Notes under the pieces: model-generated
Seen by the model: the letters and a program-made list of their open reading frames with translations, nothing else
The model's database searches: none
Told to the model about the DNA's origin: nothing
Part shown: positions 1 to 64,000 of the stretch, one piece after another
Numbering within the stretch: the first letter of the stretch is position 1
Layout of the letters: every line of letters begins with the position of its first letter
Virus record (IMG/VR): IMGVR_UViG_3300030099_001508
Location: 2,646 to 66,645 of that record
Length of the DNA: 64,000 nt
Strand: one strand, 5' to 3'
DNA from: a virus
Translations under genes and position numbers: made by a program

Positions 1-1
1 T

Positions 2-1021
2 CGAAAGATATCACTCAACTCAGCTTATGGTGCGATTGGTAATCAATACTTTCGATACTATGACCTTGCGATTGCAGAAGGAATTACCACCGCTGGTCAA
101 TTGTCCATTCGTTGGATAGAAAAGAAGATAAATCAATATCTAAACAAATTACTGGAAACTACAAATGAAGATTTTGTCATTGCATCAGATACAGATTCGA
201 TATATGTTACTTTTGACAAGTTGGTTAATCGTGTGTTTAAAGAAGGAGAAGACGTACAGAAGATTGTCAACTTCTTGGACACTATTGCTCAAGAGAAGAT
301 TGAACCTTTTATTGATAAGAGTTATCAGACTCTTGCTACATATGTAAACGCATATGACCAAAAGATGTTTATGAAACGAGAAGTGATTGCAGACAAAGGT
401 ATCTGGACTGCAAAGAAAAGATATATCCTAAATGCATGGGATGTTGAAGGTGTTCGTTACCACGAACCACAGTTGAAGATTATGGGTATCGAAGCTGTCA
501 AGTCATCCACGCCTGCACCTTGTCGTGAAAAGATTAAACAAGCACTCAAGATTATCATGTCTGGTGATGAAAAAGAATTGAATGACTTTCTTATTGAGTT
601 TCGTAAAGAGTTTGAAGGTCTTCCACCAGAAGAGATTGCATATCCTCGTTCTGTCAATGGTGTTCGTAAGTTCTATTCAGATAGTTCAATATATCGCAAA
701 GGCACACCAATGCACATCAAGGGAAGTCTTGTTTACAATCATATGATTCGTGAACGCAAACTTACAAAAAAGTATACACTTATTCAAGATGGTGATAAAG
801 TCAAGTATCTTGAGTTGCGTCAGCCCAATCCACTTGGTTGTAATGTAATCACATTCCCATCTAGGTTACCAAAAGAACTTGACATTTTGAAGTATGTAGA
901 CTATGATAGTCAATATGAAAAGAGTTTCATTGACCCACTTTCATTTATTACTAACAATATCGGTTGGAAGATTGATAGGTCATTTGGAACACAAACTACA
1001 CTTGAGGACTTTTTTAATTGA
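2..1021 (+). CDS. gp43: T4-like family B DNA polymerase, C-terminal part (5' truncated by window)
   Basis: Frame open from base 2: RKISLNSAYG (motif B), ASDTDSIY (motif C), KKRY, C-terminal clamp-binding TLEDFF. Confidence 0.97.
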   Translation, partial: RKISLNSAYGAIGNQYFRYYDLAIAEGITTAGQLSIRWIEKKINQYLNKLLETTNEDFVIASDTDSIYVTFDKLVNRVFKEGEDVQKIVNFLDTIAQEKIEPFIDKSYQTLATYVNAYDQKMFMKREVIADKGIWTAKKRYILNAWDVEGVRYHEPQLKIMGIEAVKSSTPAPCREKIKQALKIIMSGDEKELNDFLIEFRKEFEGLPPEEIAYPRSVNGVRKFYSDSSIYRKGTPMHIKGSLVYNHMIRERKLTKKYTLIQDGDKVKYLELRQPNPLGCNVITFPSRLPKELDILKYVDYDSQYEKSFIDPLSFITNNIGWKIDRSFGTQTTLEDFFN

Positions 1022-2277
1022 ACCAAGAATTATATGACTTACTAAAAAAGTGTGTAGACCACACTGGTCTTCCAGTGATGCAAAAAGAATTATTTCTTAA
1101 TACTACAGACAAGTATGGTAAAGAAGAGTTTCGTAAGACACTTGCAGAGTTTATTACAAATGAGAAACCACCCTATCCACTTAAAGAATATAATATGGAA
1201 AAGGTGGTTGATAACTTTCGTAAGTTACAGAAAGCTGACTTTACCAAATATCTAAGTCAACCAGATAATGTTATGGAAAAGTATGACGATTACAAATATT
1301 CATATGATAAGTATGGATTGGGTGTAATTGATGGGCCTTCTACTTTTAATTACTGTGCAGACTCTTTCATGAATGACCTACGAATGTCTTGTGGTTCTTA
1401 TGGTTTTAAATCTCCAGTACAAAGATGGAATGATGGTGATAATATCTGGGGTGCGTTTGGGCCTATCTGGAGAGGTGTTAATGATAGTAAAAATCTAACA
1501 CCTAAAACTTATACAATGTCATTTAGACTTGGTACTTATATTGCAACACAGTTCAAACCTATTGTTGCGAAAACAATCTATAATATGACAGATGCAAAAA
1601 CTGTATTAGATACATCTATGGGTTGGGGTGATAGACTTACTGCGTTCTACGCTTCTAACGCAACTCACTATATCGGTTGTGACCCAAATCCTAATACTTT
1701 TGCAAGATACCAGAAGATGATTGACTTCTATGACAAACTTACTGGTGGTAAGAAAACTGTGCAGATGTATAATTGTGGTGCAGAAGATTTACCTTGGGAT
1801 GAAATTAGTAATGTAGATTGTGCATTTACTTCACCACCATATTTTTCTACAGAAAGATACAATGAAGGTGGTGACAAAGAAGAGCTGCAATCATGGTTCA
1901 AGTTTAATGAATATGAGTCTTGGAGAGATAACTTCTATCTTCCAGTATCACAAAACACTTTTGATTCACTAAGTGACACTGGTGTTATGATGATTAATAT
2001 TTTAGACCCAAAAGTAAAAGGTAAACGATATCGTTCTGGTGATGAACTTGTAGATATGTTACTTCCACATTTCATGGGCCAAGTTGGCATGAGAATAATG
2101 CAACGGCCACAGGGCGCTTCAGTATTCAAAGATGAAGATGGTAACTTTGATAAAGATGCCATGGATGAGTTTATGGACAGAACCTATATAGAGAATATAT
2201 GGTATTTCAGTAAAGATAAAAATAAAGATATCTTTAGACATATCAAAAGAAATACTCTTGAAGGATTTTTTACATGA
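1018..2277 (+). CDS. DNA amino-methyltransferase (N4mC/N6mA type)
   Basis: SAM-binding VLDTSMGWGDRL followed by catalytic FTSPPY; ends in TLEGFF like gp43. Confidence 0.8.
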   Translation: MNQELYDLLKKCVDHTGLPVMQKELFLNTTDKYGKEEFRKTLAEFITNEKPPYPLKEYNMEKVVDNFRKLQKADFTKYLSQPDNVMEKYDDYKYSYDKYGLGVIDGPSTFNYCADSFMNDLRMSCGSYGFKSPVQRWNDGDNIWGAFGPIWRGVNDSKNLTPKTYTMSFRLGTYIATQFKPIVAKTIYNMTDAKTVLDTSMGWGDRLTAFYASNATHYIGCDPNPNTFARYQKMIDFYDKLTGGKKTVQMYNCGAEDLPWDEISNVDCAFTSPPYFSTERYNEGGDKEELQSWFKFNEYESWRDNFYLPVSQNTFDSLSDTGVMMINILDPKVKGKRYRSGDELVDMLLPHFMGQVGMRIMQRPQGASVFKDEDGNFDKDAMDEFMDRTYIENIWYFSKDKNKDIFRHIKRNTLEGFFT

Positions 2278-2852
2278 AACTATTTGAAGACATAAAATAT
2301 ACAGATGAAGAATTACAACCAATTGTAAATTGGTGTGAAACAAACAAAGAATTTTCCCCAGTAGTAACTAAGTTTAATAAAGACAATCAATGGACTGCAA
2401 TCTCTCTTAGAGGTTATGGTGGTGATACAGCTCAGATTGGTAAGGGTGGTGTTTTAGGAACGGATGTAGATGATGGTTTACAAAACACAATATTATATGA
2501 TACACTGGAGATGGATAAAATATTAGATAAGATACCAGCAGAAAAAGAAAGAGTCAGATTGATGAAACTTGAAGCTGGTACTATTATCGCAAAACATACA
2601 GACAAAGTTGACAAGGATATTAAAACTGGTAAGATAGTAAGACTCCATGTTCCAGTGATTACACATGAAGAAGTTCAAATGACTTCATGGTTGCCTGGTG
2701 GTATTGCAGAATTCCATATGAAGAAAGGTTCTTGTTGGTGGTTAGATGTATCATTACCACATAAAGTTGTTAACAAATCTGATATAGATAGAGTGCATTT
2801 AGTTATTGACATCTATAATAATGATGATATAAAAGAAAAGTATTTCTCATGA
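2274..2852 (+). CDS. 2OG-Fe(II) dioxygenase, Asp/Asn beta-hydroxylase-like
   Basis: RVRLMKL...HTD...RLHVP...PHKVVN...RVHLVID pattern. Confidence 0.8.
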   Translation: MKLFEDIKYTDEELQPIVNWCETNKEFSPVVTKFNKDNQWTAISLRGYGGDTAQIGKGGVLGTDVDDGLQNTILYDTLEMDKILDKIPAEKERVRLMKLEAGTIIAKHTDKVDKDIKTGKIVRLHVPVITHEEVQMTSWLPGGIAEFHMKKGSCWWLDVSLPHKVVNKSDIDRVHLVIDIYNNDDIKEKYFS

Positions 2853-3289
2853 ATTATGCAACGATAGACAATTTTGATGAAGTATGGAATATATTTCAAA
2901 ACAACAAAGAATGGTTTCCTCATGTGAGGACTTCTCATGTTAGAAATAGATTGAGCTGGGGTCAAGTCATCTTACAAGATGGTGTTGTAATTACTCAACA
3001 ACAATATAAAAGAAATGGTAAGATTGGAAAAGACTCTGACGTAAAAATTGAAAAGGGTGATTATATAATTCATCAGATTATTAATTCAAATCCAAAGAAT
3101 GGAAATGCTAAAAAAGTTATTGAAGAATACTTTGACCATGTAAAAGAAAATGTTTTCTTAACTGTTCGTTCTGAAAACATACCAGCAAACAAATTCTACA
3201 AAAAAGTAGGTATGGAAGATGTTGGTGAGATTAAATGGTCAAAGGGAAAAATGTTAGGCCGTGTTTGGAAATATTCAAAAAAGACTTGA
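2849..3289 (+). CDS. GNAT-family acetyltransferase
   Basis: KNGNAKK acetyl-CoA loop, LTVRSENIPANKFYKKVGM motif. Confidence 0.8.
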   Translation: MNYATIDNFDEVWNIFQNNKEWFPHVRTSHVRNRLSWGQVILQDGVVITQQQYKRNGKIGKDSDVKIEKGDYIIHQIINSNPKNGNAKKVIEEYFDHVKENVFLTVRSENIPANKFYKKVGMEDVGEIKWSKGKMLGRVWKYSKKT

Positions 3290-3314
3290 CATTTAAAACT
3301 CACTAGTATATTAT
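3286..3314 (+). promoter_or_regulatory. sigma70-type promoter
   Basis: TTGACA-N17-TATTAT upstream of 3405. Confidence 0.7.
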
Positions 3315-3404
3315 GCTAGTATTAACCAAGTTTTTACATAACTCGTTTACGCCTTTAGCAAATTACGAGTATTGTATAAACATATAAATTAATAGGAGCT
3401 CGAA

Positions 3405-4805
3405 ATGAGTAAGAAAAAGAACTCGGCTGTACCGCCGTTCAAACCAATTCAATCACAACCACAATTAACACCACTGAAGAATCTTCTTGATATGAAGGAT
3501 AGTACTTACATTGATGAGTCATTTATGTCTGAAGGTAGATGGTCTGTAGAGGATGAGAAATCATATGTTCTTAATCTTTTAAGAGGATTGTGTATTACAC
3601 CATATATTATTGCTGATGCAAAAAGATGTTTAGAATACTGTAAGTCTATTTCAGATGAACAATCTATCAAATACTATGAAGAGGTCATACAGAAGAAAAA
3701 GAAAACTAAAATTACTTGTGATAGTAATAACAGACAAACAACTCTTAGAAAATTAAGAGATGGTGATATTCCTTTTCCAAAAGGAACATATACACTTAAT
3801 ACTGCGAATGGCCCTCATGTTTTGAATTTATCTGAGGATACTTACTATGATGATTTACCAGAGGAATCAAAACCATTTGTTGATGCAATCACACTATTAA
3901 AAATTACAATTACCGAAGCTACGAGAAAAAATCTTGCAGAAGTTTTTGATGCTGTTAATAGAGGTGTCACTCAAAATGCACAAGAGTTAAGACAATCTTG
4001 GTTTTCTAATTTTGCACAACCAATTAGAGATTTGGCTAGAAAGTATCATGATAAATTTCTAGAGTCTGGTCTTACAACTCAAAAAGAAATTAACAGAAGA
4101 ACGATTGATGAATTTCTTGTAGATTGTGTGCATTTTTATATTTCTGGAACAGAACTAAAATATAATAAAGGTGAGAGAGATAACTACTACAATGAAGATT
4201 CAAAAGGAACAAGTTCAGTTGGTCATGTAAAATCAATTTTACATAACATTTGGTTTGCACCAAAAACTGCACCATACAACATTACAAAAAGAACTATTTT
4301 TGTTAACTTTATGATGAGAACATTTTTGAGTAAAAATAACTATAAAATTGTAAATCATAAAAAATTTGATGAGTGGTTATATTCAGTTGATTTTAAATGG
4401 CAAGATAGTTGTCCACATAAACTAGTATTGGATACTGGTATTAGTTATGAGTATAAATCTGCTGGTAGATTTCATGTTGATTTTATTAAGTGGAACTTTG
4501 GTATTTGGTTAAATGAGTTAACAAAGTATATTGAAGAGGAACAAAATATTATTTCTCTTGATGATACTAGACTTGCAACTCCATATCAAAAATTAGAATT
4601 GTGGCATATCCAAGATGGTCTTTGTCCAGAAACTAAAACCAAAATTCCTTACAACGAAATATTGGACTCAACAAAGTGGCACGCTGACCATATTCTGGAA
4701 CACACAAATGGTGGGTTAACAGAACTTGATAATTTAAGATTGGTTTCAGCTACCTTTAACTTATCAAGACCAATGGGGGATATACCAATTACAATGGGAG
4801 ATTAA
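3405..4805 (+). CDS. GmrSD-like protein: DUF262/ParB-like N-domain plus C-terminal HNH nuclease
   Basis: RWS, CDSNNRQTTL (variant of DGQQRLTT), VFDAVNRG (FxxxN), HADHILEHTNGG...DNLRLVSATFN (HNH). Confidence 0.75.
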   Translation: MSKKKNSAVPPFKPIQSQPQLTPLKNLLDMKDSTYIDESFMSEGRWSVEDEKSYVLNLLRGLCITPYIIADAKRCLEYCKSISDEQSIKYYEEVIQKKKKTKITCDSNNRQTTLRKLRDGDIPFPKGTYTLNTANGPHVLNLSEDTYYDDLPEESKPFVDAITLLKITITEATRKNLAEVFDAVNRGVTQNAQELRQSWFSNFAQPIRDLARKYHDKFLESGLTTQKEINRRTIDEFLVDCVHFYISGTELKYNKGERDNYYNEDSKGTSSVGHVKSILHNIWFAPKTAPYNITKRTIFVNFMMRTFLSKNNYKIVNHKKFDEWLYSVDFKWQDSCPHKLVLDTGISYEYKSAGRFHVDFIKWNFGIWLNELTKYIEEEQNIISLDDTRLATPYQKLELWHIQDGLCPETKTKIPYNEILDSTKWHADHILEHTNGGLTELDNLRLVSATFNLSRPMGDIPITMGD

Positions 4806-4867
4806 TCTCCCATTTAACTTGACTTTTGTAAATAAATAATGTATATTACACAAAATAGGAGATACAA

Positions 4868-5272
4868 ATGGATGATGATTTATTAAAAGATTATCAAGAA
4901 TTTGTTGATGAAGTATCCAGTGATGCAACCAAGAACATTGATGATTTTGGTGATGCAATAGATATTATAGATGAAGGTGGTGTAGAACCAACAAGGTTAC
5001 TTACTGCATCTATTGGTTTATCTGGTGAAGTCGGTGAATTCAACGACATAGTAAAGAAGTGTTTTTTCCAAGGAAAAGAAATGGATGAGGATGTTGTCAC
5101 TCATCTCAAATCAGAGCTTGGAGATGTAATGTGGTATATTGCACAAGGATGTATTGCATTAGGAACTGATATTGAAGAACTAATTGATATTAATACTGCG
5201 AAACTCAAAGACCGATATCCAGGCGGTTTTGATGAGTTTCGTTCTGACAACAGAGATGAGGATGATATTTAA
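4868..5272 (+). CDS. mazG: MazG-like nucleotide pyrophosphohydrolase
   Basis: GLSGEVGE...[10 protein letters not shown]...KLKDRYP. Confidence 0.9.
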
Positions 5273-6312
5273 TGGACTTTTTGAAAGATATTGCAAAACA
5301 AGCTGGTAATGAATATGCGAGTTTGGTTGCAGATGGTGTAGAAGCTGGTGATGTAGATTCTTTTATTGATACTGGTTCTTACATTTTTAATGCACTTTTG
5401 TCTGGTAGTATTCATGGTGGTTTGCCATCAAATAAGATTACTGCAATCGCTGGTGAAAGTGCAACTGGTAAGACGTTTTTTGTTATGGGTATGTGTAAAA
5501 ACTTTCTAGATGCAAATCCAGACGCTGGTGTTATTTACTTTGAATCAGAAAGTGCAATTACTAAACAGATGGTAATTGATAGGGGTATTGACCCTCAAAG
5601 AATGGTTATGTTTCCAGTGACTACTGTACAAGAGTTTAGAACACAATCACTAAAAGTTCTAGACAAATATCTAGAACAGAATGAGGCAGATAGGAAACCT
5701 ATTTTACTTTGTCTTGATTCACTTGGTATGTTGTCTACTACAAAAGAAGTAGAAGATACTGCTGATGGTAAAGAGACAAGAGATATGACACGAGCACAAG
5801 TATTAAAGGCAGCTTTTAGAGTGTTGACTTTGAAACTTGGTCGTGCAAAAGTTCCTATGGTTGTTACTAATCACACTTATGATGTTGTGGGTTCTATGTT
5901 CCCAACAAAAGAAATGGGTGGTGGTTCTGGTTTGAAGTATGCAGCTTCAACAATCGTATATCTTTCAAAGAAGAAAGAAAAAGATGGAACTGAGGTAATT
6001 GGTAATATCGTACACTGCAAAAATCATAAGTCAAGAATTACCGTAGAAAATAAAATGGTGGATGTTCGTTTGACCTATGATAAAGGTTTAGATAAATATT
6101 ATGGATTACTTGACTTAGCACTAAAATATGGTATATTTAAAAATGTATCAACTCGTATTGAATTACCAGACGGTTCTAAAACATTCGGTAAGACAATTAA
6201 TAATAACCCAGAAAAATACTTTACTGAGGATATTATGAAACAATTAGATGAATGTGCAGAGAAAGAATTTAAGTATGGGAATCAAGAAGAAGTATCAGTT
6301 CGTACAGAATAA
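5272..6312 (+). CDS. uvsX: RecA-like recombinase UvsX
   Basis: Walker [23 protein letters not shown]. Confidence 0.95.
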
Positions 6313-6574
6313 AGGTGCTAAATGGCAAGGTATCGGACTTACTAAAGAAGCTGGTTTTTATCAAGGTGTAGTTTATCGTTATGGAAAAGTTACACCGATT
6401 GAAGAAAAAGACCGACTAAGACTAAAGTTTGATTGGCAGATATTAGACTCCAATGGGTTAGGAAAAGAACATTTTAATGATGACTTTTTTAACTTGATTG
6501 GAGACATACTTTATGATATTATGGATGAACAAATGAAAGATGGAAGTTTACAATATGTCAACACAGACAATTGA
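6275..6574 (+). CDS. gp40: gp40-like head vertex assembly chaperone
   Basis: Synteny uvsX-gp40-gp41; [11 protein letters not shown]...IGDIL pattern. Confidence 0.55.
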
Positions 6575-7958
6575 GAGAACAACTCTCACACACTTAATAC
6601 ACAATGAAAATTACTGTAGAAAAGTAATACCGTTTATTAAACCTTTATATTATGCAAACCGACAAGAAAGAGTAGTATTTGAAGAGATTGAAAAGTTTCT
6701 AGAGAAATATAATTCTCTACCTACAAAAGAAACTCTTACTATCGGTGTTGATAATCGTAAAGATATCAATGATGAAGAGTACAAAAAGATTGTGGATATC
6801 ATTAGTTCACTTGATAAAACAGAAGTGGACTTACAGTGGCTTCATGATGAAACAGAAAAATTCTGTAAGGACAAAGCAATATATAATGCAGTTCTTGATG
6901 GGATAAGTATTATTGATGGGAAAGATAAGAATAGAACTCCAGAAGCAATTCCTTCTATTCTTACAGAGGCATTACAAGTATCCTTTGACCTATCAGTAGG
7001 ACATGACTATGTTGAAGATGGTTTAGATAGATATGATTTCTATCATAAAAAAGAAGAAAAGATACCATTTGATTTAGATTACTTCAACAAGATTACGAAA
7101 GGTGGTTTACCACAAAAGACACTAAATATTGCACTTGCTGGAACTGGAGTTGGTAAGTCTTTGTTCATGTGTCACATGGCTGCATCTACACTTATGCAAG
7201 GTAAGAATGTTCTGTATATCACATTAGAGATGGCAGAAGAACGAATTGCAGAACGTATTGATGCAAACTTAATGAATGTAACTATGGATGACTTACACTC
7301 ACTTCCTAAGAAGATGTTTGAAAGTTATCTTACAAAGATAAATAAAAAGACAAATGGAAAGTTGATTGTCAAAGAATATCCAACTGCATCGGCTCATGTT
7401 GGAAACTTTAGAAGTCTGATTAAAGAACTTGCACTCAAACGTAGTTTCAAACCAGACATTATTTTTATTGACTATCTGAATATATGTGCGTCTTCAAGGT
7501 TTAGAGGAAATGCAAATGTTGGTTCATACTTTTATATCAAAGCGATTGCAGAAGAACTTAGAGGACTTGCCGTTGAAACAAACGTACCGATTATGTCGGC
7601 GACACAAACAACTAGAGGGGGGTTTGTCTCAAGCGACATTGGTTTGGAAGATACGTCAGAGAGTTTTGGTCTACCAGCTACGGCTGACCTTATGTTTGCT
7701 CTCATTTCTACAGAGGAACTTGAAGACCTCAACCAAATCTGTGTAAAACAGTTAAAGAATCGTTATAATGACCCTACTATGAATAAAAGATTTATATTAG
7801 GTATTGACAGAGCGAAAATGAGACTGTATGATGTTGAACAAGAAGCACAAAAGGACTTAGTAGATTCTGGACAAGAAAATGAAGAGCCTGTATTTGACAA
7901 CACTCCATTTGCTGGAAAGACTAGCAAATATGAGAAATTTTCGGACATCAAGGTCTAA
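6555..7958 (+). CDS. gp41: DnaB-like replicative helicase
   Basis: AGTGVGKS, ITLEMAEE, IFIDYLN, SATQTTR, KQLKNRY. Confidence 0.96.
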   Translation: MSTQTIERTTLTHLIHNENYCRKVIPFIKPLYYANRQERVVFEEIEKFLEKYNSLPTKETLTIGVDNRKDINDEEYKKIVDIISSLDKTEVDLQWLHDETEKFCKDKAIYNAVLDGISIIDGKDKNRTPEAIPSILTEALQVSFDLSVGHDYVEDGLDRYDFYHKKEEKIPFDLDYFNKITKGGLPQKTLNIALAGTGVGKSLFMCHMAASTLMQGKNVLYITLEMAEERIAERIDANLMNVTMDDLHSLPKKMFESYLTKINKKTNGKLIVKEYPTASAHVGNFRSLIKELALKRSFKPDIIFIDYLNICASSRFRGNANVGSYFYIKAIAEELRGLAVETNVPIMSATQTTRGGFVSSDIGLEDTSESFGLPATADLMFALISTEELEDLNQICVKQLKNRYNDPTMNKRFILGIDRAKMRLYDVEQEAQKDLVDSGQENEEPVFDNTPFAGKTSKYEKFSDIKV

Positions 7959-8139
7959 GGTAAAGTATTACCATGACATTAATATAGAATCTAAAAAGTG
8001 GGAAGTAATCGAACTTCCCTCTAGAAAGATTATTAGAGAATATGATTTTGAGGATGATGCAAAAGATTCTGCAAAATGGATGACAGAGCATAAACCATTT
8101 GGTGACTTTGGGTTTCCAAATTTCCTAACGCATAAATAA
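7930..8139 (+). CDS. hypothetical protein
   Basis: Fills the gap after gp41; start uncertain. Confidence 0.5.
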   Translation: MRNFRTSRSKVKYYHDINIESKKWEVIELPSRKIIREYDFEDDAKDSAKWMTEHKPFGDFGFPNFLTHK

Positions 8140-8163
8140 TACTATTATAAATGGAGTATTTGG

Positions 8164-9264
8164 ATGTTAAGGTTTAAAGGTTATCTACAAGAAGCTTACA
8201 GTTTCTTTCCAAAATCAGAAGAAGAAATTTCATCTACACTTTCAGATTGGTCACACGATAGTGTTGCTGATACTATTGCTCTTTTCAATTATCTAAAAGG
8301 AAAGGGTGATGAGACTCCAATTAATATAGACCTCAAAAAACAAAAAGATGTAAATGTTTCCAGAACATTTAAAGCTATTGAAGATATATCTTCAATTAAA
8401 CAAGGTGCTGGTCTTAAAACAATCCGAATAAAATATGGTAACGGTTCAAAAGGTAATCGTGGAGCTAACAATAGAGGTAATGCATTTGAAACTGCGTTTG
8501 CAAATGATTTAAATGCTTGGTTTGCAGAGGGCGTTGATGCAGTATCAGACAAAGAAAATTTGAAAGCAATTTTACATCTTGATAAAACTTATAAGTTAAG
8601 TGAATCTAAGACATTAACAGTAAATGTTGTTGGTGGAGAAAATACAAAAAGACCTTTAGAATTTGGTGGTACAATTACTGTTTCAAATACAAAAGGAACT
8701 GGAACTGATATTGGTCAAAGTGTAACAGACATTACCCTTATTAAAGATGATGGTACAGAGATTTATCTTAGTTTAAAATTTGAAACAACAACGACATTCT
8801 TTAATGTTGGTGTTAGAACTAAACTTACACCTACAGAAATTAAAGAGGGTAAAATAAGAAACGCAGATGGAATAAAACTACTTGATTTATTTGGAATTGA
8901 TAATGAAAGGTTTTGTTCCATATTCAATGATGATGTGAAAACACAAAGTGGAAAAGTTACAACTAAACCAAATCCAATGATGATGAAGGCTCTTCTAGAA
9001 AGTGGTATAGGTCATGGTTATCATGTTATTCACAAAATGAAAAGAAATGTATTTTCTAAAAAGATGGATTTACCAGCTATGATTGCTTCTGCAAAAGTTG
9101 GTAGATGTACAGTATTTTATGGTGGTAAAACTGGCAGAGGAAAAAGGATTGACATGGAAATGTCTTCCAAGTATTATAGATTTAAAATTAATATAAGAGA
9201 TACACAAGGAAAAGATGGTTATCCCACACGAATGATGTGTGATTTTACCACTTTAAAATTCTAA
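8164..9264 (+). CDS. hypothetical protein, possible PD-(D/E)xK-like nuclease with capsid-targeting-like leader
   Basis: GNAFE...VTDITL...YLSLK resembles a restriction-fold core; N-term MLRFKGYLQE; CATAAATA late promoter at 8131. Confidence 0.5.
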   Translation: MLRFKGYLQEAYSFFPKSEEEISSTLSDWSHDSVADTIALFNYLKGKGDETPINIDLKKQKDVNVSRTFKAIEDISSIKQGAGLKTIRIKYGNGSKGNRGANNRGNAFETAFANDLNAWFAEGVDAVSDKENLKAILHLDKTYKLSESKTLTVNVVGGENTKRPLEFGGTITVSNTKGTGTDIGQSVTDITLIKDDGTEIYLSLKFETTTTFFNVGVRTKLTPTEIKEGKIRNADGIKLLDLFGIDNERFCSIFNDDVKTQSGKVTTKPNPMMMKALLESGIGHGYHVIHKMKRNVFSKKMDLPAMIASAKVGRCTVFYGGKTGRGKRIDMEMSSKYYRFKINIRDTQGKDGYPTRMMCDFTTLKF

Positions 9265-10505
9265 TGATAAATCTATTAGAGGGAAAAGAAGGTAAGAACC
9301 TACACTTAGAACATATCGAAGATGAGATATTGAACTTTGGTGTGCCTGGGGGTAGGGCTGCAATTAACTTTGTTCGTTCTCTAAGAGATATGCTTGCTGG
9401 AGAAGCAAGGTCTTCAGTCAACATGACAGTCAAGTGGGATGGTGCGCCTGCGATATTTGCTGGTGAAGACCCAAGTGATGGTAAGTTCTTTGTTGCAAAG
9501 AAATCAGTATTCAATGAAAAACCATTATTGTATAAAAGTGTCAAAGAGATACAAGATGCAGCTGAATTAAGTGGTACTTTAAAATCAAAGTTTACAACAT
9601 CATTCACAGAGTTTTCTAAACTTGGTATTAAAGGTGTTCTTCAAGGTGACTTGATGTTCACCTCTGAAGATAAAGGTAAAGAAAAGATTGATGGTAAATC
9701 ATTTATAACATTTCAACCTAATACAATTGTATATGCAGTAGACCCTACATCTGACATTGGTAAAAGTATCAGTAGTGCAAAAGTTGGTGTTGTATGGCAC
9801 ACAACGTATAAAGGTTCTACATTACAAGATATGAAAGCATCATTTGGTGCAGATATATCTAAACTTACAAAATCAACTTCAGTATGGATGGATGATGCAA
9901 CTTATAAAGATGTATCTGGTCGTGCAACTATGACTGCAAAAGAAACTGCTGTGGTTACTTCACATCTATCAAATACTGGTAAAACATTTCAAAGAATTAA
10001 CGCACCTTCACTCAAGAAGTTTTTGAGGTTACAAGATTCACTTACTGGTAAGTTAGTCGGTGCAAGTTATAAGACATATAACAATACCAAGGTTCGTGCT
10101 GGTCAAGCTGTTACAGACCCAAAAGGACACGCAAATGGTTATATTACTCATGTAGAAAATCACTTTCAAAAAGAGATTGAAAAACTAAAGACCCAGAAGT
10201 CTAAGGATGTTCTGGAAACAAAGAAGACAGAGTATTTAAGAGAATTTAAAAAGATGTTACCTAATCTGCAACAAGTGACTGCATTTCAAATGCATCTTGT
10301 TAATGCAAAGATGGAAATTGTAAAGAAACTAAATAGTGTTAAAGGTTTAACAGATACCTTTATCAAGACTAGTAATGGATTTAAAGTGGTTAACCCAGAG
10401 GGTTATGTTGCAATTGATAGGGTGTCTGGTGACGCTGTGAAGTTAGTAGATAGAATGGAATTTAGTTTCAATAACTTTACTGCAATAAAGGCATGGGATA
10501 AATGA
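9264..10505 (+). CDS. conserved marine T4-like protein with RNA-ligase/nucleotidyltransferase motifs
   Basis: TVKWDGAP (I, KxDG), LQGDLMF (III), PEGYV (IV), AVKLV (V). Confidence 0.65.
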   Translation: MINLLEGKEGKNLHLEHIEDEILNFGVPGGRAAINFVRSLRDMLAGEARSSVNMTVKWDGAPAIFAGEDPSDGKFFVAKKSVFNEKPLLYKSVKEIQDAAELSGTLKSKFTTSFTEFSKLGIKGVLQGDLMFTSEDKGKEKIDGKSFITFQPNTIVYAVDPTSDIGKSISSAKVGVVWHTTYKGSTLQDMKASFGADISKLTKSTSVWMDDATYKDVSGRATMTAKETAVVTSHLSNTGKTFQRINAPSLKKFLRLQDSLTGKLVGASYKTYNNTKVRAGQAVTDPKGHANGYITHVENHFQKEIEKLKTQKSKDVLETKKTEYLREFKKMLPNLQQVTAFQMHLVNAKMEIVKKLNSVKGLTDTFIKTSNGFKVVNPEGYVAIDRVSGDAVKLVDRMEFSFNNFTAIKAWDK

Positions 10506-10903
10506 AAACTTTAAAAGAAATGTTATTAGGTGAGAAGGCTCCTATAAAACCCACTAAATCTCCAATGCAAAGAAGAAGAGAGATGGGTAGAAGGATGAAA
10601 CTTCTCGCAAAGAAATCTTCCACAAAACTCAAGAAAAAACGAGCATTGACTCGTAAAAGAGATACTGCTTCTCTTATGAAATCTGCACAGAAAAAGGCAA
10701 AGATGACTGTTATTAAAAAACAGTTAGGGCCTGATGTTAACTATAACGAACTTCCAGTACAAAAAAGAATTCAGATTGACCAGAAGATTACTGCTAAGAA
10801 AGCAAAAGTAATTCAGAAGATGACTAAGAAAATTCTTAGACAGTTAAAAGCTGGAGAGGGTGAGAGAGTTAAAAAAGCAAAACTCGCTCAGCAGGAGAGT
10901 TAG
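10502..10903 (+). CDS. highly basic hypothetical protein
   Basis: K/R-rich; leader MKTLKEMLLGE. Confidence 0.7.
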   Translation: MKTLKEMLLGEKAPIKPTKSPMQRRREMGRRMKLLAKKSSTKLKKKRALTRKRDTASLMKSAQKKAKMTVIKKQLGPDVNYNELPVQKRIQIDQKITAKKAKVIQKMTKKILRQLKAGEGERVKKAKLAQQES

Positions 10904-13252
10904 ATGAAAACATTTAAAGAAGCAAGAGGTGATACTGCTGTATTTACATTTGGTAGATTTAATCCACCTACGACTGGTCACGAAAAACTTATAGACGCAC
11001 TTGCAAAACAACAAGGTAAGAACGCTGGTTCTTTAATGTATGTTTATCCATCTCATTCTCAAGATGCAAAGAAGAATCCACTTCCTCATGCAAGGAAGAT
11101 TGCATACATGAAAAAGATGTTTCGTAAGTATGCAAAAAATATTATCACAAGTAAATCAAGAAACGTATTTGAGATTGCAACAGAACTTCATAATAAAGGA
11201 CACAGAGCCGTTGTTATGGTTGTTGGTTCTGATAGAGTTGCAGAGTTTGATAATCTACTTAACAAATATAATGGTGTAGAAGGTAAACATGGATACTACG
11301 GTTTTGATGATATTAGAGTTGTATCTGCTGGTGACCGTGACCCAGACGCAGAAGGTGTAGAAGGAATGTCTGCATCTAAGATGAGAGCTGCAGCCGCACA
11401 AGGTGACTTTGATTCTTTCAAAATGGGAGTACCTAGAAACTTTGGTGACGCAAAGAAACTGTATGATGATGTTCGTAAGAACATGGGTGTAAGAGAACAA
11501 AACTGGACAGATGAAGAAATCATGAGAGATGCATACATTCGTGGTGAAGTATGGAATGTTGGTGATGTTGTCAAAACAAAACTAGGTGAAGAAGGTACAA
11601 TTATAAGAAAAGGTACAAACTATGTTGTGTTTGAAGATATGCAAAGAGTTTGGTTACATGACCTAGTTGAAGAACCAAAAAAGATTACTAAGACAAAACA
11701 AGCAAAAGGTGAGGTTGGGGATATGAAAGGTACTCAACCAGCGAAGTATTATTCAAAAGATACAGAGGGAGATGAAATGTCTCTTGCAACCAAGAAGGCT
11801 CGTGCAAGACATTTCGCAAAAGGTGATTCAAGAAAACCAGCGCCTGGCGATAAAGGTGCAAAGACTAGACCATCTCAGTATACTAAAAAGTTCAAACAGA
11901 TGTATGGTGAACAAGACAAAGAAAAGAAACCAGCACAATCTGATGTAATGAAAGATAGGGAACAACTTAGAGATTTAGAAGTCAAGAAAAGAATGGCAAC
12001 TCTTCAAGCTAAGATTGCACAAGACCAAGAAAAACTTGCAAAGATGCAGATTGCAGATAAACAAGCAAAAGATAGACAAAAGACTGATGAGAGAAAACTT
12101 ACTGATGGAGAGAAAAGTAAGTTAAAAGATTTAGAGAAAGAAGTTCCAAAGAAAGACTTCATTGACCGCTATGGAAAAGAAGAAGGAGAAGCAATCTATT
12201 ATGCAACTCTGACAAAGATGGCGAAAAAAGAAAGTCTATGGGCGAATATCCACAAGAAGAGACAAAGAATTAAACAAGGTTCTGGTGAACGTATGAGAAA
12301 GAAAGGTGAAAAGGGTGCGCCTACTCCTGCTCAAATGAAACGTGCTAAAGGTGAGTCAAACGAGTCTTATGAGATTGGTAAAGATTATGCAGACCATACA
12401 AAAGAAATTGACCCATATTCTGCACCACAAAATGAAAGGTCTACTCTAAAGAAAGATAAAAAACTTCCTAATCTTATGATACCTAAAAAGGGTAAAGCTG
12501 GTGTAACAAAGTTTATGAAAAGAAAGAATATCAATAAACTTGCAGCTGAAAAAGAATCAGTAGAGTTAGATGAAAAGATTGCTGGTCTTGTAAACAAGTC
12601 AGAGAAAACTGGTGTTCCATATTCAATACTCAAGAAGAGTTATGACAGAGGTATGGCCGCATGGAAGGGTGGACATAGACCAGGCGCTACTCAACAACAA
12701 TGGGCATTTGCAAGAGTGAACTCAATGTTAACTGGTGGTAAAGCAGACCCAGACCTACAGAAACAAATCAAAAAAGGTGGGTATAAAAAGAAAAAGAAAG
12801 CATCAAAGGAATCAGTAGAGGAGTGGTTTTCTTCTGACCAAACCATTAAACTATATCAAGAAAGATATGGTGATGAATGGTTGAAAAAACTAAATAATAC
12901 ATACGAAAAGATGTTATCAAAACTAGACGAGTCTTGTTGTGATGATTGCGATAAATTGTATGACCATGTAATCATGGAAGCAGAATATCAAGGTCGTAAG
13001 GTCAAACTAAATGACCCTTTTAGATTACCAACTGGAAGTAAAAAAAAGTTTGGTGTCTATGTCAAGAATGAAAAGGGTAATATTGTAAAGGTTACTTTTG
13101 GTGACCCAAATATGGGAATTAATCGTGATGACCCAGAGGCAAGAAAGAATTTTCGTGCAAGACACAGTTGTGATGACAACCCTGGGCCTAAGTACAAGGC
13201 AAGATATTGGAGTTGTTACCAATGGCGTGCTGGTGCAAAAGTAGATAACTAA
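10904..13252 (+). CDS. cytidyltransferase/HIGH-family nucleotidyltransferase fused to several small basic modules
   Basis: FTFGRFNPPTTGH, VVGSDR, MSASKMR; then separable modules (SLWANIH..., RGMAAW...WAFARVN, EYQGRKV...YWSC). Confidence 0.8.
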   Translation: MKTFKEARGDTAVFTFGRFNPPTTGHEKLIDALAKQQGKNAGSLMYVYPSHSQDAKKNPLPHARKIAYMKKMFRKYAKNIITSKSRNVFEIATELHNKGHRAVVMVVGSDRVAEFDNLLNKYNGVEGKHGYYGFDDIRVVSAGDRDPDAEGVEGMSASKMRAAAAQGDFDSFKMGVPRNFGDAKKLYDDVRKNMGVREQNWTDEEIMRDAYIRGEVWNVGDVVKTKLGEEGTIIRKGTNYVVFEDMQRVWLHDLVEEPKKITKTKQAKGEVGDMKGTQPAKYYSKDTEGDEMSLATKKARARHFAKGDSRKPAPGDKGAKTRPSQYTKKFKQMYGEQDKEKKPAQSDVMKDREQLRDLEVKKRMATLQAKIAQDQEKLAKMQIADKQAKDRQKTDERKLTDGEKSKLKDLEKEVPKKDFIDRYGKEEGEAIYYATLTKMAKKESLWANIHKKRQRIKQGSGERMRKKGEKGAPTPAQMKRAKGESNESYEIGKDYADHTKEIDPYSAPQNERSTLKKDKKLPNLMIPKKGKAGVTKFMKRKNINKLAAEKESVELDEKIAGLVNKSEKTGVPYSILKKSYDRGMAAWKGGHRPGATQQQWAFARVNSMLTGGKADPDLQKQIKKGGYKKKKKASKESVEEWFSSDQTIKLYQERYGDEWLKKLNNTYEKMLSKLDESCCDDCDKLYDHVIMEAEYQGRKVKLNDPFRLPTGSKKKFGVYVKNEKGNIVKVTFGDPNMGINRDDPEARKNFRARHSCDDNPGPKYKARYWSCYQWRAGAKVDN

Positions 13253-13263
13253 AGGAAAAAACA

Positions 13264-15672
13264 ATGAGTAGATATGCACAACCAATGAGTCAAACTCTTG
13301 CAGAAATGAAGATGAATGACCCTAAACTATTAAAGGTTTTTAATAAACTAAAACCAAAAGCTACTGTAAAAATAAAACACAGTTCCACCTTAGAAAAAGG
13401 TAAAGATTTTATTGAATATATTGTTAAATCAAAAAATACACTAAGGAATGGCGTTGAAAAAATTACACTCGCAAGAAAAGATAGTCCTACAAGTGTAAAG
13501 AGATTTCTTTATAACAGAGATGGTAAAGTAACATTTGCAGTTGGTGATATGGCTGCATCTATTGATGATATCAAAGAGGGATTAGATGAAGGTTATGAGA
13601 GTGAAGTTCTCAAGGTTCTTGATGATGCTGGTATTGATGGATACTTTAGAAACGGTAAACTTTATGTAGATAGAAAAGATGCAAAAGCAGCTAAAGATGC
13701 TTTAGAAGATGCAGATAACATCATGAAACTACCTAAGATGGTAAAAGAAGAAGTAGAAGATTTAGATGAAATGGATATGAAGTATGTCCTAATTAATATG
13801 CATGGTAAAGTCCAAGGATATGCATCTGACAAAAAAGACGCATTAGATATTGCAAGAAGAACTAAGTCAACTATGCATCCTATCAAAAAGAAAATTTCTG
13901 ATAAGACATTAGAAAAGATGAACGCACTTGCAAAGACACCAAAAGAATTAAAAGACTTAGGTATTATTGAAGAGATTGACCCTGCTGATATTGATGACCT
14001 TGCAACTGATGCTGATAAGAAAGCTGCAGATAAAAACATGGTTATGCAAATGAGAAAAGCATTAGATGTAAAAGGTAACATGAAGATTGAATTTGGGGAT
14101 GGTAAAAAAGAAAAAGTAGACCCAAAGATTCTACAGATGATGGTTACTGCACATGGGAAAATCCAGAAACCAAGAGACAAAGAAAAGTTTGTTGCAATGA
14201 TTTCTAAATCCAAAAGAGATATGTTAATGGTTGCAAAAAAACTTGGTACACTTAAAATGGATTTAGATAAAGAAGATGAACCAATTGTCAAGAAGGTTGT
14301 GCAAATGTTGAAGAAAGCAAGTAAAGCACACGCTGGACAGGCAGATGATTTAGATAAGGCAATCAAGGAAACTTTAGATATTAAAGAGGGTACTTGGAAG
14401 TATCCAGATAACGATAAAGAAGTTGCAGCTCTCAAGAAGTTAATGTCTAGACCATTACCGATTGGTAACACAGAAGATGAAAAGATGTATAAAGATTCTG
14501 CATCATCTAAACTTTATAGTCTACTTGGAGATGATGAACTATTTGATGCGTTAGGAGCATTAGAGGATAAAGGTAAAGAAAAAGCAGATGCAAGACCAGT
14601 AATCATTAAATGGTTTCAACAAAGAGTAAAAAATAACCGATATGATTTAGGTGATGAAACTAAGGAACTTGGTAAACAGATTGGTCTAAAAATGGAGTAT
14701 GTTCCAGAAGGTCTTGACGAAGCATTGAAAGGTTTTAAAGTTGAATTTGGTAAAGGTAACACCGCTGGTATGGCAGTGTACAAAGATAAAAAAGATGCAG
14801 AAGCATATGCAAAAAGAGCTCCAAAACCAGTAAAGATTACTCAAGTTACAGTCAAAAATGCAAATATGTTTGATGACCCACAACCAACAAGAAAAGAAGA
14901 AGTTGAACTTGATGAGAAGTATGACTTGTATCATAAAACATTTTCTGATGCAATGCAACACGCATATGATTATGCAAAGAAAAAGTTGGGTATCACAGTA
15001 GACCCAAAAGAGATTGACAATAAAGTCGCAACTGGCCCAAAGAAACCTTCTGAGGGTAAAACAAACAAATATAGACTCAAGGGTAAGGGTGGAAACCTAC
15101 AAATCCAAGTTTACAATAAGGGTGGTTCAAAACCATTTGAGTTGAATATGTATAAAGAGGAGAATGAAATGTCCGATAAATTAACTGGTGGTAACATATC
15201 CTTAAAAGAAACTGTCTTAAAGGTGTGGCAAGAAGCTGCAAAAGATAAAGACGAAGGATTTGCTAGTGATGCACAAAGAAAAGCTGCTTTTGCAAGTGGA
15301 TACAAAGAAAAAGGTAAAAAGAAAGATAAGGAAGAAGGAAATGAATTTTCTGGTGAACTTGATAAGGCAAGAAAAGCTGGAAAGAAAACCTTCAAAGTTG
15401 GTGGTAAAGAGTATCCAGTAAAACCAGCAAAAAAAGAACAGAAAGAAGAATTTTCTACACCAGAGATTGAAAGATATCTTCAAACAAAGACAAATTCTTT
15501 AAGAGATGCAGTTCTTCAAATGTGGGGTGAAGGTGTAAAAGAAGATAAAAAGACCTTGACAAAAGAAAAGAAAAATGGTATAAAAAAAATGACGGATACT
15601 GGAAAAGAGGTAACTCCAGTTGAAACGTCTGTAAAAATGCCTAAAATTAAAGAAACAAATAACAAGGTGTAG
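13264..15672 (+). CDS. large K/E-rich modular protein, possible internal-head polyprotein
   Basis: Modules separated by repeated LDE/IKE/IEE motifs. Confidence 0.65.
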   Translation: MSRYAQPMSQTLAEMKMNDPKLLKVFNKLKPKATVKIKHSSTLEKGKDFIEYIVKSKNTLRNGVEKITLARKDSPTSVKRFLYNRDGKVTFAVGDMAASIDDIKEGLDEGYESEVLKVLDDAGIDGYFRNGKLYVDRKDAKAAKDALEDADNIMKLPKMVKEEVEDLDEMDMKYVLINMHGKVQGYASDKKDALDIARRTKSTMHPIKKKISDKTLEKMNALAKTPKELKDLGIIEEIDPADIDDLATDADKKAADKNMVMQMRKALDVKGNMKIEFGDGKKEKVDPKILQMMVTAHGKIQKPRDKEKFVAMISKSKRDMLMVAKKLGTLKMDLDKEDEPIVKKVVQMLKKASKAHAGQADDLDKAIKETLDIKEGTWKYPDNDKEVAALKKLMSRPLPIGNTEDEKMYKDSASSKLYSLLGDDELFDALGALEDKGKEKADARPVIIKWFQQRVKNNRYDLGDETKELGKQIGLKMEYVPEGLDEALKGFKVEFGKGNTAGMAVYKDKKDAEAYAKRAPKPVKITQVTVKNANMFDDPQPTRKEEVELDEKYDLYHKTFSDAMQHAYDYAKKKLGITVDPKEIDNKVATGPKKPSEGKTNKYRLKGKGGNLQIQVYNKGGSKPFELNMYKEENEMSDKLTGGNISLKETVLKVWQEAAKDKDEGFASDAQRKAAFASGYKEKGKKKDKEEGNEFSGELDKARKAGKKTFKVGGKEYPVKPAKKEQKEEFSTPEIERYLQTKTNSLRDAVLQMWGEGVKEDKKTLTKEKKNGIKKMTDTGKEVTPVETSVKMPKIKETNNKV

Positions 15673-15674
15673 AA

Positions 15675-16229
15675 GTGAAACAATTTTATGATGTATTAAA
15701 TGAAACTAAGTTTGAAGGCTTAGTTAGTATGATGGAGTTGGTTGATGATTTACCAACCATTTACTGTGATATGGATATGGTTCTTTGTGACTTTTTGAAA
15801 GGTGCAAAGGAAGTACTTGGTACTGATTTTCCAAAAGCAGATAAAAGGACTAAATGGCCTATGATATCTGCAAAAAAAGATTTCTGGGTAAGTTTAGAAT
15901 GGATGCCTGGTGCAAAGAAAATGTGGTCTTTTATTAGTAAATATGAACCACATATCTTATCTGCATACTCTACCAAAGATGCAAACTCTAGAAAAGGTAA
16001 GATGAATTGGTTGAGAATAAATGCAAAGTTGACCCAGAAAAGTAGAATTCATCTGGTTATGCGTGAGGATAAACAGAAGTACGCAATGACAACGGATGGT
16101 AAACCTAACCTATTAATAGATGATTATATTAAAAATGTGAATGAATGGAAAGCAAAAGGTGGAATTGGAGTTCATCACACATCTCCTAGTGATACTATTG
16201 CACAATTGAAGAGGTTGGGTTTTAAATAA
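15675..16229 (+). CDS. HAD-family 5'(3')-nucleotidase
   Basis: YCDMDMVLCDF, ILSA, K, LLIDD HAD motifs. Confidence 0.85.
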   Translation: MKQFYDVLNETKFEGLVSMMELVDDLPTIYCDMDMVLCDFLKGAKEVLGTDFPKADKRTKWPMISAKKDFWVSLEWMPGAKKMWSFISKYEPHILSAYSTKDANSRKGKMNWLRINAKLTQKSRIHLVMREDKQKYAMTTDGKPNLLIDDYIKNVNEWKAKGGIGVHHTSPSDTIAQLKRLGFK

Positions 16230-16230
16230 A

Positions 16231-16238
16231 CATAAATA
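16231..16238 (+). promoter_or_regulatory. T4-type late promoter variant
   Basis: CATAAATA before structural gene 16272. Confidence 0.6.
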
Positions 16239-16271
16239 GAGATAGTATATACTAAACTAGGGAGAATTAAA

Positions 16272-17774
16272 ATGAGCTCATGGAGTATGAATGATGGTTC
16301 TGCATTATCTGGTGCTTACACACTTACAAATGCAAGTGCAATAGTACAAGGAAATTCAAGTGCAGATACATCCGAAATTAAAGTGGGTGATATTGTCATT
16401 GATGACAACGGTGATAAAGTAAGGGTTGCTGATATCCAGCCTGCTAGAACTGTTGCAACATCTGCTGTCAATGCATCCAACGACCAAATTACAATTACTG
16501 ACCACGGTTTTGTAGCAAACCAAGAAGTACACTATAAAGCAAATGGTGGAACTGCAATCGCTGGTCTAACAGACGAAACAACTTTCTTTGTTAAGACAGT
16601 TGCAAGTGCAAACGCATTTACATTGTCTGCAACCGAAGGTGGTGCATTAATTGACATCACTGGAACTGGTAACAACGCACAGACTATTTCTGGTACATCA
16701 ACTAAAGCGTTTACCGCTACTTCTGCATTTGGAGAATCTACAAATAGTGGTTCTTCTTGTACAGTAACAAGACCACCAATTAGTGGTGATGGTAGTGTTA
16801 TTGATGCATCTATTTTTGGTATCACATCTGCTGAATCACTTGGTGGTGTAGACAATGTTGCTAGTATTGCAGTGAATGAAGATGGTGCAAGATATGTTCA
16901 AGCACCTACAATTACTGTAGCAGCTCCAACTACAAGAACCATTGCAACTGCAAAAGTTTCAACCACTGATGATACAATCACTGTAGATGCTGGTCACAAT
17001 ATGAGAACTGGTACAAAGTTAACTTATACTTCTGGTGGTACAAATATGACTGTAGGTGGTTCAAACCTTGCAGACGGCACAGCAGTTTTTGTAATCAACA
17101 CTGGTTCAACTACTGCATTTAAGATTGCATCTTCACTTTCAAATGCACAGTCTGGAACTGCATTAGATATTACTGGTGCTGGTAATAACTCACAAACATT
17201 TGTAGGTGATACTGCAACTGCAACAGCGTCTGTTTCTGGTGGAGTAGTAACTGGAATTACAGTATCAGCAGTTGGTTCTGATTATCAATCCGCTCCTGCT
17301 GTAACAGTTGAAGTTCCAAAAATGACTATTCCTACAAGTGCAGTAAACGCTGGTACAAATGTTATCACTTTTGCTGGACATGGTTTATCTGATACAGACC
17401 AAATTACTTACAACCAAGTTGGTGGTGGTACTTTGATGACTAACGTAACTGACGGTCAAACTGTATTCGTAAGAGATAAAACTGATGATACTTTCAAGAT
17501 TGCTGCTACTTCTGGTGGAACTGCAATCAATATCGGAACTGGTCATAACGCACAGACCTTTACAATTGTAACTGATGCAGTTCAAGGCACTGCTGTTGCA
17601 AATCTTGGTCTTGGTGTAGACGGTGATGACGATAGAAGAGAAGTTTCTCATATCGGTTGGGTTAAGAGAACTGTAGGTTCTGGTGGTCGTGCTGGTAGAG
17701 TTCACTATGAAACTCTAGTTGCAGCTTCAAGTATTTCTGGTGATGCAGAGGATATTGCAACCCCAGATAGTTAA
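16272..17774 (+). CDS. virion structural/fibre-like protein with three internal repeats
   Basis: T/A/G/S-rich; three repeats AVxxxxDxIT...H...Y...GG...F. Confidence 0.75.
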   Translation: MSSWSMNDGSALSGAYTLTNASAIVQGNSSADTSEIKVGDIVIDDNGDKVRVADIQPARTVATSAVNASNDQITITDHGFVANQEVHYKANGGTAIAGLTDETTFFVKTVASANAFTLSATEGGALIDITGTGNNAQTISGTSTKAFTATSAFGESTNSGSSCTVTRPPISGDGSVIDASIFGITSAESLGGVDNVASIAVNEDGARYVQAPTITVAAPTTRTIATAKVSTTDDTITVDAGHNMRTGTKLTYTSGGTNMTVGGSNLADGTAVFVINTGSTTAFKIASSLSNAQSGTALDITGAGNNSQTFVGDTATATASVSGGVVTGITVSAVGSDYQSAPAVTVEVPKMTIPTSAVNAGTNVITFAGHGLSDTDQITYNQVGGGTLMTNVTDGQTVFVRDKTDDTFKIAATSGGTAINIGTGHNAQTFTIVTDAVQGTAVANLGLGVDGDDDRREVSHIGWVKRTVGSGGRAGRVHYETLVAASSISGDAEDIATPDS

Positions 17775-17811
17775 TATATAATATTGTAATTTTAAATAAT
17801 GGAGATACATA

Positions 17812-18039
17812 ATGCCTCAATTGACTGAGACTGAAATTAACATTCGTAAGCAAACACTGGAAAGTGACTTACAACAAGTGAAAGAAAGTTTGAATAAACT
17901 TGATACAGAGAGAACAAATTTAGTTGCACAGCACCACGCAATTAGTGGTGCTATACAACAATGCGATTTGTTTTTGAATGATTTAAAAACTGTGGTGTCG
18001 GAATCTACCGACAGTAGCATTCCCAAGAAAAAGGGTTAA
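17812..18039 (+). CDS. small coiled-coil protein
   Basis: Heptad pattern, GGAG RBS. Confidence 0.7.
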   Translation: MPQLTETEINIRKQTLESDLQQVKESLNKLDTERTNLVAQHHAISGAIQQCDLFLNDLKTVVSESTDSSIPKKKG

Positions 18040-18052
18040 TAGGAGAAAATAA

Positions 18053-18523
18053 ATGGCTGATAAAAAGATTACTGCGTTAACAGATTTAGGTAATGCAATC
18101 GCTGGAGAAGATTTACTTCATGTGATTGATGACCCATCTGGTACACCAGTAAATAAAAAGATTAGTATCGCAAACGTCTTTAATAACATTCCAACTTATC
18201 TTGGATTGGACGGTACTGCACAATCAATCACTGGAAGTACAAATGTTAACACGACTGCATCTATCACTTTGTTAGATGGTGCAAGTTTTTCTTCTAGTGC
18301 AACTGGTACTCTTGCAGATGGTACAAATGGACAAGTTAAGATTATTATCATGTCTACTGCACCAACAAGTTCAAGAAGTTACACTTTAACAGTTACCAAC
18401 TGGGGAACAACTGCAAGTAACACTAACCAACTTGTATTTAACGCACTTGGTGAAGCTGTTGTTTGTTTGTTTACTAATAACAAATGGTATGTTGTTGCAA
18501 ATCTAAACGCAACTATTGCCTAA
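18053..18523 (+). CDS. putative virion structural protein
   Basis: [11 protein letters not shown]-terminus typical of fibre-associated proteins; beta-rich. Confidence 0.65.
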
Positions 18524-18534
18524 GGAGATAAAGT

Positions 18535-18717
18535 ATGGTTGATAACATTGTATATGGTGCTGGTGGTATTCCTATGGTTAAACAACCTAATGAGGTTGCA
18601 CCAGTGGAAAAAACTGCAGCTCCTAAAAAAGAGAAAAAACAACCTCTTCAAGAAATCTATGGTGAGGGTGAAAAAGACCCAGATGGATTTGATGAGGAAC
18701 ATGGAGATGAAGCATGA
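18535..18717 (+). CDS. small hypothetical protein
   Basis: AGGAG RBS, in operon. Confidence 0.55.
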   Translation: MVDNIVYGAGGIPMVKQPNEVAPVEKTAAPKKEKKQPLQEIYGEGEKDPDGFDEEHGDEA

Positions 18718-19112
18718 AGACGTTTTTAGAATACGCATCTGTCAAAGCACATGATGGTGCTCATATTGATGAAGATGGTAATTTAATGGATTTGACTGAT
18801 GATTCTGTCATTGAAAAACTTAATGCATTTGTTGGTTCTATTGGAATTAAAGAATATTTAAATCCAGAAGCTGCTGTAAATGAATTAAGACAGAAACTAA
18901 TGCGAGTTGGAATTAATTTTGGTGATGTACAATTTACTGGAGAAGAAGGAGAAATTTCTGTACCTCTTGTGAAACATGGTGGAGTTTATGGAAAAGATAC
19001 TGATAGTGCCCCAGAAGAAGTGGTTAACGAATCTGAAAGTGGTAGAAGTATTAATTTCGTATATGAGAAACTTGCAACTGGAACTCACAAGGTATTTGCA
19101 CAAATTTCTTAA
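18714..19112 (+). CDS. hypothetical protein with MKTFLE leader
   Basis: ORF track; IP-like leader. Confidence 0.7.
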   Translation: MKTFLEYASVKAHDGAHIDEDGNLMDLTDDSVIEKLNAFVGSIGIKEYLNPEAAVNELRQKLMRVGINFGDVQFTGEEGEISVPLVKHGGVYGKDTDSAPEEVVNESESGRSINFVYEKLATGTHKVFAQIS

Positions 19113-19475
19113 ATGTTTGAAAAGATAACGACTGATAATGTATTACTGTTTGCACTAAAACATTATGATAATCCACAATGCGAAGGTGAAAAAGAGTTTT
19201 ATGATGACATGAAACGATTTAAGTATATCAAGAGATTACTTAAAAAATATAAAGTTGATGGTGTCATTAAAGAACGCTTATTGTTGAATCATATTATTAT
19301 ATTAAATAATGTATTCGGGCCTGATGCTGCTTCTACTTTATTATTATTTAAAATTGAACCAGAACACTGGCCTCAATTGAAATCTTTTCTTGTATATCTG
19401 AATATGTTACCAGAACAAGAATTGAAAGAAATAGATGATGATGGAAAGATTACAGAAGTTTTAAGGAAACTATAA
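19113..19475 (+). CDS. conserved T4-like hypothetical protein
   Basis: KHYDNPQC...EFYDDMKRFKYIKRL...ERLLLNHII pattern seen in marine myoviruses. Confidence 0.75.
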   Translation: MFEKITTDNVLLFALKHYDNPQCEGEKEFYDDMKRFKYIKRLLKKYKVDGVIKERLLLNHIIILNNVFGPDAASTLLLFKIEPEHWPQLKSFLVYLNMLPEQELKEIDDDGKITEVLRKL

Positions 19476-20110
19476 TGGGTAGAGCGATTGATTTATTTGT
19501 TACTTATAGGTTTATCAAGATACTGGTAACACCTTTTGAGAAACAAGAAGCATATAAACTTGGTGTTATTGATAAGAACGGTAATCGTATTTTACAGCCT
19601 GGCACCAACGTACCTACCATTTTAAATACGATTAAAGAAAAAAATTCGTATACTGTTCTCCATAAATTAGTTTTTAATATTAAAAAGATTTTTGCAAAGG
19701 TGCCTGGTCTAAGAACAAAACTAGGTAGTTATGCAGCTGCATTATTTTTATTAAAAGATACTTTCAAAGAAGATGTTGACCCAAAAATGTGGGAACAAGA
19801 ATTTATGAAGTATCTGAAAGAAAATAATATTGAACTAGATAATACAATATCAGAAGAAGTTACATTAGATGATGGTAAATTACCAAAAGGTATCTATAAA
19901 CTTGCAAATGATATTACATTTGATAAAGAGGATGCAGACAGTCCAGATGCACTAGAAGGTGATGAGGTTCAAGTATTTGAACCAGTTGCACCTACGGATA
20001 CTGTCTTGGGAGTAGAAATATTTCCAGTTATACATATACCAACACAATCAAAAATCTTTGTTAGTGCAGAAGATATAAAAGAAGTTGGAATAGAGGATTT
20101 GGAACTATGA
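19475..20110 (+). CDS. conserved T4-like hypothetical protein
   Basis: DLFVTYRFIKILVTPF...AYKLGVID pattern. Confidence 0.75.
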   Translation: MGRAIDLFVTYRFIKILVTPFEKQEAYKLGVIDKNGNRILQPGTNVPTILNTIKEKNSYTVLHKLVFNIKKIFAKVPGLRTKLGSYAAALFLLKDTFKEDVDPKMWEQEFMKYLKENNIELDNTISEEVTLDDGKLPKGIYKLANDITFDKEDADSPDALEGDEVQVFEPVAPTDTVLGVEIFPVIHIPTQSKIFVSAEDIKEVGIEDLEL

Positions 20111-20616
20111 GTGTAAAATTTAATGACATCATGAAACAGTTTTACGAAGATGAGATGTTGGGTATTCAACAAGAAGATGCACCAGCAAATTCAGTTGCAG
20201 CTGGTGGAGTTGATATGGCACCAAATGCAGTAAGTAAAAAGAAACAAAAAGAAATGCAAAAAAATAAGTATGATGGTCGTACTAAAGAAGCTCGTGCATT
20301 TATGAAAAGAATGTTGGAACTAAAAGCAAAAAGAGAAAGTGCTTTTAGAAAGTCTGTAAAAGAACAGATGGATGATTTTGGTGAAGAATACCTTAATGAA
20401 GCAAATGTAGACATTCTTAGAAAGATTGTTAAAAATAAACAAAATATGCCTGTCAAAATGAAAGACGGTAAAATGAAAGTTGATTTGTTTACTGCGTCTG
20501 CAATCACTCAAGCACTTGATAAAGTAAAACCAGATACCAGAAAAAAAATGGAAGACATCATCAATAACGGTGGTAAATCACAGTTCTTGAGACTTGTAAA
20601 TGTTGTCTTTAAGTGA
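20107..20616 (+). CDS. hypothetical modular protein
   Basis: EDAPANSV, YDGRTKE, YLNE linker, VDLFTASAI module. Confidence 0.7.
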   Translation: MSVKFNDIMKQFYEDEMLGIQQEDAPANSVAAGGVDMAPNAVSKKKQKEMQKNKYDGRTKEARAFMKRMLELKAKRESAFRKSVKEQMDDFGEEYLNEANVDILRKIVKNKQNMPVKMKDGKMKVDLFTASAITQALDKVKPDTRKKMEDIINNGGKSQFLRLVNVVFK

Positions 20617-20619
20617 TGG

Positions 20620-20844
20620 ATGATACACGCATTTCTCTTGGTGTATCTATTAGGTGGTGATGTACAAGGCGGTCAGCCTATGTATTTTCGCAGTATTGAC
20701 ACTTGCAATTGGTATGCAAGTCGTATCGTAAAACGATATGGTAACTATAGTTATAGTTCATTAGTTCCCCCAGAACATAGAGCAACCGCTTATTGTAAAC
20801 CAGTGTACATAAATAGTAATACAAAAGGTCTTTATGACCATTAG
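20620..20844 (+). CDS. small hypothetical protein with hydrophobic N-terminus
   Basis: HAFLLV...C...CKP. Confidence 0.6.
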   Translation: MIHAFLLVYLLGGDVQGGQPMYFRSIDTCNWYASRIVKRYGNYSYSSLVPPEHRATAYCKPVYINSNTKGLYDH

Positions 20845-20852
20845 GAGATACA

Positions 20853-22262
20853 ATGGCAGGTTATCAAGTGGACTATGTAAGTCATGGAAATATTAAACCA
20901 GTTGCAAATCTAAATGCAAAGGTCAAACGACTTATTAAAAAAGTTAAAAAGGTTGAAGAAAAACCAGAGTATAACTTTTTTCCAAAAAATGCATACAAGC
21001 GTATTAAACTACCCCCACCTACATTTGACGTAAATAAAGAAATTGCAATGTTAAAAGATATTATTGCAAAACGTACTCCAGAGGATGAGACTTCAATACG
21101 TCTACATGACGAACACTCTTTTTATGCAATTGAACAATACTGTAAAGAACATGGTCTAGAATTCCATGATGGAGAGATGGAGGGTATAGTCCAACAATGT
21201 AGGCCTACTATAAAATATTTTAAAGAATTATTTGACTATCCAAGACCACATGAGATTGATAGGTCTATTCGTCCTATGTTCAGTACAACTAATAAAACAA
21301 GAAGTTATCCATCTGGTCATGCGTGTCAATCAATGTTGGTTGCGTTATATGTAACAGAAAAGTTCCCAGAACATAAAAAAGGAATCTATGAGGCTGCAAA
21401 AGAATGTGGTCTTGGTAGAGTTAAAGCAGGATTTCATTATCTTGCAGATTATGTTGCTGGTAATTTACTTGCAGAAAAACTATTCTTAATTATGAATAGA
21501 GAAAATTACGGTAAAAAAATTAATGAAGCACCCAGAATACCTAGAAAAAAAGGTCAACCAGCTGGGTCAGATAAACATTCAGATTTATATACAGACGAAA
21601 ATCCAAAGGGAACTATTCACGGTCTTGGTTTCAAAGATGTTGAAACTGCAAAGGCAAGTGTGAAGAAAATAGAATCTTCTGGTAAATCTCATGCACATAA
21701 GATACAGGCCGCAATCGCTATGGAACAGAGAGCGAGAGTGATGGGAAAGACGGCAGAGGCCGCAGTGTATCGTAAGTACATTGAAAAGATGAAGAAGATT
21801 ACTAAACAAAAGAATGAAGACTTTACACAAAAAGATGTAAACGATTTAGAAAAGTTTGCAGATAGAATACTTGCGAAGTATAGTATTGATGTAGAGTTTA
21901 CTAGACATTTCGTAGATAGGTTAAATGACCCACGAAATAGTCCAGCAATTAAAGTATCGGAACTACAGAGGTTTTTTAAAAAGATACAAAGAAATAAAGG
22001 TAGAAATATATTAAATAATCCAGACACAGAAGCAGTTCTCAAGGATATGTCAACAAATTTGAATTTACCAGTTGTTATTAAAACAAAAGGTGATGATAGT
22101 TTTGAAGTAACAAACAAAACGATTATGCGAAAGAAAGATTTTAGAACAACTAGTAAAGTGATTAGTTATGAGAAATGGAGTGACAAATACAAAAAGAGCA
22201 TTGACTGTAATAATCCAAAAGGATTTTCACAGAGAGCTCATTGTCAAGGGAGAAAAAAATGA
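20853..22262 (+). CDS. PAP2/acid phosphatase domain fused to three further modules
   Basis: KxxxxxPRP, SYPSGH, RVKAGFHY; then HSDLYTDENPKGT, FTRHFVDRLND and KWSDKYKKSIDC modules. Confidence 0.8.
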   Translation: MAGYQVDYVSHGNIKPVANLNAKVKRLIKKVKKVEEKPEYNFFPKNAYKRIKLPPPTFDVNKEIAMLKDIIAKRTPEDETSIRLHDEHSFYAIEQYCKEHGLEFHDGEMEGIVQQCRPTIKYFKELFDYPRPHEIDRSIRPMFSTTNKTRSYPSGHACQSMLVALYVTEKFPEHKKGIYEAAKECGLGRVKAGFHYLADYVAGNLLAEKLFLIMNRENYGKKINEAPRIPRKKGQPAGSDKHSDLYTDENPKGTIHGLGFKDVETAKASVKKIESSGKSHAHKIQAAIAMEQRARVMGKTAEAAVYRKYIEKMKKITKQKNEDFTQKDVNDLEKFADRILAKYSIDVEFTRHFVDRLNDPRNSPAIKVSELQRFFKKIQRNKGRNILNNPDTEAVLKDMSTNLNLPVVIKTKGDDSFEVTNKTIMRKKDFRTTSKVISYEKWSDKYKKSIDCNNPKGFSQRAHCQGRKK

Positions 22263-22420
22263 TTAATTGGATTAAAAATAGAATGAAAGAAAGAACGTCT
22301 TGGGATGGTGCAATATGCATTGGACTAGGACTTATGATTCTTTTCATGGCACCTCTTGCAAAGATTGCCGCTGGACTTGCAATTGCATGGGGTATTTGGA
22401 CAATTTGGAAATCTGAATAA
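22259..22420 (+). CDS. small two-TM protein, holin candidate (not in ORF track)
   Basis: Hand translation MINWIKNRMKERTSWDGAICIGLGLMILFMAPLAKIAAGLAIAWGIWTIWKSE; upstream of spanins. Confidence 0.55.
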   Translation: MINWIKNRMKERTSWDGAICIGLGLMILFMAPLAKIAAGLAIAWGIWTIWKSE

Positions 22421-22674
22421 TGAAAATCTTGCGTATCATATTCTGGCCTTTAATTATGTTAAAAAATATTCTTGACCCTAATTGGTGGGCAGGACATATT
22501 GGTGAGAAGTCTGGTGCATATGATAAAGCAAGAAATTCTAAAATTAGGAGATGGGCAGATGGTCTAACTGGTTGGAAATACTGGGCATGGCAACTTGGAG
22601 GTGGTATACTTGCAGTGATTGTCATAGAACTAGTATTAAATCAATTTAGTATGACCATGTTGCCTTGGAGATAA
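22420..22674 (+). CDS. small membrane protein
   Basis: Trp-rich, C-terminal TM. Confidence 0.6.
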   Translation: MKILRIIFWPLIMLKNILDPNWWAGHIGEKSGAYDKARNSKIRRWADGLTGWKYWAWQLGGGILAVIVIELVLNQFSMTMLPWR

Positions 22675-22675
22675 A

Positions 22676-23065
22676 ATGATACGATTATATGCAATGATAT
22701 TCGTGATTGCGTTACTTGGCGGTGCAGCTTATGCCGCCAAGTACTATTACGACACAACGCAAGCAACTATTGCACAATTGCGTGAAAACAATGCAAAGTT
22801 GGAAGTTGCAAACGAAGAGAACCAACAGACTATCAAAAAAATGGGTGAGGATGCAATTCGTTTAAATGCACTGACTGACCAACTAAATGCAGATTTAAGA
22901 AAAGCAGAAGAGTATGGAGATGAACTCCGAAATACTCTAAATAAACACGATTTAACCCACCTTGCAAATAAAAAGCCTGGGTTGATTGAGAAGAGGATGC
23001 AAAATGCGACAGATAAACTTTGGGATGACCTTGAGTCTGTTACTGGTGACAACACTACTGATTAG
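22676..23065 (+). CDS. i-spanin (Rz-like)
   Basis: N-terminal TM plus long coiled coil; overlaps lipoprotein gene. Confidence 0.75.
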   Translation: MIRLYAMIFVIALLGGAAYAAKYYYDTTQATIAQLRENNAKLEVANEENQQTIKKMGEDAIRLNALTDQLNADLRKAEEYGDELRNTLNKHDLTHLANKKPGLIEKRMQNATDKLWDDLESVTGDNTTD

Positions 23066-23408
23066 TGGTTGTTCTAGTTTCTATAAACCAGAAAAAGAAA
23101 TTGTTACGGTAACAAAACTTGTAGAGAGACAGATACCAACTGTTCCTCACCCAAAAGCAGTACAGATGAATGAAATAAAGATTTATGTTGTATCACCAGA
23201 GGAAAACTTTGAGGACTTTAAAAAAGAATTTGAAGCAAAAAATGGTGCAGATTCGTATGTTGCAATATCTATAAAAGATTATGAGAATCTTGGAAAAAAC
23301 TTTGCAGAACTGAGAAGATATATTGAACAACAGAAACAAATCATCTTGTACTACGAGGAGGCTGTGAAGCCTTCAGAAAGGAAAAAAGATGACGGAGATA
23401 AAGAATAA
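23004..23408 (+). CDS. o-spanin (Rz1-like lipoprotein)
   Basis: Lipobox LISGC, Pro-rich segment, overlap with i-spanin; start uncertain. Confidence 0.75.
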   Translation: MRQINFGMTLSLLLVTTLLISGCSSFYKPEKEIVTVTKLVERQIPTVPHPKAVQMNEIKIYVVSPEENFEDFKKEFEAKNGADSYVAISIKDYENLGKNFAELRRYIEQQKQIILYYEEAVKPSERKKDDGDKE

Positions 23409-24132
23409 ACCATATTTAATGGCTGTTCTATCTGGAGTTGCATATAAAGAACCAGAGGATGCAAATAAAACTTTTCAAAAACATGGTTTTGATTATTATA
23501 AATTTATTGACAAAGATGGAGCACAGTGTTATGTTATATGGAATAATACTGATGCAGTTGTTTGTTTTAGAGGAACAGAACCTAAAGAAGTATCAGATAT
23601 CAAAGCAGACTTAAATGCAATCCAAAAACAAGGATTCCATAATAAAGGTGACGTTCATGCTGGTTTTCAAGGTGAAATCAACAAAGTCTGGGATGATTTA
23701 ATATCAACAATTTTAGATATTCAAGATAGAAATATTTACATCACTGGACACTCTCTTGGTGGTGCAATGGCCACTATATGTGCAAAAAGATTTCAAGAAC
23801 AGAAAATAGAACCACAATCTTTATACACCTATGGTTCACCAAGAGTGGGTGACAAAAGGTGGGTAAAAACACTACAAGTGCCACATTATCGTTTTCAGAA
23901 CAACAATGATGTTGTATGTAAAGTTCCTTTGTGGTTGATGGGATATAGACATCATGGAATGAATATATACATTGGTTACAATGGTATGATTGTAAAAATG
24001 AATATGTGGAGAAGGTTCTTAGATAGTATGCGTGGTAGATTAAAAGCATGGTCTAAATTACAATTATTTGATGGAGTTTATGACCATGATATTACTACAT
24101 ATGCTAAAAGAGTAAAAGGATATGACGTATGA
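23389..24132 (+). CDS. class 3 lipase (alpha/beta hydrolase)
   Basis: FRGT, VHAGF, TGHSLGG, YTYGSPRVG, DVVCKVP, DH. Confidence 0.92.
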   Translation: MTEIKNKPYLMAVLSGVAYKEPEDANKTFQKHGFDYYKFIDKDGAQCYVIWNNTDAVVCFRGTEPKEVSDIKADLNAIQKQGFHNKGDVHAGFQGEINKVWDDLISTILDIQDRNIYITGHSLGGAMATICAKRFQEQKIEPQSLYTYGSPRVGDKRWVKTLQVPHYRFQNNNDVVCKVPLWLMGYRHHGMNIYIGYNGMIVKMNMWRRFLDSMRGRLKAWSKLQLFDGVYDHDITTYAKRVKGYDV

Positions 24133-24416
24133 TATTAGAGATGATTGAAAGAATGGCTTCTGATAGGTTATGGATTTATACTGGTATCGCTGGTTCATTA
24201 TTAGGTGCGGCTTTTCTTGCATACTTTCAAGGAACAAGAGCAGGACTTTGGTGTTATGCAAAGTTTGATATGATTTTAGATTACCTCGTTGAACGGTGGG
24301 GGTGGACTTGGTTTAAACAACCAGAGGATGCATGGAGAAAAAAATATCCATATGTAACAAAGAAAATTGACGAGTTGGAACGAAGATTGCAAGAAGTAGA
24401 AAAGTTGACAAAATAG
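24129..24416 (+). CDS. small membrane protein
   Basis: Single TM segment. Confidence 0.6.
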   Translation: MILEMIERMASDRLWIYTGIAGSLLGAAFLAYFQGTRAGLWCYAKFDMILDYLVERWGWTWFKQPEDAWRKKYPYVTKKIDELERRLQEVEKLTK

Positions 24417-24482
24417 TTAGTCAAATTATTACTTTAGTCAAAACTTTGACAATACATAAATAATAATAGAGGAGGTGATTTT

Positions 24483-24917
24483 GTGGCTGCAAAATTATCA
24501 GATGAAACACAAGTGGCGATGCCACTAAGAAATATATTATCAATAGTTGCTGGAGTTGCAATTGCAACTTGGGCATACTTTGGTATTATTGAGCGAATAA
24601 ACAATTTAGAAACTGAACAAACATTAATGATGGCAGATTTGGAAAAGAATACAGAGTTCCGAATCAAATGGCCGAGAGGAGAGATGGGCTCTCTTCCAGC
24701 TGATAGTGAGCAGTTCATGTTAATTGAACATCTCGCTGGAGAACTAGAAAAACTGTCCAAAGATATTGAAGAGGGAAAAGCACCTTATGACCAACAACAA
24801 GCATTAACATTACAATTTTTTGAAACAAGAATTTTAAAGTTAGAAGGTGCAATAGATGACCTAAAAGATAGAATAGTTAGTAATCATTACGAGGCAGTGG
24901 GAAACGGAAAGCATTAG
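24483..24917 (+). CDS. membrane-anchored coiled-coil hypothetical protein
   Basis: GTG start with GGAGGTG RBS; TM then FRIKWPRGEMGSLPADSEQ. Confidence 0.7.
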   Translation: MAAKLSDETQVAMPLRNILSIVAGVAIATWAYFGIIERINNLETEQTLMMADLEKNTEFRIKWPRGEMGSLPADSEQFMLIEHLAGELEKLSKDIEEGKAPYDQQQALTLQFFETRILKLEGAIDDLKDRIVSNHYEAVGNGKH

Positions 24918-24922
24918 AAAAA

Positions 24923-25171
24923 ATGAAAATAATAGAGTTTGTTTTACTATTGTACATAGGGAATGGTGAACTTATTGAATACACAGTTCGTGATGGATTA
25001 AGTGATTGTTTATCAACAAAGAGAACAATCGAAAGAAATATGCAAATAGACCCAGATGAAAAATATGAAAGTGGAGCAAGATGGTCTTGTCAAAAACTTC
25101 ATGTGGAAATAGATGAGGGTGGTAACATCCTTGGGTTTGTAGATGGCTTACCAGCTGTCGGAGGAAAATAA
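24923..25171 (+). CDS. hypothetical protein
   Basis: ORF track, in operon. Confidence 0.6.
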   Translation: MKIIEFVLLLYIGNGELIEYTVRDGLSDCLSTKRTIERNMQIDPDEKYESGARWSCQKLHVEIDEGGNILGFVDGLPAVGGK

Positions 25172-25582
25172 GTGTCAGTGGAAACAGAAATTGCACTATT
25201 GAAAAGAGAAGTGGATGACATGAAGGGTATTCATGTTCGTCTTGATTCTGCTATTGAAAAGATAGCAGAAGTCTCTTCTTCACTGCATACTGTTATTGCT
25301 GTTCATGAAGAAAAACTTGCAAGACAAGAAGAGACATTGGAAGAGAGTGAAAAACAACTTAGAGTAAATGTACAAGAGTTGCACTCTCGTATTACTACCA
25401 ATGCAAAAGAAACATCTCAACATATGTCAGAGATGGAACGTAGATTATTAGAAGAACTTCAAACAATACGAAAAGAAATGTCAAATCGTGTGGGTATGTT
25501 AGAAAAGTGGAAATGGGTTATTGTTGGGGGTTCAATTGTCGCAGGCTTCATCATACAAAAAGTGATTACAATCAATATTTGA
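25172..25582 (+). CDS. coiled-coil protein with C-terminal TM, conserved upstream of primase
   Basis: AVHEEKL...LEKWKWVIVGG. Confidence 0.7.
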   Translation: MSVETEIALLKREVDDMKGIHVRLDSAIEKIAEVSSSLHTVIAVHEEKLARQEETLEESEKQLRVNVQELHSRITTNAKETSQHMSEMERRLLEELQTIRKEMSNRVGMLEKWKWVIVGGSIVAGFIIQKVITINI

Positions 25583-25583
25583 C

Positions 25584-25612
25584 TTGACTTTCTGTTAAGT
25601 TTCATGTAATAT
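25584..25612 (+). promoter_or_regulatory. sigma70-type promoter, likely giving a leaderless primase mRNA
   Basis: TTGACT-N17-TAATAT; ATG 7 nt after the -10, no SD. Confidence 0.6.
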
Positions 25613-25619
25613 CTACAAC

Positions 25620-26636
25620 ATGAGTACATATGTAGATATTAAATATCTCAATTTAATGTCACACCGATTACCCAAGTTCACCAAAAAAGGTGATTACTTG
25701 TGGAATTTTCGTTGTCCATTTTGTGGAGATAGTAAAAAGTCAAAATCAAAAGCCAGAGGTTATGTTTATAGAACAAAAAATGATTTATTCTATAAGTGTC
25801 ACAACTGTTCAAAGGGAACAAATCTTGCGAACTTAGTTCTAGAGGTTGACGAATCCCTATATAAAGAATACCTTGTTGAAAGATACAAGGAAGGTTCTAC
25901 AGCTAATGGAAGAGGTGGAAATGTCGAAAATCCAAAGTTCAATATACCCAAACCAGTCTTCATCCAGAAAGACGTTTTATCAGAACACAAGTCATTCAGA
26001 GAACTTGGACAAGACCACCCAGCTGTGCAATCTATTAGAAAACGTCTTATACCACAAAATAGATATAACGATATTTATTTGGTCAATAAGTTTTTTACTT
26101 GGACTAATGAGTTAATACCTAATAAGTTCAAGGATTTGACGAATGACCATCCACGGATGGTGATTCCCTTTCGTGATGCAGATAATAAAGTGTTTGCGTA
26201 TCAAGGAAGAGCTTTTGGGAAAGAAAAACCAAAGTACATTACGATTGTACTTGACCAAGAAAGTGAAAAAATCTTTGGTCTTGATAGGGTTGACAATAAT
26301 AGGAACATTATTATCGTGGAAGGCCCTATTGATAGTCTTTTTCTTCCAAACTGTATTGCAGTGGCTCAAGGGGATTTACGTTTACCTCAGTACAAAGGTA
26401 AAAGCACGTTAGTATTTGACAATGAACCTAGAAATAGGGAAATTGTAAAGAACATAGAAAAAGCGGTTGCAGAAGATTATAGTGTCGTAATCTGGCCGAA
26501 ATATGTAAAAGAGAAGGATATAAATGATATGATAGTTGGTGGAAAAACAAATCTAGAAATCTTGAATATTATACATAAAAACACCTTTTCTGGTTTAGAA
26601 GCAAAGACACAATTATCACATTGGAAAAAAGTTTAG
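25620..26636 (+). CDS. gp61: DNA primase
   Basis: RCPFCGDS...KCHNC zinc finger, VEGPIDSLF and FDNEPRN TOPRIM, KDIND. Confidence 0.96.
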   Translation: MSTYVDIKYLNLMSHRLPKFTKKGDYLWNFRCPFCGDSKKSKSKARGYVYRTKNDLFYKCHNCSKGTNLANLVLEVDESLYKEYLVERYKEGSTANGRGGNVENPKFNIPKPVFIQKDVLSEHKSFRELGQDHPAVQSIRKRLIPQNRYNDIYLVNKFFTWTNELIPNKFKDLTNDHPRMVIPFRDADNKVFAYQGRAFGKEKPKYITIVLDQESEKIFGLDRVDNNRNIIIVEGPIDSLFLPNCIAVAQGDLRLPQYKGKSTLVFDNEPRNREIVKNIEKAVAEDYSVVIWPKYVKEKDINDMIVGGKTNLEILNIIHKNTFSGLEAKTQLSHWKKV

Positions 26637-26647
26637 GAGAGAAATGG

Positions 26648-28570
26648 ATGTCTATATCAAATCAACTACCAACTCAATATCAACAATTCATACATTTATC
26701 AAGATACTCTAGATGGTTAGAAGAAGAAGGCCGTAGAGAAACTTGGAGTGAAACTGTAGGAAGATATTTTAATTTTTTTGAGTCACACTTAGAAGAAATG
26801 TGTGGATATAAATTAGAGCAAAAAGTAAAAGATGAATTAGAAGAAGCAATTATTGCAACTAGAGTAATGCCTTCCATGAGGTGTTTAATGACTGCTGGTG
26901 AGGCTTTAAAAAGAGAAAATATTGCTGGTTATAATTGTTCTTATGTTGCAGTAAATAGAGTTGCAGCTTTTGATGAAATACTCTATGTATTGATGAACGG
27001 AACTGGTGTTGGTTTTTCTGTAGAAAGACAATATACAGCTGCACTTCCAGTTGTTGCAGAAGAGTTTTATATGTCTGACACTGTTATTACAGTTGCAGAT
27101 AGTAAACTAGGTTGGGCAAAAGGTTTTAAAGAACTATTAGGTATGTTATATATTGGTCAAATTCCAAAATGGGATTTATCAAAAGTACGTCCTGCTGGTG
27201 CTCCACTCAAAACATTTGGTGGTCGTGCATCTGGCCCAGAACCACTAGAAAGTTTGTTTGAGTTTTGTGTTACTACTTTTAAAAATGCACAAGGTAGAAA
27301 ACTATCATCACTAGAGTGTCATGATATTGTTTGTAAAATTGCAGAAATTGTTGTTGTTGGTGGTGTTCGTAGAAGTGCATTAATTAGTCTTTCTAATTTA
27401 TCTGATGACCGTATGCGTCATGCAAAAGCTGGACAATGGTGGGAACAGAATGGTCAAAGAGCACTTGCAAACAACTCTGCGTGTTATTCTGAAAAACCAG
27501 ATATTGGTATCTTCATGGATGAGTGGAAATCTCTTTATGATTCTAAGTCTGGTGAAAGAGGTATTTTTAATCGTGAGTCTGCAAATAAAATGGCTTCAAA
27601 GAATGGTCGTAGAGTTGTAGATGGATATGAGTTTGGAACTAATCCTTGTTCTGAAATCATCTTACGAGATAGAGAGTTTTGTAATCTTTCAGAAGCAGTA
27701 ATTCGTGTTACTGATACAGAAGAGTCTCTCATGAAGAAAGTAGAACTTGCAACTATTCTTGGTACATTTCAATCTACATTGACAAACTTTAAATATGTAT
27801 CTGCAATGTGGAAAAAGAACTGTAGTGAAGAAAGACTTCTTGGTGTATCACTTACTGGTATTATGGATAGTCCTCTCACAAATGGTAAAAGAGATGGTGT
27901 GGAAAAATTACTAGAAAAGTTAAAAGACCATGCAGTTGCAACTAATAAGAAGTGGGCAAAGAAACTTGGTATTAATCGTGCAACTGCAATTACTTGTGTT
28001 AAACCGTCTGGTACTGTATCACAACTTGTAGATGCAGCTTCTGGTATTCATGCAAGACATAACCCATATTATATTAGAACTGTTCGTGGTGACAAAAAAG
28101 ACCCACTTACAAAGATGATGGTAGACGCTGGGTTTCCAGTAGAAGATGATGTAATGAATCCAAATCATACTTCTGTATTTTCATTTCCAATCAAAGTTGA
28201 TGAAAACTCTGTTTTCAGAACAGATATGACTGCGATTGAACAACTTGAATTATGGTTGATATATCAAAAACATTGGTGTGAACATAAACCATCTGTGACT
28301 ATCTCTGTAAAAGAACATGAGTGGTTAGAAGTCGGTGCATGGGTTTACAAACATTTTGATTATATGTCTGGTGTAAGTTTCTTACCATTTAGTGACCATA
28401 CATATAAACAAGCACCCTATCAAGATTGTGATGAACAAATGTATAAAGATATACTAAATAAAATGCCTAAGATAGTTGATTGGTCAATGTTAGGTGAATA
28501 TGAGAAAACTGATATGACTGTTGGTTCTCAAGAACTTGCGTGTGCGGCTGGGTTTTGTGAGATACAATGA
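26648..28570 (+). CDS. nrdJ: class II (B12-dependent) ribonucleotide reductase
   Basis: MPSMR, YNCSY, TNPCSEI, VKPSGT, C-terminal ACAAGFCE; no nrdB nearby. Confidence 0.92.
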   Translation: MSISNQLPTQYQQFIHLSRYSRWLEEEGRRETWSETVGRYFNFFESHLEEMCGYKLEQKVKDELEEAIIATRVMPSMRCLMTAGEALKRENIAGYNCSYVAVNRVAAFDEILYVLMNGTGVGFSVERQYTAALPVVAEEFYMSDTVITVADSKLGWAKGFKELLGMLYIGQIPKWDLSKVRPAGAPLKTFGGRASGPEPLESLFEFCVTTFKNAQGRKLSSLECHDIVCKIAEIVVVGGVRRSALISLSNLSDDRMRHAKAGQWWEQNGQRALANNSACYSEKPDIGIFMDEWKSLYDSKSGERGIFNRESANKMASKNGRRVVDGYEFGTNPCSEIILRDREFCNLSEAVIRVTDTEESLMKKVELATILGTFQSTLTNFKYVSAMWKKNCSEERLLGVSLTGIMDSPLTNGKRDGVEKLLEKLKDHAVATNKKWAKKLGINRATAITCVKPSGTVSQLVDAASGIHARHNPYYIRTVRGDKKDPLTKMMVDAGFPVEDDVMNPNHTSVFSFPIKVDENSVFRTDMTAIEQLELWLIYQKHWCEHKPSVTISVKEHEWLEVGAWVYKHFDYMSGVSFLPFSDHTYKQAPYQDCDEQMYKDILNKMPKIVDWSMLGEYEKTDMTVGSQELACAAGFCEIQ

Positions 28571-28737
28571 CAAAAAAAGTTTTGTACTGTGACGATTGTG
28601 ACGTAGAGTTCAAAGTTCAATTTGGTATGTCAACATCTCATTACCATGTTAGACATTGCGTCTTTTGTGGTGGTGAGATAAATATTGATGATGAAGACGA
28701 TATAGACGATAACTATGAGGAGTACGACTATGACTAA
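28567..28737 (+). CDS. small Zn-ribbon protein with acidic tail (not in ORF track)
   Basis: Hand translation: CDDC...CVFC then D/E-rich tail. Confidence 0.7.
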   Translation: MTKKVLYCDDCDVEFKVQFGMSTSHYHVRHCVFCGGEINIDDEDDIDDNYEEYDYD

Positions 28738-28846
28738 ATGTGTTAGATGTGGTCATGAGTGCCATTGTGGTACTGATTGTGAAGAGTGTGTAAATGATGT
28801 TTGTCATGATTGTAATTGTTATGAAGTAAGTGAAGATGGCTGTTAG
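28730..28846 (+). CDS. 38-aa Cys/His-rich metallothionein-like peptide (not in ORF track)
   Basis: MTKCVRCGHECHCGTDCEECVNDVCHDCNCYEVSEDGC; GAGGAG RBS. Confidence 0.65.
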   Translation: MTKCVRCGHECHCGTDCEECVNDVCHDCNCYEVSEDGC

Positions 28847-29033
28847 TGGTTGTAAAAATTGTGGTCATGAAGCACATTGTGATACTAAACTTTATAAAGA
28901 TTTTGAAGAAAGTAAACAAGTATTAGTGTGTCATCATTGTCGTTGTAATGTGTGTGAAAAGGATTATGCAAGATGGTGTGATACTCATGATGAGTATAAT
29001 ATGTATACGGATGAAGCAATATTAACAAGATGA
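28836..29033 (+). CDS. Cys/His-rich small protein
   Basis: CKNCGHEAHC...CHHCRCNVC. Confidence 0.65.
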   Translation: MAVSGCKNCGHEAHCDTKLYKDFEESKQVLVCHHCRCNVCEKDYARWCDTHDEYNMYTDEAILTR

Positions 29034-29368
29034 AGACACAAAGTGCAAAAGCAAAAGGTCGAAGATTACAACAATGGTTTCGTGACCAACTAATAGAAAA
29101 ATTACAAGTACACCCAGAGGATGTTGAATCAAGGTCTATGGGTGCTGGTGGTGAAGACTTGATTATGGCAAGGGCTGCAAGAGAAAAGTTCCCTTATTCT
29201 GTTGAGTGTAAAAATCAAGAAAAATTAAACATATGGGAATCCTATTCTCAGGCAGTCGAAAATAGCAAAGACTATGAACCAGTGGTGGTGATTAAAAGAA
29301 ATAATCATAAACCACTAGTTGTAGTTGATGCAGAATATTTTGTAGGACTGCATAAAGATGAGGTTTGA
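29030..29368 (+). CDS. PD-(D/E)xK endonuclease (Holliday-junction-resolvase-like)
   Basis: KAKGRRLQ, GEDL, SVECKNQE. Confidence 0.8.
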   Translation: MKTQSAKAKGRRLQQWFRDQLIEKLQVHPEDVESRSMGAGGEDLIMARAAREKFPYSVECKNQEKLNIWESYSQAVENSKDYEPVVVIKRNNHKPLVVVDAEYFVGLHKDEV

Positions 29369-29699
29369 TTGTAAAAACTGTTCAATTGAATTAGATAATT
29401 CAAAAGGTAAAGTTTACAGAGATGGTAAACTTATGTTTAAAGGTGATGGATATATTGCGATTAAATTTATGTTACAATGGACAAATAATGCAAAAGAAGT
29501 ACAAGAAAGATTTAAATATCAACTATCACAAAGAGAGCAATGTAAGTGGACTAAGCGTGATGAAGAACGAAAATATGAAAAAAGAATGAAAGAAGAAGCC
29601 GAAAGAGCGAAAGAATCTTTTGAACCAAAACCAAAGACAAAACCAAAAAAATCTACAAGAACTAATAAAGTAGACTCACTGTTCAAAATGACGAGGTAA
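29358..29699 (+). CDS. hypothetical protein
   Basis: ORF track. Confidence 0.6.
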
Positions 29700-29701
29700 T
29701 A

Positions 29702-30694
29702 ATGTTAATTGAAGATGATATTAAACTTGACTACTCAGATGTACTAATTAGACCCAAAAGGTCAACAATGAATTCTAGAAGTGATGTTTCTATGAAACGC
29801 ACTCATACTTTCCTACACTCTAAAAAATCTTGGACTGGTATTCCTATAATGTCAGCAAATATGGATACTGTAGGAACACCAGCTATGCACAGTATTTTAT
29901 CTAAGTTTGATATGATTACTTGTCCAGCTAAACATTATCTCAAAAACAATATTATAACTTTCAACAGTGGAAATAAAAATATATGCTGGTTCGGAGGTAT
30001 CAATGATACTGATTTGTTATCAAAACAAACCTCTGATTTTATTGGACTAGACGTTGCAAATGGATATACTATTCGTTTTGTTGACGCAGTAAAAGAACTA
30101 AGAGAAAAGTGTCCAGATGCAACAATTGTTGCTGGTAATGTAGTAACTGCTGATATGACCCAAGAACTAATTCTTGCTGGTGCAGATATTGTAAAGGTTG
30201 GTATTGGCCCTGGCTCTGTTTGTACAACAAGAATAAAAACTGGTATTGGATATCCACAACTTAGTGCAGTTATAGAATGTGCAGATGCAGCTCATGGTTT
30301 GGGTGGACATATCATTGCAGATGGTGGTTGTACTACTTCTGGAGATATTGTAAAAGCATTTGCTGGTGGTGCAGACTTTGTAATGATTGGTGGGATGTTA
30401 GCAGGACATGATGAATGTGATGGACAAGTTGAAAATGGTGTCATGAAGTTTTACGGTATGGCATCTGAATCTGCAATGGATAGACACGGTAATCATAATG
30501 AGTATCGTGGTGTAGAAGGAAAAACTGTAGAAGTTCCTTATCGTGGTAAAGTAGAAGATACAGTAAAAGATATATTAAGTGGAGTTCGTTCTGCTTGCAC
30601 ATATGTTGGTGCGAGAAGACTAAAAGCACTTTCTAAATGTACAACATTTGTTCGTGTGAACAATACACATAACACTGTTTACGGAAACGCATGA
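29702..30694 (+). CDS. guaC: GMP reductase
   Basis: [47 protein letters not shown]. Confidence 0.93.
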
Positions 30695-30725
30695 CAGTAT
30701 TGCGTTTTTAAAATGGGTTATTAAT

Positions 30726-30733
30726 TATAAATA
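30726..30733 (+). promoter_or_regulatory. T4 late promoter
   Basis: TATAAATA upstream of the 30781-31433 pair. Confidence 0.7.
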
Positions 30734-30780
30734 GTAATGTAGTTTAAATCAAAACTACTATTTCGGAAAAGGAGACTATA

Positions 30781-31017
30781 ATGTCAGTAGCAAGCGCTGT
30801 GTATGAGCGTACTTGTCATGTGTGTGATGCAGTAAGATTATACTTTCAAAGAGCAATTATCCAAATGCAAAGAGGCAGACAGTTAAGTGCGAACAATAAA
30901 ATAATGCACGATTTAAGATGGGAGTATCCCCATAATGGAGATTTGAGATATCATTTGAATGAAATGAATGATAGAACAAATGCAGAGTATGATAAAAAAC
31001 TAGAGGAGTTAAAATGA
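30781..31017 (+). CDS. hypothetical protein
   Basis: AGGAG RBS; CxxC. Confidence 0.65.
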   Translation: MSVASAVYERTCHVCDAVRLYFQRAIIQMQRGRQLSANNKIMHDLRWEYPHNGDLRYHLNEMNDRTNAEYDKKLEELK

Positions 31018-31433
31018 TTAGATTATTTACAATATTATTTGTTATGCTTTCAACTTCTGTATATGCAGAAGATATGACGATTGAAATGTTGAATAAACGA
31101 GATGACGGTGCAAAGATGGTTTATTCAGAAGATATAGCCAGAGTAGATGTGGGTGACACAATTACTTGGGTGCCAACCAGTAAAGGACATAATGTCCAGT
31201 TTGTAACTGTACCAGAGGGTGTAGAAAAAATCAAAAGTAAGAATAACAAAGAGGTTTCTTTTACTTTTGAAAAAGAAGGTGTATATCTTTACGTTTGCAC
31301 TCCCCATAAAGGCATGGGTATGATTGCACTTGTAATAGTGGGTGATTCGCTAGAAAACCTTGATTCGGTCAAAAAGACCAAAATGATGGGTAAATCTAAG
31401 AAAAAACTGAAAAAACTAGTAAAAAATCTATAA
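31014..31433 (+). CDS. pseudoazurin-like blue copper protein with signal peptide
   Basis: Signal peptide ending VYA; IEMLNK...MVY; GHN and CTPHKGMGM type-1 Cu ligands. Confidence 0.9.
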   Translation: MIRLFTILFVMLSTSVYAEDMTIEMLNKRDDGAKMVYSEDIARVDVGDTITWVPTSKGHNVQFVTVPEGVEKIKSKNNKEVSFTFEKEGVYLYVCTPHKGMGMIALVIVGDSLENLDSVKKTKMMGKSKKKLKKLVKNL

Positions 31434-31443
31434 TTAATAAATT

Positions 31444-31471
31444 AAACCCTTGATTTTCAAGGGTTTTTTTT
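31444..31471 (+). terminator. intrinsic terminator
   Basis: AAACCCTTGA-TTT-TCAAGGGTTT followed by T run. Confidence 0.8.
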
Positions 31472-31494
31472 AGCCTATTTTTCCCAAAAAAGAC

Positions 31495-31523
31495 TTGACT
31501 CTGTTCTCAAAACAAGATATACT
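31495..31523 (+). promoter_or_regulatory. sigma70-type early promoter
   Basis: TTGACT-N17-TATACT. Confidence 0.75.
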
Positions 31524-31554
31524 CTAAGAGTAAGATAAAGAGAAAGAGGTAAAA

Positions 31555-31761
31555 ATGAGTAAAATTAAGAACTACATGATGGATATCGAAGAGAAGGTCT
31601 TTGATATTGAAGGTCTTGAAACCAAGATTGGTGAGTGTGAACATATCGCAGAGATGAAAGCCTTTGTGGTAGAGAAGTTGGGTTTGACAACTCATTTCGA
31701 TATCGGTATCGCAGAAGGTGTGGTAGACGATATGTGGAATGATTTTTGGGGGTACTATTAA
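31555..31761 (+). CDS. small early hypothetical protein
   Basis: GAAAGAGGT RBS, MSKIKNYMMD start. Confidence 0.7.
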   Translation: MSKIKNYMMDIEEKVFDIEGLETKIGECEHIAEMKAFVVEKLGLTTHFDIGIAEGVVDDMWNDFWGYY

Positions 31762-31768
31762 AAAGTGC

Positions 31769-31797
31769 TTGACATTGTTGTCACAACATGGTAGAAT
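31769..31797 (+). promoter_or_regulatory. sigma70-type early promoter
   Basis: TTGACA-N17-TAGAAT. Confidence 0.75.
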
Positions 31798-31825
31798 GAT
31801 AATATAATTGAGAGAGAGGTAAATT

Positions 31826-32074
31826 ATGAAAATCGCAAAAAACATCAAAGACATTGAATTCAACGACACAAATGTGTATGGTACTTGGATGCCAGTATCA
31901 GAACCAATCGTGATGGCTTCTGCCGCTGGGTGGTATGTCGGTTCGGTCTGTAAAGACCCAGATTGTGGTGGTATGATTGTGCCTTACAATAGGTATACTG
32001 ATTACATGACACAAGAGAATGCTCAAAAGTGTCTTGATACACCAATGGAACAAGGAGGCTTTTATGAAGGATAA
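31826..32074 (+). CDS. small early hypothetical protein
   Basis: GAGAGAGAGGT RBS; SAAGWYVG...PYNRYTDY. Confidence 0.7.
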   Translation: MKIAKNIKDIEFNDTNVYGTWMPVSEPIVMASAAGWYVGSVCKDPDCGGMIVPYNRYTDYMTQENAQKCLDTPMEQGGFYEG

Positions 32075-32267
32075 AAAGTATATCGTTTATACTCAAGCGA
32101 ATAAGTTGGGTTTGAAAGGTGAGTTTGATAATGCAAAAGATGCTATCAAATGGGCAAAAGAAAATGTGTATGCTTTCGATTACTTGAAAGAGAGAAAGGA
32201 TACATGGGAGATTTTGTTTGAAGAACTATTAGTCTGGATTGGGAAAGGAGAAATAATCGAATGTTAG
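32064..32267 (+). CDS. small hypothetical protein
   Basis: AGGAGG RBS before MKDKK. Confidence 0.55.
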   Translation: MKDKKYIVYTQANKLGLKGEFDNAKDAIKWAKENVYAFDYLKERKDTWEILFEELLVWIGKGEIIEC

Positions 32268-32590
32268 ACTTTTTAGCGTGTGATTCAGTAAACATCAACA
32301 TGACTAGTTTACAAGGAAAAATCACCACCACCTACGATAAGTTAGTTGAGGTGTTTGGTGAACCAACTATGACAGATGCAAGTCCTTATGAAAAGGTCAA
32401 TGCACAATGGGCAATAGAGTTCAAAGTTCCTTTTACAGATGATACTGGAATAGAAGACTTTGAAACTGTAACTGCTACTGTTTACAATTGGAAAGATGGA
32501 TATATTCCTACTGAAAAGTATGATTGGCACATTGGTGGTTTCGATAGTGAAGCTGTAGATTGTGTTGAAAAAGTACTTGACTCTGCGTAG
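32261..32590 (+). CDS. hypothetical protein
   Basis: YDKLVEVFGEP...TVYNWK...WHIGG. Confidence 0.7.
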   Translation: MLDFLACDSVNINMTSLQGKITTTYDKLVEVFGEPTMTDASPYEKVNAQWAIEFKVPFTDDTGIEDFETVTATVYNWKDGYIPTEKYDWHIGGFDSEAVDCVEKVLDSA

Positions 32591-32611
32591 ACTTTCTGAT
32601 AGGATAACATA

Positions 32612-32743
32612 ATGTTGAAATTTATCTTAGGGATAATTGTAGGTTTTGTGATAGTATCATATTACCCACAAATAATAGTACATACCACTGATTTAATAAA
32701 AAACAGTGGAGTATGTGAACAAATATACAAACTAAATAACTAG
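32612..32743 (+). CDS. 43-aa membrane peptide (not in ORF track), likely leaderless
   Basis: MLKFILGIIVGFVIVSYYPQ...; ATG just after TTGACT-N17-TAGGAT (32577-32605). Confidence 0.5.
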   Translation: MLKFILGIIVGFVIVSYYPQIIVHTTDLIKNSGVCEQIYKLNN

Positions 32744-32753
32744 AAGGAGCTTT

Positions 32754-33050
32754 ATGAGATACAAGTATAATAATAGAAACTTTCATAGAAAGAAAGACAA
32801 GTATCCAAAAGATGAAGGTATGACCGTAACGGTTCGACAAGTTAAGAATAAAGACGGTACTACTACATCTGATGTAAATGGTGCTATAAGAGTTCTTAAA
32901 AAGAAACTAATGAAAGATGGTTTTTTCCAAGAACTTAGAGAAAGGTCTTACTTCACAAGTAAGGGTGAAAAACGTAGAAAGGCAAAAGCTGCTGGAAGAC
33001 GTAGATATCTCAAAAAAGTTGAAAAAAGAAAAGCGGAGTTAGGATATTGA
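32754..33050 (+). CDS. rpsU: phage-encoded ribosomal protein bS21
   Basis: VTVR...DVNGAIRVLKKKLMKDGFFQELRERSYFTSKGEKRRKAKAAGRRR. Confidence 0.88.
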   Translation: MRYKYNNRNFHRKKDKYPKDEGMTVTVRQVKNKDGTTTSDVNGAIRVLKKKLMKDGFFQELRERSYFTSKGEKRRKAKAAGRRRYLKKVEKRKAELGY

Positions 33051-33448
33051 GCGATAATGTCATAGAATTTCCAGTTAAATTTAAAGGTCAAAAAAAGATA
33101 CCAATCATTGATGATTTAGATGCTGTTAAAATGAAAGAAGATTTAGATTTCTGTGATAATCTTGCAGAAGGTCTAATGATTAATCTGATTCATAATGTAG
33201 GTGAAAATGGTTTTGATATTAAGAAGGATAGATTTATAGGTGACATAAGTTTCCTCAATGAAGTAGTTAGAGGAGCTCTATATAGACAAATGGGATTTTC
33301 ACATCCCATGCAAAGTTTTATGGACTTGGTTGTTAAAACTGAATTGAATGAAGAAGATAAAACTATAGTGACAAAAGTGAATTTACATAAGATTGACGAT
33401 TTAATTCCTCAATCGAAAGATGATGGTAACGGAGATGATATTAGTTGA
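33047..33448 (+). CDS. hypothetical protein
   Basis: DNVIEFP start, HPMQ motif. Confidence 0.65.
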   Translation: MSDNVIEFPVKFKGQKKIPIIDDLDAVKMKEDLDFCDNLAEGLMINLIHNVGENGFDIKKDRFIGDISFLNEVVRGALYRQMGFSHPMQSFMDLVVKTELNEEDKTIVTKVNLHKIDDLIPQSKDDGNGDDIS

Positions 33449-34289
33449 TATGAACCAAGTGACACTATCTAATCTGATGGTGCAAATTGGTGGACGAAAA
33501 GAAATAGAACCAGACTTAGTTAGACATATGGTTCTGAATTCTCTTAGAGGATATCGTAGTAGATTCTCTGGTGAGTATGGTGAACTTGTGCTTTGTTATG
33601 ATGACAAAACTAATTGGAGAAGGGATGTATTCCCTAACTACAAACATAGTCGTAGAAAAGATAGAAAAGCATCTAAATTAGATTGGAATTCTATCTTTGA
33701 TACTTTACATTTAATTCGTGATGAATTGAATGAATTTTTCCCATATAAAGTATTGCAAGTAGAAAACGCAGAGGCTGATGATATCATTGCATCTATTGTT
33801 TTTCATGTTGCAAAAGAACCAAAGAATTATGAAAAGGTATTGATACTCTCTGGAGACAAGGATTTTATTCAACTACAACAACATAACTTTGTATCGCAAT
33901 ATAGTCCAACTCAAAAGAAATTTATCAACGGTGTAGACCCTACTACATATATTAAGACGCATATACTTCAAGGTGATAGAAGTGATGGTGTTCCAAACTT
34001 TTTATCACCAGATAATACTTTTGTAGATGAACTAAGGCAAAGGCCTATCTCAAAAAGAAAACTTGCGACTTGGATTGAATTGAACCCAGAAGATTTCTGT
34101 AATGAAGATATGATGAGAAATATTCACAGAAACAGAACTCTAATAGACCTCAATTACATTCCAGAAGAATTAGTGAACAAGTGTATTCAAACTTATTTGA
34201 ATATGCCTGACGGAGATAGAAAACAACTACTAAATTATTTTATCAAGTATAAACTTAAAAACTTAATGGAGAATATTGGAGATTTCTAA
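33420..34289 (+). CDS. rnh: T4 RNase H / 5'-3' exonuclease
   Basis: ILVD, WRRDVFPNYK, EADDII, SGDKDFIQL, GDRSDGVPN. Confidence 0.95.
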   Translation: MMVTEMILVDMNQVTLSNLMVQIGGRKEIEPDLVRHMVLNSLRGYRSRFSGEYGELVLCYDDKTNWRRDVFPNYKHSRRKDRKASKLDWNSIFDTLHLIRDELNEFFPYKVLQVENAEADDIIASIVFHVAKEPKNYEKVLILSGDKDFIQLQQHNFVSQYSPTQKKFINGVDPTTYIKTHILQGDRSDGVPNFLSPDNTFVDELRQRPISKRKLATWIELNPEDFCNEDMMRNIHRNRTLIDLNYIPEELVNKCIQTYLNMPDGDRKQLLNYFIKYKLKNLMENIGDF

Positions 34290-34756
34290 TGGCAGTTAAA
34301 ACATATACACCACTTTTGTCAGAAGTTTTGACAAAGGTGAATAACGCAAAAACTAAAGATAAAAAGATTGCAGTTCTAAAAGAACACGATAGTGAAGCTC
34401 TTAGAATGGTAATAAAGTCTTCTTTTGACCCAAAAATTAAATGGGTCTTACCAGAAGGCTCTGTTCCTTTTAAACCTAATGAGGCGCCAGAGGGAACGGA
34501 ACATACGCTTCTTTCTCAAGAAGCAAGACGATTATATCACTTTATTGAGGGTGCAGATAATCAAACACCTAGAATGAAAAAGGAAACTATGTTCATTCAA
34601 ATGTTAGAAGGATTGCATCATTCAGAAGCAGAAGTTATTTGTCATGCAAAAGATAAAGTTCTGCATCAAAAGTACAAAGGTCTGTCAGACAATGTTGTGA
34701 AAACAGCGTTTGGTTGGAATGATGATTATGTGAGACTTGACTCTGTACAAAAATAG
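34289..34756 (+). CDS. conserved T4-like hypothetical protein
   Basis: LPEGSVPF...ETMFIQMLEGLH; typical rnh neighbour. Confidence 0.75.
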   Translation: MAVKTYTPLLSEVLTKVNNAKTKDKKIAVLKEHDSEALRMVIKSSFDPKIKWVLPEGSVPFKPNEAPEGTEHTLLSQEARRLYHFIEGADNQTPRMKKETMFIQMLEGLHHSEAEVICHAKDKVLHQKYKGLSDNVVKTAFGWNDDYVRLDSVQK

Positions 34757-34765
34757 TGTTATAAC
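34737..34765 (+). promoter_or_regulatory. sigma70 promoter with extended -10, driving the sRNA
   Basis: TTGACT-N14-TG-N-TATAAC. Confidence 0.7.
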
Positions 34766-34771
34766 TGTAAT

Positions 34772-34863
34772 ACGATTCGAGATATGGTAACCTCTCACTC
34801 TCTCTCTCAAAGACCATATGCGAATCACACTAGGGGGTAGTTGTGGCTACCCCCTCTTTTTTA
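34772..34863 (+). ncRNA. candidate small RNA: hairpin with 24-nt CU-rich loop plus terminator hairpin
   Basis: GATTCG/CGAATC and ATATGGT/ACCATAT stem, loop AACCTCTCACTCTCTCTCTCAAAG, then terminator; no credible ORF. Confidence 0.7.
34832..34863 (+). terminator. intrinsic terminator
   Basis: AGGGGGTAG...CTACCCCCT followed by CTTTTTT. Confidence 0.85.
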
Positions 34864-34957
34864 TTTCCCAAAACCCTTGATTTATAAGGAAAAAAATAAT
34901 GCTTGACTTTACTATTGAAATAGTATAGCTTGAAGGTATAGTCAGAAAGAGAGAAAT

Positions 34958-35383
34958 ATGAACATAGTTGAAGTAAATGGTGGAAACAAAGTGCAGAGAG
35001 AAATCTGTCATAAAGTTGTTAGTCATATGATTAAAAAGTTACTTCCTAAATTTAGAACTTTAGATATTACTGTTAATTTAGTCACTATCAAAAGTGATGC
35101 GATTGGATTTTGCATGATGCAAGATACTAATCGTGAGTTTGAAATAGAACTTGATAAGAAAATAGGTATCAAAGATTTGGTACAAGCATTATGTCATGAA
35201 ATGGTTCATGTTAAACAGTATGCAAGAAATGAAATGAATGATGGTATTGTTAAAGGTCATGCTAGATGGAAGTCTAAAATGATTCCAGAGGATACCAACT
35301 ATTGGGATTTGCCTTGGGAAAAGGAAGCCTATAGAATGGAAAAGAAACTTGCAGATGATGTTTGGGAAAATGGAGTAATTTAG
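34958..35383 (+). CDS. HExxH metallopeptidase-like protein
   Basis: LCHEMVHVKQY...PWEKEAY. Confidence 0.8.
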   Translation: MNIVEVNGGNKVQREICHKVVSHMIKKLLPKFRTLDITVNLVTIKSDAIGFCMMQDTNREFEIELDKKIGIKDLVQALCHEMVHVKQYARNEMNDGIVKGHARWKSKMIPEDTNYWDLPWEKEAYRMEKKLADDVWENGVI

Positions 35384-35386
35384 TAC

Positions 35387-35415
35387 TTGACTTTGTTCTC
35401 AAAACATGGTACTAT
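35387..35415 (+). promoter_or_regulatory. sigma70-type early promoter
   Basis: TTGACT-N17-TACTAT. Confidence 0.7.
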
Positions 35416-35444
35416 GATTCGTAACAATGAGAAAAGAGGTTATT

Positions 35445-35669
35445 ATGAAAATGGCAAAACTGACAGCAGAACAGATTGTTGAGATGCTTGCACGAATGAG
35501 TGATGCAGAGAAGCAGAAAACTGCAAATCTTATGGTGAACAAGTGGTTTCACTTGACAAAGAGTTTTGTGAGTATGGTTGATGCAGAAATGCAAGACCAA
35601 TTCATGAATGAACAGGCAGAAATTTTTGAGATGCAAAAGGCTGCCGAAAACGGAACTAAATTATTTTAA
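35445..35669 (+). CDS. small early hypothetical protein
   Basis: AAGAGGT RBS. Confidence 0.6.
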   Translation: MKMAKLTAEQIVEMLARMSDAEKQKTANLMVNKWFHLTKSFVSMVDAEMQDQFMNEQAEIFEMQKAAENGTKLF

Positions 35670-35680
35670 CGGAGAGAGAA

Positions 35681-36016
35681 ATGACACAAGTTGCTGTAAT
35701 TCATGCTGCTTTTGGTGATACACCACATACAGTAGCATTAGTAGATGCACCAGAGTTGCCATCCTTGAATGAGACTTTGGAGTACGCTTATCGTTGGACT
35801 AACAACGTAATGGGTTCATGGTCTATCAAGAAAGAATTTTTTGAGAACGGTGAACCAAATGGTGATTATAACCCTAACGTCACTGTGATGGCACCTTTAC
35901 ATGAAGGTGGTATGGGTTTACGGTCAACCTCAATGGGTGACCAAATGTTAGTTGGTAACAAGAAGTATGTTGTTGCTATGATGGGATTTGAAACTTTGGA
36001 AGGAGAACCAGTATGA
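35681..36016 (+). CDS. hypothetical protein
   Basis: LEYAYRWTNN...GLRSTSMGD. Confidence 0.7.
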   Translation: MTQVAVIHAAFGDTPHTVALVDAPELPSLNETLEYAYRWTNNVMGSWSIKKEFFENGEPNGDYNPNVTVMAPLHEGGMGLRSTSMGDQMLVGNKKYVVAMMGFETLEGEPV

Positions 36017-36285
36017 CAATTAAAGCTAAAGGTAGACCATCTACTACCGTCATAGACCTAGATGGTTCTCAAGGGAACGCTTTCGTTCTCTTGGGATATG
36101 CAAATGAAACCATGAAGAAAAGTGGGTTTGATAAAGAAACAAAAGATAGAATCTTGAATGAGATGAAATCTGGAGACTATATAAACTTACTGAGAACTTT
36201 TGAAAAGTATTTCGGTAGTGTTTACACACTTCAAACTTCTAATCCAGAATATCTGGATGCGTTTATGGTAGAAAAAAGTGCTTAA
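36013..36285 (+). CDS. hypothetical protein
   Basis: IDLDGSQGNAF...SGDY. Confidence 0.7.
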   Translation: MTIKAKGRPSTTVIDLDGSQGNAFVLLGYANETMKKSGFDKETKDRILNEMKSGDYINLLRTFEKYFGSVYTLQTSNPEYLDAFMVEKSA

Positions 36286-36823
36286 AGAACTATTAACTAC
36301 TTTTGTTGTGTCTGCATCAGCTTCTGGTGTAGACGTAACACCACATGATGTAACACAGTATCTAGACAAACAGGCAACTTGTCTTGCAAAAAATATGTAC
36401 TACGAAGCTCGTAGTCAAGGACTTGCTGGACAACTTGCAGTTAGTCTAGTTGTATTAAATCGTGTAAAAGACGATAGGTATCCTAATACAATCTGTGAGG
36501 TTGTACATCAAGGGCCTGTTAGAGAATCTTGGAAAACTAGAGGTAAGGATGTTCCAGAGCATGAAAGAAAATACTTTCCAATAAAAAACAGATGTCAGTT
36601 TAGCTGGTATTGTGATGGTAAAAGTGATGACCCAAAAGAACCAACAACATACGGTGCATTATATGACATGGCACTTGATTTAGTTTATGGTGATATATCA
36701 GTTGTAGATATAACTGAAGGTGCAACACATTATCATGCAGATTATGTTTATCCTGCTTGGAGAAAAACTAAAACTAAAACAATTGAGATAGAAGACCATA
36801 TATTTTATAGGTGGGAAAAGTAA
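36278..36823 (+). CDS. cell wall hydrolase, SleB/Hydrolase_2 family
   Basis: CLAKNMYYEAR, VVLNRV, CQFSWYCDGK, GATHYHA, HIFY. Confidence 0.92.
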   Translation: MLKELLTTFVVSASASGVDVTPHDVTQYLDKQATCLAKNMYYEARSQGLAGQLAVSLVVLNRVKDDRYPNTICEVVHQGPVRESWKTRGKDVPEHERKYFPIKNRCQFSWYCDGKSDDPKEPTTYGALYDMALDLVYGDISVVDITEGATHYHADYVYPAWRKTKTKTIEIEDHIFYRWEK

Positions 36824-37084
36824 ATGCAAGAGATGTCTAAATTTACAGCTTTTAAGTATCGTACACCAACAGAAGAATATAATGATAAACAAAAAGAAGT
36901 TGTAAATATAGTTAGAGAAATTGTTAAAAAAGTAAAAAAAACATCTACACATTGTTTAGTGATTTATGATAAAGCACAGAAAAAACTAAAGAGAAAAAAG
37001 TTACATGAGGAACTTACTGACCACGAATTACTTGAATTATGTAACGATATGTGGGCAGCTCGTTTATGTGGGATAGAATATTAA
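36824..37084 (+). CDS. hypothetical protein
   Basis: ORF track. Confidence 0.5.
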   Translation: MQEMSKFTAFKYRTPTEEYNDKQKEVVNIVREIVKKVKKTSTHCLVIYDKAQKKLKRKKLHEELTDHELLELCNDMWAARLCGIEY

Positions 37085-37085
37085 T

Positions 37086-37286
37086 ATGGCAATCGGAGTA
37101 ACAAAACATTTATTTGAGTTTACTGGTCTGGTAGGTAAATGTGATAAAGGTCATGTTGTAAAAATTCTTGATAATGGATTTGGATTCTGTCCAGAGTGTA
37201 CAGAAGAGGGTGATTTAAATCACACATTATGGGCACCGCCTGGTTATGTATGTAAGGGTGGTTCTAAACTTGAAGATATTAAATAG
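37086..37286 (+). CDS. small Cys-containing protein
   Basis: C..H...CPEC. Confidence 0.5.
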   Translation: MAIGVTKHLFEFTGLVGKCDKGHVVKILDNGFGFCPECTEEGDLNHTLWAPPGYVCKGGSKLEDIK

Positions 37287-37294
37287 GTGAAAAA

Positions 37295-37549
37295 ATGAAA
37301 TTAAGTGGTTATACAAAAAAATATAATATCAATAATGGAGTTGGATATACATATCAATTTGAAAATGGATATGGTGCATCTATAGTAAAACATGATACAT
37401 CTTATGGTGGAAAACAAGGGCTGTATGAAATCGCAGTACTTGACTCCACTGGAGATTTATGTTACAGTACTCCTATTACTGATGATGTAATCGGTTGGGC
37501 AACCGAAGACAAAGTATTAGACACTTTACATAGGATTAAAATGTTATGA
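37295..37549 (+). CDS. conserved phage hypothetical protein
   Basis: FENGYGASIV...SYGG...GLYEIAVL. Confidence 0.75.
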   Translation: MKLSGYTKKYNINNGVGYTYQFENGYGASIVKHDTSYGGKQGLYEIAVLDSTGDLCYSTPITDDVIGWATEDKVLDTLHRIKML

Positions 37550-38139
37550 ACTTTTTTTATTTAGATGAAGACCCTTGGACTTCTATAGAATATCATTGTG
37601 ACAAACATATAGTCAAGATGCCTACAGAATACAAACAGATGTTGTGTACTGCACATAGAGTTCTTGATGGTGAAATGTACTATGATAAAACTGCAAGAGG
37701 TCATAAGATTAAAAGATGGAGACACCCAGACCGTAAGATGAACAAATATTTGTATCTTGCTGGTCATGTCAATCACCCAACTAATATATGGCTAAGGGAA
37801 TGTCGTGAGAATTATATGTTAATGTTTACCTACTATAAACTCATTTGTGAGGAATATACATATAGGTATGGTAAAGAACATGGTGCAAAAGAAAACTGGT
37901 GGATGTTACGAGAACCACCAAAGAATATGCCTAGTTTAGGAAAGACTACACCAGTACCACAGGCTATGAAAGAGTTTCCACAGTGTATGGTAAAAGGTGA
38001 TACAGTACAAGCATATCGTAATTTTTATGTTGTTGCAAAGAGAAGGTTCGCAACTTGGAAAGAAAGAGGAGCTCCAGTATGGTACAAGAATATGACCCAG
38101 AACCAGAACGGTATTATGATTGGATGCTCTGGAAAATGA
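37546..38139 (+). CDS. pyrimidine-dimer DNA glycosylase-like protein
   Basis: MNFFYLD...HCDKHIVKM..E..QML...HVNHP...AYRNFY. Confidence 0.75.
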   Translation: MNFFYLDEDPWTSIEYHCDKHIVKMPTEYKQMLCTAHRVLDGEMYYDKTARGHKIKRWRHPDRKMNKYLYLAGHVNHPTNIWLRECRENYMLMFTYYKLICEEYTYRYGKEHGAKENWWMLREPPKNMPSLGKTTPVPQAMKEFPQCMVKGDTVQAYRNFYVVAKRRFATWKERGAPVWYKNMTQNQNGIMIGCSGK

Positions 38140-38369
38140 GACAAGAGAGGAAAATAATGTCAGATGACCCACTAGATTCACCTATAGATGATGTTAGTAA
38201 AGATAATCAACTAAGTGGATGGATAGAAAAACCACATATGTCTAGAGAAGAAATGTGGATGAAAGAAGTAGCTGAAATGCAAAAAACAAATCATCAACTG
38301 ATGTTGCGAATTAAAGAACAACGTCAAGAGATTGAAAAATTAAAGAAGAAGATTGATGCCAACTTATAG
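38079..38369 (+). CDS. hypothetical protein
   Basis: YDPEPERYYDWMLW; AGGAG RBS. Confidence 0.55.
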   Translation: MVQEYDPEPERYYDWMLWKMRQERKIMSDDPLDSPIDDVSKDNQLSGWIEKPHMSREEMWMKEVAEMQKTNHQLMLRIKEQRQEIEKLKKKIDANL

Positions 38370-38661
38370 TTTTAAAAATACTGAAACTGGAGAAGAGTTT
38401 GAAGAATTATTTTCCATGTCAGATAGAGAAAAGTTCTTAGAACAAAACCCACATATAAAACAATTACCATCTTTGTTTGCCATGTCATATACTGGCACTG
38501 GTGATAGAATTAAAAATGATAGTGGATGGAAAGACAACCTTTCACGAATTGCAGAAGCACATCCTGGCAGTCCACTTGCATATCGCCACGGCAAGAAGTC
38601 TACAAAGGATATAAATACTAGACAAGTATTGAAGAAACATAAGATTTTGAAGGATGTGTGA
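38353..38661 (+). CDS. FmdB-like small protein (Cys-less)
   Basis: MPTYSFKNTETGEEFE. Confidence 0.7.
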   Translation: MMPTYSFKNTETGEEFEELFSMSDREKFLEQNPHIKQLPSLFAMSYTGTGDRIKNDSGWKDNLSRIAEAHPGSPLAYRHGKKSTKDINTRQVLKKHKILKDV

Positions 38662-39365
38662 TGGCGAAAAAACAAGACGTAAAAATTGATGATTTGGTAA
38701 CTATTAAACCAATCACAGATAATCAAAAAGTTGCCTTTGAGGAATGGAAAAAAAATAATAAAGAATTATTCCTTCATGGAGCCGCTGGAACTGGTAAAAC
38801 TTTTATCTCTTTATATCTTGCACTGGAAAAAGTATTAGACCCAAGTACACCATATCACTGTGTATATCTAATTCGTAGTGCAGTTCCTACAAGAGAGATT
38901 GGTTTCTTGCCGGGCGATGAAGAAGATAAAACTGCATTGTATCAGATACCATATCAAAACATGGTGCAGTTTATGTTTGAACAACCTAGTGACCAAGCAT
39001 TTACAATGTTATACGATAGATTAAAAGCACAAGGCTCTGTTATGTTTTTAACAACATCATATCTGCGTGGTATTACATTAGACAACTCTATTATCATAGT
39101 TGATGAATGTCAAAACTTGAACTTTCATGAACTAGATACAATCATGACAAGAGTTGGTCAAGATTCCAAAATTATTTTCTCTGGTGATTTCTTCCAATCT
39201 GATTTAACTAAAAGTGCAGACAAAGATGGTATGCCTAGATTTTTAGATATCATTTCGGAAATGGAAGAATTTGCTTCAGTAGAATTTAATATTGGTGATA
39301 TTGTTCGTTCTGGTTTGGTACGAAGTTATCTAATCAGTAAAACAAAAAAAGGAGTTGAAGTATAA
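38658..39365 (+). CDS. phoH: PhoH-like ATPase
   Basis: GAAGTGKT, IGFLPG, YLRGITL, VDECQN, DIVRSGLV. Confidence 0.95.
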   Translation: MMAKKQDVKIDDLVTIKPITDNQKVAFEEWKKNNKELFLHGAAGTGKTFISLYLALEKVLDPSTPYHCVYLIRSAVPTREIGFLPGDEEDKTALYQIPYQNMVQFMFEQPSDQAFTMLYDRLKAQGSVMFLTTSYLRGITLDNSIIIVDECQNLNFHELDTIMTRVGQDSKIIFSGDFFQSDLTKSADKDGMPRFLDIISEMEEFASVEFNIGDIVRSGLVRSYLISKTKKGVEV

Positions 39366-39499
39366 TGGCTAAAATGTTTTCAACTACAATCCATGAACCC
39401 ACTAAGAAGGGAACTTCTATGGGCAAGAAACCTATAACTTCTACAATGAATAAACATAAAAGACGAAGTTATAAAAAGTATAGAGGACAAGGTAAATGA
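39365..39499 (+). CDS. 44-aa basic peptide ending KKYRGQGK (not in ORF track)
   Basis: Hand translation MAKMFSTTIHEPTKKGTSMGKKPITSTMNKHKRRSYKKYRGQGK. Confidence 0.65.
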   Translation: MAKMFSTTIHEPTKKGTSMGKKPITSTMNKHKRRSYKKYRGQGK

Positions 39500-40023
39500 T
39501 AAACAAAGAATACAATCGTTGTTTAGAGATGATTTTACATCATGAAGGCGGATATGTAAATCATCCAGATGACCCAGGCGGCGAAACTAACTTAGGCGTG
39601 ACTAAGAAAGTTTATGATGCGTATTGTAAAAGTAATGGTATTAGACCAAAATCTATGAGAGATTTAGAAGTGTTAGATGTTGCACCTATCTATAAAACCG
39701 AATATTGGGATAGAGTAAAAGGTGATGACCTTCACCCAGCACTCGCACTTTGCATTTTCGATTTTGGTGTTAACGCTGGAACTGGAAGAGCTGCAAAGTT
39801 TATTCAGAAGATTGTTGGTACAGCAGTTGATGGTGGTATCGGCCCCAACTCACTTAAAAAGATTGATGCGTATGTTGAAAAACATGGTATTGAAAATGTT
39901 GTCAAAACATATCAATCAGACAGACAAAAGTATTATGAAAAGTTGAAACACTTCAAAACCTTTGGTCGTGGTTGGACACGAAGAGTTAACGAAACTACAG
40001 AAGCTGCACTACAACTTATTTGA
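39496..40023 (+). CDS. GH108 lysozyme/endolysin with PG-binding domain
   Basis: HEGGYVNHPDDPGGETNLGVT, FDFGVNAG, FGRGWTRRV. Confidence 0.93.
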   Translation: MINKEYNRCLEMILHHEGGYVNHPDDPGGETNLGVTKKVYDAYCKSNGIRPKSMRDLEVLDVAPIYKTEYWDRVKGDDLHPALALCIFDFGVNAGTGRAAKFIQKIVGTAVDGGIGPNSLKKIDAYVEKHGIENVVKTYQSDRQKYYEKLKHFKTFGRGWTRRVNETTEAALQLI

Positions 40024-40081
40024 CTTGACAAACTGGTTTGAGTTTGTTATGATGTATAAAATTTAACTGTGAGGATATATT

Positions 40082-40792
40082 ATGTTTACACACAAGTCGG
40101 TGGAGATACCAGAACTCTCTACTAAAAATGTCAATCGCAAGAGATTCTATTTAACTCCAGAGGGTAAACTTTATCCTTCTATTACCACTGTTTTACAAAG
40201 ACGTAAGATGGAAGGTCTTATGGAATGGAGAAAGAAAGTCGGTGATGATGTTGCAAATTATGTTGCAAGAACAGCTGCACATAGAGGAACTAAGGTTCAC
40301 CATATGTGTGAAGATTTTCTAAATAATAACTTTGATGAAGAAACACATAAGAAAAACTTTCTTCCTTATGTGTTATTTGGTCAGATGAAACCTATACTTA
40401 TGCAAAAAGTGGATAACATCTATGCACAAGAGTGTGGGTTATACTCTGATAAATATATGGTAGCAGGACGAGTAGATTGTATCGCTGAGTATAACGGTAT
40501 CCCATCTATTGTAGATTTCAAAACATCAACCAAAGAACGGAATGATGACTGGAATGAGTCTTACTATATTCAAGCGTCTGCATATGCAGAAATGTTTGAA
40601 GAACGAACTGGAATTGAAATTAATCAGATTGTAATTCTAGTTGTAACAGAAGACGGAATCGTTCAAGAGTTCATAAAGACTAAACATGACTACTTACCAC
40701 TACTAGTAGAATCTATAGACGATTTCACAACACATTGGGAAAAAGAAGAAAATGAAATGGTTCATAATAGTAGTAATGACAGCGCAGCTTAG
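40082..40792 (+). CDS. PD-(D/E)xK exonuclease
   Basis: YPSITTVL, RGTKVH, AGRVDCI, IVDFKTS, QASAY. Confidence 0.9.
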   Translation: MFTHKSVEIPELSTKNVNRKRFYLTPEGKLYPSITTVLQRRKMEGLMEWRKKVGDDVANYVARTAAHRGTKVHHMCEDFLNNNFDEETHKKNFLPYVLFGQMKPILMQKVDNIYAQECGLYSDKYMVAGRVDCIAEYNGIPSIVDFKTSTKERNDDWNESYYIQASAYAEMFEERTGIEINQIVILVVTEDGIVQEFIKTKHDYLPLLVESIDDFTTHWEKEENEMVHNSSNDSAA

Positions 40793-41018
40793 TGCTGGTG
40801 GGAAAGATGAAACACCTTTGTGGATACCAGAGTTGGTTTTTGATTCACAAGAAGAGTGTATGACTTTTGCAAGAAATAATCAAATAAGACTTTTTAGTAA
40901 ATCTGCAAGTGCATACAACAATAAAGTTTTACCCACTATGATGAATTGTGTCAATCAAGACATAATGGAAGAAATAGGTCAATTGTACGGAAAGAAGCAA
41001 AATGAGAAAAACATTTAG
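40752..41018 (+). CDS. small secreted/membrane hypothetical protein
   Basis: Hydrophobic N-term, FDSQEEC. Confidence 0.6.
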   Translation: MKWFIIVVMTAQLSAGGKDETPLWIPELVFDSQEECMTFARNNQIRLFSKSASAYNNKVLPTMMNCVNQDIMEEIGQLYGKKQNEKNI

Positions 41019-41367
41019 TGCATTGGTTTTATCACTTGTTCTAACAACAAGTGCGTATGCAGAACATGAAAAGAATACCTACAATTCACAAAAACCAGTA
41101 AGTTGTAATACAGTAGAAAACGTAACTAACCTTATTGGTGGTCAATTTGGTGAACTTCCATATATGCAAGGAGATGGTCTTGCGGCTGCAATTGATGGTC
41201 AACAATTTATTAAGACACAAATAGTTCTTGCAGTTAACCTAGAAACTAATACGTTCAGTGTTGTAGAAATAATTAATCCACAACTTGCGTGTATTATTGC
41301 TGGTGGTAATAACTTTAGATTTAATAAACCACCATCACAAAAAACGAATATCGTATTGGGGAATTAA
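41002..41367 (+). CDS. secreted hypothetical protein
   Basis: Signal peptide ending AYA, two Cys. Confidence 0.65.
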   Translation: MRKTFSALVLSLVLTTSAYAEHEKNTYNSQKPVSCNTVENVTNLIGGQFGELPYMQGDGLAAAIDGQQFIKTQIVLAVNLETNTFSVVEIINPQLACIIAGGNNFRFNKPPSQKTNIVLGN

Positions 41368-41793
41368 ATGTACGAGTACAAATGTAAAATGGTTAGAGTG
41401 GTTGATGGAGATACAGTTGATGTAGACATTGACTTGGGGTTCGGTGTTTGGATGCGAAATCAACGTATCCGAATGTATGGTATTGATACACCAGAATCTA
41501 GAACATCTGACAAAGTAGAAAAAAAATATGGAAAAGCTGCGGCCGCATTTTTAACAAAATGGACAAATGCTGGTGACCTTACCTTGAAAACATTCAAAGA
41601 TGATAGAGGTAAGTTTGGACGTATTTTGGGTGAACTTTGGTTTGGTGGTGAACACAATATCAATCAACTCTTAGTAGATAATCATCATGCAGTTCGTTAT
41701 CATGGACAATCTAAAGAAGAGATTAAAGAAGAGCATCTTGCAAACAGAGAAAAATTACATTTAGACCAAATGAAAAATGCACTTGACTATTAA
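41368..41793 (+). CDS. thermonuclease (SNase-like)
   Basis: RVVDGDTVD, RMYGIDTPE, GKFGRILG. Confidence 0.9.
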   Translation: MYEYKCKMVRVVDGDTVDVDIDLGFGVWMRNQRIRMYGIDTPESRTSDKVEKKYGKAAAAFLTKWTNAGDLTLKTFKDDRGKFGRILGELWFGGEHNINQLLVDNHHAVRYHGQSKEEIKEEHLANREKLHLDQMKNALDY

Positions 41794-41813
41794 GAGTGTT
41801 TGTGGTATAAATA
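41783..41813 (+). promoter_or_regulatory. overlapping sigma70 and T4 late promoter for tmRNA
   Basis: TTGACT-N17-TATAAA, where the -10 is also TATAAATA. Confidence 0.75.
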
Positions 41814-41819
41814 GAATCA

Positions 41820-42075
41820 CAATTTGTTGATACAAATCGAAGACTGGGCAGGACATGGGGGCAGTACCCATCACCTCCACCATAACTAAACCTCGATTGA
41901 GGGGGTGAACTAGGTTCGACTGACAGAGATAGAGGCGAGTAGAATTGTCGGATGACTGCGTGATAGGTCAAAACTGTAAATGCAAACGATAACTTTGCGC
42001 CTGTTGATTATGCTCTCGCAGCCTAATTAAACTGAGTTTTGATGGTGTACTTGGAAACAGAAACACCATCACCAG
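41820..42075 (+). ncRNA. ssrA: circularly permuted (two-piece) tmRNA
   Basis: T-arm ATGGG-GGCAGTA-CCCAT and CACCTCC-ACCA (to 41882) precede GGGGGTG...GGTTCGAC (41901); G3:U70 pair; tag ORF 41982-42026 ANDNFAPVDYALAA*. Confidence 0.93.
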
Positions 42076-42098
42076 ATTATAAATTAGTGGAGAAAAGT

Positions 42099-42446
42099 AT
42101 GAGACAATGGATATATGATTGCTGGAACGGTGTGATGGATGCAGAGACTAATCCACTAAGACACATCCCTCATTTACAAACTAGACATATGATATTACAA
42201 ATACTTGCATGGGTATGGTGTGCTACATTTGCTCAACTCATAGGTAGTTGGTATGTTTTTGGTTTTAGTGCAATTGCTCATGTCATTTTATTAGCAACAA
42301 TCGTACTCACAGTGGCTACATTTGAAACTGCAAAACGAAGACCTACATTTTTTCTAAGAGGTGGATATCATACACCAAGTCGTGCTAGAACCATTTGGGT
42401 AAATGGTAAAAAAATAGAAGACCCATATGGTGGAGAACACGAATGA
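42099..42446 (+). CDS. two-TM membrane hypothetical protein
   Basis: GGAG RBS before MRQW; NPLRHIP...QILAWVW. Confidence 0.7.
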   Translation: MRQWIYDCWNGVMDAETNPLRHIPHLQTRHMILQILAWVWCATFAQLIGSWYVFGFSAIAHVILLATIVLTVATFETAKRRPTFFLRGGYHTPSRARTIWVNGKKIEDPYGGEHE

Positions 42447-43123
42447 CCCAAGTAAATTTTAAACCCATTTTTCCTAGTCCTTTAGGTTATGTTAACTTTG
42501 GTAATGCAAATAAAGATTTAAATAAACAACTTATCAAAGATATGGAACAAGAAAGGAAAGAGGATATTGGTAAAAGTGCAACATTTAAAACTAATCAATG
42601 TGCATGGCAATCTCTTGGAAAAATGGAAGATAGGTGGGAAAGTTTTTCTACATTGCGTGAACAGATTACAAGAGCTTGTATTCCTATTCTAAAACATAGT
42701 GGAATTTCTGATATGGTCGCACCATTTGTAGATGTTTCTAATCTATGGGGTAATATTATATTTGATGCTGGTGGATTTTCTAAACCACATACTCATGGAA
42801 GTGGTCACACACTGTGGAGTGGTGTTTACTATCCCAAAGGTGTAGATGATATTGAAGACCTAGATGAATTTGATGAGGAAAAAACTATTATTAATGGTTG
42901 GGTCAGAGATGATGGTATGTTGATATTATTTGACCCAGCCTATGTTACTAAAACATTAATTACAACTAAATTTGACAATAAAGAATTTTATGGAAGTGAC
43001 GTTTCTGTAATACCAAGAGAATCATTATTAGTTTTATTTCCAACTTGGATGTTACACATGGTAACACCCTTGACAAGAAAAGAAAAAAGATATAGTATAT
43101 CTTTTGGTATTCATAAACCATAA
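42443..43123 (+). CDS. 2OG-Fe(II) oxygenase
   Basis: HTH, SGVYYP, FDP, LFPTWMLHMV, RYSISF. Confidence 0.85.
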   Translation: MTQVNFKPIFPSPLGYVNFGNANKDLNKQLIKDMEQERKEDIGKSATFKTNQCAWQSLGKMEDRWESFSTLREQITRACIPILKHSGISDMVAPFVDVSNLWGNIIFDAGGFSKPHTHGSGHTLWSGVYYPKGVDDIEDLDEFDEEKTIINGWVRDDGMLILFDPAYVTKTLITTKFDNKEFYGSDVSVIPRESLLVLFPTWMLHMVTPLTRKEKRYSISFGIHKP

Positions 43124-43133
43124 AGAGGAATTA

Positions 43134-43367
43134 ATGGAAGAAGTCGAAGAAAAATTAATGACACCTAAAAAGTTTTCTATCGCAATAGAGAAAACAGTTA
43201 AAGAGTCTGGTGGAACTTATATGGATGCACTATTAGATTACTGTGAAAAGTATCAGTTAGAACCAGAGATGATTAAACCCTTGATAACTAAATCTTTGAA
43301 AGAAAAGGTTGAGGTAGATGCAAGAAACCTTAACTATCTTCCAAAGGTTGCAACACTACCAATATGA
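43134..43367 (+). CDS. gp33: late transcription coactivator
   Basis: FSIAIE...YMDA...LKEKVEVDARNLNYL; gp33-gp59-gp32 synteny. Confidence 0.85.
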   Translation: MEEVEEKLMTPKKFSIAIEKTVKESGGTYMDALLDYCEKYQLEPEMIKPLITKSLKEKVEVDARNLNYLPKVATLPI

Positions 43368-43960
43368 TGGAAGCATACGAAGCCTATAAAATATATCATG
43401 CACTAAAGTTACACTTTAATAGTGACTATGATTACAACAAATATAATGGAAAAGCGAAAGTAACTGTAGATTCATATCTCAAGAGAAAAGATAGACCTTT
43501 CTTTGCAAAAGTAGCACGAAAGTATCTTACTCCAGAAAACACCAAGAACTTTTTCATATCTAATTTTATTGTTAATCCTAAAGGTTGGGTTGGTAACTTT
43601 AACGAACAAAACTATGATGAATATCGTAAAAGAAATCAGAGTTTGAAGTATAACTATAAAAATGAAATAGCTGAATTATTTCAAAAAATTTCAGTATTTG
43701 ATGAATTATTTCATGTAAAAGAAGGTCAACATCCTTTGTTATTAAAACAATTCCTTGCAAAGAAAGTTAGTATTGAGACTATGTGTATTATGGAAACTTT
43801 ACTTGAATATTGTAAATATTGGAATGAGGATATTGAGGAGCAATATGTTTGGAAAGAACAAGAAAAACTTATAAAAAATTACAGTTCTGTCTTGACTTTT
43901 GATAAAAGTTTGTATAAGATAATTACAATGTCAACCTTAAAGGAGTGTCTAAATGGATGA
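43364..43960 (+). CDS. gp59: helicase loader
   Basis: YHALKLHF..YDY.KY.GK...RKDR; HPLLLK. Confidence 0.88.
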   Translation: MMEAYEAYKIYHALKLHFNSDYDYNKYNGKAKVTVDSYLKRKDRPFFAKVARKYLTPENTKNFFISNFIVNPKGWVGNFNEQNYDEYRKRNQSLKYNYKNEIAELFQKISVFDELFHVKEGQHPLLLKQFLAKKVSIETMCIMETLLEYCKYWNEDIEEQYVWKEQEKLIKNYSSVLTFDKSLYKIITMSTLKECLNG

Positions 43961-44162
43961 CCAAAATTCTAAAGTTCTTTCAGTAATGAAAGAAAGGGAT
44001 TTCTACCATGCAAAGGTAGAAGAGCTCCAGAACCGAATTAAGGTTCTTGAGTATGACAATGCAGAACTCGTAAAGAGGGATGTAGAGTTATCTGCAAGAT
44101 GTAAAGACCTTGCATCTAAAACACAATTTAAACGACCACCACGGAGATTTGCTCGTGGATAG
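43953..44162 (+). CDS. small coiled-coil protein
   Basis: AGGAG RBS; RIKVLEYDNAEL. Confidence 0.6.
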   Translation: MDDQNSKVLSVMKERDFYHAKVEELQNRIKVLEYDNAELVKRDVELSARCKDLASKTQFKRPPRRFARG

Positions 44163-44373
44163 GTCTTACAAGGTCTATCAGGCAAAATACCTTATCCCCA
44201 AATCGGATAAGGGGCCTGCCTTTACACTTCCTGCTGACCCACCGAAGTTCCATGCAGAACTTCTTAGGGATGGTAGGTTGTGTGCGTTTATCACTAGAGA
44301 TACCTATGCAGAAGCAAAAGCAGAAGGTGAAAATCATATTAGGAGAGATGAAGTTGCAAGTCAAACTAGTTGA
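44155..44373 (+). CDS. small hypothetical protein
   Basis: Fills the gap before thyX; start uncertain (GTG). Confidence 0.4.
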   Translation: MDRSYKVYQAKYLIPKSDKGPAFTLPADPPKFHAELLRDGRLCAFITRDTYAEAKAEGENHIRRDEVASQTS

Positions 44374-45007
44374 TAAGATGGGTTCTGACCTAACGGTGGT
44401 AAACGCAGCTCGTGTCTCATTTGCAAAAGAATCTGAATGGGAAACGATTCCAGAGGGTGGTCAAATTGAAGGATTACTCTCACTTGGAGATGAAAAACTA
44501 ATTAAGTATCTTGCAAAACACAATCATTGGAGTCCTTTTGGACATTGTAATATGCAGTTTCATATCAAGGCTCCAATTTTTGTTGCAAGACAACTTGTAA
44601 AACACCAAGTCGGTTTGGTGTGGAATGAAGTATCCAGAAGGTATGTAGATGATGAACCAGAGTTCTATACACCTAAAGTCTGGAGACTAAAAGCTGATAA
44701 TAAGAAACAAGGTTCTAGTGATGAAACCATTGAATATAATATTGACGGTGCAATACAGTTTGTAACACAGACTTATAAAAACTTGTTACGAGAACAAGTT
44801 GCACCAGAGATGGCAAGAATGGTTTTACCACAGAATTTATACACTGAATGGTATTGGTCTGGTACATTAATGGCTTTCGCAAGAGTTTGTAATCTGCGTT
44901 GTGCAGACGATACTCAATGGGAAACAAGACAAATCGCAAATAAGATTGATGAATTTGGTGAAAAATTATTTGAATATTCTTGGAAAGAATTACGAAAAAT
45001 GACTTGA
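44348..45007 (+). CDS. thyX: FAD-dependent thymidylate synthase
   Basis: VVNAARVSF, HWSPF, ARQLVKH..G..WNEVSRRY, EMARMVLPQ. Confidence 0.93.
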   Translation: MKLQVKLVDKMGSDLTVVNAARVSFAKESEWETIPEGGQIEGLLSLGDEKLIKYLAKHNHWSPFGHCNMQFHIKAPIFVARQLVKHQVGLVWNEVSRRYVDDEPEFYTPKVWRLKADNKKQGSSDETIEYNIDGAIQFVTQTYKNLLREQVAPEMARMVLPQNLYTEWYWSGTLMAFARVCNLRCADDTQWETRQIANKIDEFGEKLFEYSWKELRKMT

Positions 45008-45034
45008 CTTTCAAGTTAGTTTAGTGTATAAATA
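45004..45034 (+). promoter_or_regulatory. overlapping sigma70/late promoter of gp32
   Basis: TTGACT-N17-TATAAATA. Confidence 0.7.
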
Positions 45035-45060
45035 AGGTTATATTATGAATAAAGTGAAAT

Positions 45061-45100
45061 TAACATACGATAACATACGATTACATATATTAACATAAGG
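45061..45100 (+). repeat. four 10-nt tandem units in the gp32 leader
   Basis: TAACATACGA TAACATACGA TTACATATAT TAACATAAGG. Confidence 0.8.
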
Positions 45101-45108
45101 AGAATAAT

Positions 45109-45990
45109 ATGTCAGTTAGTACTCTACGCAAGTCCAATACTTTGGACAAACTTCTTGCACAAGTTCAATCAGAAAGTGCTCCCCAAGAAAAGAAATCCTA
45201 TGTGGATGAAAGATTGTGGAAACCAGAACTAGATAAATCTGGAACTGGTCAAGCAGTAATTCGTTTCTTGCCTGCACCAGACGGTGAAGAACTTCCTTGG
45301 GTAAAAGTGTTTAAACACGCCTTCCAAGGCCCTACTGGTAAATGGTATATTGAAAACTCACTTACCACTATCGGTAAACAAGACCCAATGTCAGAACACA
45401 ACAGTGCGTTGTGGAATACTGGTGTTGAGTCTGATAAAGAACTTGCAAGAAAGCAAAAGAGAAAGTTAGAATACTACTCAAATATCTTTGTAGTATCTGA
45501 CCCAAAACACCCAGAGAACGAAGGTAAAGTGTTTCTGTTTCGTTATGGTAAAAAAATCTTTGATAAGATTATGGCAGCTATGCAACCAGAGTTTGAAGAT
45601 GAAACACCTATTAATCCATTTGATTTCTGGGAAGGTGCGAACTTCAAGTTGAAGATTCGCAAGGTTGATGGTTTCTGGAACTATGATAAGTCGGAGTTTG
45701 ATAGTGTGACTGCACTTGCAGATAGTGACGAGAAACTTGATGGTATTTGGAAAACTCAGTATTCATTACAAGAGTTCCTTGCACCAACCAACTTCAAATC
45801 ATATGATGAGTTGAAGAAAAGGTTAGATGATGTTCTCTCTGGAACTGTCACTGCATCTGCGGCTTCTATGATAGACGAAGATGTTGTGGAAACACCACAG
45901 TTCAAATCTGAACCTCAACCAACAATTCCAAGTGTTGAAGAAGATGATGATGATACCATGTCATACTTCCAAAAACTTGCGAATGAGTAG
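45109..45990 (+). CDS. gp32: ssDNA-binding protein
   Basis: DERLWKP, AVIRFLP, GKWYIENSL, YGKKIFDKI, NYDKSEF, acidic tail. Confidence 0.96.
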   Translation: MSVSTLRKSNTLDKLLAQVQSESAPQEKKSYVDERLWKPELDKSGTGQAVIRFLPAPDGEELPWVKVFKHAFQGPTGKWYIENSLTTIGKQDPMSEHNSALWNTGVESDKELARKQKRKLEYYSNIFVVSDPKHPENEGKVFLFRYGKKIFDKIMAAMQPEFEDETPINPFDFWEGANFKLKIRKVDGFWNYDKSEFDSVTALADSDEKLDGIWKTQYSLQEFLAPTNFKSYDELKKRLDDVLSGTVTASAASMIDEDVVETPQFKSEPQPTIPSVEEDDDDTMSYFQKLANE

Positions 45991-46036
45991 GGTGACTCCT
46001 CAATAAGTCCGTCTAAACCCAAGGTTAGGTTAGGGG

Positions 46037-46069
46037 GAAGGGAGAGTAGAAATACTCTCCCTTTTTTTT
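46037..46069 (+). terminator. intrinsic terminator
   Basis: AAGGGAGAGTA-GAAA-TACTCTCCCTT followed by T run. Confidence 0.88.
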
Positions 46070-46100
46070 GTACCTAAGACTCATTCTTAATTCTGGTTCT

Positions 46101-46108
46101 TATAAATA
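46101..46108 (+). promoter_or_regulatory. T4 late promoter
   Basis: TATAAATA. Confidence 0.7.
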
Positions 46109-46135
46109 GAGATAAGAGAGTGAGAGGTACTACTA

Positions 46136-46612
46136 ATGATTGAAATCGTAGCAGCCGTGTCAGCGGCAACTGGAGCATTTAACACCATTAAAGCAGGATT
46201 TGCAGCCGGCCGAGAAGTTGAATCTATGGCAAGTGACTTATCACGCTGGATGGGTGCAGTTTCAGATATTAAAAAAGCAGACGAATATAATAAAAAACCG
46301 CCCTTATTTAAGAAGCTCTTTAATGCTGGTTCAGTAGAAGAAGAGGCTATGCAAATCTTCATGGCTAAGAAAAAAGCAGAAGATATGAGAAATGAACTGA
46401 AACAGATAATCTCATTTACAAGAGGCCCATCTGCTTGGGAAGAGCTCTTGCGTACAGAAGCCGATATTCGTAAGAAAAGGCAACAGGCGATTTATGACCA
46501 ACAAGAAAGACGTAAACAAATCTTAGAATGGATTGCAATCGGTGTTTTAGTACTGGTTGTTGGTGGATTTGTATTTGGTCTACTCTGGTTATGGTTAAAC
46601 AGAGGTTATTAA
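46136..46612 (+). CDS. hypothetical protein with C-terminal TM
   Basis: AFNTIKAGF..GRE.ESM..DL.RW...GSVEEEA. Confidence 0.7.
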   Translation: MIEIVAAVSAATGAFNTIKAGFAAGREVESMASDLSRWMGAVSDIKKADEYNKKPPLFKKLFNAGSVEEEAMQIFMAKKKAEDMRNELKQIISFTRGPSAWEELLRTEADIRKKRQQAIYDQQERRKQILEWIAIGVLVLVVGGFVFGLLWLWLNRGY

Positions 46613-46615
46613 CCC

Positions 46616-46972
46616 ATGACAAAATTAATTGTTGTTTTGACAACAATACTATTTACAACTCCAGTATTTGCAGACATTTGGGGCAACTGTTACACTTGTA
46701 ATTTACCTAAACCAAGTGAGAACTGGACTCAAAGACAAAAGATTGAACGAGGGTTGATACCAAATAAAAAGTATACGACTTGTAGACTCAAGAAGAGAGT
46801 AAAGTCAAAGTATACTGGTAGACAAGCTTGTATTTACGTTGGGGGTAATAAAACATACACACTAATGTATGAAGATAACTGTCCTAGTCAATATAAATGT
46901 GTATATAATCCAGGCAGTAAAGAACCAAATATTGATGATGTTATGGATAGTTTAAATAACGCAACTAAGTAA
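46616..46972 (+). CDS. secreted Cys-containing hypothetical protein
   Basis: Signal peptide; TTCRL...CIY...CP..YKC. Confidence 0.65.
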   Translation: MTKLIVVLTTILFTTPVFADIWGNCYTCNLPKPSENWTQRQKIERGLIPNKKYTTCRLKKRVKSKYTGRQACIYVGGNKTYTLMYEDNCPSQYKCVYNPGSKEPNIDDVMDSLNNATK

Positions 46973-46973
46973 A

Positions 46974-48989
46974 TTAACTCATTGTCATAGACGCACCAGA
47001 CATAGACGCTGGGTCTGTTATATTTGTACTTGTGATTGTACTAGATTGTGATGTTGAACGATTATCAGTGTTATAATTATTTACGTTAATAGTCTCTGCA
47101 CCACCTTGTTTTCTCATTTCAGATTCACGAATTAATCTTTCCATTTCATCTGCATTACCAGTATTTCTTGCCTGCATATATGCGTCTGCAAGACCAGCAT
47201 CTGATATAGCCTGTAGACTCTCTTCAGATGCTTTTGGTAATAATCTTTCGCCTGTCTCTGGGTCAAGACCAGCAAACTCATAAACCTTATCTGGAATAAC
47301 TTTTGATACTTGAGATTTAATCCATCCCATAACACCACCGTCTTCATTTTTAGGTGATGGAAGAATAGAACGTAGAATACCTTTTAATAATCCTTTAGCG
47401 GCTTCTGCAACATTTGCTACACCAGATATTAAATCTTCAACTACATTATTTTCACCAGTAAATACACCTACAATGTAATCAATCGCTTTGGATACTAAAT
47501 TAAATGGTGCTTTTACGATATCCATGATAAGGTCTTTGAAACTAAATGATTCTAGACTTTTCTTTGCATCATCAAATCCTAAGAAACCTAAAATAAAACC
47601 CACACCCTTTTTCAATAGGTCAAGAGGTATACCAATTAGATTACCAATCAGTTTAGATAGACCACCACCTACACCATCAATAAATTTTGATACAATACTA
47701 TCACCCTCTGACTCTTTGAAACCATCAATAAAACCAGTGATAAGGTCAAACGCAGACATTACAATAGTTACTGGTAAGAATAATCTACCAAGAACTCGAC
47801 CAAATCCTTGTGCAAATGCCATGATTCTACCAATGACACCACCACTACCAGCCATTGCAGCCATTGATGTAGATGTAGATTTAATCATGCTGAATAAAGA
47901 CTGAAGTGGTTTTACAGCAGCTTTAATACCATCCATCAGCAAATCACCAAACTTGAGTATGCCTTGAAAGAACTTACTATTAACAAAGAAAGTTTTTACG
48001 TTTCCTACCATTCTACCAAATGATTTAAATGGTTCAGTAATTTTTGATGCATCAGCTGCTATATCTATTGCTTTGGGTATTTTTTTAAGTTGACCACCAA
48101 TTATATTTTTGTAACCCTTTACTGCGTCAGCAATAGATTCAAATGTTGCAAGAATAAAGTTGGGTGTTATTGCTTTTAATAATCCTTTTAAAGAAGTAGC
48201 AACTGTCTTAAAACCAGCGACACCTTTGGTTGCAACTAATTTTAGTGCGTTAAATTGTTTTGTCACTTCTGCAACAAATCCAGTGACAAATGATACAATT
48301 ATACCACCAATTAGACCTATGGGTGCAAGTAGACCTTTACCAACATCTTCTGCTTTAATATTCTGAATGCCCTCTGCAAGACCATCAATACTACCAGCAA
48401 TTCTTTCAAAAATATTTCTCTGTTCTGCAGCTTCCCTTTCTGCACGATTTTCTGCTTCAATTCTTTTAGAAGCTGCACTATCATCTTTATCCATTTTTGC
48501 TTGTTGGAGTGCAACCAAATCACCTTGTTCTTTTGCAAACCTATTAACACCCATAGTAAAATTGCCTTGTTCATCAACAAATCTATTAGCTGCAATATTA
48601 AATTCATCAACATTAATACCTAATAAATTTTCTGCACCAGATTTTAGTTGTTCACTGTATTGTGCTTGTGCATCAAGAACAGACTTTTGATATTTCATTT
48701 GAGAAAACTGTTCTTTAGTCAATCCAAGTCTTTGTCTAAGTAAGTTTTCTTCTCTTCTTGCTTTTAGAGCTGCAAATGTTTTGTTAAATATGGTTTGACC
48801 AACTGCACCTAAAGTAGAAACGCCTGGAATAGTTGCAAATGCACTAGTAAATGGGTCAAGAACACCTTTCTTCAAGTCACCACCAATTTGAGTTGCAATC
48901 TCCTTACCAGCAGATTGATTAAAATCTTTTAACTGTGCAGTTGCGTTCTCTAAGTTCTTAGACGCTTTTACTAGTTCCATATCAGCCAT
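46974..48989 (-). CDS. tape-measure/baseplate hub protein (gp29-like)
   Basis: Long helical G/A/F-rich protein downstream of gp26/gp51. Confidence 0.65.
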   Translation of the reverse strand: MADMELVKASKNLENATAQLKDFNQSAGKEIATQIGGDLKKGVLDPFTSAFATIPGVSTLGAVGQTIFNKTFAALKARREENLLRQRLGLTKEQFSQMKYQKSVLDAQAQYSEQLKSGAENLLGINVDEFNIAANRFVDEQGNFTMGVNRFAKEQGDLVALQQAKMDKDDSAASKRIEAENRAEREAAEQRNIFERIAGSIDGLAEGIQNIKAEDVGKGLLAPIGLIGGIIVSFVTGFVAEVTKQFNALKLVATKGVAGFKTVATSLKGLLKAITPNFILATFESIADAVKGYKNIIGGQLKKIPKAIDIAADASKITEPFKSFGRMVGNVKTFFVNSKFFQGILKFGDLLMDGIKAAVKPLQSLFSMIKSTSTSMAAMAGSGGVIGRIMAFAQGFGRVLGRLFLPVTIVMSAFDLITGFIDGFKESEGDSIVSKFIDGVGGGLSKLIGNLIGIPLDLLKKGVGFILGFLGFDDAKKSLESFSFKDLIMDIVKAPFNLVSKAIDYIVGVFTGENNVVEDLISGVANVAEAAKGLLKGILRSILPSPKNEDGGVMGWIKSQVSKVIPDKVYEFAGLDPETGERLLPKASEESLQAISDAGLADAYMQARNTGNADEMERLIRESEMRKQGGAETINVNNYNTDNRSTSQSSTITSTNITDPASMSGASMTMS

Positions 48990-48993
48990 TTAC

Positions 48994-49329
48994 TTACTTC
49001 TTTTTATCTACATATGCGTTTGCACCAAAATAAGCTGCAACTAATGCTGAGATTGCAACAAAGTATGTTGGTGCAATATCACCTATAATTTTTGCAGTAT
49101 TTTCATATCCTAACATTGATGTAATTAAAATTCCTGCTGGATATAGTAACATACCCATTAATGCAAACCATGTCATTTTACGCATAGCATCTCTACGAGC
49201 ATCAGCGTCTTCAAGTTCTTTTCTTTTAAATTCCAAATCCATCTCCATTTCTTCTTTTGAAATGTGACCATCACCATTAGTATCTCTCTTTGCGACCTCT
49301 GGGTCAACAGTTTTTACTGTTTCGGTCAT
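48994..49329 (-). CDS. EF-hand plus two-TM membrane protein
   Basis: DTNGDGHISKEE loop; two hydrophobic helices. Confidence 0.7.
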   Translation of the reverse strand: MTETVKTVDPEVAKRDTNGDGHISKEEMEMDLEFKRKELEDADARRDAMRKMTWFALMGMLLYPAGILITSMLGYENTAKIIGDIAPTYFVAISALVAAYFGANAYVDKKK

Positions 49330-49520
49330 TTATACTTCCTCTCTTGTTCTTTTAGTCTCTGGTTCTCTTCTTCTATGTAGTTTTTTAACATTCCAACATA
49401 GATTTCCCTTTCCCATGGCATCATATTATCTAGTTCAGTTAAACTCCACTTATAATGGTTACTCATACTAAAATTAGTCTTGTAATATGATGCAAGACTA
49501 TCATGCGAAAGGCCTACCCT
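49326..49520 (-). CDS. gp51: gp51-like baseplate hub assembly protein; reading frame lacks an N-terminal start codon
   Basis: Hand translation RVGLSHDSLASYYKTNFSMSNHYKWSLTELDNMMPWEREIYVGMLKNYIEEEN...; -1 frame relative to gp26. Confidence 0.8.
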   Translation of the reverse strand, partial: RVGLSHDSLASYYKTNFSMSNHYKWSLTELDNMMPWEREIYVGMLKNYIEEENQRLKEQERKYK

Positions 49521-50218
49521 AAAAAACTTTGCATACCTTCCAGATGCACTTTATTAACATGACCAGTATTAGGATTTTTAACTTCTATAGTATGTCTTAG
49601 TTTAGGCATAGTATCAAAGAACCCTTGTACTTCCTCAAATTGTTCTGTAGTCATTTGTTCAACAAACTCTTGCAACTCTTGTTGATTCATCTCATCATAA
49701 ACTTGATTTTCATCAAAAATATTTACTAGACAATCTTGAATTACACCAAATGTGGTATCAACAGCACTCACACCATCTTGACCATATTTTGCAATATCTT
49801 TCAATGATGGGTATTTAAATGTCATACCAATCTTATCTGTTATCATAATCTCTTTTTTGTGATTAGGTAACTCAGAGACTTTAATTTCTCCTAAGTCAAT
49901 TTTCACTGGAACTTTTGTTACATTATCATCTTGACATAACATTTCCAATTCAATTTCACTACCAACAGACACAGCTCTTAGTTGCAGAAACATATACTCA
50001 ATATCAAAGGTAGGCATTTTTTCTACCTCTTTTATGTTTTCACAACAAGACTCAATAAGGTCACACATAGCATTAGCCATCATATTTGGGTCTTTTGACT
50101 CTTGTGCAATCATTAATATCTTTTGTTCTTTTACTAAGAACGGTCTAAATTTCACGGTTTCACCAGTTGATGGAACTTTCATTTCATAACTTGGTGCATT
50201 AAGTTTAGGCAACGCCAT
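49514..50218 (-). CDS. gp26: baseplate hub assembly chaperone
   Basis: MALPKL..P.Y, FRPFLVKEQKIL, FDIEYMFLQLRAVSVG, FFDTMPKL. Confidence 0.9.
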   Translation of the reverse strand: MALPKLNAPSYEMKVPSTGETVKFRPFLVKEQKILMIAQESKDPNMMANAMCDLIESCCENIKEVEKMPTFDIEYMFLQLRAVSVGSEIELEMLCQDDNVTKVPVKIDLGEIKVSELPNHKKEIMITDKIGMTFKYPSLKDIAKYGQDGVSAVDTTFGVIQDCLVNIFDENQVYDEMNQQELQEFVEQMTTEQFEEVQGFFDTMPKLRHTIEVKNPNTGHVNKVHLEGMQSFLG

Positions 50219-50240
50219 AATTTATTCTCCTATCTAATAA

Positions 50241-50996
50241 TTAAAATCCACCGAATCTTCCAGTTAATTTACTAATCACTGGAGGCAACCTAGTTTGTAC
50301 ATTTTTAAGAATTGAATTTTTCAATATGTCTTGTAACGTACTTTCAAGAGCTGCCTTTTTAGGTTCAGTTGCAATATTTCTCCAATATCTATATGCAAAC
50401 TCAACCGATACCTTGTTAATGGTATTACTACTCCCATGACCATATGCAATTGCAGCTACGGTCTTAGGAAATACTTCTTCTAACTTACATCCATAAGTTC
50501 TTTCGTCTTGTTCGTTTAGTTGATAAATTTCAACTGAACCAACATACTCTTTATAATAATTAATATTGTATGTATCTGGATTATATGTAATCTTTTGCCA
50601 GTCCTCAAAGAAATATCTTTCTGCAAGGTCAGAACCACAATAGAAAGTTGCTTCTACTGGTGCAAATGTTTGACCTTGTACAATTTCATGAGGAGGCCCA
50701 TATATGTTACCATTCATCTGTGTTCGTAAATTTCTGCCTGGGATAGATATAGAATCACAACGAAATGAAATACGTCTTGCAGCTTCACCATGTAAATTTG
50801 CTAAAACATTAGCAGACATTGCAGTTTCACCAGCATCTTGAAACGAACCATTTGTTACACCAGATGGTAATAGAATAACTACTTCATAACGATTTGCTTT
50901 TGCATATCCATCCCTAGATGCGTTATGTTGTAAGAACGCATTTAGTCCACCAAAGACTGCACCACCAAGAACATTTGAAAAGTTAAATCTTGCCAT
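50241..50996 (-). CDS. tail-tube-fold protein (gp54/gp19-like)
   Basis: AKANRYEV, CDSISIPGRNL, FEDWQ, LEEVFPK, VEFAYRYW. Confidence 0.75.
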   Translation of the reverse strand: MARFNFSNVLGGAVFGGLNAFLQHNASRDGYAKANRYEVVILLPSGVTNGSFQDAGETAMSANVLANLHGEAARRISFRCDSISIPGRNLRTQMNGNIYGPPHEIVQGQTFAPVEATFYCGSDLAERYFFEDWQKITYNPDTYNINYYKEYVGSVEIYQLNEQDERTYGCKLEEVFPKTVAAIAYGHGSSNTINKVSVEFAYRYWRNIATEPKKAALESTLQDILKNSILKNVQTRLPPVISKLTGRFGGF

Positions 50997-51517
50997 TAAA
51001 TCATCTTCCTTGAGTCACCCCAAATTTTGTTTTCACCAGCTTTCTTAAATCGTTGTACTGGTAACATAATTGCAGTAAGATTATCTTCACTATCAATCTT
51101 TCTAAACATAGACCTTGCATATCCAAACAAATATCTTTTTATAGTTGGTTTTGTTAATCTACTATTTTCTACTGCACCTACGTCTAATTTATCTTGTCCA
51201 GCTGCATCCAAAAGTCTTGCTCTCAACGCATACGGTAGATAATGAAAGTTCAATCCATAGAACCCACCCTCTGCTGACTTCAAGTACATCACCAATGGAA
51301 ATGTATCATAATATGGTAACTTCTTTGCAAACTTTGGTGCATAGACAAACATATTTAGGTGTTTGGGGTGAGGTGTTTTGTTTAGTTTACCAGAACGTAA
51401 TAACTCTGGAACAGAAGGTGTTCCAAGTTCTTTAATACGGTTACGATACCAAGTATATGGTTCGTTACCAGTTTTAATCTGTGCTGAGATTTTATCAAAA
51501 TAAGTTTCTTCTGCCAT
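50996..51517 (-). CDS. gp2: DNA end protector
   Basis: MFVYAPK..KLPYYDTFPL, GLNFHYLP. Confidence 0.88.
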   Translation of the reverse strand: MAEETYFDKISAQIKTGNEPYTWYRNRIKELGTPSVPELLRSGKLNKTPHPKHLNMFVYAPKFAKKLPYYDTFPLVMYLKSAEGGFYGLNFHYLPYALRARLLDAAGQDKLDVGAVENSRLTKPTIKRYLFGYARSMFRKIDSEDNLTAIMLPVQRFKKAGENKIWGDSRKMI

Positions 51518-51837
51518 CAATACCATCCCATAGCCATTTTAGTTTCTTCAGGCACCATGTCCATACTAAATGGTGGTGAAAATGTGCAGTTTGCAATAGA
51601 TTCTTTTATACCGTCTACCATTCCTGCTTTCTGTATATCTTGATTTATTTCATCTGCCATTGGACAAAATGCACTTGTAAGTGTGTGTGTTATTTTCACT
51701 ACGGTGTTATCTTCTAATATTTCTATATCATATATTAACCCTAGATGTATAACAGAAATACTAGGCATTTCTGGGTCATAAACTTGTTCTAAGTTTTTTA
51801 CCACAGCTGACATAATTCTGTTTCTTTCTTCATTCAT
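51517..51837 (-). CDS. SufT/PaaD-like DUF59 Fe-S maturation protein
   Basis: VYDPEMP..V.HLGLIYDI...TLTSAFCP...PPFS. Confidence 0.88.
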   Translation of the reverse strand: MNEERNRIMSAVVKNLEQVYDPEMPSISVIHLGLIYDIEILEDNTVVKITHTLTSAFCPMADEINQDIQKAGMVDGIKESIANCTFSPPFSMDMVPEETKMAMGWY

Positions 51838-51961
51838 CTGTTTTACACCTACAATCTTGACCACCACAACTTCCTTTAAGTGGTTTATGCATGAGTAGTC
51901 CTACTGACATTACTGCAACAAATAGAATAGTTATTGTTAATGTAATTGCAAATTCTAACAT
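51830..51961 (-). CDS. 43-aa NqrM-like membrane peptide (not in ORF track)
   Basis: MLEFAITLTITILFVAVMSVGLLMHKPLKGSCGGQDCRCKTDE: TM plus KGSCGG plus CxC. Confidence 0.65.
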   Translation of the reverse strand: MLEFAITLTITILFVAVMSVGLLMHKPLKGSCGGQDCRCKTDE

Positions 51962-51966
51962 ATGTA

Positions 51967-51974
51967 TATTTATA
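51967..51974 (-). promoter_or_regulatory. T4 late promoter
   Basis: TATAAATA on the minus strand. Confidence 0.65.
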
Positions 51975-52404
51975 TACCTAACTCATCTTCTGTGATAATG
52001 ATAAACTCCATATTTCTATCTTTACAATACTCTATTGCATTTTTCCACTTTGCATCATTGATTGCATATGTACGCACCTCATTTATATAATTTTTGGTTT
52101 TGCGTTTGGGAGTTCTGGGAGGTCTGGTCTGTGCTTTAGGTTTAACCTCTACCACCCACTTTTTTAGTGTGCCTTGTTTGGTTCTTACTTTGACATAGAA
52201 GTCTGGAAAATATCTATGTATCTTACCATCTAATGGTGAACGGTAAGGTATAAAGAACTCTTCAGAGCCCCATTCAATTATCTTTTCATTACGGTCACAA
52301 TACACCATGAACTTTCTTTCCCACAAACTTCTATAAATAATATTAGAGGGGTCACCTTTATACTTTTTTGGATATGTTGGTATATATCTTCCACGGTATG
52401 CCAT
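51970..52404 (-). CDS. gp4: head completion nuclease
   Basis: KYKGDP..IIYRSLWERKFM..CD, WGSEE, HRYFPDF, VEVKP. Confidence 0.93.
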   Translation of the reverse strand: MAYRGRYIPTYPKKYKGDPSNIIYRSLWERKFMVYCDRNEKIIEWGSEEFFIPYRSPLDGKIHRYFPDFYVKVRTKQGTLKKWVVEVKPKAQTRPPRTPKRKTKNYINEVRTYAINDAKWKNAIEYCKDRNMEFIIITEDELGI

Positions 52405-52413
52405 GATTATTCA

Positions 52414-52444
52414 CCTAAATAGTATGTAACTAAGGATATTTATA
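52414..52444. promoter_or_regulatory. divergent late promoters between gp4 and gp48
   Basis: CCTAAATA on + and TATAAATA on - (52437-52444). Confidence 0.6.
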
Positions 52445-52447
52445 AAG

Positions 52448-53512
52448 ATGGTTAGAGGTTTCTTAAACGAGATAAAAAACACTGCAATTAATCGTGCAAC
52501 TAATAAACTTAACAATATGATTTCTGATGCGTTAGGTGGTGGACGTACAACTAACCCAGGCGGTAGAGGTGTTGTTGACAGAAGTCAATATGCAACACTA
52601 AAACCGTTTAAAGGTAAACATATTGCTTATCCAGAGGACTTGGGTTCTAATGAACAAGGACACTATGTTGTATTTCATATTAATGAACAAGAAAATGCAA
52701 ATGTAAAATTTAGTCAAGGTAGAAATTTAAAGAAAGCATCTAAGTATAGTGGTAATGAATTTGACGATTTTCATCAACCAGAAAAAACAAGCATTAGTGT
52801 ACCAAAAGCTGCAACTAAAAGACTGGAAGCTTCTATTGCAATGTATATGCCTGCAACTGTAGGTGTTCAACAAGCATCAACATATGGTGAGGTAGAAATG
52901 GGTGCGTTTGCAACCATGGCTGCAAACCTTTATAAAAAAAGTGGAGATGAGGGTGTATTTAATAAAGCATTTGGAAAGGCAGTATTAGAAGAAGCAGGAA
53001 GAGCTGCATCTGATACTGCTGAGACAGCATTAAAAGCAGCTGCAGATACACTCGCATCTGGAGCAAAAGGTGCAATTGAACTTGCATCTGGTAAGGTTAC
53101 AAATAATAGACTTGAGATGGTATTCCAAGGTATTGGTAGACGGTCATTTAGTTATTCATTCAAAATGATGCCTAAATCAGAAGCAGAAGCAAATACAGTG
53201 GATGAAATAGTTAGAATGTTTAGATTTTATATGGCACCTAGTTTTGATGGTGACATTAGTAGTTCTAGAACTATGATTGTTCCTGCTACATTTGATATTA
53301 CATATATGCATATGAATAAAGAGAATAGTTTTCTTAATAAAATATCAACTTGTGTTTTAGAAAGTGCAAATGTCACATATGGTGGTGAAAGGGTACAATT
53401 CTTTAGACCACATTCAGATGGTAGTGGAGCTCCACCAGTAGAAACAAGTATAGAGTTACAATTTAAAGAACTGGAACTTATTACCAGAGAAAAACTTGCG
53501 TTAGGATTCTAA
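52448..53512 (+). CDS. gp48: baseplate tail-tube cap
   Basis: YPEDL, IAMYMP, F.G..RRSFSYSFKMMPKSEAEA, LQFKELE. Confidence 0.85.
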   Translation: MVRGFLNEIKNTAINRATNKLNNMISDALGGGRTTNPGGRGVVDRSQYATLKPFKGKHIAYPEDLGSNEQGHYVVFHINEQENANVKFSQGRNLKKASKYSGNEFDDFHQPEKTSISVPKAATKRLEASIAMYMPATVGVQQASTYGEVEMGAFATMAANLYKKSGDEGVFNKAFGKAVLEEAGRAASDTAETALKAAADTLASGAKGAIELASGKVTNNRLEMVFQGIGRRSFSYSFKMMPKSEAEANTVDEIVRMFRFYMAPSFDGDISSSRTMIVPATFDITYMHMNKENSFLNKISTCVLESANVTYGGERVQFFRPHSDGSGAPPVETSIELQFKELELITREKLALGF

Positions 53513-53513
53513 T

Positions 53514-54041
53514 ATGACATATTTTGATATGTTTCCAAATATTTATTACAGTGCAAAAGGTGATGGTAAATATACTATCATGAAAGACATCATGTCTAGA
53601 GTAAAGTTGGTTGCTGGTGTAAAAGAAAACATTTTAGGGTTTGATTATTATGATGTGCAAGATGGTGAAACACCAGAGATGATTGCACACAAATATTACG
53701 GTGACATAAATTTACACTGGACTATTTTAGTTGCAAATGATATTGTTGATTATTATGAAGATTGGCCTATGAGTGTACAAAGATTTGAAGAGTTTGTAAA
53801 AGAGAAGTACGACAATCCAGGCGCAATACATCATTATGAGATTACACAAACATCTGGAGATACCACAATTACTATTGATGTTGGTATGAATACAACAGAA
53901 TATCCATCTGCAACTGCAATATCAAACTATCAGTATGAAGATAAATTGCAAGAAAAGAAAAGACAAATTAGGCTTATCTCGACTCGTCATATTGATGGGT
54001 TTGTAAAAGAGTTTGAAAGTAAAATGCGTGAGGCATCTTAA
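53514..54041 (+). CDS. gp53: baseplate wedge subunit
   Basis: YF..FP...DGETPEMIAHKYYG...WTIL..N...WP...HHYE. Confidence 0.9.
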   Translation: MTYFDMFPNIYYSAKGDGKYTIMKDIMSRVKLVAGVKENILGFDYYDVQDGETPEMIAHKYYGDINLHWTILVANDIVDYYEDWPMSVQRFEEFVKEKYDNPGAIHHYEITQTSGDTTITIDVGMNTTEYPSATAISNYQYEDKLQEKKRQIRLISTRHIDGFVKEFESKMREAS

Positions 54042-55489
54042 TGGTTGCAAAATCCGATTTACAATTTGCTGGTGAATTTTTAGTTGAAGAGTGTCAGATT
54101 GTATCTACAACTGGTCAAGTATACGATATTAATTCTCTAGTAGAAGAGATAAATGTTTTTGAAAACATTTATACAGCTGCAGTTAGTGGTGATATCGTTA
54201 TTAAAGATACGACAAATATTGTACAAAATTTTCCCATTATTGGTGAAGAAAAACTAATTCTAAAGATACAAACACCACAAGCAAAACCAGAACCAGAAAC
54301 TACAATTGATTTTACATTATCACCACTAATTATTTACAAAATTAACTCGCAATATGGTGAGGGAGAAAATGCACAGATTATCTCTTTACAATTTGGTTCT
54401 ATGGAAGGATTTAGAAATACTACCTCTAGAGTATCTCAATCCTATAGTGGTCAACCAAATGAAATCGTGGAGAAAATTTTAAGAGATGAAAATTACTTAA
54501 AGAGTAAAAAGACTTTTTACTTTGAACCAACAGCAAATAATGCAAAAATTATATTTCCTAACATTAGACCATTTAAATGTATAAAACATTTATCAAACAT
54601 ATCAAACTCACAGTTAAATAATGCATCACCATCATATCTTTTTTATGAAACCACTAAAGGATTTCATTTTAGAACATATGATAGTATGTGTAGAGAAGAC
54701 CCAAAGTTATTTCTCAAAGAAAATGTTGGAGCCTCACTAAATGAAAAGGGTGTGATAGATGCACAAAAGAATCTAGACACACTTATAAACTATCAAAGAG
54801 TATCATCAAAAGACACTGTAAAAAATCTTAATAGTGGAATGATTAGTTCAAAACTAATTAAACATGATGTATATCATAAAAGACTTGACTTATATAAATA
54901 TAATTACCTAGATAATTTTGATAGGGATATTCATCCAGATAATGGGGAGGCCACTCCAATCATCTCAACTGCAAAAGACCCAGATACAAATAAATCATTA
55001 ATTGATAACGAAGATACTAAATTATTTGTGGTATCTACTGCGTCTGGATACTCTTTTGAAGAAAGTGGTAACTACCCATATCAAAGTGATAATCTAGAAC
55101 AAACACTCCAGAGAAAAACTGCAAGAAGACAACAGTTTGAAAACGGTCATATTCTAAACATAGAAGTGAATGGTCAGACATTTATTCAAGCTGGAGATAA
55201 AATTAATCTAGAAATTGGTGCGACTAGTGCTCTCACCCAAGACAAAGAAGACAAACAAATAAGTGGTAATTATATAATTACACATTTAAGACACACATTT
55301 ACAAAATCACAACAACTCAAACACAAAATTGTTATGCAAGTTGCAAAAGATTCTGGTAAGTCTAATGTGTTACCAAGTGATGGAATACCACAAAACAATC
55401 AACTAGGCCCAGATAGAAATCACTCTAAATCAATTGATGTATCGGCAGGACATTCTGTTGACCAAGGGTATGTTGATGGTGTAATATAA
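54041..55489 (+). CDS. baseplate hub/tail protein (gp27-like)
   Basis: Follows gp53; FPIIGEE, YLFYET..GFHF, SGNYIITHLRH. Confidence 0.7.
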   Translation: MVAKSDLQFAGEFLVEECQIVSTTGQVYDINSLVEEINVFENIYTAAVSGDIVIKDTTNIVQNFPIIGEEKLILKIQTPQAKPEPETTIDFTLSPLIIYKINSQYGEGENAQIISLQFGSMEGFRNTTSRVSQSYSGQPNEIVEKILRDENYLKSKKTFYFEPTANNAKIIFPNIRPFKCIKHLSNISNSQLNNASPSYLFYETTKGFHFRTYDSMCREDPKLFLKENVGASLNEKGVIDAQKNLDTLINYQRVSSKDTVKNLNSGMISSKLIKHDVYHKRLDLYKYNYLDNFDRDIHPDNGEATPIISTAKDPDTNKSLIDNEDTKLFVVSTASGYSFEESGNYPYQSDNLEQTLQRKTARRQQFENGHILNIEVNGQTFIQAGDKINLEIGATSALTQDKEDKQISGNYIITHLRHTFTKSQQLKHKIVMQVAKDSGKSNVLPSDGIPQNNQLGPDRNHSKSIDVSAGHSVDQGYVDGVI

Positions 55490-55670
55490 AGGAGAAAGTA
55501 ACAACAATTTATATCATGTTCAACAACTAGTTTAAGAGGGAACAAAATGACAAATAAAGCAAAACTGAAAATGAGAAAATTTACAAACCTACAGAGACAA
55601 GAGAGAAGAATTGAACCCATGAAACCAGAGGAAACTAAATACATACAAGAGTTGTTACAAAGGATTAATA

Positions 55671-56441
55671 ATGAAAACATTTCACCAACTACAAGAGGGA
55701 GTTTACGACCCCAACATATTTAACGCAATCTTTCTCGCTGGTGGCCCAGGCAGTGGTAAGTCCTACGTTGTGAGGAAAACCACTGGTGGTCTTGGAATGA
55801 AGATTGTTAACTCTGACGATATCTATGAAAAAGACCTAGAAAGAGCTGGTCTGGACATTGGTAAACCAGAGGATATTTTTTCAGATGAAGGTCAAGCGAT
55901 ACGTCTACGGTCAAAAGCAAAAACAAAAGCAAGACAAGGTTTATGGGTTGATGGTAGACTTGGTATTATCATTGACGGTACTGGTAAAGATGTTGCAAAG
56001 ATTAGTAGACAGAAAGCACTGTTAGACCAACTTGGTTATCAGTGTGCAATGATTTTTGCAAACACCTCACTGGAAGTTGCACAGATACGAAATAAAGAAA
56101 GAGCAAGAACTCTACCAGAGAAATCTGTAGAACAAATGTGGAATGGTGTACAAAGAAATATTGGTGCATTTCAACAGTTGTTTGGTTCAAAATACTTTAT
56201 CATAGTAGATAACAATGAAGCTGGTGAGGATATATTCCAGAAAGTGTATAAACGTATTCGTGGTCTAGTTACAAAGAAACCTACCAAACCACAAGCAAAA
56301 AGATGGATTGCAAACGAACTTATTAAAAAGAGATTGGGTAAAGACAAGATTGCAAGTAAACCAAAAGGCCCAGAAGTTCAAAGAAAAATTGCACAAAGGG
56401 GTAAGGTTAAAGCTATTCCAGTTGCAACTCCAGGCAGATAA
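55671..56441 (+). CDS. P-loop kinase, zeta-toxin/AAA_33-like, with IP-like leader
   Basis: FLAGGPGSGKS, VNSDD, IIDGTG, RNKERAR lid; N-term MKTFHQLQE. Confidence 0.8.
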   Translation: MKTFHQLQEGVYDPNIFNAIFLAGGPGSGKSYVVRKTTGGLGMKIVNSDDIYEKDLERAGLDIGKPEDIFSDEGQAIRLRSKAKTKARQGLWVDGRLGIIIDGTGKDVAKISRQKALLDQLGYQCAMIFANTSLEVAQIRNKERARTLPEKSVEQMWNGVQRNIGAFQQLFGSKYFIIVDNNEAGEDIFQKVYKRIRGLVTKKPTKPQAKRWIANELIKKRLGKDKIASKPKGPEVQRKIAQRGKVKAIPVATPGR

Positions 56442-56497
56442 AAAAGCGAATCACTTGTTGTTTTTATAACAAACTTCAAAATATCACATAAAATCTC

Positions 56498-56531
56498 ACC
56501 CTCGTAAGTCTTTGATTTACGAGGGTTTTTT
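56498..56531 (+). terminator. intrinsic terminator
   Basis: ACCCTCGTAAGTC-TTT-GATTTACGAGGGT followed by T run. Confidence 0.8.
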
Positions 56532-56548
56532 ACGTTTGAAAATAAAAC

Positions 56549-56580
56549 TTGACTTTGCTATAGGAAGTGTGTATTATAAT
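56549..56580 (+). promoter_or_regulatory. sigma70-type early promoter
   Basis: TTGACT-N17-TATTAT (overlapping TATAAT). Confidence 0.7.
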
Positions 56581-56607
56581 AGTATAGTCAAGAGAAAGAG
56601 AGAAAAC

Positions 56608-56847
56608 ATGACAGAGACAATTTTCATTGATGCAATCGAAGGTGCGAAAGTCGCCGTGTTCAAAGGTGCTGGTAATATGATTGGTACTGCAAAAGACGCT
56701 AAGATGCTTGCATACATTCTAGATACTCACAAAATCTTTGGTGAGGTTATGTTCTGTAGCACTATGGATTTTGCAACCGAAGCTGGTTTCGCAGATGACG
56801 GTGATGCAAGAAAGTTATTCGATAACGCAGTTGCAATGAGAGGTTAA
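56608..56847 (+). CDS. early hypothetical protein
   Basis: GAGAAAGAGAG RBS before MTETIF; STMDFATEAGF. Confidence 0.65.
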   Translation: MTETIFIDAIEGAKVAVFKGAGNMIGTAKDAKMLAYILDTHKIFGEVMFCSTMDFATEAGFADDGDARKLFDNAVAMRG

Positions 56848-56849
56848 TA

Positions 56850-57536
56850 ATGACATTCACTAATTCAACAGATGCATATCAGGCTGCAAGTAAAATCATG
56901 TCTCATGAGTATGCAAACAAATATGCAAACTATTGGTCTAAGAAAAACAAGACTATCAAGTCTGGTAAAGCAAACTTCAAAGACTCTGGTAGACAGAAGA
57001 CCTACAATGCAGAGTTCAAAGCAATACGAGAATATAAAAACATTACTCTTGAAGAGTCTAAAAGAGGTGTAGACGAAGATAAACGAAGAGCACAGTTCAA
57101 GACTCTGAATTGGAAAGAGACAGTAAAATACTGTAAGAAGATTGCAAAGTCTAAGACCTACAAGAAGTTGTGTGAAAACACGATTGGTTCTAGTGTAGGT
57201 AAACTCAATGTATCAATTGAGAAGGCAAACTTTCGTCATGCAACTGCTGGTCAAGCGACTTGGTACGGTGCAATCCGATTGAAAGAGAACAACTGTCCTT
57301 ACACAATCATTCATGAGTTCGCACATTTGTGTGGTAATATGCATCATGACATTGGTTTCCGTAGGGATGTAATCAAACTTGCATCAGTGTTTATTGGTAA
57401 AGAGTTTGGTAATCAGTTGAAGAAAGAGTTTAAAGATGCAAAACTCAAGATAACCACTGGCTCACATATCATGTCGCCTGAACAATGGATTGCATCAGTG
57501 ATGCGAATGGAAAAAATTAGAGAGAGGAATTCATAA
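56850..57536 (+). CDS. HExxH metalloprotease-like protein
   Basis: IIHEFAHL...HHDIGF. Confidence 0.7.
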   Translation: MTFTNSTDAYQAASKIMSHEYANKYANYWSKKNKTIKSGKANFKDSGRQKTYNAEFKAIREYKNITLEESKRGVDEDKRRAQFKTLNWKETVKYCKKIAKSKTYKKLCENTIGSSVGKLNVSIEKANFRHATAGQATWYGAIRLKENNCPYTIIHEFAHLCGNMHHDIGFRRDVIKLASVFIGKEFGNQLKKEFKDAKLKITTGSHIMSPEQWIASVMRMEKIRERNS

Positions 57537-57711
57537 TGGAAATTAAGAAACTAGAATCACTATTAGAAAAACTAACAGAACTGCATGATGAAGCCATAGA
57601 ACTTGGTGATGGTGATACCGCTCATGCGATTAGTGTTGCAGAAGATACACTAATAAACACGATTAAATTTGAAAAGGTTCAAGAAAAACCACATTGGAAG
57701 GAGAAATATTA

Positions 57712-57888
57712 ATGTCCATTACATATGATGTTTTTAATGAATATTTTGGTACTGTAGGTAGATATAAATCATTAGAAGAAGCAGTAAAAGCTGCAAAGAA
57801 AATGGGTGTATACAAATGGGCAATATTCAAACAAGTTGATTATGAAATGCCTGAATTAGTCAAATGGGTATTCCCTAAAAAGAGGTGA
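57712..57888 (+). CDS. small hypothetical protein
   Basis: AGGAG RBS. Confidence 0.5.
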   Translation: MSITYDVFNEYFGTVGRYKSLEEAVKAAKKMGVYKWAIFKQVDYEMPELVKWVFPKKR

Positions 57889-57892
57889 TGTT

Positions 57893-58081
57893 ATGAAAAC
57901 ATTTCTACTAATTACAAGTATCTTGATGACAACTCCAGAGAAAGATTTCTCTGGTGTAGTTGTTGAAGAGTTTAAAAGTAAAACAGAATGTACCATAAGA
58001 CTTGACAAACATAGTGATATTATGGTAGACTTTGGAATAATGAAAGTTGAAATTAAACGCAAATGTGAGGAGAAAAAATGA
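57893..58081 (+). CDS. small hypothetical protein
   Basis: Hydrophobic N-term, FKSKTEC. Confidence 0.5.
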   Translation: MKTFLLITSILMTTPEKDFSGVVVEEFKSKTECTIRLDKHSDIMVDFGIMKVEIKRKCEEKK

Positions 58082-58293
58082 GTAATCAACGCCCAGGCAA
58101 ATGGAAGTCTGCAACACTACGAGATGGTTCTGGTATGCAGACAGTAACCTTTTTTAAAACTGCACGAAAACTTCTTGAGGAATATGGTCATGAAGATGCA
58201 GCTTTCTATTTTGAACAAGTAGAAGAACATCTACGAGGTGGGAAAAGTCTACCGTCTTCTGAAAAAGAAATTGGAAAGGTGTTAGGTGTATGA
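58078..58293 (+). CDS. small hypothetical protein
   Basis: MSNQRPGK...DAAFYFEQ. Confidence 0.6.
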   Translation: MSNQRPGKWKSATLRDGSGMQTVTFFKTARKLLEEYGHEDAAFYFEQVEEHLRGGKSLPSSEKEIGKVLGV

Positions 58294-58478
58294 GTGGTAA
58301 TGCAAACTATTCTAGGATTATGAGATTTAGAAACTCTAGAGTTGCAAAATTCTTTGCAAACTTTCATGGTGGAATATATAAAGGGTGGGTAGATGAATCT
58401 ACTACATTCACAATAAAAAGAGGCGCAGGCCCAATATCTTCAAACGATAAGGGATGTTATGTCGTAGTCTGGGAGTAG
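58290..58478 (+). CDS. small hypothetical protein
   Basis: ORF track, coupled start/stop. Confidence 0.5.
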   Translation: MSGNANYSRIMRFRNSRVAKFFANFHGGIYKGWVDESTTFTIKRGAGPISSNDKGCYVVVWE

Positions 58479-58481
58479 ACA

Positions 58482-58670
58482 ATGGAACAAAAAGAATTTG
58501 ACTTTGGTGAGAAACGTCTAATCAAAGAAACTGTTATCAAGTATTACGAGGAAACAGATTCAGAAGGTAATCGTAGAATACACAAAGACAAAACAGAGAC
58601 AAAGTGGTTTAGTAAAAAAAGTGGTAGTAGACATAATCCTACTATTTCACATCATTCAGAGTATCTATGA
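58482..58670 (+). CDS. small hypothetical protein
   Basis: GGAG RBS. Confidence 0.5.
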   Translation: MEQKEFDFGEKRLIKETVIKYYEETDSEGNRRIHKDKTETKWFSKKSGSRHNPTISHHSEYL

Positions 58671-59575
58671 TATTAGCATACCTAACATTATTAACTGCAC
58701 TTGCAATATCTGGAGTAGCAGCCTACTATAGTATAATAGGTTTGGTTGCAATCTTTTCTGCATCTGTAGTTCCAATCGCAGTGATGGGAGTTGTTCTGGA
58801 AACAGGCAAACTTGTATCAGCTGCATGGTTATATCATTATTGGAAGAAAGTGAATGTCCTACTCAAAACTTATCTTATTTCTGCTGTGGTTGTTCTCATG
58901 TTCATTACTTCTATGGGAATATTCGGTTTTCTTTCCAAAGCTCACATAGAACAAACATCTGTAAGTGCAGATAATACCCTACAAATAGAAGCGATTGATT
59001 CGCAGATATCACGACAACAAAAAGATATTGAACGAGCAGAACTGCAACTAACACTTCTTGATGACGCACTCAAGAAGTATGTAGAGTTGGGTGCAGTAAC
59101 TAAATCTATTAATGCAAGACAAGGACAAGAGGAAGAACGCAATGCGCTCACATCAACAATCAATAATGCGACAAACACTATCGCAAGTCTCACGGAAAAG
59201 AAGTACGAATTACGCACCAAACAAAATGAACTTGTCGCAGAAGTCGGCCCAATCAAATACATCGCCGAACTTATTTACGGAAACTCCGAAACAAACACAC
59301 TTGAAGAAGCCGTCAGATGGGTCATAATTATATTGGTGTGGGTATTTGACCCTCTTGCAGTACTATTATTAATCAGTGCAAACATATCACTGAAAGAAGA
59401 ATTACGAAAGATGCGTATGAAAAGGTCACGCAAAAAGACTACTTTACGCAAACGAGAAGAAAAAAAGAATCAAACTGCGTGGGAACGTAAGTTACAAGAG
59501 TCCAAAAGAAAGGACGGTGAATTAACCGAAGTAACACACAAAAATGGAGATGTGATTGCAAAATACTACGAATGA
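58667..59575 (+). CDS. membrane protein with periplasmic coiled coil, conserved in marine myoviruses
   Basis: AAYYSIIGL...LE.GKLV...ITSMGIFGFLSKAH...VGPIKYIAE...VFDPLA. Confidence 0.8.
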   Translation: MILAYLTLLTALAISGVAAYYSIIGLVAIFSASVVPIAVMGVVLETGKLVSAAWLYHYWKKVNVLLKTYLISAVVVLMFITSMGIFGFLSKAHIEQTSVSADNTLQIEAIDSQISRQQKDIERAELQLTLLDDALKKYVELGAVTKSINARQGQEEERNALTSTINNATNTIASLTEKKYELRTKQNELVAEVGPIKYIAELIYGNSETNTLEEAVRWVIIILVWVFDPLAVLLLISANISLKEELRKMRMKRSRKKTTLRKREEKKNQTAWERKLQESKRKDGELTEVTHKNGDVIAKYYE

Positions 59576-59798
59576 AAGGGTTGAGTTATCTACCTATTTC
59601 GGAGATGGGGAGTATGCAGACAGAGTCGCAAAAACTTATCTAGTGAAAGGTAACTATTATGAAGTAGATTTTATTAAGAATGATATTGTTGTTGAAACAA
59701 GGATTATGAAATCAGAAAAAGGTGATGCAATATACTTTCACAGTGAATCATATGCTGACAGTGCAGCTGAAAATTATGTGATGGGGTATATGTTATGA
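59556..59798 (+). CDS. hypothetical protein
   Basis: HSESYADSAAENYV; start uncertain. Confidence 0.55.
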   Translation: MQNTTNERVELSTYFGDGEYADRVAKTYLVKGNYYEVDFIKNDIVVETRIMKSEKGDAIYFHSESYADSAAENYVMGYML

Positions 59799-59928
59799 TA
59801 ATGAGTGATGCAGAAATTATGTTAGTCGTAGTAGTATTCTCAATACTATTTCTTGGATACCTATGGTGGAAAGGATATTAATTATGAAAGAAAAACATTT
59901 GAATAAATTGCAAAGAAAGGTATTTAGA

Positions 59929-60366
59929 ATGGATTTAGGAAACCCAATTGTAACAACTTTAGTAGGACTTGTAGTGTTTTATATCGGACTTAAAATGTTC
60001 TCTGGTGGAATGAAATCAATGGGTAACATTGACCACTTGAGTTGGTTCATTGCGAACCCCATTTATATGTTCTTTGGTGGTATTATCATGACACTTCTAT
60101 GGCAATCATCATCATTATCAACGACAGCGATTATTGCATTAGTAGCGTCTGGTGCAGTGCCATTACCAGCTGCGATTGCGTGTGTATTGGGTGCAAATAT
60201 AGGTACAACTGGAACGATATGGTTAGCAGGATTACTTGTATCAGACGGTCTACCAAAAGGAGATACATTACGAATTGCAATTGCACATTCTGGTGTAAAC
60301 CTATTTATGGCTGCAACTCTACTACCATTTGTACACCATATCGCACGATTCTTGAGTAAATTCTAA
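59929..60366 (+). CDS. single-repeat Na+/Pi cotransporter (NptA/SLC34-like)
   Basis: GLKMFSGGM, WQSSSLST, LGANIGTT; start uncertain. Confidence 0.8.
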   Translation: MDLGNPIVTTLVGLVVFYIGLKMFSGGMKSMGNIDHLSWFIANPIYMFFGGIIMTLLWQSSSLSTTAIIALVASGAVPLPAAIACVLGANIGTTGTIWLAGLLVSDGLPKGDTLRIAIAHSGVNLFMAATLLPFVHHIARFLSKF

Positions 60367-60527
60367 TGAACTGTTGGGTTTGCAATCACGAATTAATCTG
60401 GGGTGGTGACCACGATTTGGATGAAGAATATGATGGTCACACAATTATAACGAATCTCTCTTGTCCACAATGTGACGCATATGTAGAGGTATATCATGGA
60501 AAGGAAATAAAAGATGAGTCGAAGTAA
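60366..60527 (+). CDS. small Zn-finger protein (not in ORF track)
   Basis: MNCWVCNHELIWGGDHD...TNLSCPQC. Confidence 0.65.
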   Translation: MNCWVCNHELIWGGDHDLDEEYDGHTIITNLSCPQCDAYVEVYHGKEIKDESK

Positions 60528-60676
60528 ATTATTGAATCATTTTCAGATGTTGTTAGAAGAAATTGCAACATTACAAACTAGAATTAGACCAGAGGATACT
60601 GGTCATATACACACAACAATTAGTGTGTTACAAGGTAGGGTGGAAGAAATCAAAAAAGAACTTGAAGGGAAACTGA

Positions 60677-60895
60677 ATGAGTGATGATGTAAGACGGGCT
60701 GCACAAGAAGAAGCAGAACGAACCTACAAAGGATTTCTATCCTTTATAAAATATCTTAGTTATGGGTTTGTTGCACTAATTATATTTGCAGCTTTTAATA
60801 ACTTTGGTGTGGACGGCACTGGAAGTAAATCAGACCCAGAATTATATGAAGAATATCTGGACAACATGAAAGAAATGGGAAAAAATTATGACTAA
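60677..60895 (+). CDS. small membrane protein
   Basis: AERTYKGFL then TM. Confidence 0.6.
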   Translation: MSDDVRRAAQEEAERTYKGFLSFIKYLSYGFVALIIFAAFNNFGVDGTGSKSDPELYEEYLDNMKEMGKNYD

Positions 60896-61142
60896 AGTTT
60901 TTATAATTGCAATTGTAATGTGGTGGGCAGACATGACACAAACACCACTAAATGATTCGGTAGAAGTAAAATGGTTACATGGTGAACCATTGTATTTTAT
61001 GACAGAGGAAGAATGTTTTGCACATATTGATGAGAATCTAGAAGCTCTCAAAGGATTTGGTAAAGCAACATTTCCTACTGCACATACAGTAAAGAGTATA
61101 TTATGCGTACCACAAGAAAGACATATAAAGGATGAAGCTTGA
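60888..61142 (+). CDS. small hypothetical protein
   Basis: Hydrophobic N-term, F.TEEEC. Confidence 0.6.
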   Translation: MTKVFIIAIVMWWADMTQTPLNDSVEVKWLHGEPLYFMTEEECFAHIDENLEALKGFGKATFPTAHTVKSILCVPQERHIKDEA

Positions 61143-61384
61143 AACCATATCATAATCAAGGATTTGGAGTTGCATTTATGTGGATAATTGCACTCTTTAT
61201 CGTTTTACCATCAATCATGATACTGTCTATAGATGACGGTTTTGCAAAGTTTGTACAAATGCGTGGTGTTACTGGAGATTGTTGGGAAAATAGTAAACAT
61301 GAAAAAGTTTGTAAGGAAGAAAATACTTGCAAATTTTGGAGAAACTTTTGTATAGATGAGGTATATAGATGGAAAACAAAGTAA
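61139..61384 (+). CDS. small membrane protein, Cys-rich tail
   Basis: TM plus CWENSKHEKVC...CKFWRNFC. Confidence 0.6.
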   Translation: MKPYHNQGFGVAFMWIIALFIVLPSIMILSIDDGFAKFVQMRGVTGDCWENSKHEKVCKEENTCKFWRNFCIDEVYRWKTK

Positions 61385-61785
61385 AAAAATATTTAGAAAA
61401 ACTACCAGATTTTTGTCTGTCACACTGGTTATTGAGAATACCACTGATTGTTGTGTTCTTACAACAAGGATTTCAGAAGATACCAGTGACAATGGAAGGT
61501 GCTGAGTCGTTTGATTTACCCTATATTGTATGGTGGTTTGCAGCTTATGGTGAAATAGGTGCTGGTATAGGTCTACTGATTGGTGGTATTATGATGTACA
61601 GTTGGTGGAGTTGGATTGGTGACCTACTAACACGATTTAGTGGATTTGTCATAGGTTGTATTATGACTGGTGTTATATGGGTAGGTCAACCAGACAGTTT
61701 CATGGACGTTATATTATATGACAATCTTCATGTGTTGTTGTGGGTTGGTGGTTTGTATTTTGCATTGAGAGGACATAAAACATGA
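61369..61785 (+). CDS. DoxX-family membrane protein
   Basis: LLRIPL.VVFLQQG.QK...GEIGAGIGL...LTR. Confidence 0.8.
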   Translation: MENKVKKYLEKLPDFCLSHWLLRIPLIVVFLQQGFQKIPVTMEGAESFDLPYIVWWFAAYGEIGAGIGLLIGGIMMYSWWSWIGDLLTRFSGFVIGCIMTGVIWVGQPDSFMDVILYDNLHVLLWVGGLYFALRGHKT

Positions 61786-61970
61786 ACACAGTGATACTTG
61801 GATTTTACCTTGTTATGGTAACAATTGCACCAGACGGAAATGTCACTGGAGAAGCGATTGACTATTTCAGTGACCCATTGGAGTGTATATACGCTGGTAA
61901 CTGGGAAGAAGAAAACGCACCATATGGAGTGGGTTTTGTTTGTCTAGAGGATGTAATAGATGAGAGATGA
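61782..61970 (+). CDS. small hypothetical protein
   Basis: ORF track. Confidence 0.5.
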   Translation: MNTVILGFYLVMVTIAPDGNVTGEAIDYFSDPLECIYAGNWEEENAPYGVGFVCLEDVIDER

Positions 61971-62336
61971 TGTCAATGACTGGTATGTGTTGTGCATCTG
62001 TATAATAATCATAGGAAGTATAATATACAGTGCGTACTATTCTTAAAATCTGGATGTATGCGTTAGGTAGTTTCAGTGATGCAAATACAGAGCCATACAA
62101 CTATCGTATACTTCTAGTCAGAACATTATGGGTTCTACTACATATTATAACTTGTCTTTTTATTATAATCGGAAACGGTAGGATATTGGGTCTATGGTAG
62201 ACAATAAAAAACAACTCGACAGAATCGAAAAGAAAATAGACGAACTCGACAAGAAACTAGATAAACATATAGAAGAGATTTGGACAGTTTACGTTCCTAT
62301 CAAACGTCTATTAGAGAAACTAGAAAGGTTTAGGTT

Positions 62337-62525
62337 GTGGTAAAATTCCTCAGAAAATTATTCGGAGAATCGCAAAATTTTGAAGACGAAGCTTCTGCAA
62401 CTCCCAAGAAAAAATTCAATCCTAAACAACGTATAGACGCAGAGAAGGATTCGGAGAAAGACAAGATGGACAAGGGATTTAACGGTAAGACATATACTAT
62501 CAACGGCATAGAGTATGACTTCTAA
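62337..62525 (+). CDS. small hypothetical protein
   Basis: ORF track. Confidence 0.45.
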   Translation: MVKFLRKLFGESQNFEDEASATPKKKFNPKQRIDAEKDSEKDKMDKGFNGKTYTINGIEYDF

Positions 62526-62640
62526 TGAAACTCTTACTCATATTCGCAGTTGTTATCGGAACAATTACTAACGACCAAGAATTACTGCGACCACGACCAA
62601 GAGGTGGCCCTGCAAAAGAAGTAAAGATAAAGGATAAGTA

Positions 62641-62865
62641 ATGTATATACATAATAATCCACAACTCACTGCATATCACACAATGCAAACAGAACAGAAA
62701 CGTCTACTGACAAAAGAACGTCTAGAACGATATCATAACACCTTAGATAGAGTAGAGAAACAAATGTTAGAGGATTATAATAAGAGAGTAGAGAGAATGA
62801 AAGAAGTGTCTGTTACACCAAGAACAGGCCCAGAGATACGGAAACACATAGACATATATGCATGA
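62641..62865 (+). CDS. small hypothetical protein
   Basis: Ends HIDIYA; AAGGA RBS. Confidence 0.5.
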   Translation: MYIHNNPQLTAYHTMQTEQKRLLTKERLERYHNTLDRVEKQMLEDYNKRVERMKEVSVTPRTGPEIRKHIDIYA

Positions 62866-63109
62866 CGAAGGATACACACAAAGGGAATGGGAAAGAACAG
62901 TTGGCTGGGGAAAAGTACCAGACGAATATAATCGAGTTTCCCCTAGTGATACAGATGGAGAGAATACTGAGAGAAGCGATTCGTCTAGAGAAAAGAACGA
63001 AAGAACTCTTGAAGAGGGTAAAGAGTATTCACTAAATGACCCTATATGGGATAAAAGATGGACGTATAGTCAAGTAATGCAAGATGATTTAGAACCGTTA
63101 CCAGAATGA
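62858..63109 (+). CDS. small hypothetical protein
   Basis: YTQREWERTVGWG. Confidence 0.5.
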   Translation: MHDEGYTQREWERTVGWGKVPDEYNRVSPSDTDGENTERSDSSREKNERTLEEGKEYSLNDPIWDKRWTYSQVMQDDLEPLPE

Positions 63110-63317
63110 ATTGTACATCTGCGTACACTATATGGGATATCATGGGAAAACATGGTATTTGCGTAAAAAATATAAAAAGGTTAAAAAGAATAGGACTCTC
63201 TTGTGATTAAATTTTGTTCCCTATCGGCTCCGAATCGCCGCTGACCCCTCCGAATCACCCCCTACCACATATCGACCTAGAAGTCAAGAGAAAAAAGCCT
63301 GAGAAATCGGCTCGAAA

Positions 63318-63349
63318 GACTTGACTCTGACTTGACTCTGTGGTACAGT
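63318..63349 (+). promoter_or_regulatory. sigma70 promoter within an 11-nt tandem duplication
   Basis: GACTTGACTCT x2; TTGACT-N17-TACAGT. Confidence 0.65.
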
Positions 63350-63520
63350 CTCTATGTAGACTGAGATAAAGGATAAGAATATATGCTAAAGCTAATACTT
63401 CTGATATTGATTCTCTGGGTACTTACAGTACCTTTAGCGTTTATATTATATGCTTGACATTGAGAGTATTTTGTGTTAGCTTGATTCTATAATGAGAGTT
63501 TAACTATAGAGAGGTTTGTT

Positions 63521-63901
63521 ATGAAAACACCACAAGAGATTTATTCAGAGGCCCACTCAGCAGGAATGGCTGCTGGTCACGGATGTACGCCCACTCCTAT
63601 GGTAGTGGGAACGCCTACGACTCCTCTGGGTAATGATATTGATTACTCTAAGGAAACCTACTATGTCGCTGACGGTATGTGTGGTTTCGCTTGGATTAAT
63701 ATCAAACCAGCCAGAGGTAAGTTTGTGAAGTTCCTTAAAGAGAATGACATAGGAAGGAAAGACTCCTACTATGGTGGCTGGACTATCTGGGTTTCTGATT
63801 TCGGTCAGAGTGTGACTAGAAAAGAGAACTATGCGAGAGCATTCGCTAAGGTTCTAGGTGATAATGGAATCACTGCATACAATATGAGTAGGTTAGATTA
63901 A
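63521..63901 (+). CDS. early hypothetical protein
   Basis: TTGACA-N17-TAGCTT promoter (63454-63482), GAGAGGT RBS; GMCGFAW...QSVTRKENYA. Confidence 0.75.
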   Translation: MKTPQEIYSEAHSAGMAAGHGCTPTPMVVGTPTTPLGNDIDYSKETYYVADGMCGFAWINIKPARGKFVKFLKENDIGRKDSYYGGWTIWVSDFGQSVTRKENYARAFAKVLGDNGITAYNMSRLD

Positions 63902-63905
63902 TGAC

Positions 63906-63934
63906 TTGACATACCGAATCACTTAGTATATACT
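63906..63934 (+). promoter_or_regulatory. sigma70 promoter with CGAATCA in the spacer
   Basis: TTGACA-N17-TATACT. Confidence 0.7.
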
Positions 63935-64000
63935 GACAGTTATAGGTGGAGCTCTATATGGGGTATCCCCTAAAACTGAGGTGTGTTAAATAATCTATAG

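What the first reader, a model, noticed from the sequence alone, without database searches (positions are those of the whole stretch)
34737..34866. Undescribed phage small RNA whose CU-rich loop is antisense to the RBS of multiple phage genes
Seen: a self-contained unit of extended -10 promoter (34737-34765), a 13-bp interrupted stem presenting the loop AACCUCUCACUCUCUCUCUCAAAG (34789-34812), and a strong terminator (34832-34863). The loop region is perfectly complementary to several RBSs: AGAGAGTGAGAGGT at 46115-46128 (14/14, gene 46136), TTGAGAGAGAG at 31808-31818 (11/11, gene 31826), TGAGAGGTTA at 56837-56846 (10/10, gene 56850) and GAGAGGTT at 63509-63516 (8/8, gene 63521). Partial matches lie before 31555, 34958, 35681, 56608 and 57536. 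Established: alphaproteobacterial sRNAs such as AbcR and CcsR/cuckoo repress via loop-displayed anti-SD motifs. Inference: a trans-acting, multi-target translational switch shutting off a GA-RBS regulon (and perhaps host mRNAs), an RNA analogue of T4 RegA; alternatively a decoy for S1/bS21. Caveat: the loop is low-complexity, so short matches are individually weak.
Basis: partly seen in the sequence, partly recalled or inferred. Interest (0 to 1): 0.9.

Follow-up and report, generated by a model that had tools for sequence, protein, structure and literature searches.

The report
Phage small RNA masks late-gene leader
An uncultured marine T4-type phage carries a conserved gene for a small RNA of about 90 bases whose exposed CU-rich loop matches the ribosome-binding leader of one of the phage's own late genes, so it probably controls that gene's translation.

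Summary
At 34737-34865 lie a sigma-70-type promoter with an extended -10, a 13-bp interrupted stem with a 24-nt CU-rich loop, and a strong terminator.

The unit recurs in at least 16 distinct variants in related IMG/VR phage contigs. The stems covary, while the loop core ACCUCUCACUCUCUC never changes. It matches no Rfam family, and its small reading frame is not kept.

The loop's best partner in the whole window is the leader of gene 46136 (14/14, Shine-Dalgarno included), a late gene behind TATAAATA. That site is kept in 25 of the 27 closest homologues, changing mostly A to G (G.U-compatible). It is the top hit in 4 of 4 contigs that hold both genes. A second target, early gene 31826, carries the same GUGAG signature in relatives.

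The proposed wide "GA-RBS regulon" is not supported: 44 of 300 shuffled loops match as many start regions.

Most likely this is a base-pairing translational repressor of one or two phage mRNAs. No transcript has been shown.

This scan met the same RNA family before on other DNA (note e1-5792573, Melnitz-type phages). My searches found no paper describing it.

The parts
34737..34765 (+). Promoter of the small RNA. TTGACT (34737-34742), 17-nt spacer ending TGT (extended -10), TATAAC (34760-34765).
   Evidence: TTGACT and TG-n-TA are kept in all 13 variants. The site is not listed by the tool scan, because its -10 ends in C.
34772..34863 (+). Predicted small RNA of about 90 nt. The start is inferred from the promoter and the end from the terminator.
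   Evidence: Fold. Covariance model R1 matches 34769-34865 at 84.7 bits. No transcript ends have been measured.
34774..34826 (+). Interrupted 13-bp stem (GAUUCG/CGAAUC outer, AUAUGGU/ACCAUAU inner) that encloses the loop.
   Evidence: In one search, 98.9% of cells are paired, 4 pairs have changes on both sides, and 0 of 500 shuffles reach the covariation score.
34789..34812 (+). 24-nt single-stranded loop AACCUCUCACUCUCUCUCUCAAAG. The core ACCUCUCACUCUCUC is invariant in relatives.
34832..34865 (+). Intrinsic terminator. 10-bp G+C-rich hairpin followed by CTTTTTTATT.
   Evidence: The stem covaries (GC/AU/GU at one pair).
46101..46108 (+). T4-type late promoter element TATAAATA of the main target gene.
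   Evidence: TATAAATA or CATAAATA is kept in all 21 distinct leaders. The late-promoter motif is as used in PMC9004378 (Methods passage).
46115..46128 (+). Main target site AGAGAGUGAGAGGU, complementary 14/14 to the loop. It covers the Shine-Dalgarno sequence and lies at the predicted 5' end of the late mRNA.
46136..46612 (+). Target gene. 158-aa protein of unknown function (phrog_32327) with a hydrophobic C-terminal segment, just downstream of the gp32-like SSB gene (45109-45990).
31808..31818 (+). Second site UUGAGAGAGAG (11/11) in the leader of early gene 31826-32074. Relatives carry GAGAGAGUGAGG here.
31826..32074 (+). Second candidate target gene. 82 aa, no family, behind the early-type promoter at 31769-31797.
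56837..56846 (+). Weak site (10-mer) before gene 56850. Not distinguishable from chance.
   Evidence: expected 0.22. One search gives -13.7 kcal/mol.
63509..63516 (+). Weak site (8-mer) before gene 63521. At chance level.
   Evidence: expected 1.54.

Best explanation
34772-34863 is a stand-alone gene for a non-coding RNA of about 90 nt in a T4-type marine phage (pelagimyophage/Melnitz-like).

Proposed mechanism:
- Host RNA polymerase transcribes it from a sigma-70-type promoter with an extended -10, that is, early in infection. Transcription ends at an intrinsic terminator.
- A stem holds out a 24-nt CU-rich loop.
- The loop pairs with AGAGAGUGAGAGGU in the very short leader of the late mRNA of gene 46136, covering its Shine-Dalgarno sequence, and so blocks or delays translation of that membrane-anchored late protein.
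- A second, weaker target is the leader of early gene 31826.

Shown here: the anatomy, the conservation and covariation of the RNA, the complementarity, its statistical specificity, and the conservation of both target sites.

Inferred: that the RNA is made, that the two RNAs pair in the cell, and that pairing represses rather than stabilises the mRNA.
For: RNA anatomy and conservation:
- Promoter, stem-loop and terminator are as described.
- There are 13 distinct variants. Seven of the 80 loci fetched through the neighbouring DUF6433 protein, without reference to the loop, match model R1 at 84 bits or more and carry the same loop core. Three further variants came from R1 searches of contigs chosen through another protein.
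- Stems covary while the core ACCUCUCACUCUCUC is constant.
- There is no Rfam match, at gathering score for the whole window or up to E = 10 for 34600-35000.
- The small ORF changes frame in 3 of 11 variants.

Main target (gene 46136):
- The best non-self duplex of the loop in the whole window, on both strands, is the 46136 leader: -31 kcal/mol against -26.7 for the next.
- Among 110 start regions it scores -26.5, and 0 of 300 shuffled loops do as well.
- In 4 of 4 contigs that hold both this RNA type and the homologous gene, that leader is again the top hit.
- The site is kept in 25 of the 27 closest homologues while its flanks and the first codons vary.
- In leaders that keep the site, the changes are A to G at three positions, which keeps a G.U pair, plus one G to T.
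- One such leader (two A to G changes) lies in the same contig as an unchanged loop (G004).

Second target (gene 31826):
- All 12 contigs that hold both this RNA (R1 at 81 bits or more) and a 31826 homologue have a start-region duplex of -19 kcal/mol or better.
- Most of them read GAGAGAGUGAGG, which repeats the GUGAG signature.
- Four of the 5 exact GAGAGTGAG occurrences outside the RNA gene in the four contigs sit before start codons. The fifth lies 4 nt before an ATG, too close to be a Shine-Dalgarno.
Against: - No transcript has been shown. RNA-library contigs cover the region but run on into the upstream gene, and contigs cannot show ends, strand or level.
- Nine contigs carry divergent CU-loop RNAs of the wider family (G006, G007, G008, G009, G010, G013, G014, G055 and the complete Melnitz genome). 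In none does a target stand out. The pairing is therefore shown for one clade only, and no change in the loop is matched by a compensating change in a target.
- Two intragenic sites in the window reach -26.7 kcal/mol.
- An early RNA acting on a late mRNA needs the RNA to persist, which is untested.
- The direction of the effect (repression or stabilisation) is inferred only from the Shine-Dalgarno lying inside the duplex.
- Part of the variant set came from an exact search for the loop. That subset cannot speak to loop invariance.
Confidence: 0.62

Rival explanations
1. It is a general anti-Shine-Dalgarno RNA. The CU repeat binds many GA-rich ribosome-binding sites of early genes and perhaps host mRNAs, shutting off a whole class. 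Alternatively it titrates a ribosomal component such as S1.
For: - Genes directly behind TTGAC-type promoters in the window tend to have GA-repeat leaders such as AGAGAAAGAGAG.
- Start regions are about 3-fold enriched over intragenic windows at <= -12 kcal/mol: 10 of 110 against 111 of 3631.
- The wider family keeps CU-repeat loops with differing interruptions: 44 of 80 loci by my own criterion.
Against: - Shuffled loops of the same composition bind as many start regions (44 of 300 shuffles at <= -12, 43 of 300 at <= -14). The enrichment follows from the loop being pyrimidine-rich.
- Most phage genes here use GGAG-type sites.
- A generic repeat would not need the invariant CUCAC interruption or its matching GUGAG in two conserved leaders.
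- No test of protein binding was possible.
Confidence: 0.15
2. The direction is reversed. The abundant late leader of 46136 acts as a sponge that soaks up the early RNA, so that late in infection the RNA's real targets (early gene 31826, other early genes or host mRNAs) are released. Alternatively, pairing at the 5' end protects the late mRNA from decay and so activates it.
For: - The site sits at the predicted 5' end of a very short leader.
- The RNA's promoter is of the early type and the target's promoter of the late type.
- A second conserved site lies in an early gene.
Against: The Shine-Dalgarno sequence lies inside the duplex, which in known cases usually blocks initiation (established knowledge, not tested here). 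Nothing here measures RNA levels or decay.
Confidence: 0.12
3. It is not a trans-acting RNA. The hairpin and terminator would be the structured 3' end of the upstream DUF6433 mRNA, or a protein-binding or DNA-level element, and the complementarity to leaders would be a by-product of low-complexity sequence.
For: - RNA-library contigs join the region to the upstream ORF (records 12, 17 and 22).
- The loop is low-complexity.
- Four of 19 exact 18-mer hits in viral contigs are unrelated CT tracts.
Against: - The -35 box and TG-n-TA are conserved in all 13 variants although the end of the ORF diverges.
- The 14-mer is expected 0.01 times by chance.
- Two target sites are conserved independently and share the irregular GUGAG.
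- In relatives L035 and L063 the equivalent hairpin is followed within 5 nt by a tRNA-Gly gene, which fits a stable processed RNA.
Confidence: 0.08
4. The unit encodes a micropeptide (MVTSHSLSQRPYANHTRG, starting at 34785).
For: An ATG-initiated frame of 12 to 19 codons reading MV(K)TSHSLSQ is present in 8 of 11 distinct variants.
Against: - The CU tract is read in another frame in 3 of 11 variants, and the lengths and C-termini differ.
- There is no Shine-Dalgarno sequence ahead of it, and the ATG lies inside the stem.
- The pattern of conservation fits RNA pairing.
Confidence: 0.03

Closest known systems
Example: Methylophilales phage Melnitz, MZ577097.1 38541-38640, annotated as hypothetical CDS MelnitzEXVC044M_66.
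   Same: - TTGAC-type promoter, long stem, large CU-repeat loop (ACCUCUCUCUCGACUUUCUCUCUCA) and terminator.
- Same neighbourhood downstream of the DUF6433 gene.
- Weak match to model R1 (21.8 bits, E = 0.012).
   Different: - Unrelated stem sequence and a different loop interruption.
- No outstanding target in the complete Melnitz genome.
- The window's clade has its own loop (CUCAC) and an identified conserved late-gene target.
Pyrimidine-rich-loop, Shine-Dalgarno-masking sRNAs of Alphaproteobacteria (AbcR1/2, CcsR/cuckoo). Names and features are recalled, not from a call.
   Same: A hairpin loop displays a C/U-rich motif that pairs with the ribosome-binding site of target mRNAs in trans.
   Different: - No Rfam family matches, even at E up to 10.
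- It is phage-encoded, with a single hairpin plus terminator.
- The motif is a CU repeat with a CUCAC interruption rather than CCUCC or CUCCCA.
- The best target is the phage's own late gene.
Antisense RNAs of temperate phages that block the ribosome-binding site of a phage gene: c4 of P1/P7 (named in review PMC12197685, passage seen) and sar of P22 (recalled).
   Same: A phage RNA that pairs with the ribosome-binding region of the phage's own mRNA to set the timing of expression.
   Different: - Those RNAs serve immunity or lysogeny in temperate phages and are encoded in or opposite the target operon.
- This one lies 11 kb from its target in a T4-type (presumably virulent) phage.
- It has no Rfam match.
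T4 RNAC and RNAD, small RNAs from the T4 tRNA region with unknown roles (PMC3014915, passage seen).
   Same: - Small stable RNAs of T4-type phages.
- In relatives L035 and L063 the CU-loop hairpin directly precedes a tRNA-Gly gene.
   Different: - No tRNA gene lies in this window.
- This unit has its own promoter and terminator.
T4 RegA (translational repressor protein) and RegB (nuclease cutting GGAG in early Shine-Dalgarno sequences). RegB is described in PMC3014915 (passage seen). RegA is recalled.
   Same: Post-transcriptional control acting at ribosome-binding sites of a T4-type phage's own mRNAs.
   Different: Those are proteins acting on many early mRNAs. This is an RNA with one or two specific targets, the best of them a late mRNA.

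Membership tests
Any Rfam 15 family (including AbcR, cuckoo/CcsR, C4 antisense RNA, IMES and other marine or phage motifs, as far as they are in the library) | Covariance-model match at or near the family's gathering score | tested here: not met
   (whole window, gathering) finds only the tmRNA models at 41779-42073. (34600-35000, E up to 10) gives a best hit of DUF2815 RNA at 19.2 bits against a gathering score of 41.2, and that hit lies on the terminator, not the loop.
CU-repeat-loop sRNA family of pelagimyophage/Melnitz-like phages (uncatalogued; earlier scan note e1-5792573) | Own sigma-70-type promoter, stem of variable sequence, large CU-repeat loop, then a terminator or a tRNA | tested here: met
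   Window. Relatives with unrelated stems and similar loops: (44 of 80 loci by my own criterion, which missed L003 and picked up a few doubtful minus-strand hits). Melnitz.
CU-repeat-loop sRNA family of pelagimyophage/Melnitz-like phages | Conserved genomic position downstream of the DUF6433 gene (PF20025) | tested here: met
CU-repeat-loop sRNA family of pelagimyophage/Melnitz-like phages | Sequence or structure homology across the whole family shown by one model | tested here: inconclusive
   R1 scores 81-115 bits within the window's clade but only 15-34 bits, with E from 0.0002 to 1, on the other types. The shared architecture could be homology or convergence.
Base-pairing, Shine-Dalgarno-occluding trans sRNAs (functional class) | Accessible seed complementary to the ribosome-binding region of a target, beyond chance | tested here: met
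Base-pairing, Shine-Dalgarno-occluding trans sRNAs (functional class) | Seed and target site conserved together in relatives | tested here: met
   Only G.U-tolerated changes were seen, and no double compensatory change between loop and target.
Base-pairing, Shine-Dalgarno-occluding trans sRNAs (functional class) | A discrete transcript and a measured effect on target translation | not testable with these tools
   Only assembled contigs of RNA libraries were available.
T4 RNAC/RNAD | Encoded in and processed from the tRNA gene cluster; sequence similarity to the T4 RNAs | not tested
   No tRNA lies in the window. tRNA-Gly adjoins the hairpin in L035 and L063. No T4 sequence was compared.

The most novel reading that the evidence does not exclude
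This would be the first trans-acting riboregulator of T4-type phages. An RNA made early would act as a threshold timer, holding back translation of a late, membrane-anchored protein (possibly linked to lysis or envelope functions) until late mRNA outnumbers it. It would belong to a large family of CU-loop RNAs in globally abundant SAR11/OM43 phages, in which each clade's loop interruption has co-evolved with the leaders of its own targets.
Probability: 0.3. Interest if true: 0.78.

Novelty: new member of a known kind. Interest (0 to 1): 0.62.

Why it matters
- A 2010 review of T4 post-transcriptional control states that no small trans-acting regulatory RNA had been functionally characterised from T4, and that genomes of T4 relatives might suggest candidates (PMC3014915, passage seen).
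- This unit is such a candidate, and it comes with a concrete, conserved, testable target pair: the loop's CUCAC against the leader's GUGAG.
- It occurs in phages related to those infecting SAR11 and OM43, among the most abundant marine bacteria. A relative of the family sits in the cultured phage Melnitz, where it is annotated as a protein gene. That makes experiments possible and shows that such RNAs are being mis-annotated.
- The mechanism itself, masking of a Shine-Dalgarno sequence by a loop, is ordinary.

Tried and rejected
Expression. The look-up of sequencing runs listed 23 runs, 19 of them on record as RNA, from 12 studies. None held half or more of the sampled words. I laid 4 of the 23 (X1, X3, X6, X9), and all four are assembled contigs.
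- X3 record 12 spans 34562-34911.
- X6 record 17 spans 34528-34812.
- X9 record 22 spans 34436-34808.
- These show 90-99% likeness and are continuous with the upstream ORF.
- X1, the closest run, has no contig on 34678-35225.

Contigs cannot show ends, strand or level, and DNA may be present in such libraries, so this is evidence neither for nor against a discrete RNA. The two contigs that end at 34808-34812 stop inside the CU repeat, which is where an assembler would break anyway.

Targets in other clades.
- For nine contigs with divergent CU-loop RNAs (G006, G007, G008, G009, G010, G013, G014, G055, Melnitz) no site stood out.
- One suggestive case did not exceed its background. In G009 the leader AAGUUGAGAGAAAGAGGU of a 66-aa early gene faces the loop ...CUCUCAACU... 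at -22.0 kcal/mol, while the best site there is -22.8. That gene is unrelated to 31826 and 31555.
- Most of these contigs are fragments.

R1 matches near the target gene. R1 on 50 contigs holding homologues of gene 46136 gave only weak matches (22-32 bits). From their coordinates and strand I infer that those checked lie antisense to the target leader and its upstream terminator, so they resemble the RNA without being a second gene. I did not read these sequences.

Function of the 46136 protein. It has no Pfam family and only phrog_32327, of unknown function. The Atlas returned only unnamed viral clusters. Distant homologues occur in Roseobacter phages: one is annotated 'peptidase' about 600 bp upstream of a holin and a glycoside hydrolase, another sits beside the small terminase. 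No function can be assigned.

Literature.
- 'pelagiphage' with 'sRNA' returned 0 papers.
- 'pelagimyophage' or 'small RNA' returned nothing relevant among the 15 listed.
- 'phage-encoded' with 'sRNA' and 'anti-Shine-Dalgarno' returned 1 paper, on a Caulobacter sponge RNA, of which I saw the listing only.
- The Melnitz paper PMC9004378 has 0 occurrences of sRNA, small RNA, noncoding or regulatory RNA.
- In the review PMC12197685 I found no passage on phage T4 or on marine phage sRNAs. Its Table S1 of 38 uncharacterised phage sRNAs is a supplement that I could not see, and it may bear on novelty.

Considered and rejected.
- A micropeptide gene, because the frame is not kept.
- A leader of the downstream gene 34958, because a strong terminator and that gene's own promoter at 34903 intervene.
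Full report
WHAT THE WINDOW IS. The window is bases 2646-66645 of a 66.6-kb IMG/VR viral contig judged 44% complete. Its nearest named relatives at the DNA level are Pelagibacter phage Mosig and Methylophilales phage Melnitz, both T4-type Kyanoviridae. It carries a permuted alphaproteobacterial-type tmRNA, a T4 RNase H-like gene and a gp32-like SSB gene.

THE OBSERVATION.
- TTGACT lies at 34737-34742, followed by a 17-nt spacer ending TGT and then TATAAC at 34760-34765.
- The tool's own promoter scan does not list this site, because its rule requires T at the end of the -10.
- RNA 34772-34866 folds into a 6+7-bp interrupted stem around an unpaired 24-nt loop (34789-34812) and a 10-bp terminator hairpin with a T run. 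The energy is -31 kcal/mol, z = -4.9, and 0 of 200 shuffles fold as well.
- The terminator is the top-ranked one in 30000-40000.
- The four quoted complementary words exist. The 14-mer and the 11-mer are far above chance (expected 0.01 and 0.04). The 10-mer and the 8-mer are not (expected 0.22 and 1.54).

IT IS A CONSERVED, STRUCTURED, NON-CODING UNIT.
- I fetched 80 loci through the upstream protein, a DUF6433 family member. A BLAST of the intergenic DNA then found the unit in close relatives.
- An exact search for 18 nt of the loop gave 19 stretches. Fifteen are this unit and 4 are unrelated CT tracts.
- Together these gave 13 distinct variants. Because part of this set was selected by the loop itself, what matters most is the unbiased part.
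- Seven of the 80 protein-anchored loci match the covariance model R1 at 84 bits or more and share the loop core.
- Three further variants, found by R1 in contigs chosen through a different protein, keep ACCUCUCACUCUCUC with one CU unit fewer. A weaker, fourth form (33.7 bits) shows it inside a quite different stem, GGUGUU/AACACC.
- In the model-fitted alignment 98.9% of pair cells are standard pairs and 4 pairs change on both sides. None of 500 shuffles reaches the covariation score, and every slid register is far worse. The alignment leans towards the model's structure.
- The -35 box and the TG-n-TA element are present in all 13 variants although the end of the upstream ORF diverges.
- No Rfam family matches.
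- A small ATG frame exists, but it reads the CU tract in another frame in 3 of 11 variants and ends at different places.

WHAT THE LOOP FITS.
- I scanned both strands of the window with the loop. Apart from its own antisense, the best site is the leader of gene 46136 at -31 kcal/mol. Two intragenic sites follow at -26.7.
- Among 110 start regions from my own rough gene calls, the 46136 leader scores -26.5 and the 31826 leader -19.2.
- Against 300 composition-preserving shuffles of the loop, the best value is reached by 0 shuffles and the second-best by 2.
- The number of start regions bound at <= -12 kcal/mol (10) is reached by 44 of 300 shuffles, and the mean affinity is no better than for shuffles.
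- So there are one or two specific partners and no class-wide effect. The roughly 3-fold enrichment of start regions over gene interiors (10 of 110 against 111 of 3631) is what any pyrimidine-rich probe gives against Shine-Dalgarno sequences.

THE MAIN TARGET IS A LATE GENE.
- Upstream of 46136 lie a terminator (46040-46070) and TATAAATA at 46101-46108. This is the T4-type late-promoter word as used for Melnitz in PMC9004378 (Methods passage).
- Only 9 exact copies of that word occur in the window.
- From my recollection of T4 late promoters, transcription would start about 6 nt after the octamer. The site AGAGAGUGAGAGGU (46115-46128) would then form the very 5' end of a leader of about 22 nt and include the Shine-Dalgarno sequence.
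- The product is a 158-aa protein of unknown function, with a hydrophobic C-terminal segment, encoded just after the gp32-like gene.

THE TARGET SITE IS CONSERVED WITH THE RNA.
- I examined 77 of 80 homologue loci; 3 were dropped because the match did not begin at residue 1.
- Of the 27 closest, 25 keep a leader that pairs with the window's loop at -26 kcal/mol or better, always behind TATAAATA or CATAAATA.
- Of the other 50, four reach -25.9 and the rest are -20.1 or weaker.
- In the 21 distinct leaders, the block AGAGAGTGAGAGGT is the most conserved part after the promoter word. The spacers on both sides and the first codons vary.
- In leaders that keep the site, the changes are A to G at three positions, each of which leaves a G.U pair with the loop, plus one G to T. 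Two leaders have lost the 5' half of the site.
- In the four contigs that hold both the RNA and the gene (the window, G001, G004, G005), the leader is the top non-self hit each time: -28 to -31 kcal/mol against -19 to -27 for the next site.
- G004 combines an unchanged loop with a leader carrying two A to G changes.

A SECOND CONSERVED SITE.
- Gene 31826 (82 aa, no family) lies behind the early-type promoter at 31769-31797.
- In the window its leader reads UUGAGAGAGAGG. In most close relatives it reads UUGAGAGAGUGAGG, with the same irregular GUGAG that faces the loop's CUCAC.
- I searched 50 of the 80 homologue contigs with R1. Twelve hold the RNA at 81 bits or more, and all 12 have a leader duplex of -19 kcal/mol or better.
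- In the four larger contigs the exact word GAGAGTGAG occurs 5 times outside the RNA gene. Four copies lie before start codons, and the fifth lies 4 nt before an ATG, too close to be a Shine-Dalgarno.

THE WIDER FAMILY.
- More distant relatives of the same locus carry units of the same build but with unrelated stems of 7-16 bp. Their loops read, for example, ACCUCUCUCUCAACUCUCUCUCAA or ACCUCUCUCUCUCAAAUCUCUCUC.
- By my own criterion 44 of 80 loci have one. The criterion missed L003 and picked up a few doubtful minus-strand hits.
- In L035 and L063 the hairpin is followed within 5 nt by tRNA-Gly instead of a terminator. This fits a stable RNA released by tRNA processing and recalls T4 RNAC and RNAD.
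- Melnitz has a member at MZ577097.1 38541-38640, annotated as hypothetical CDS _66.
I confirmed the Melnitz element but not its reported 20-base target.
- In nine contigs with these other loop types I found no outstanding target. The loop-target link is therefore demonstrated for the window's clade only.

EXPRESSION. Only contigs of RNA libraries were available. Three from three studies cover the region, joined to the upstream ORF. This does not show a discrete transcript.

LITERATURE. My searches found no description of this RNA. The Melnitz paper does not mention small RNAs. A T4 review says no trans-acting regulatory RNA had been characterised from T4.

MECHANISM AND VERDICT.
- The most likely reading (about 0.6) is an early-transcribed base-pairing RNA whose loop masks the Shine-Dalgarno sequence and 5' end of the late 46136 mRNA, and more weakly that of 31826.
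- Repression is inferred from the position of the duplex. A sponge or stabilising role for the late leader is the main alternative.
- The kind of regulator is well known. The family, its setting in T4-type marine phages and its target are new.

Noticed in passing
window 31444-31523 and 34872-34931: A hairpin around CCCTTGATTT...AAGGG sits just upstream of a TTGACT early-type promoter. It is found twice in the window and is conserved downstream of the small RNA in all 13 variants. It looks like the promoter-plus-stem-loop cassettes described for T4-type hyperplastic regions (recalled, not checked).
   Followed up: partly
window 31525-31554, 34940-34957, 56575-56607, 63495-63520: Genes placed directly behind TTGAC-type promoters tend to have GA-repeat leaders (AGAGAAAGAGAG), while most other genes use GGAG-type sites. 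The reason is unexplained. It is not accounted for by the small RNA.
   Followed up: partly
window 41779-42117: A permuted two-piece tmRNA (tag ANDNFAPVDYALAA) lies behind both a TTGACT...TATAAA promoter and a TATAAATA word at 41806-41813.
   Followed up: no
L202 2488-2667 (MZ577097.1 38547-38726): Melnitz CDS MelnitzEXVC044M_66 ('hypothetical protein') overlaps a promoter, CU-loop hairpin and terminator unit, and is probably a mis-annotated RNA gene.
   Followed up: partly
L035 3884-4022; L063 3115-3253: In two relatives the CU-loop hairpin is followed within about 5 nt by tRNA-Gly(tcc), with no terminator between them.
   Followed up: partly
G070, G075, G081, G084, G086-G091: Model R1 gives weak matches (22-32 bits) in these contigs. 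In those where I compared coordinates, the match falls antisense to the 46136-type leader and its upstream terminator. I inferred this from coordinates and strand and did not read the sequences. The reverse complement of the target region resembles the RNA, which could hint at an origin by inverted duplication.
   Followed up: no
L230 2501-2977 (Roseobacter phage CRP-701) and L231 2504-2959 (CRP-603): Distant homologues of the 46136 protein occur in Roseobacter phages. One is annotated 'peptidase' and lies about 600 bp upstream of a holin and a glycoside hydrolase. Another lies next to the small terminase gene.
   Followed up: partly
L011 3199-3348, L015, L007, G013 20933-21102, G014 12945-13079: A two-hairpin variant. 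A CU-rich segment (UCCUCUCUCUCAAC) is followed by a second long hairpin closed by the same GAUUCG/CGAAUC stem as the window's RNA, then a terminator.
   Followed up: no
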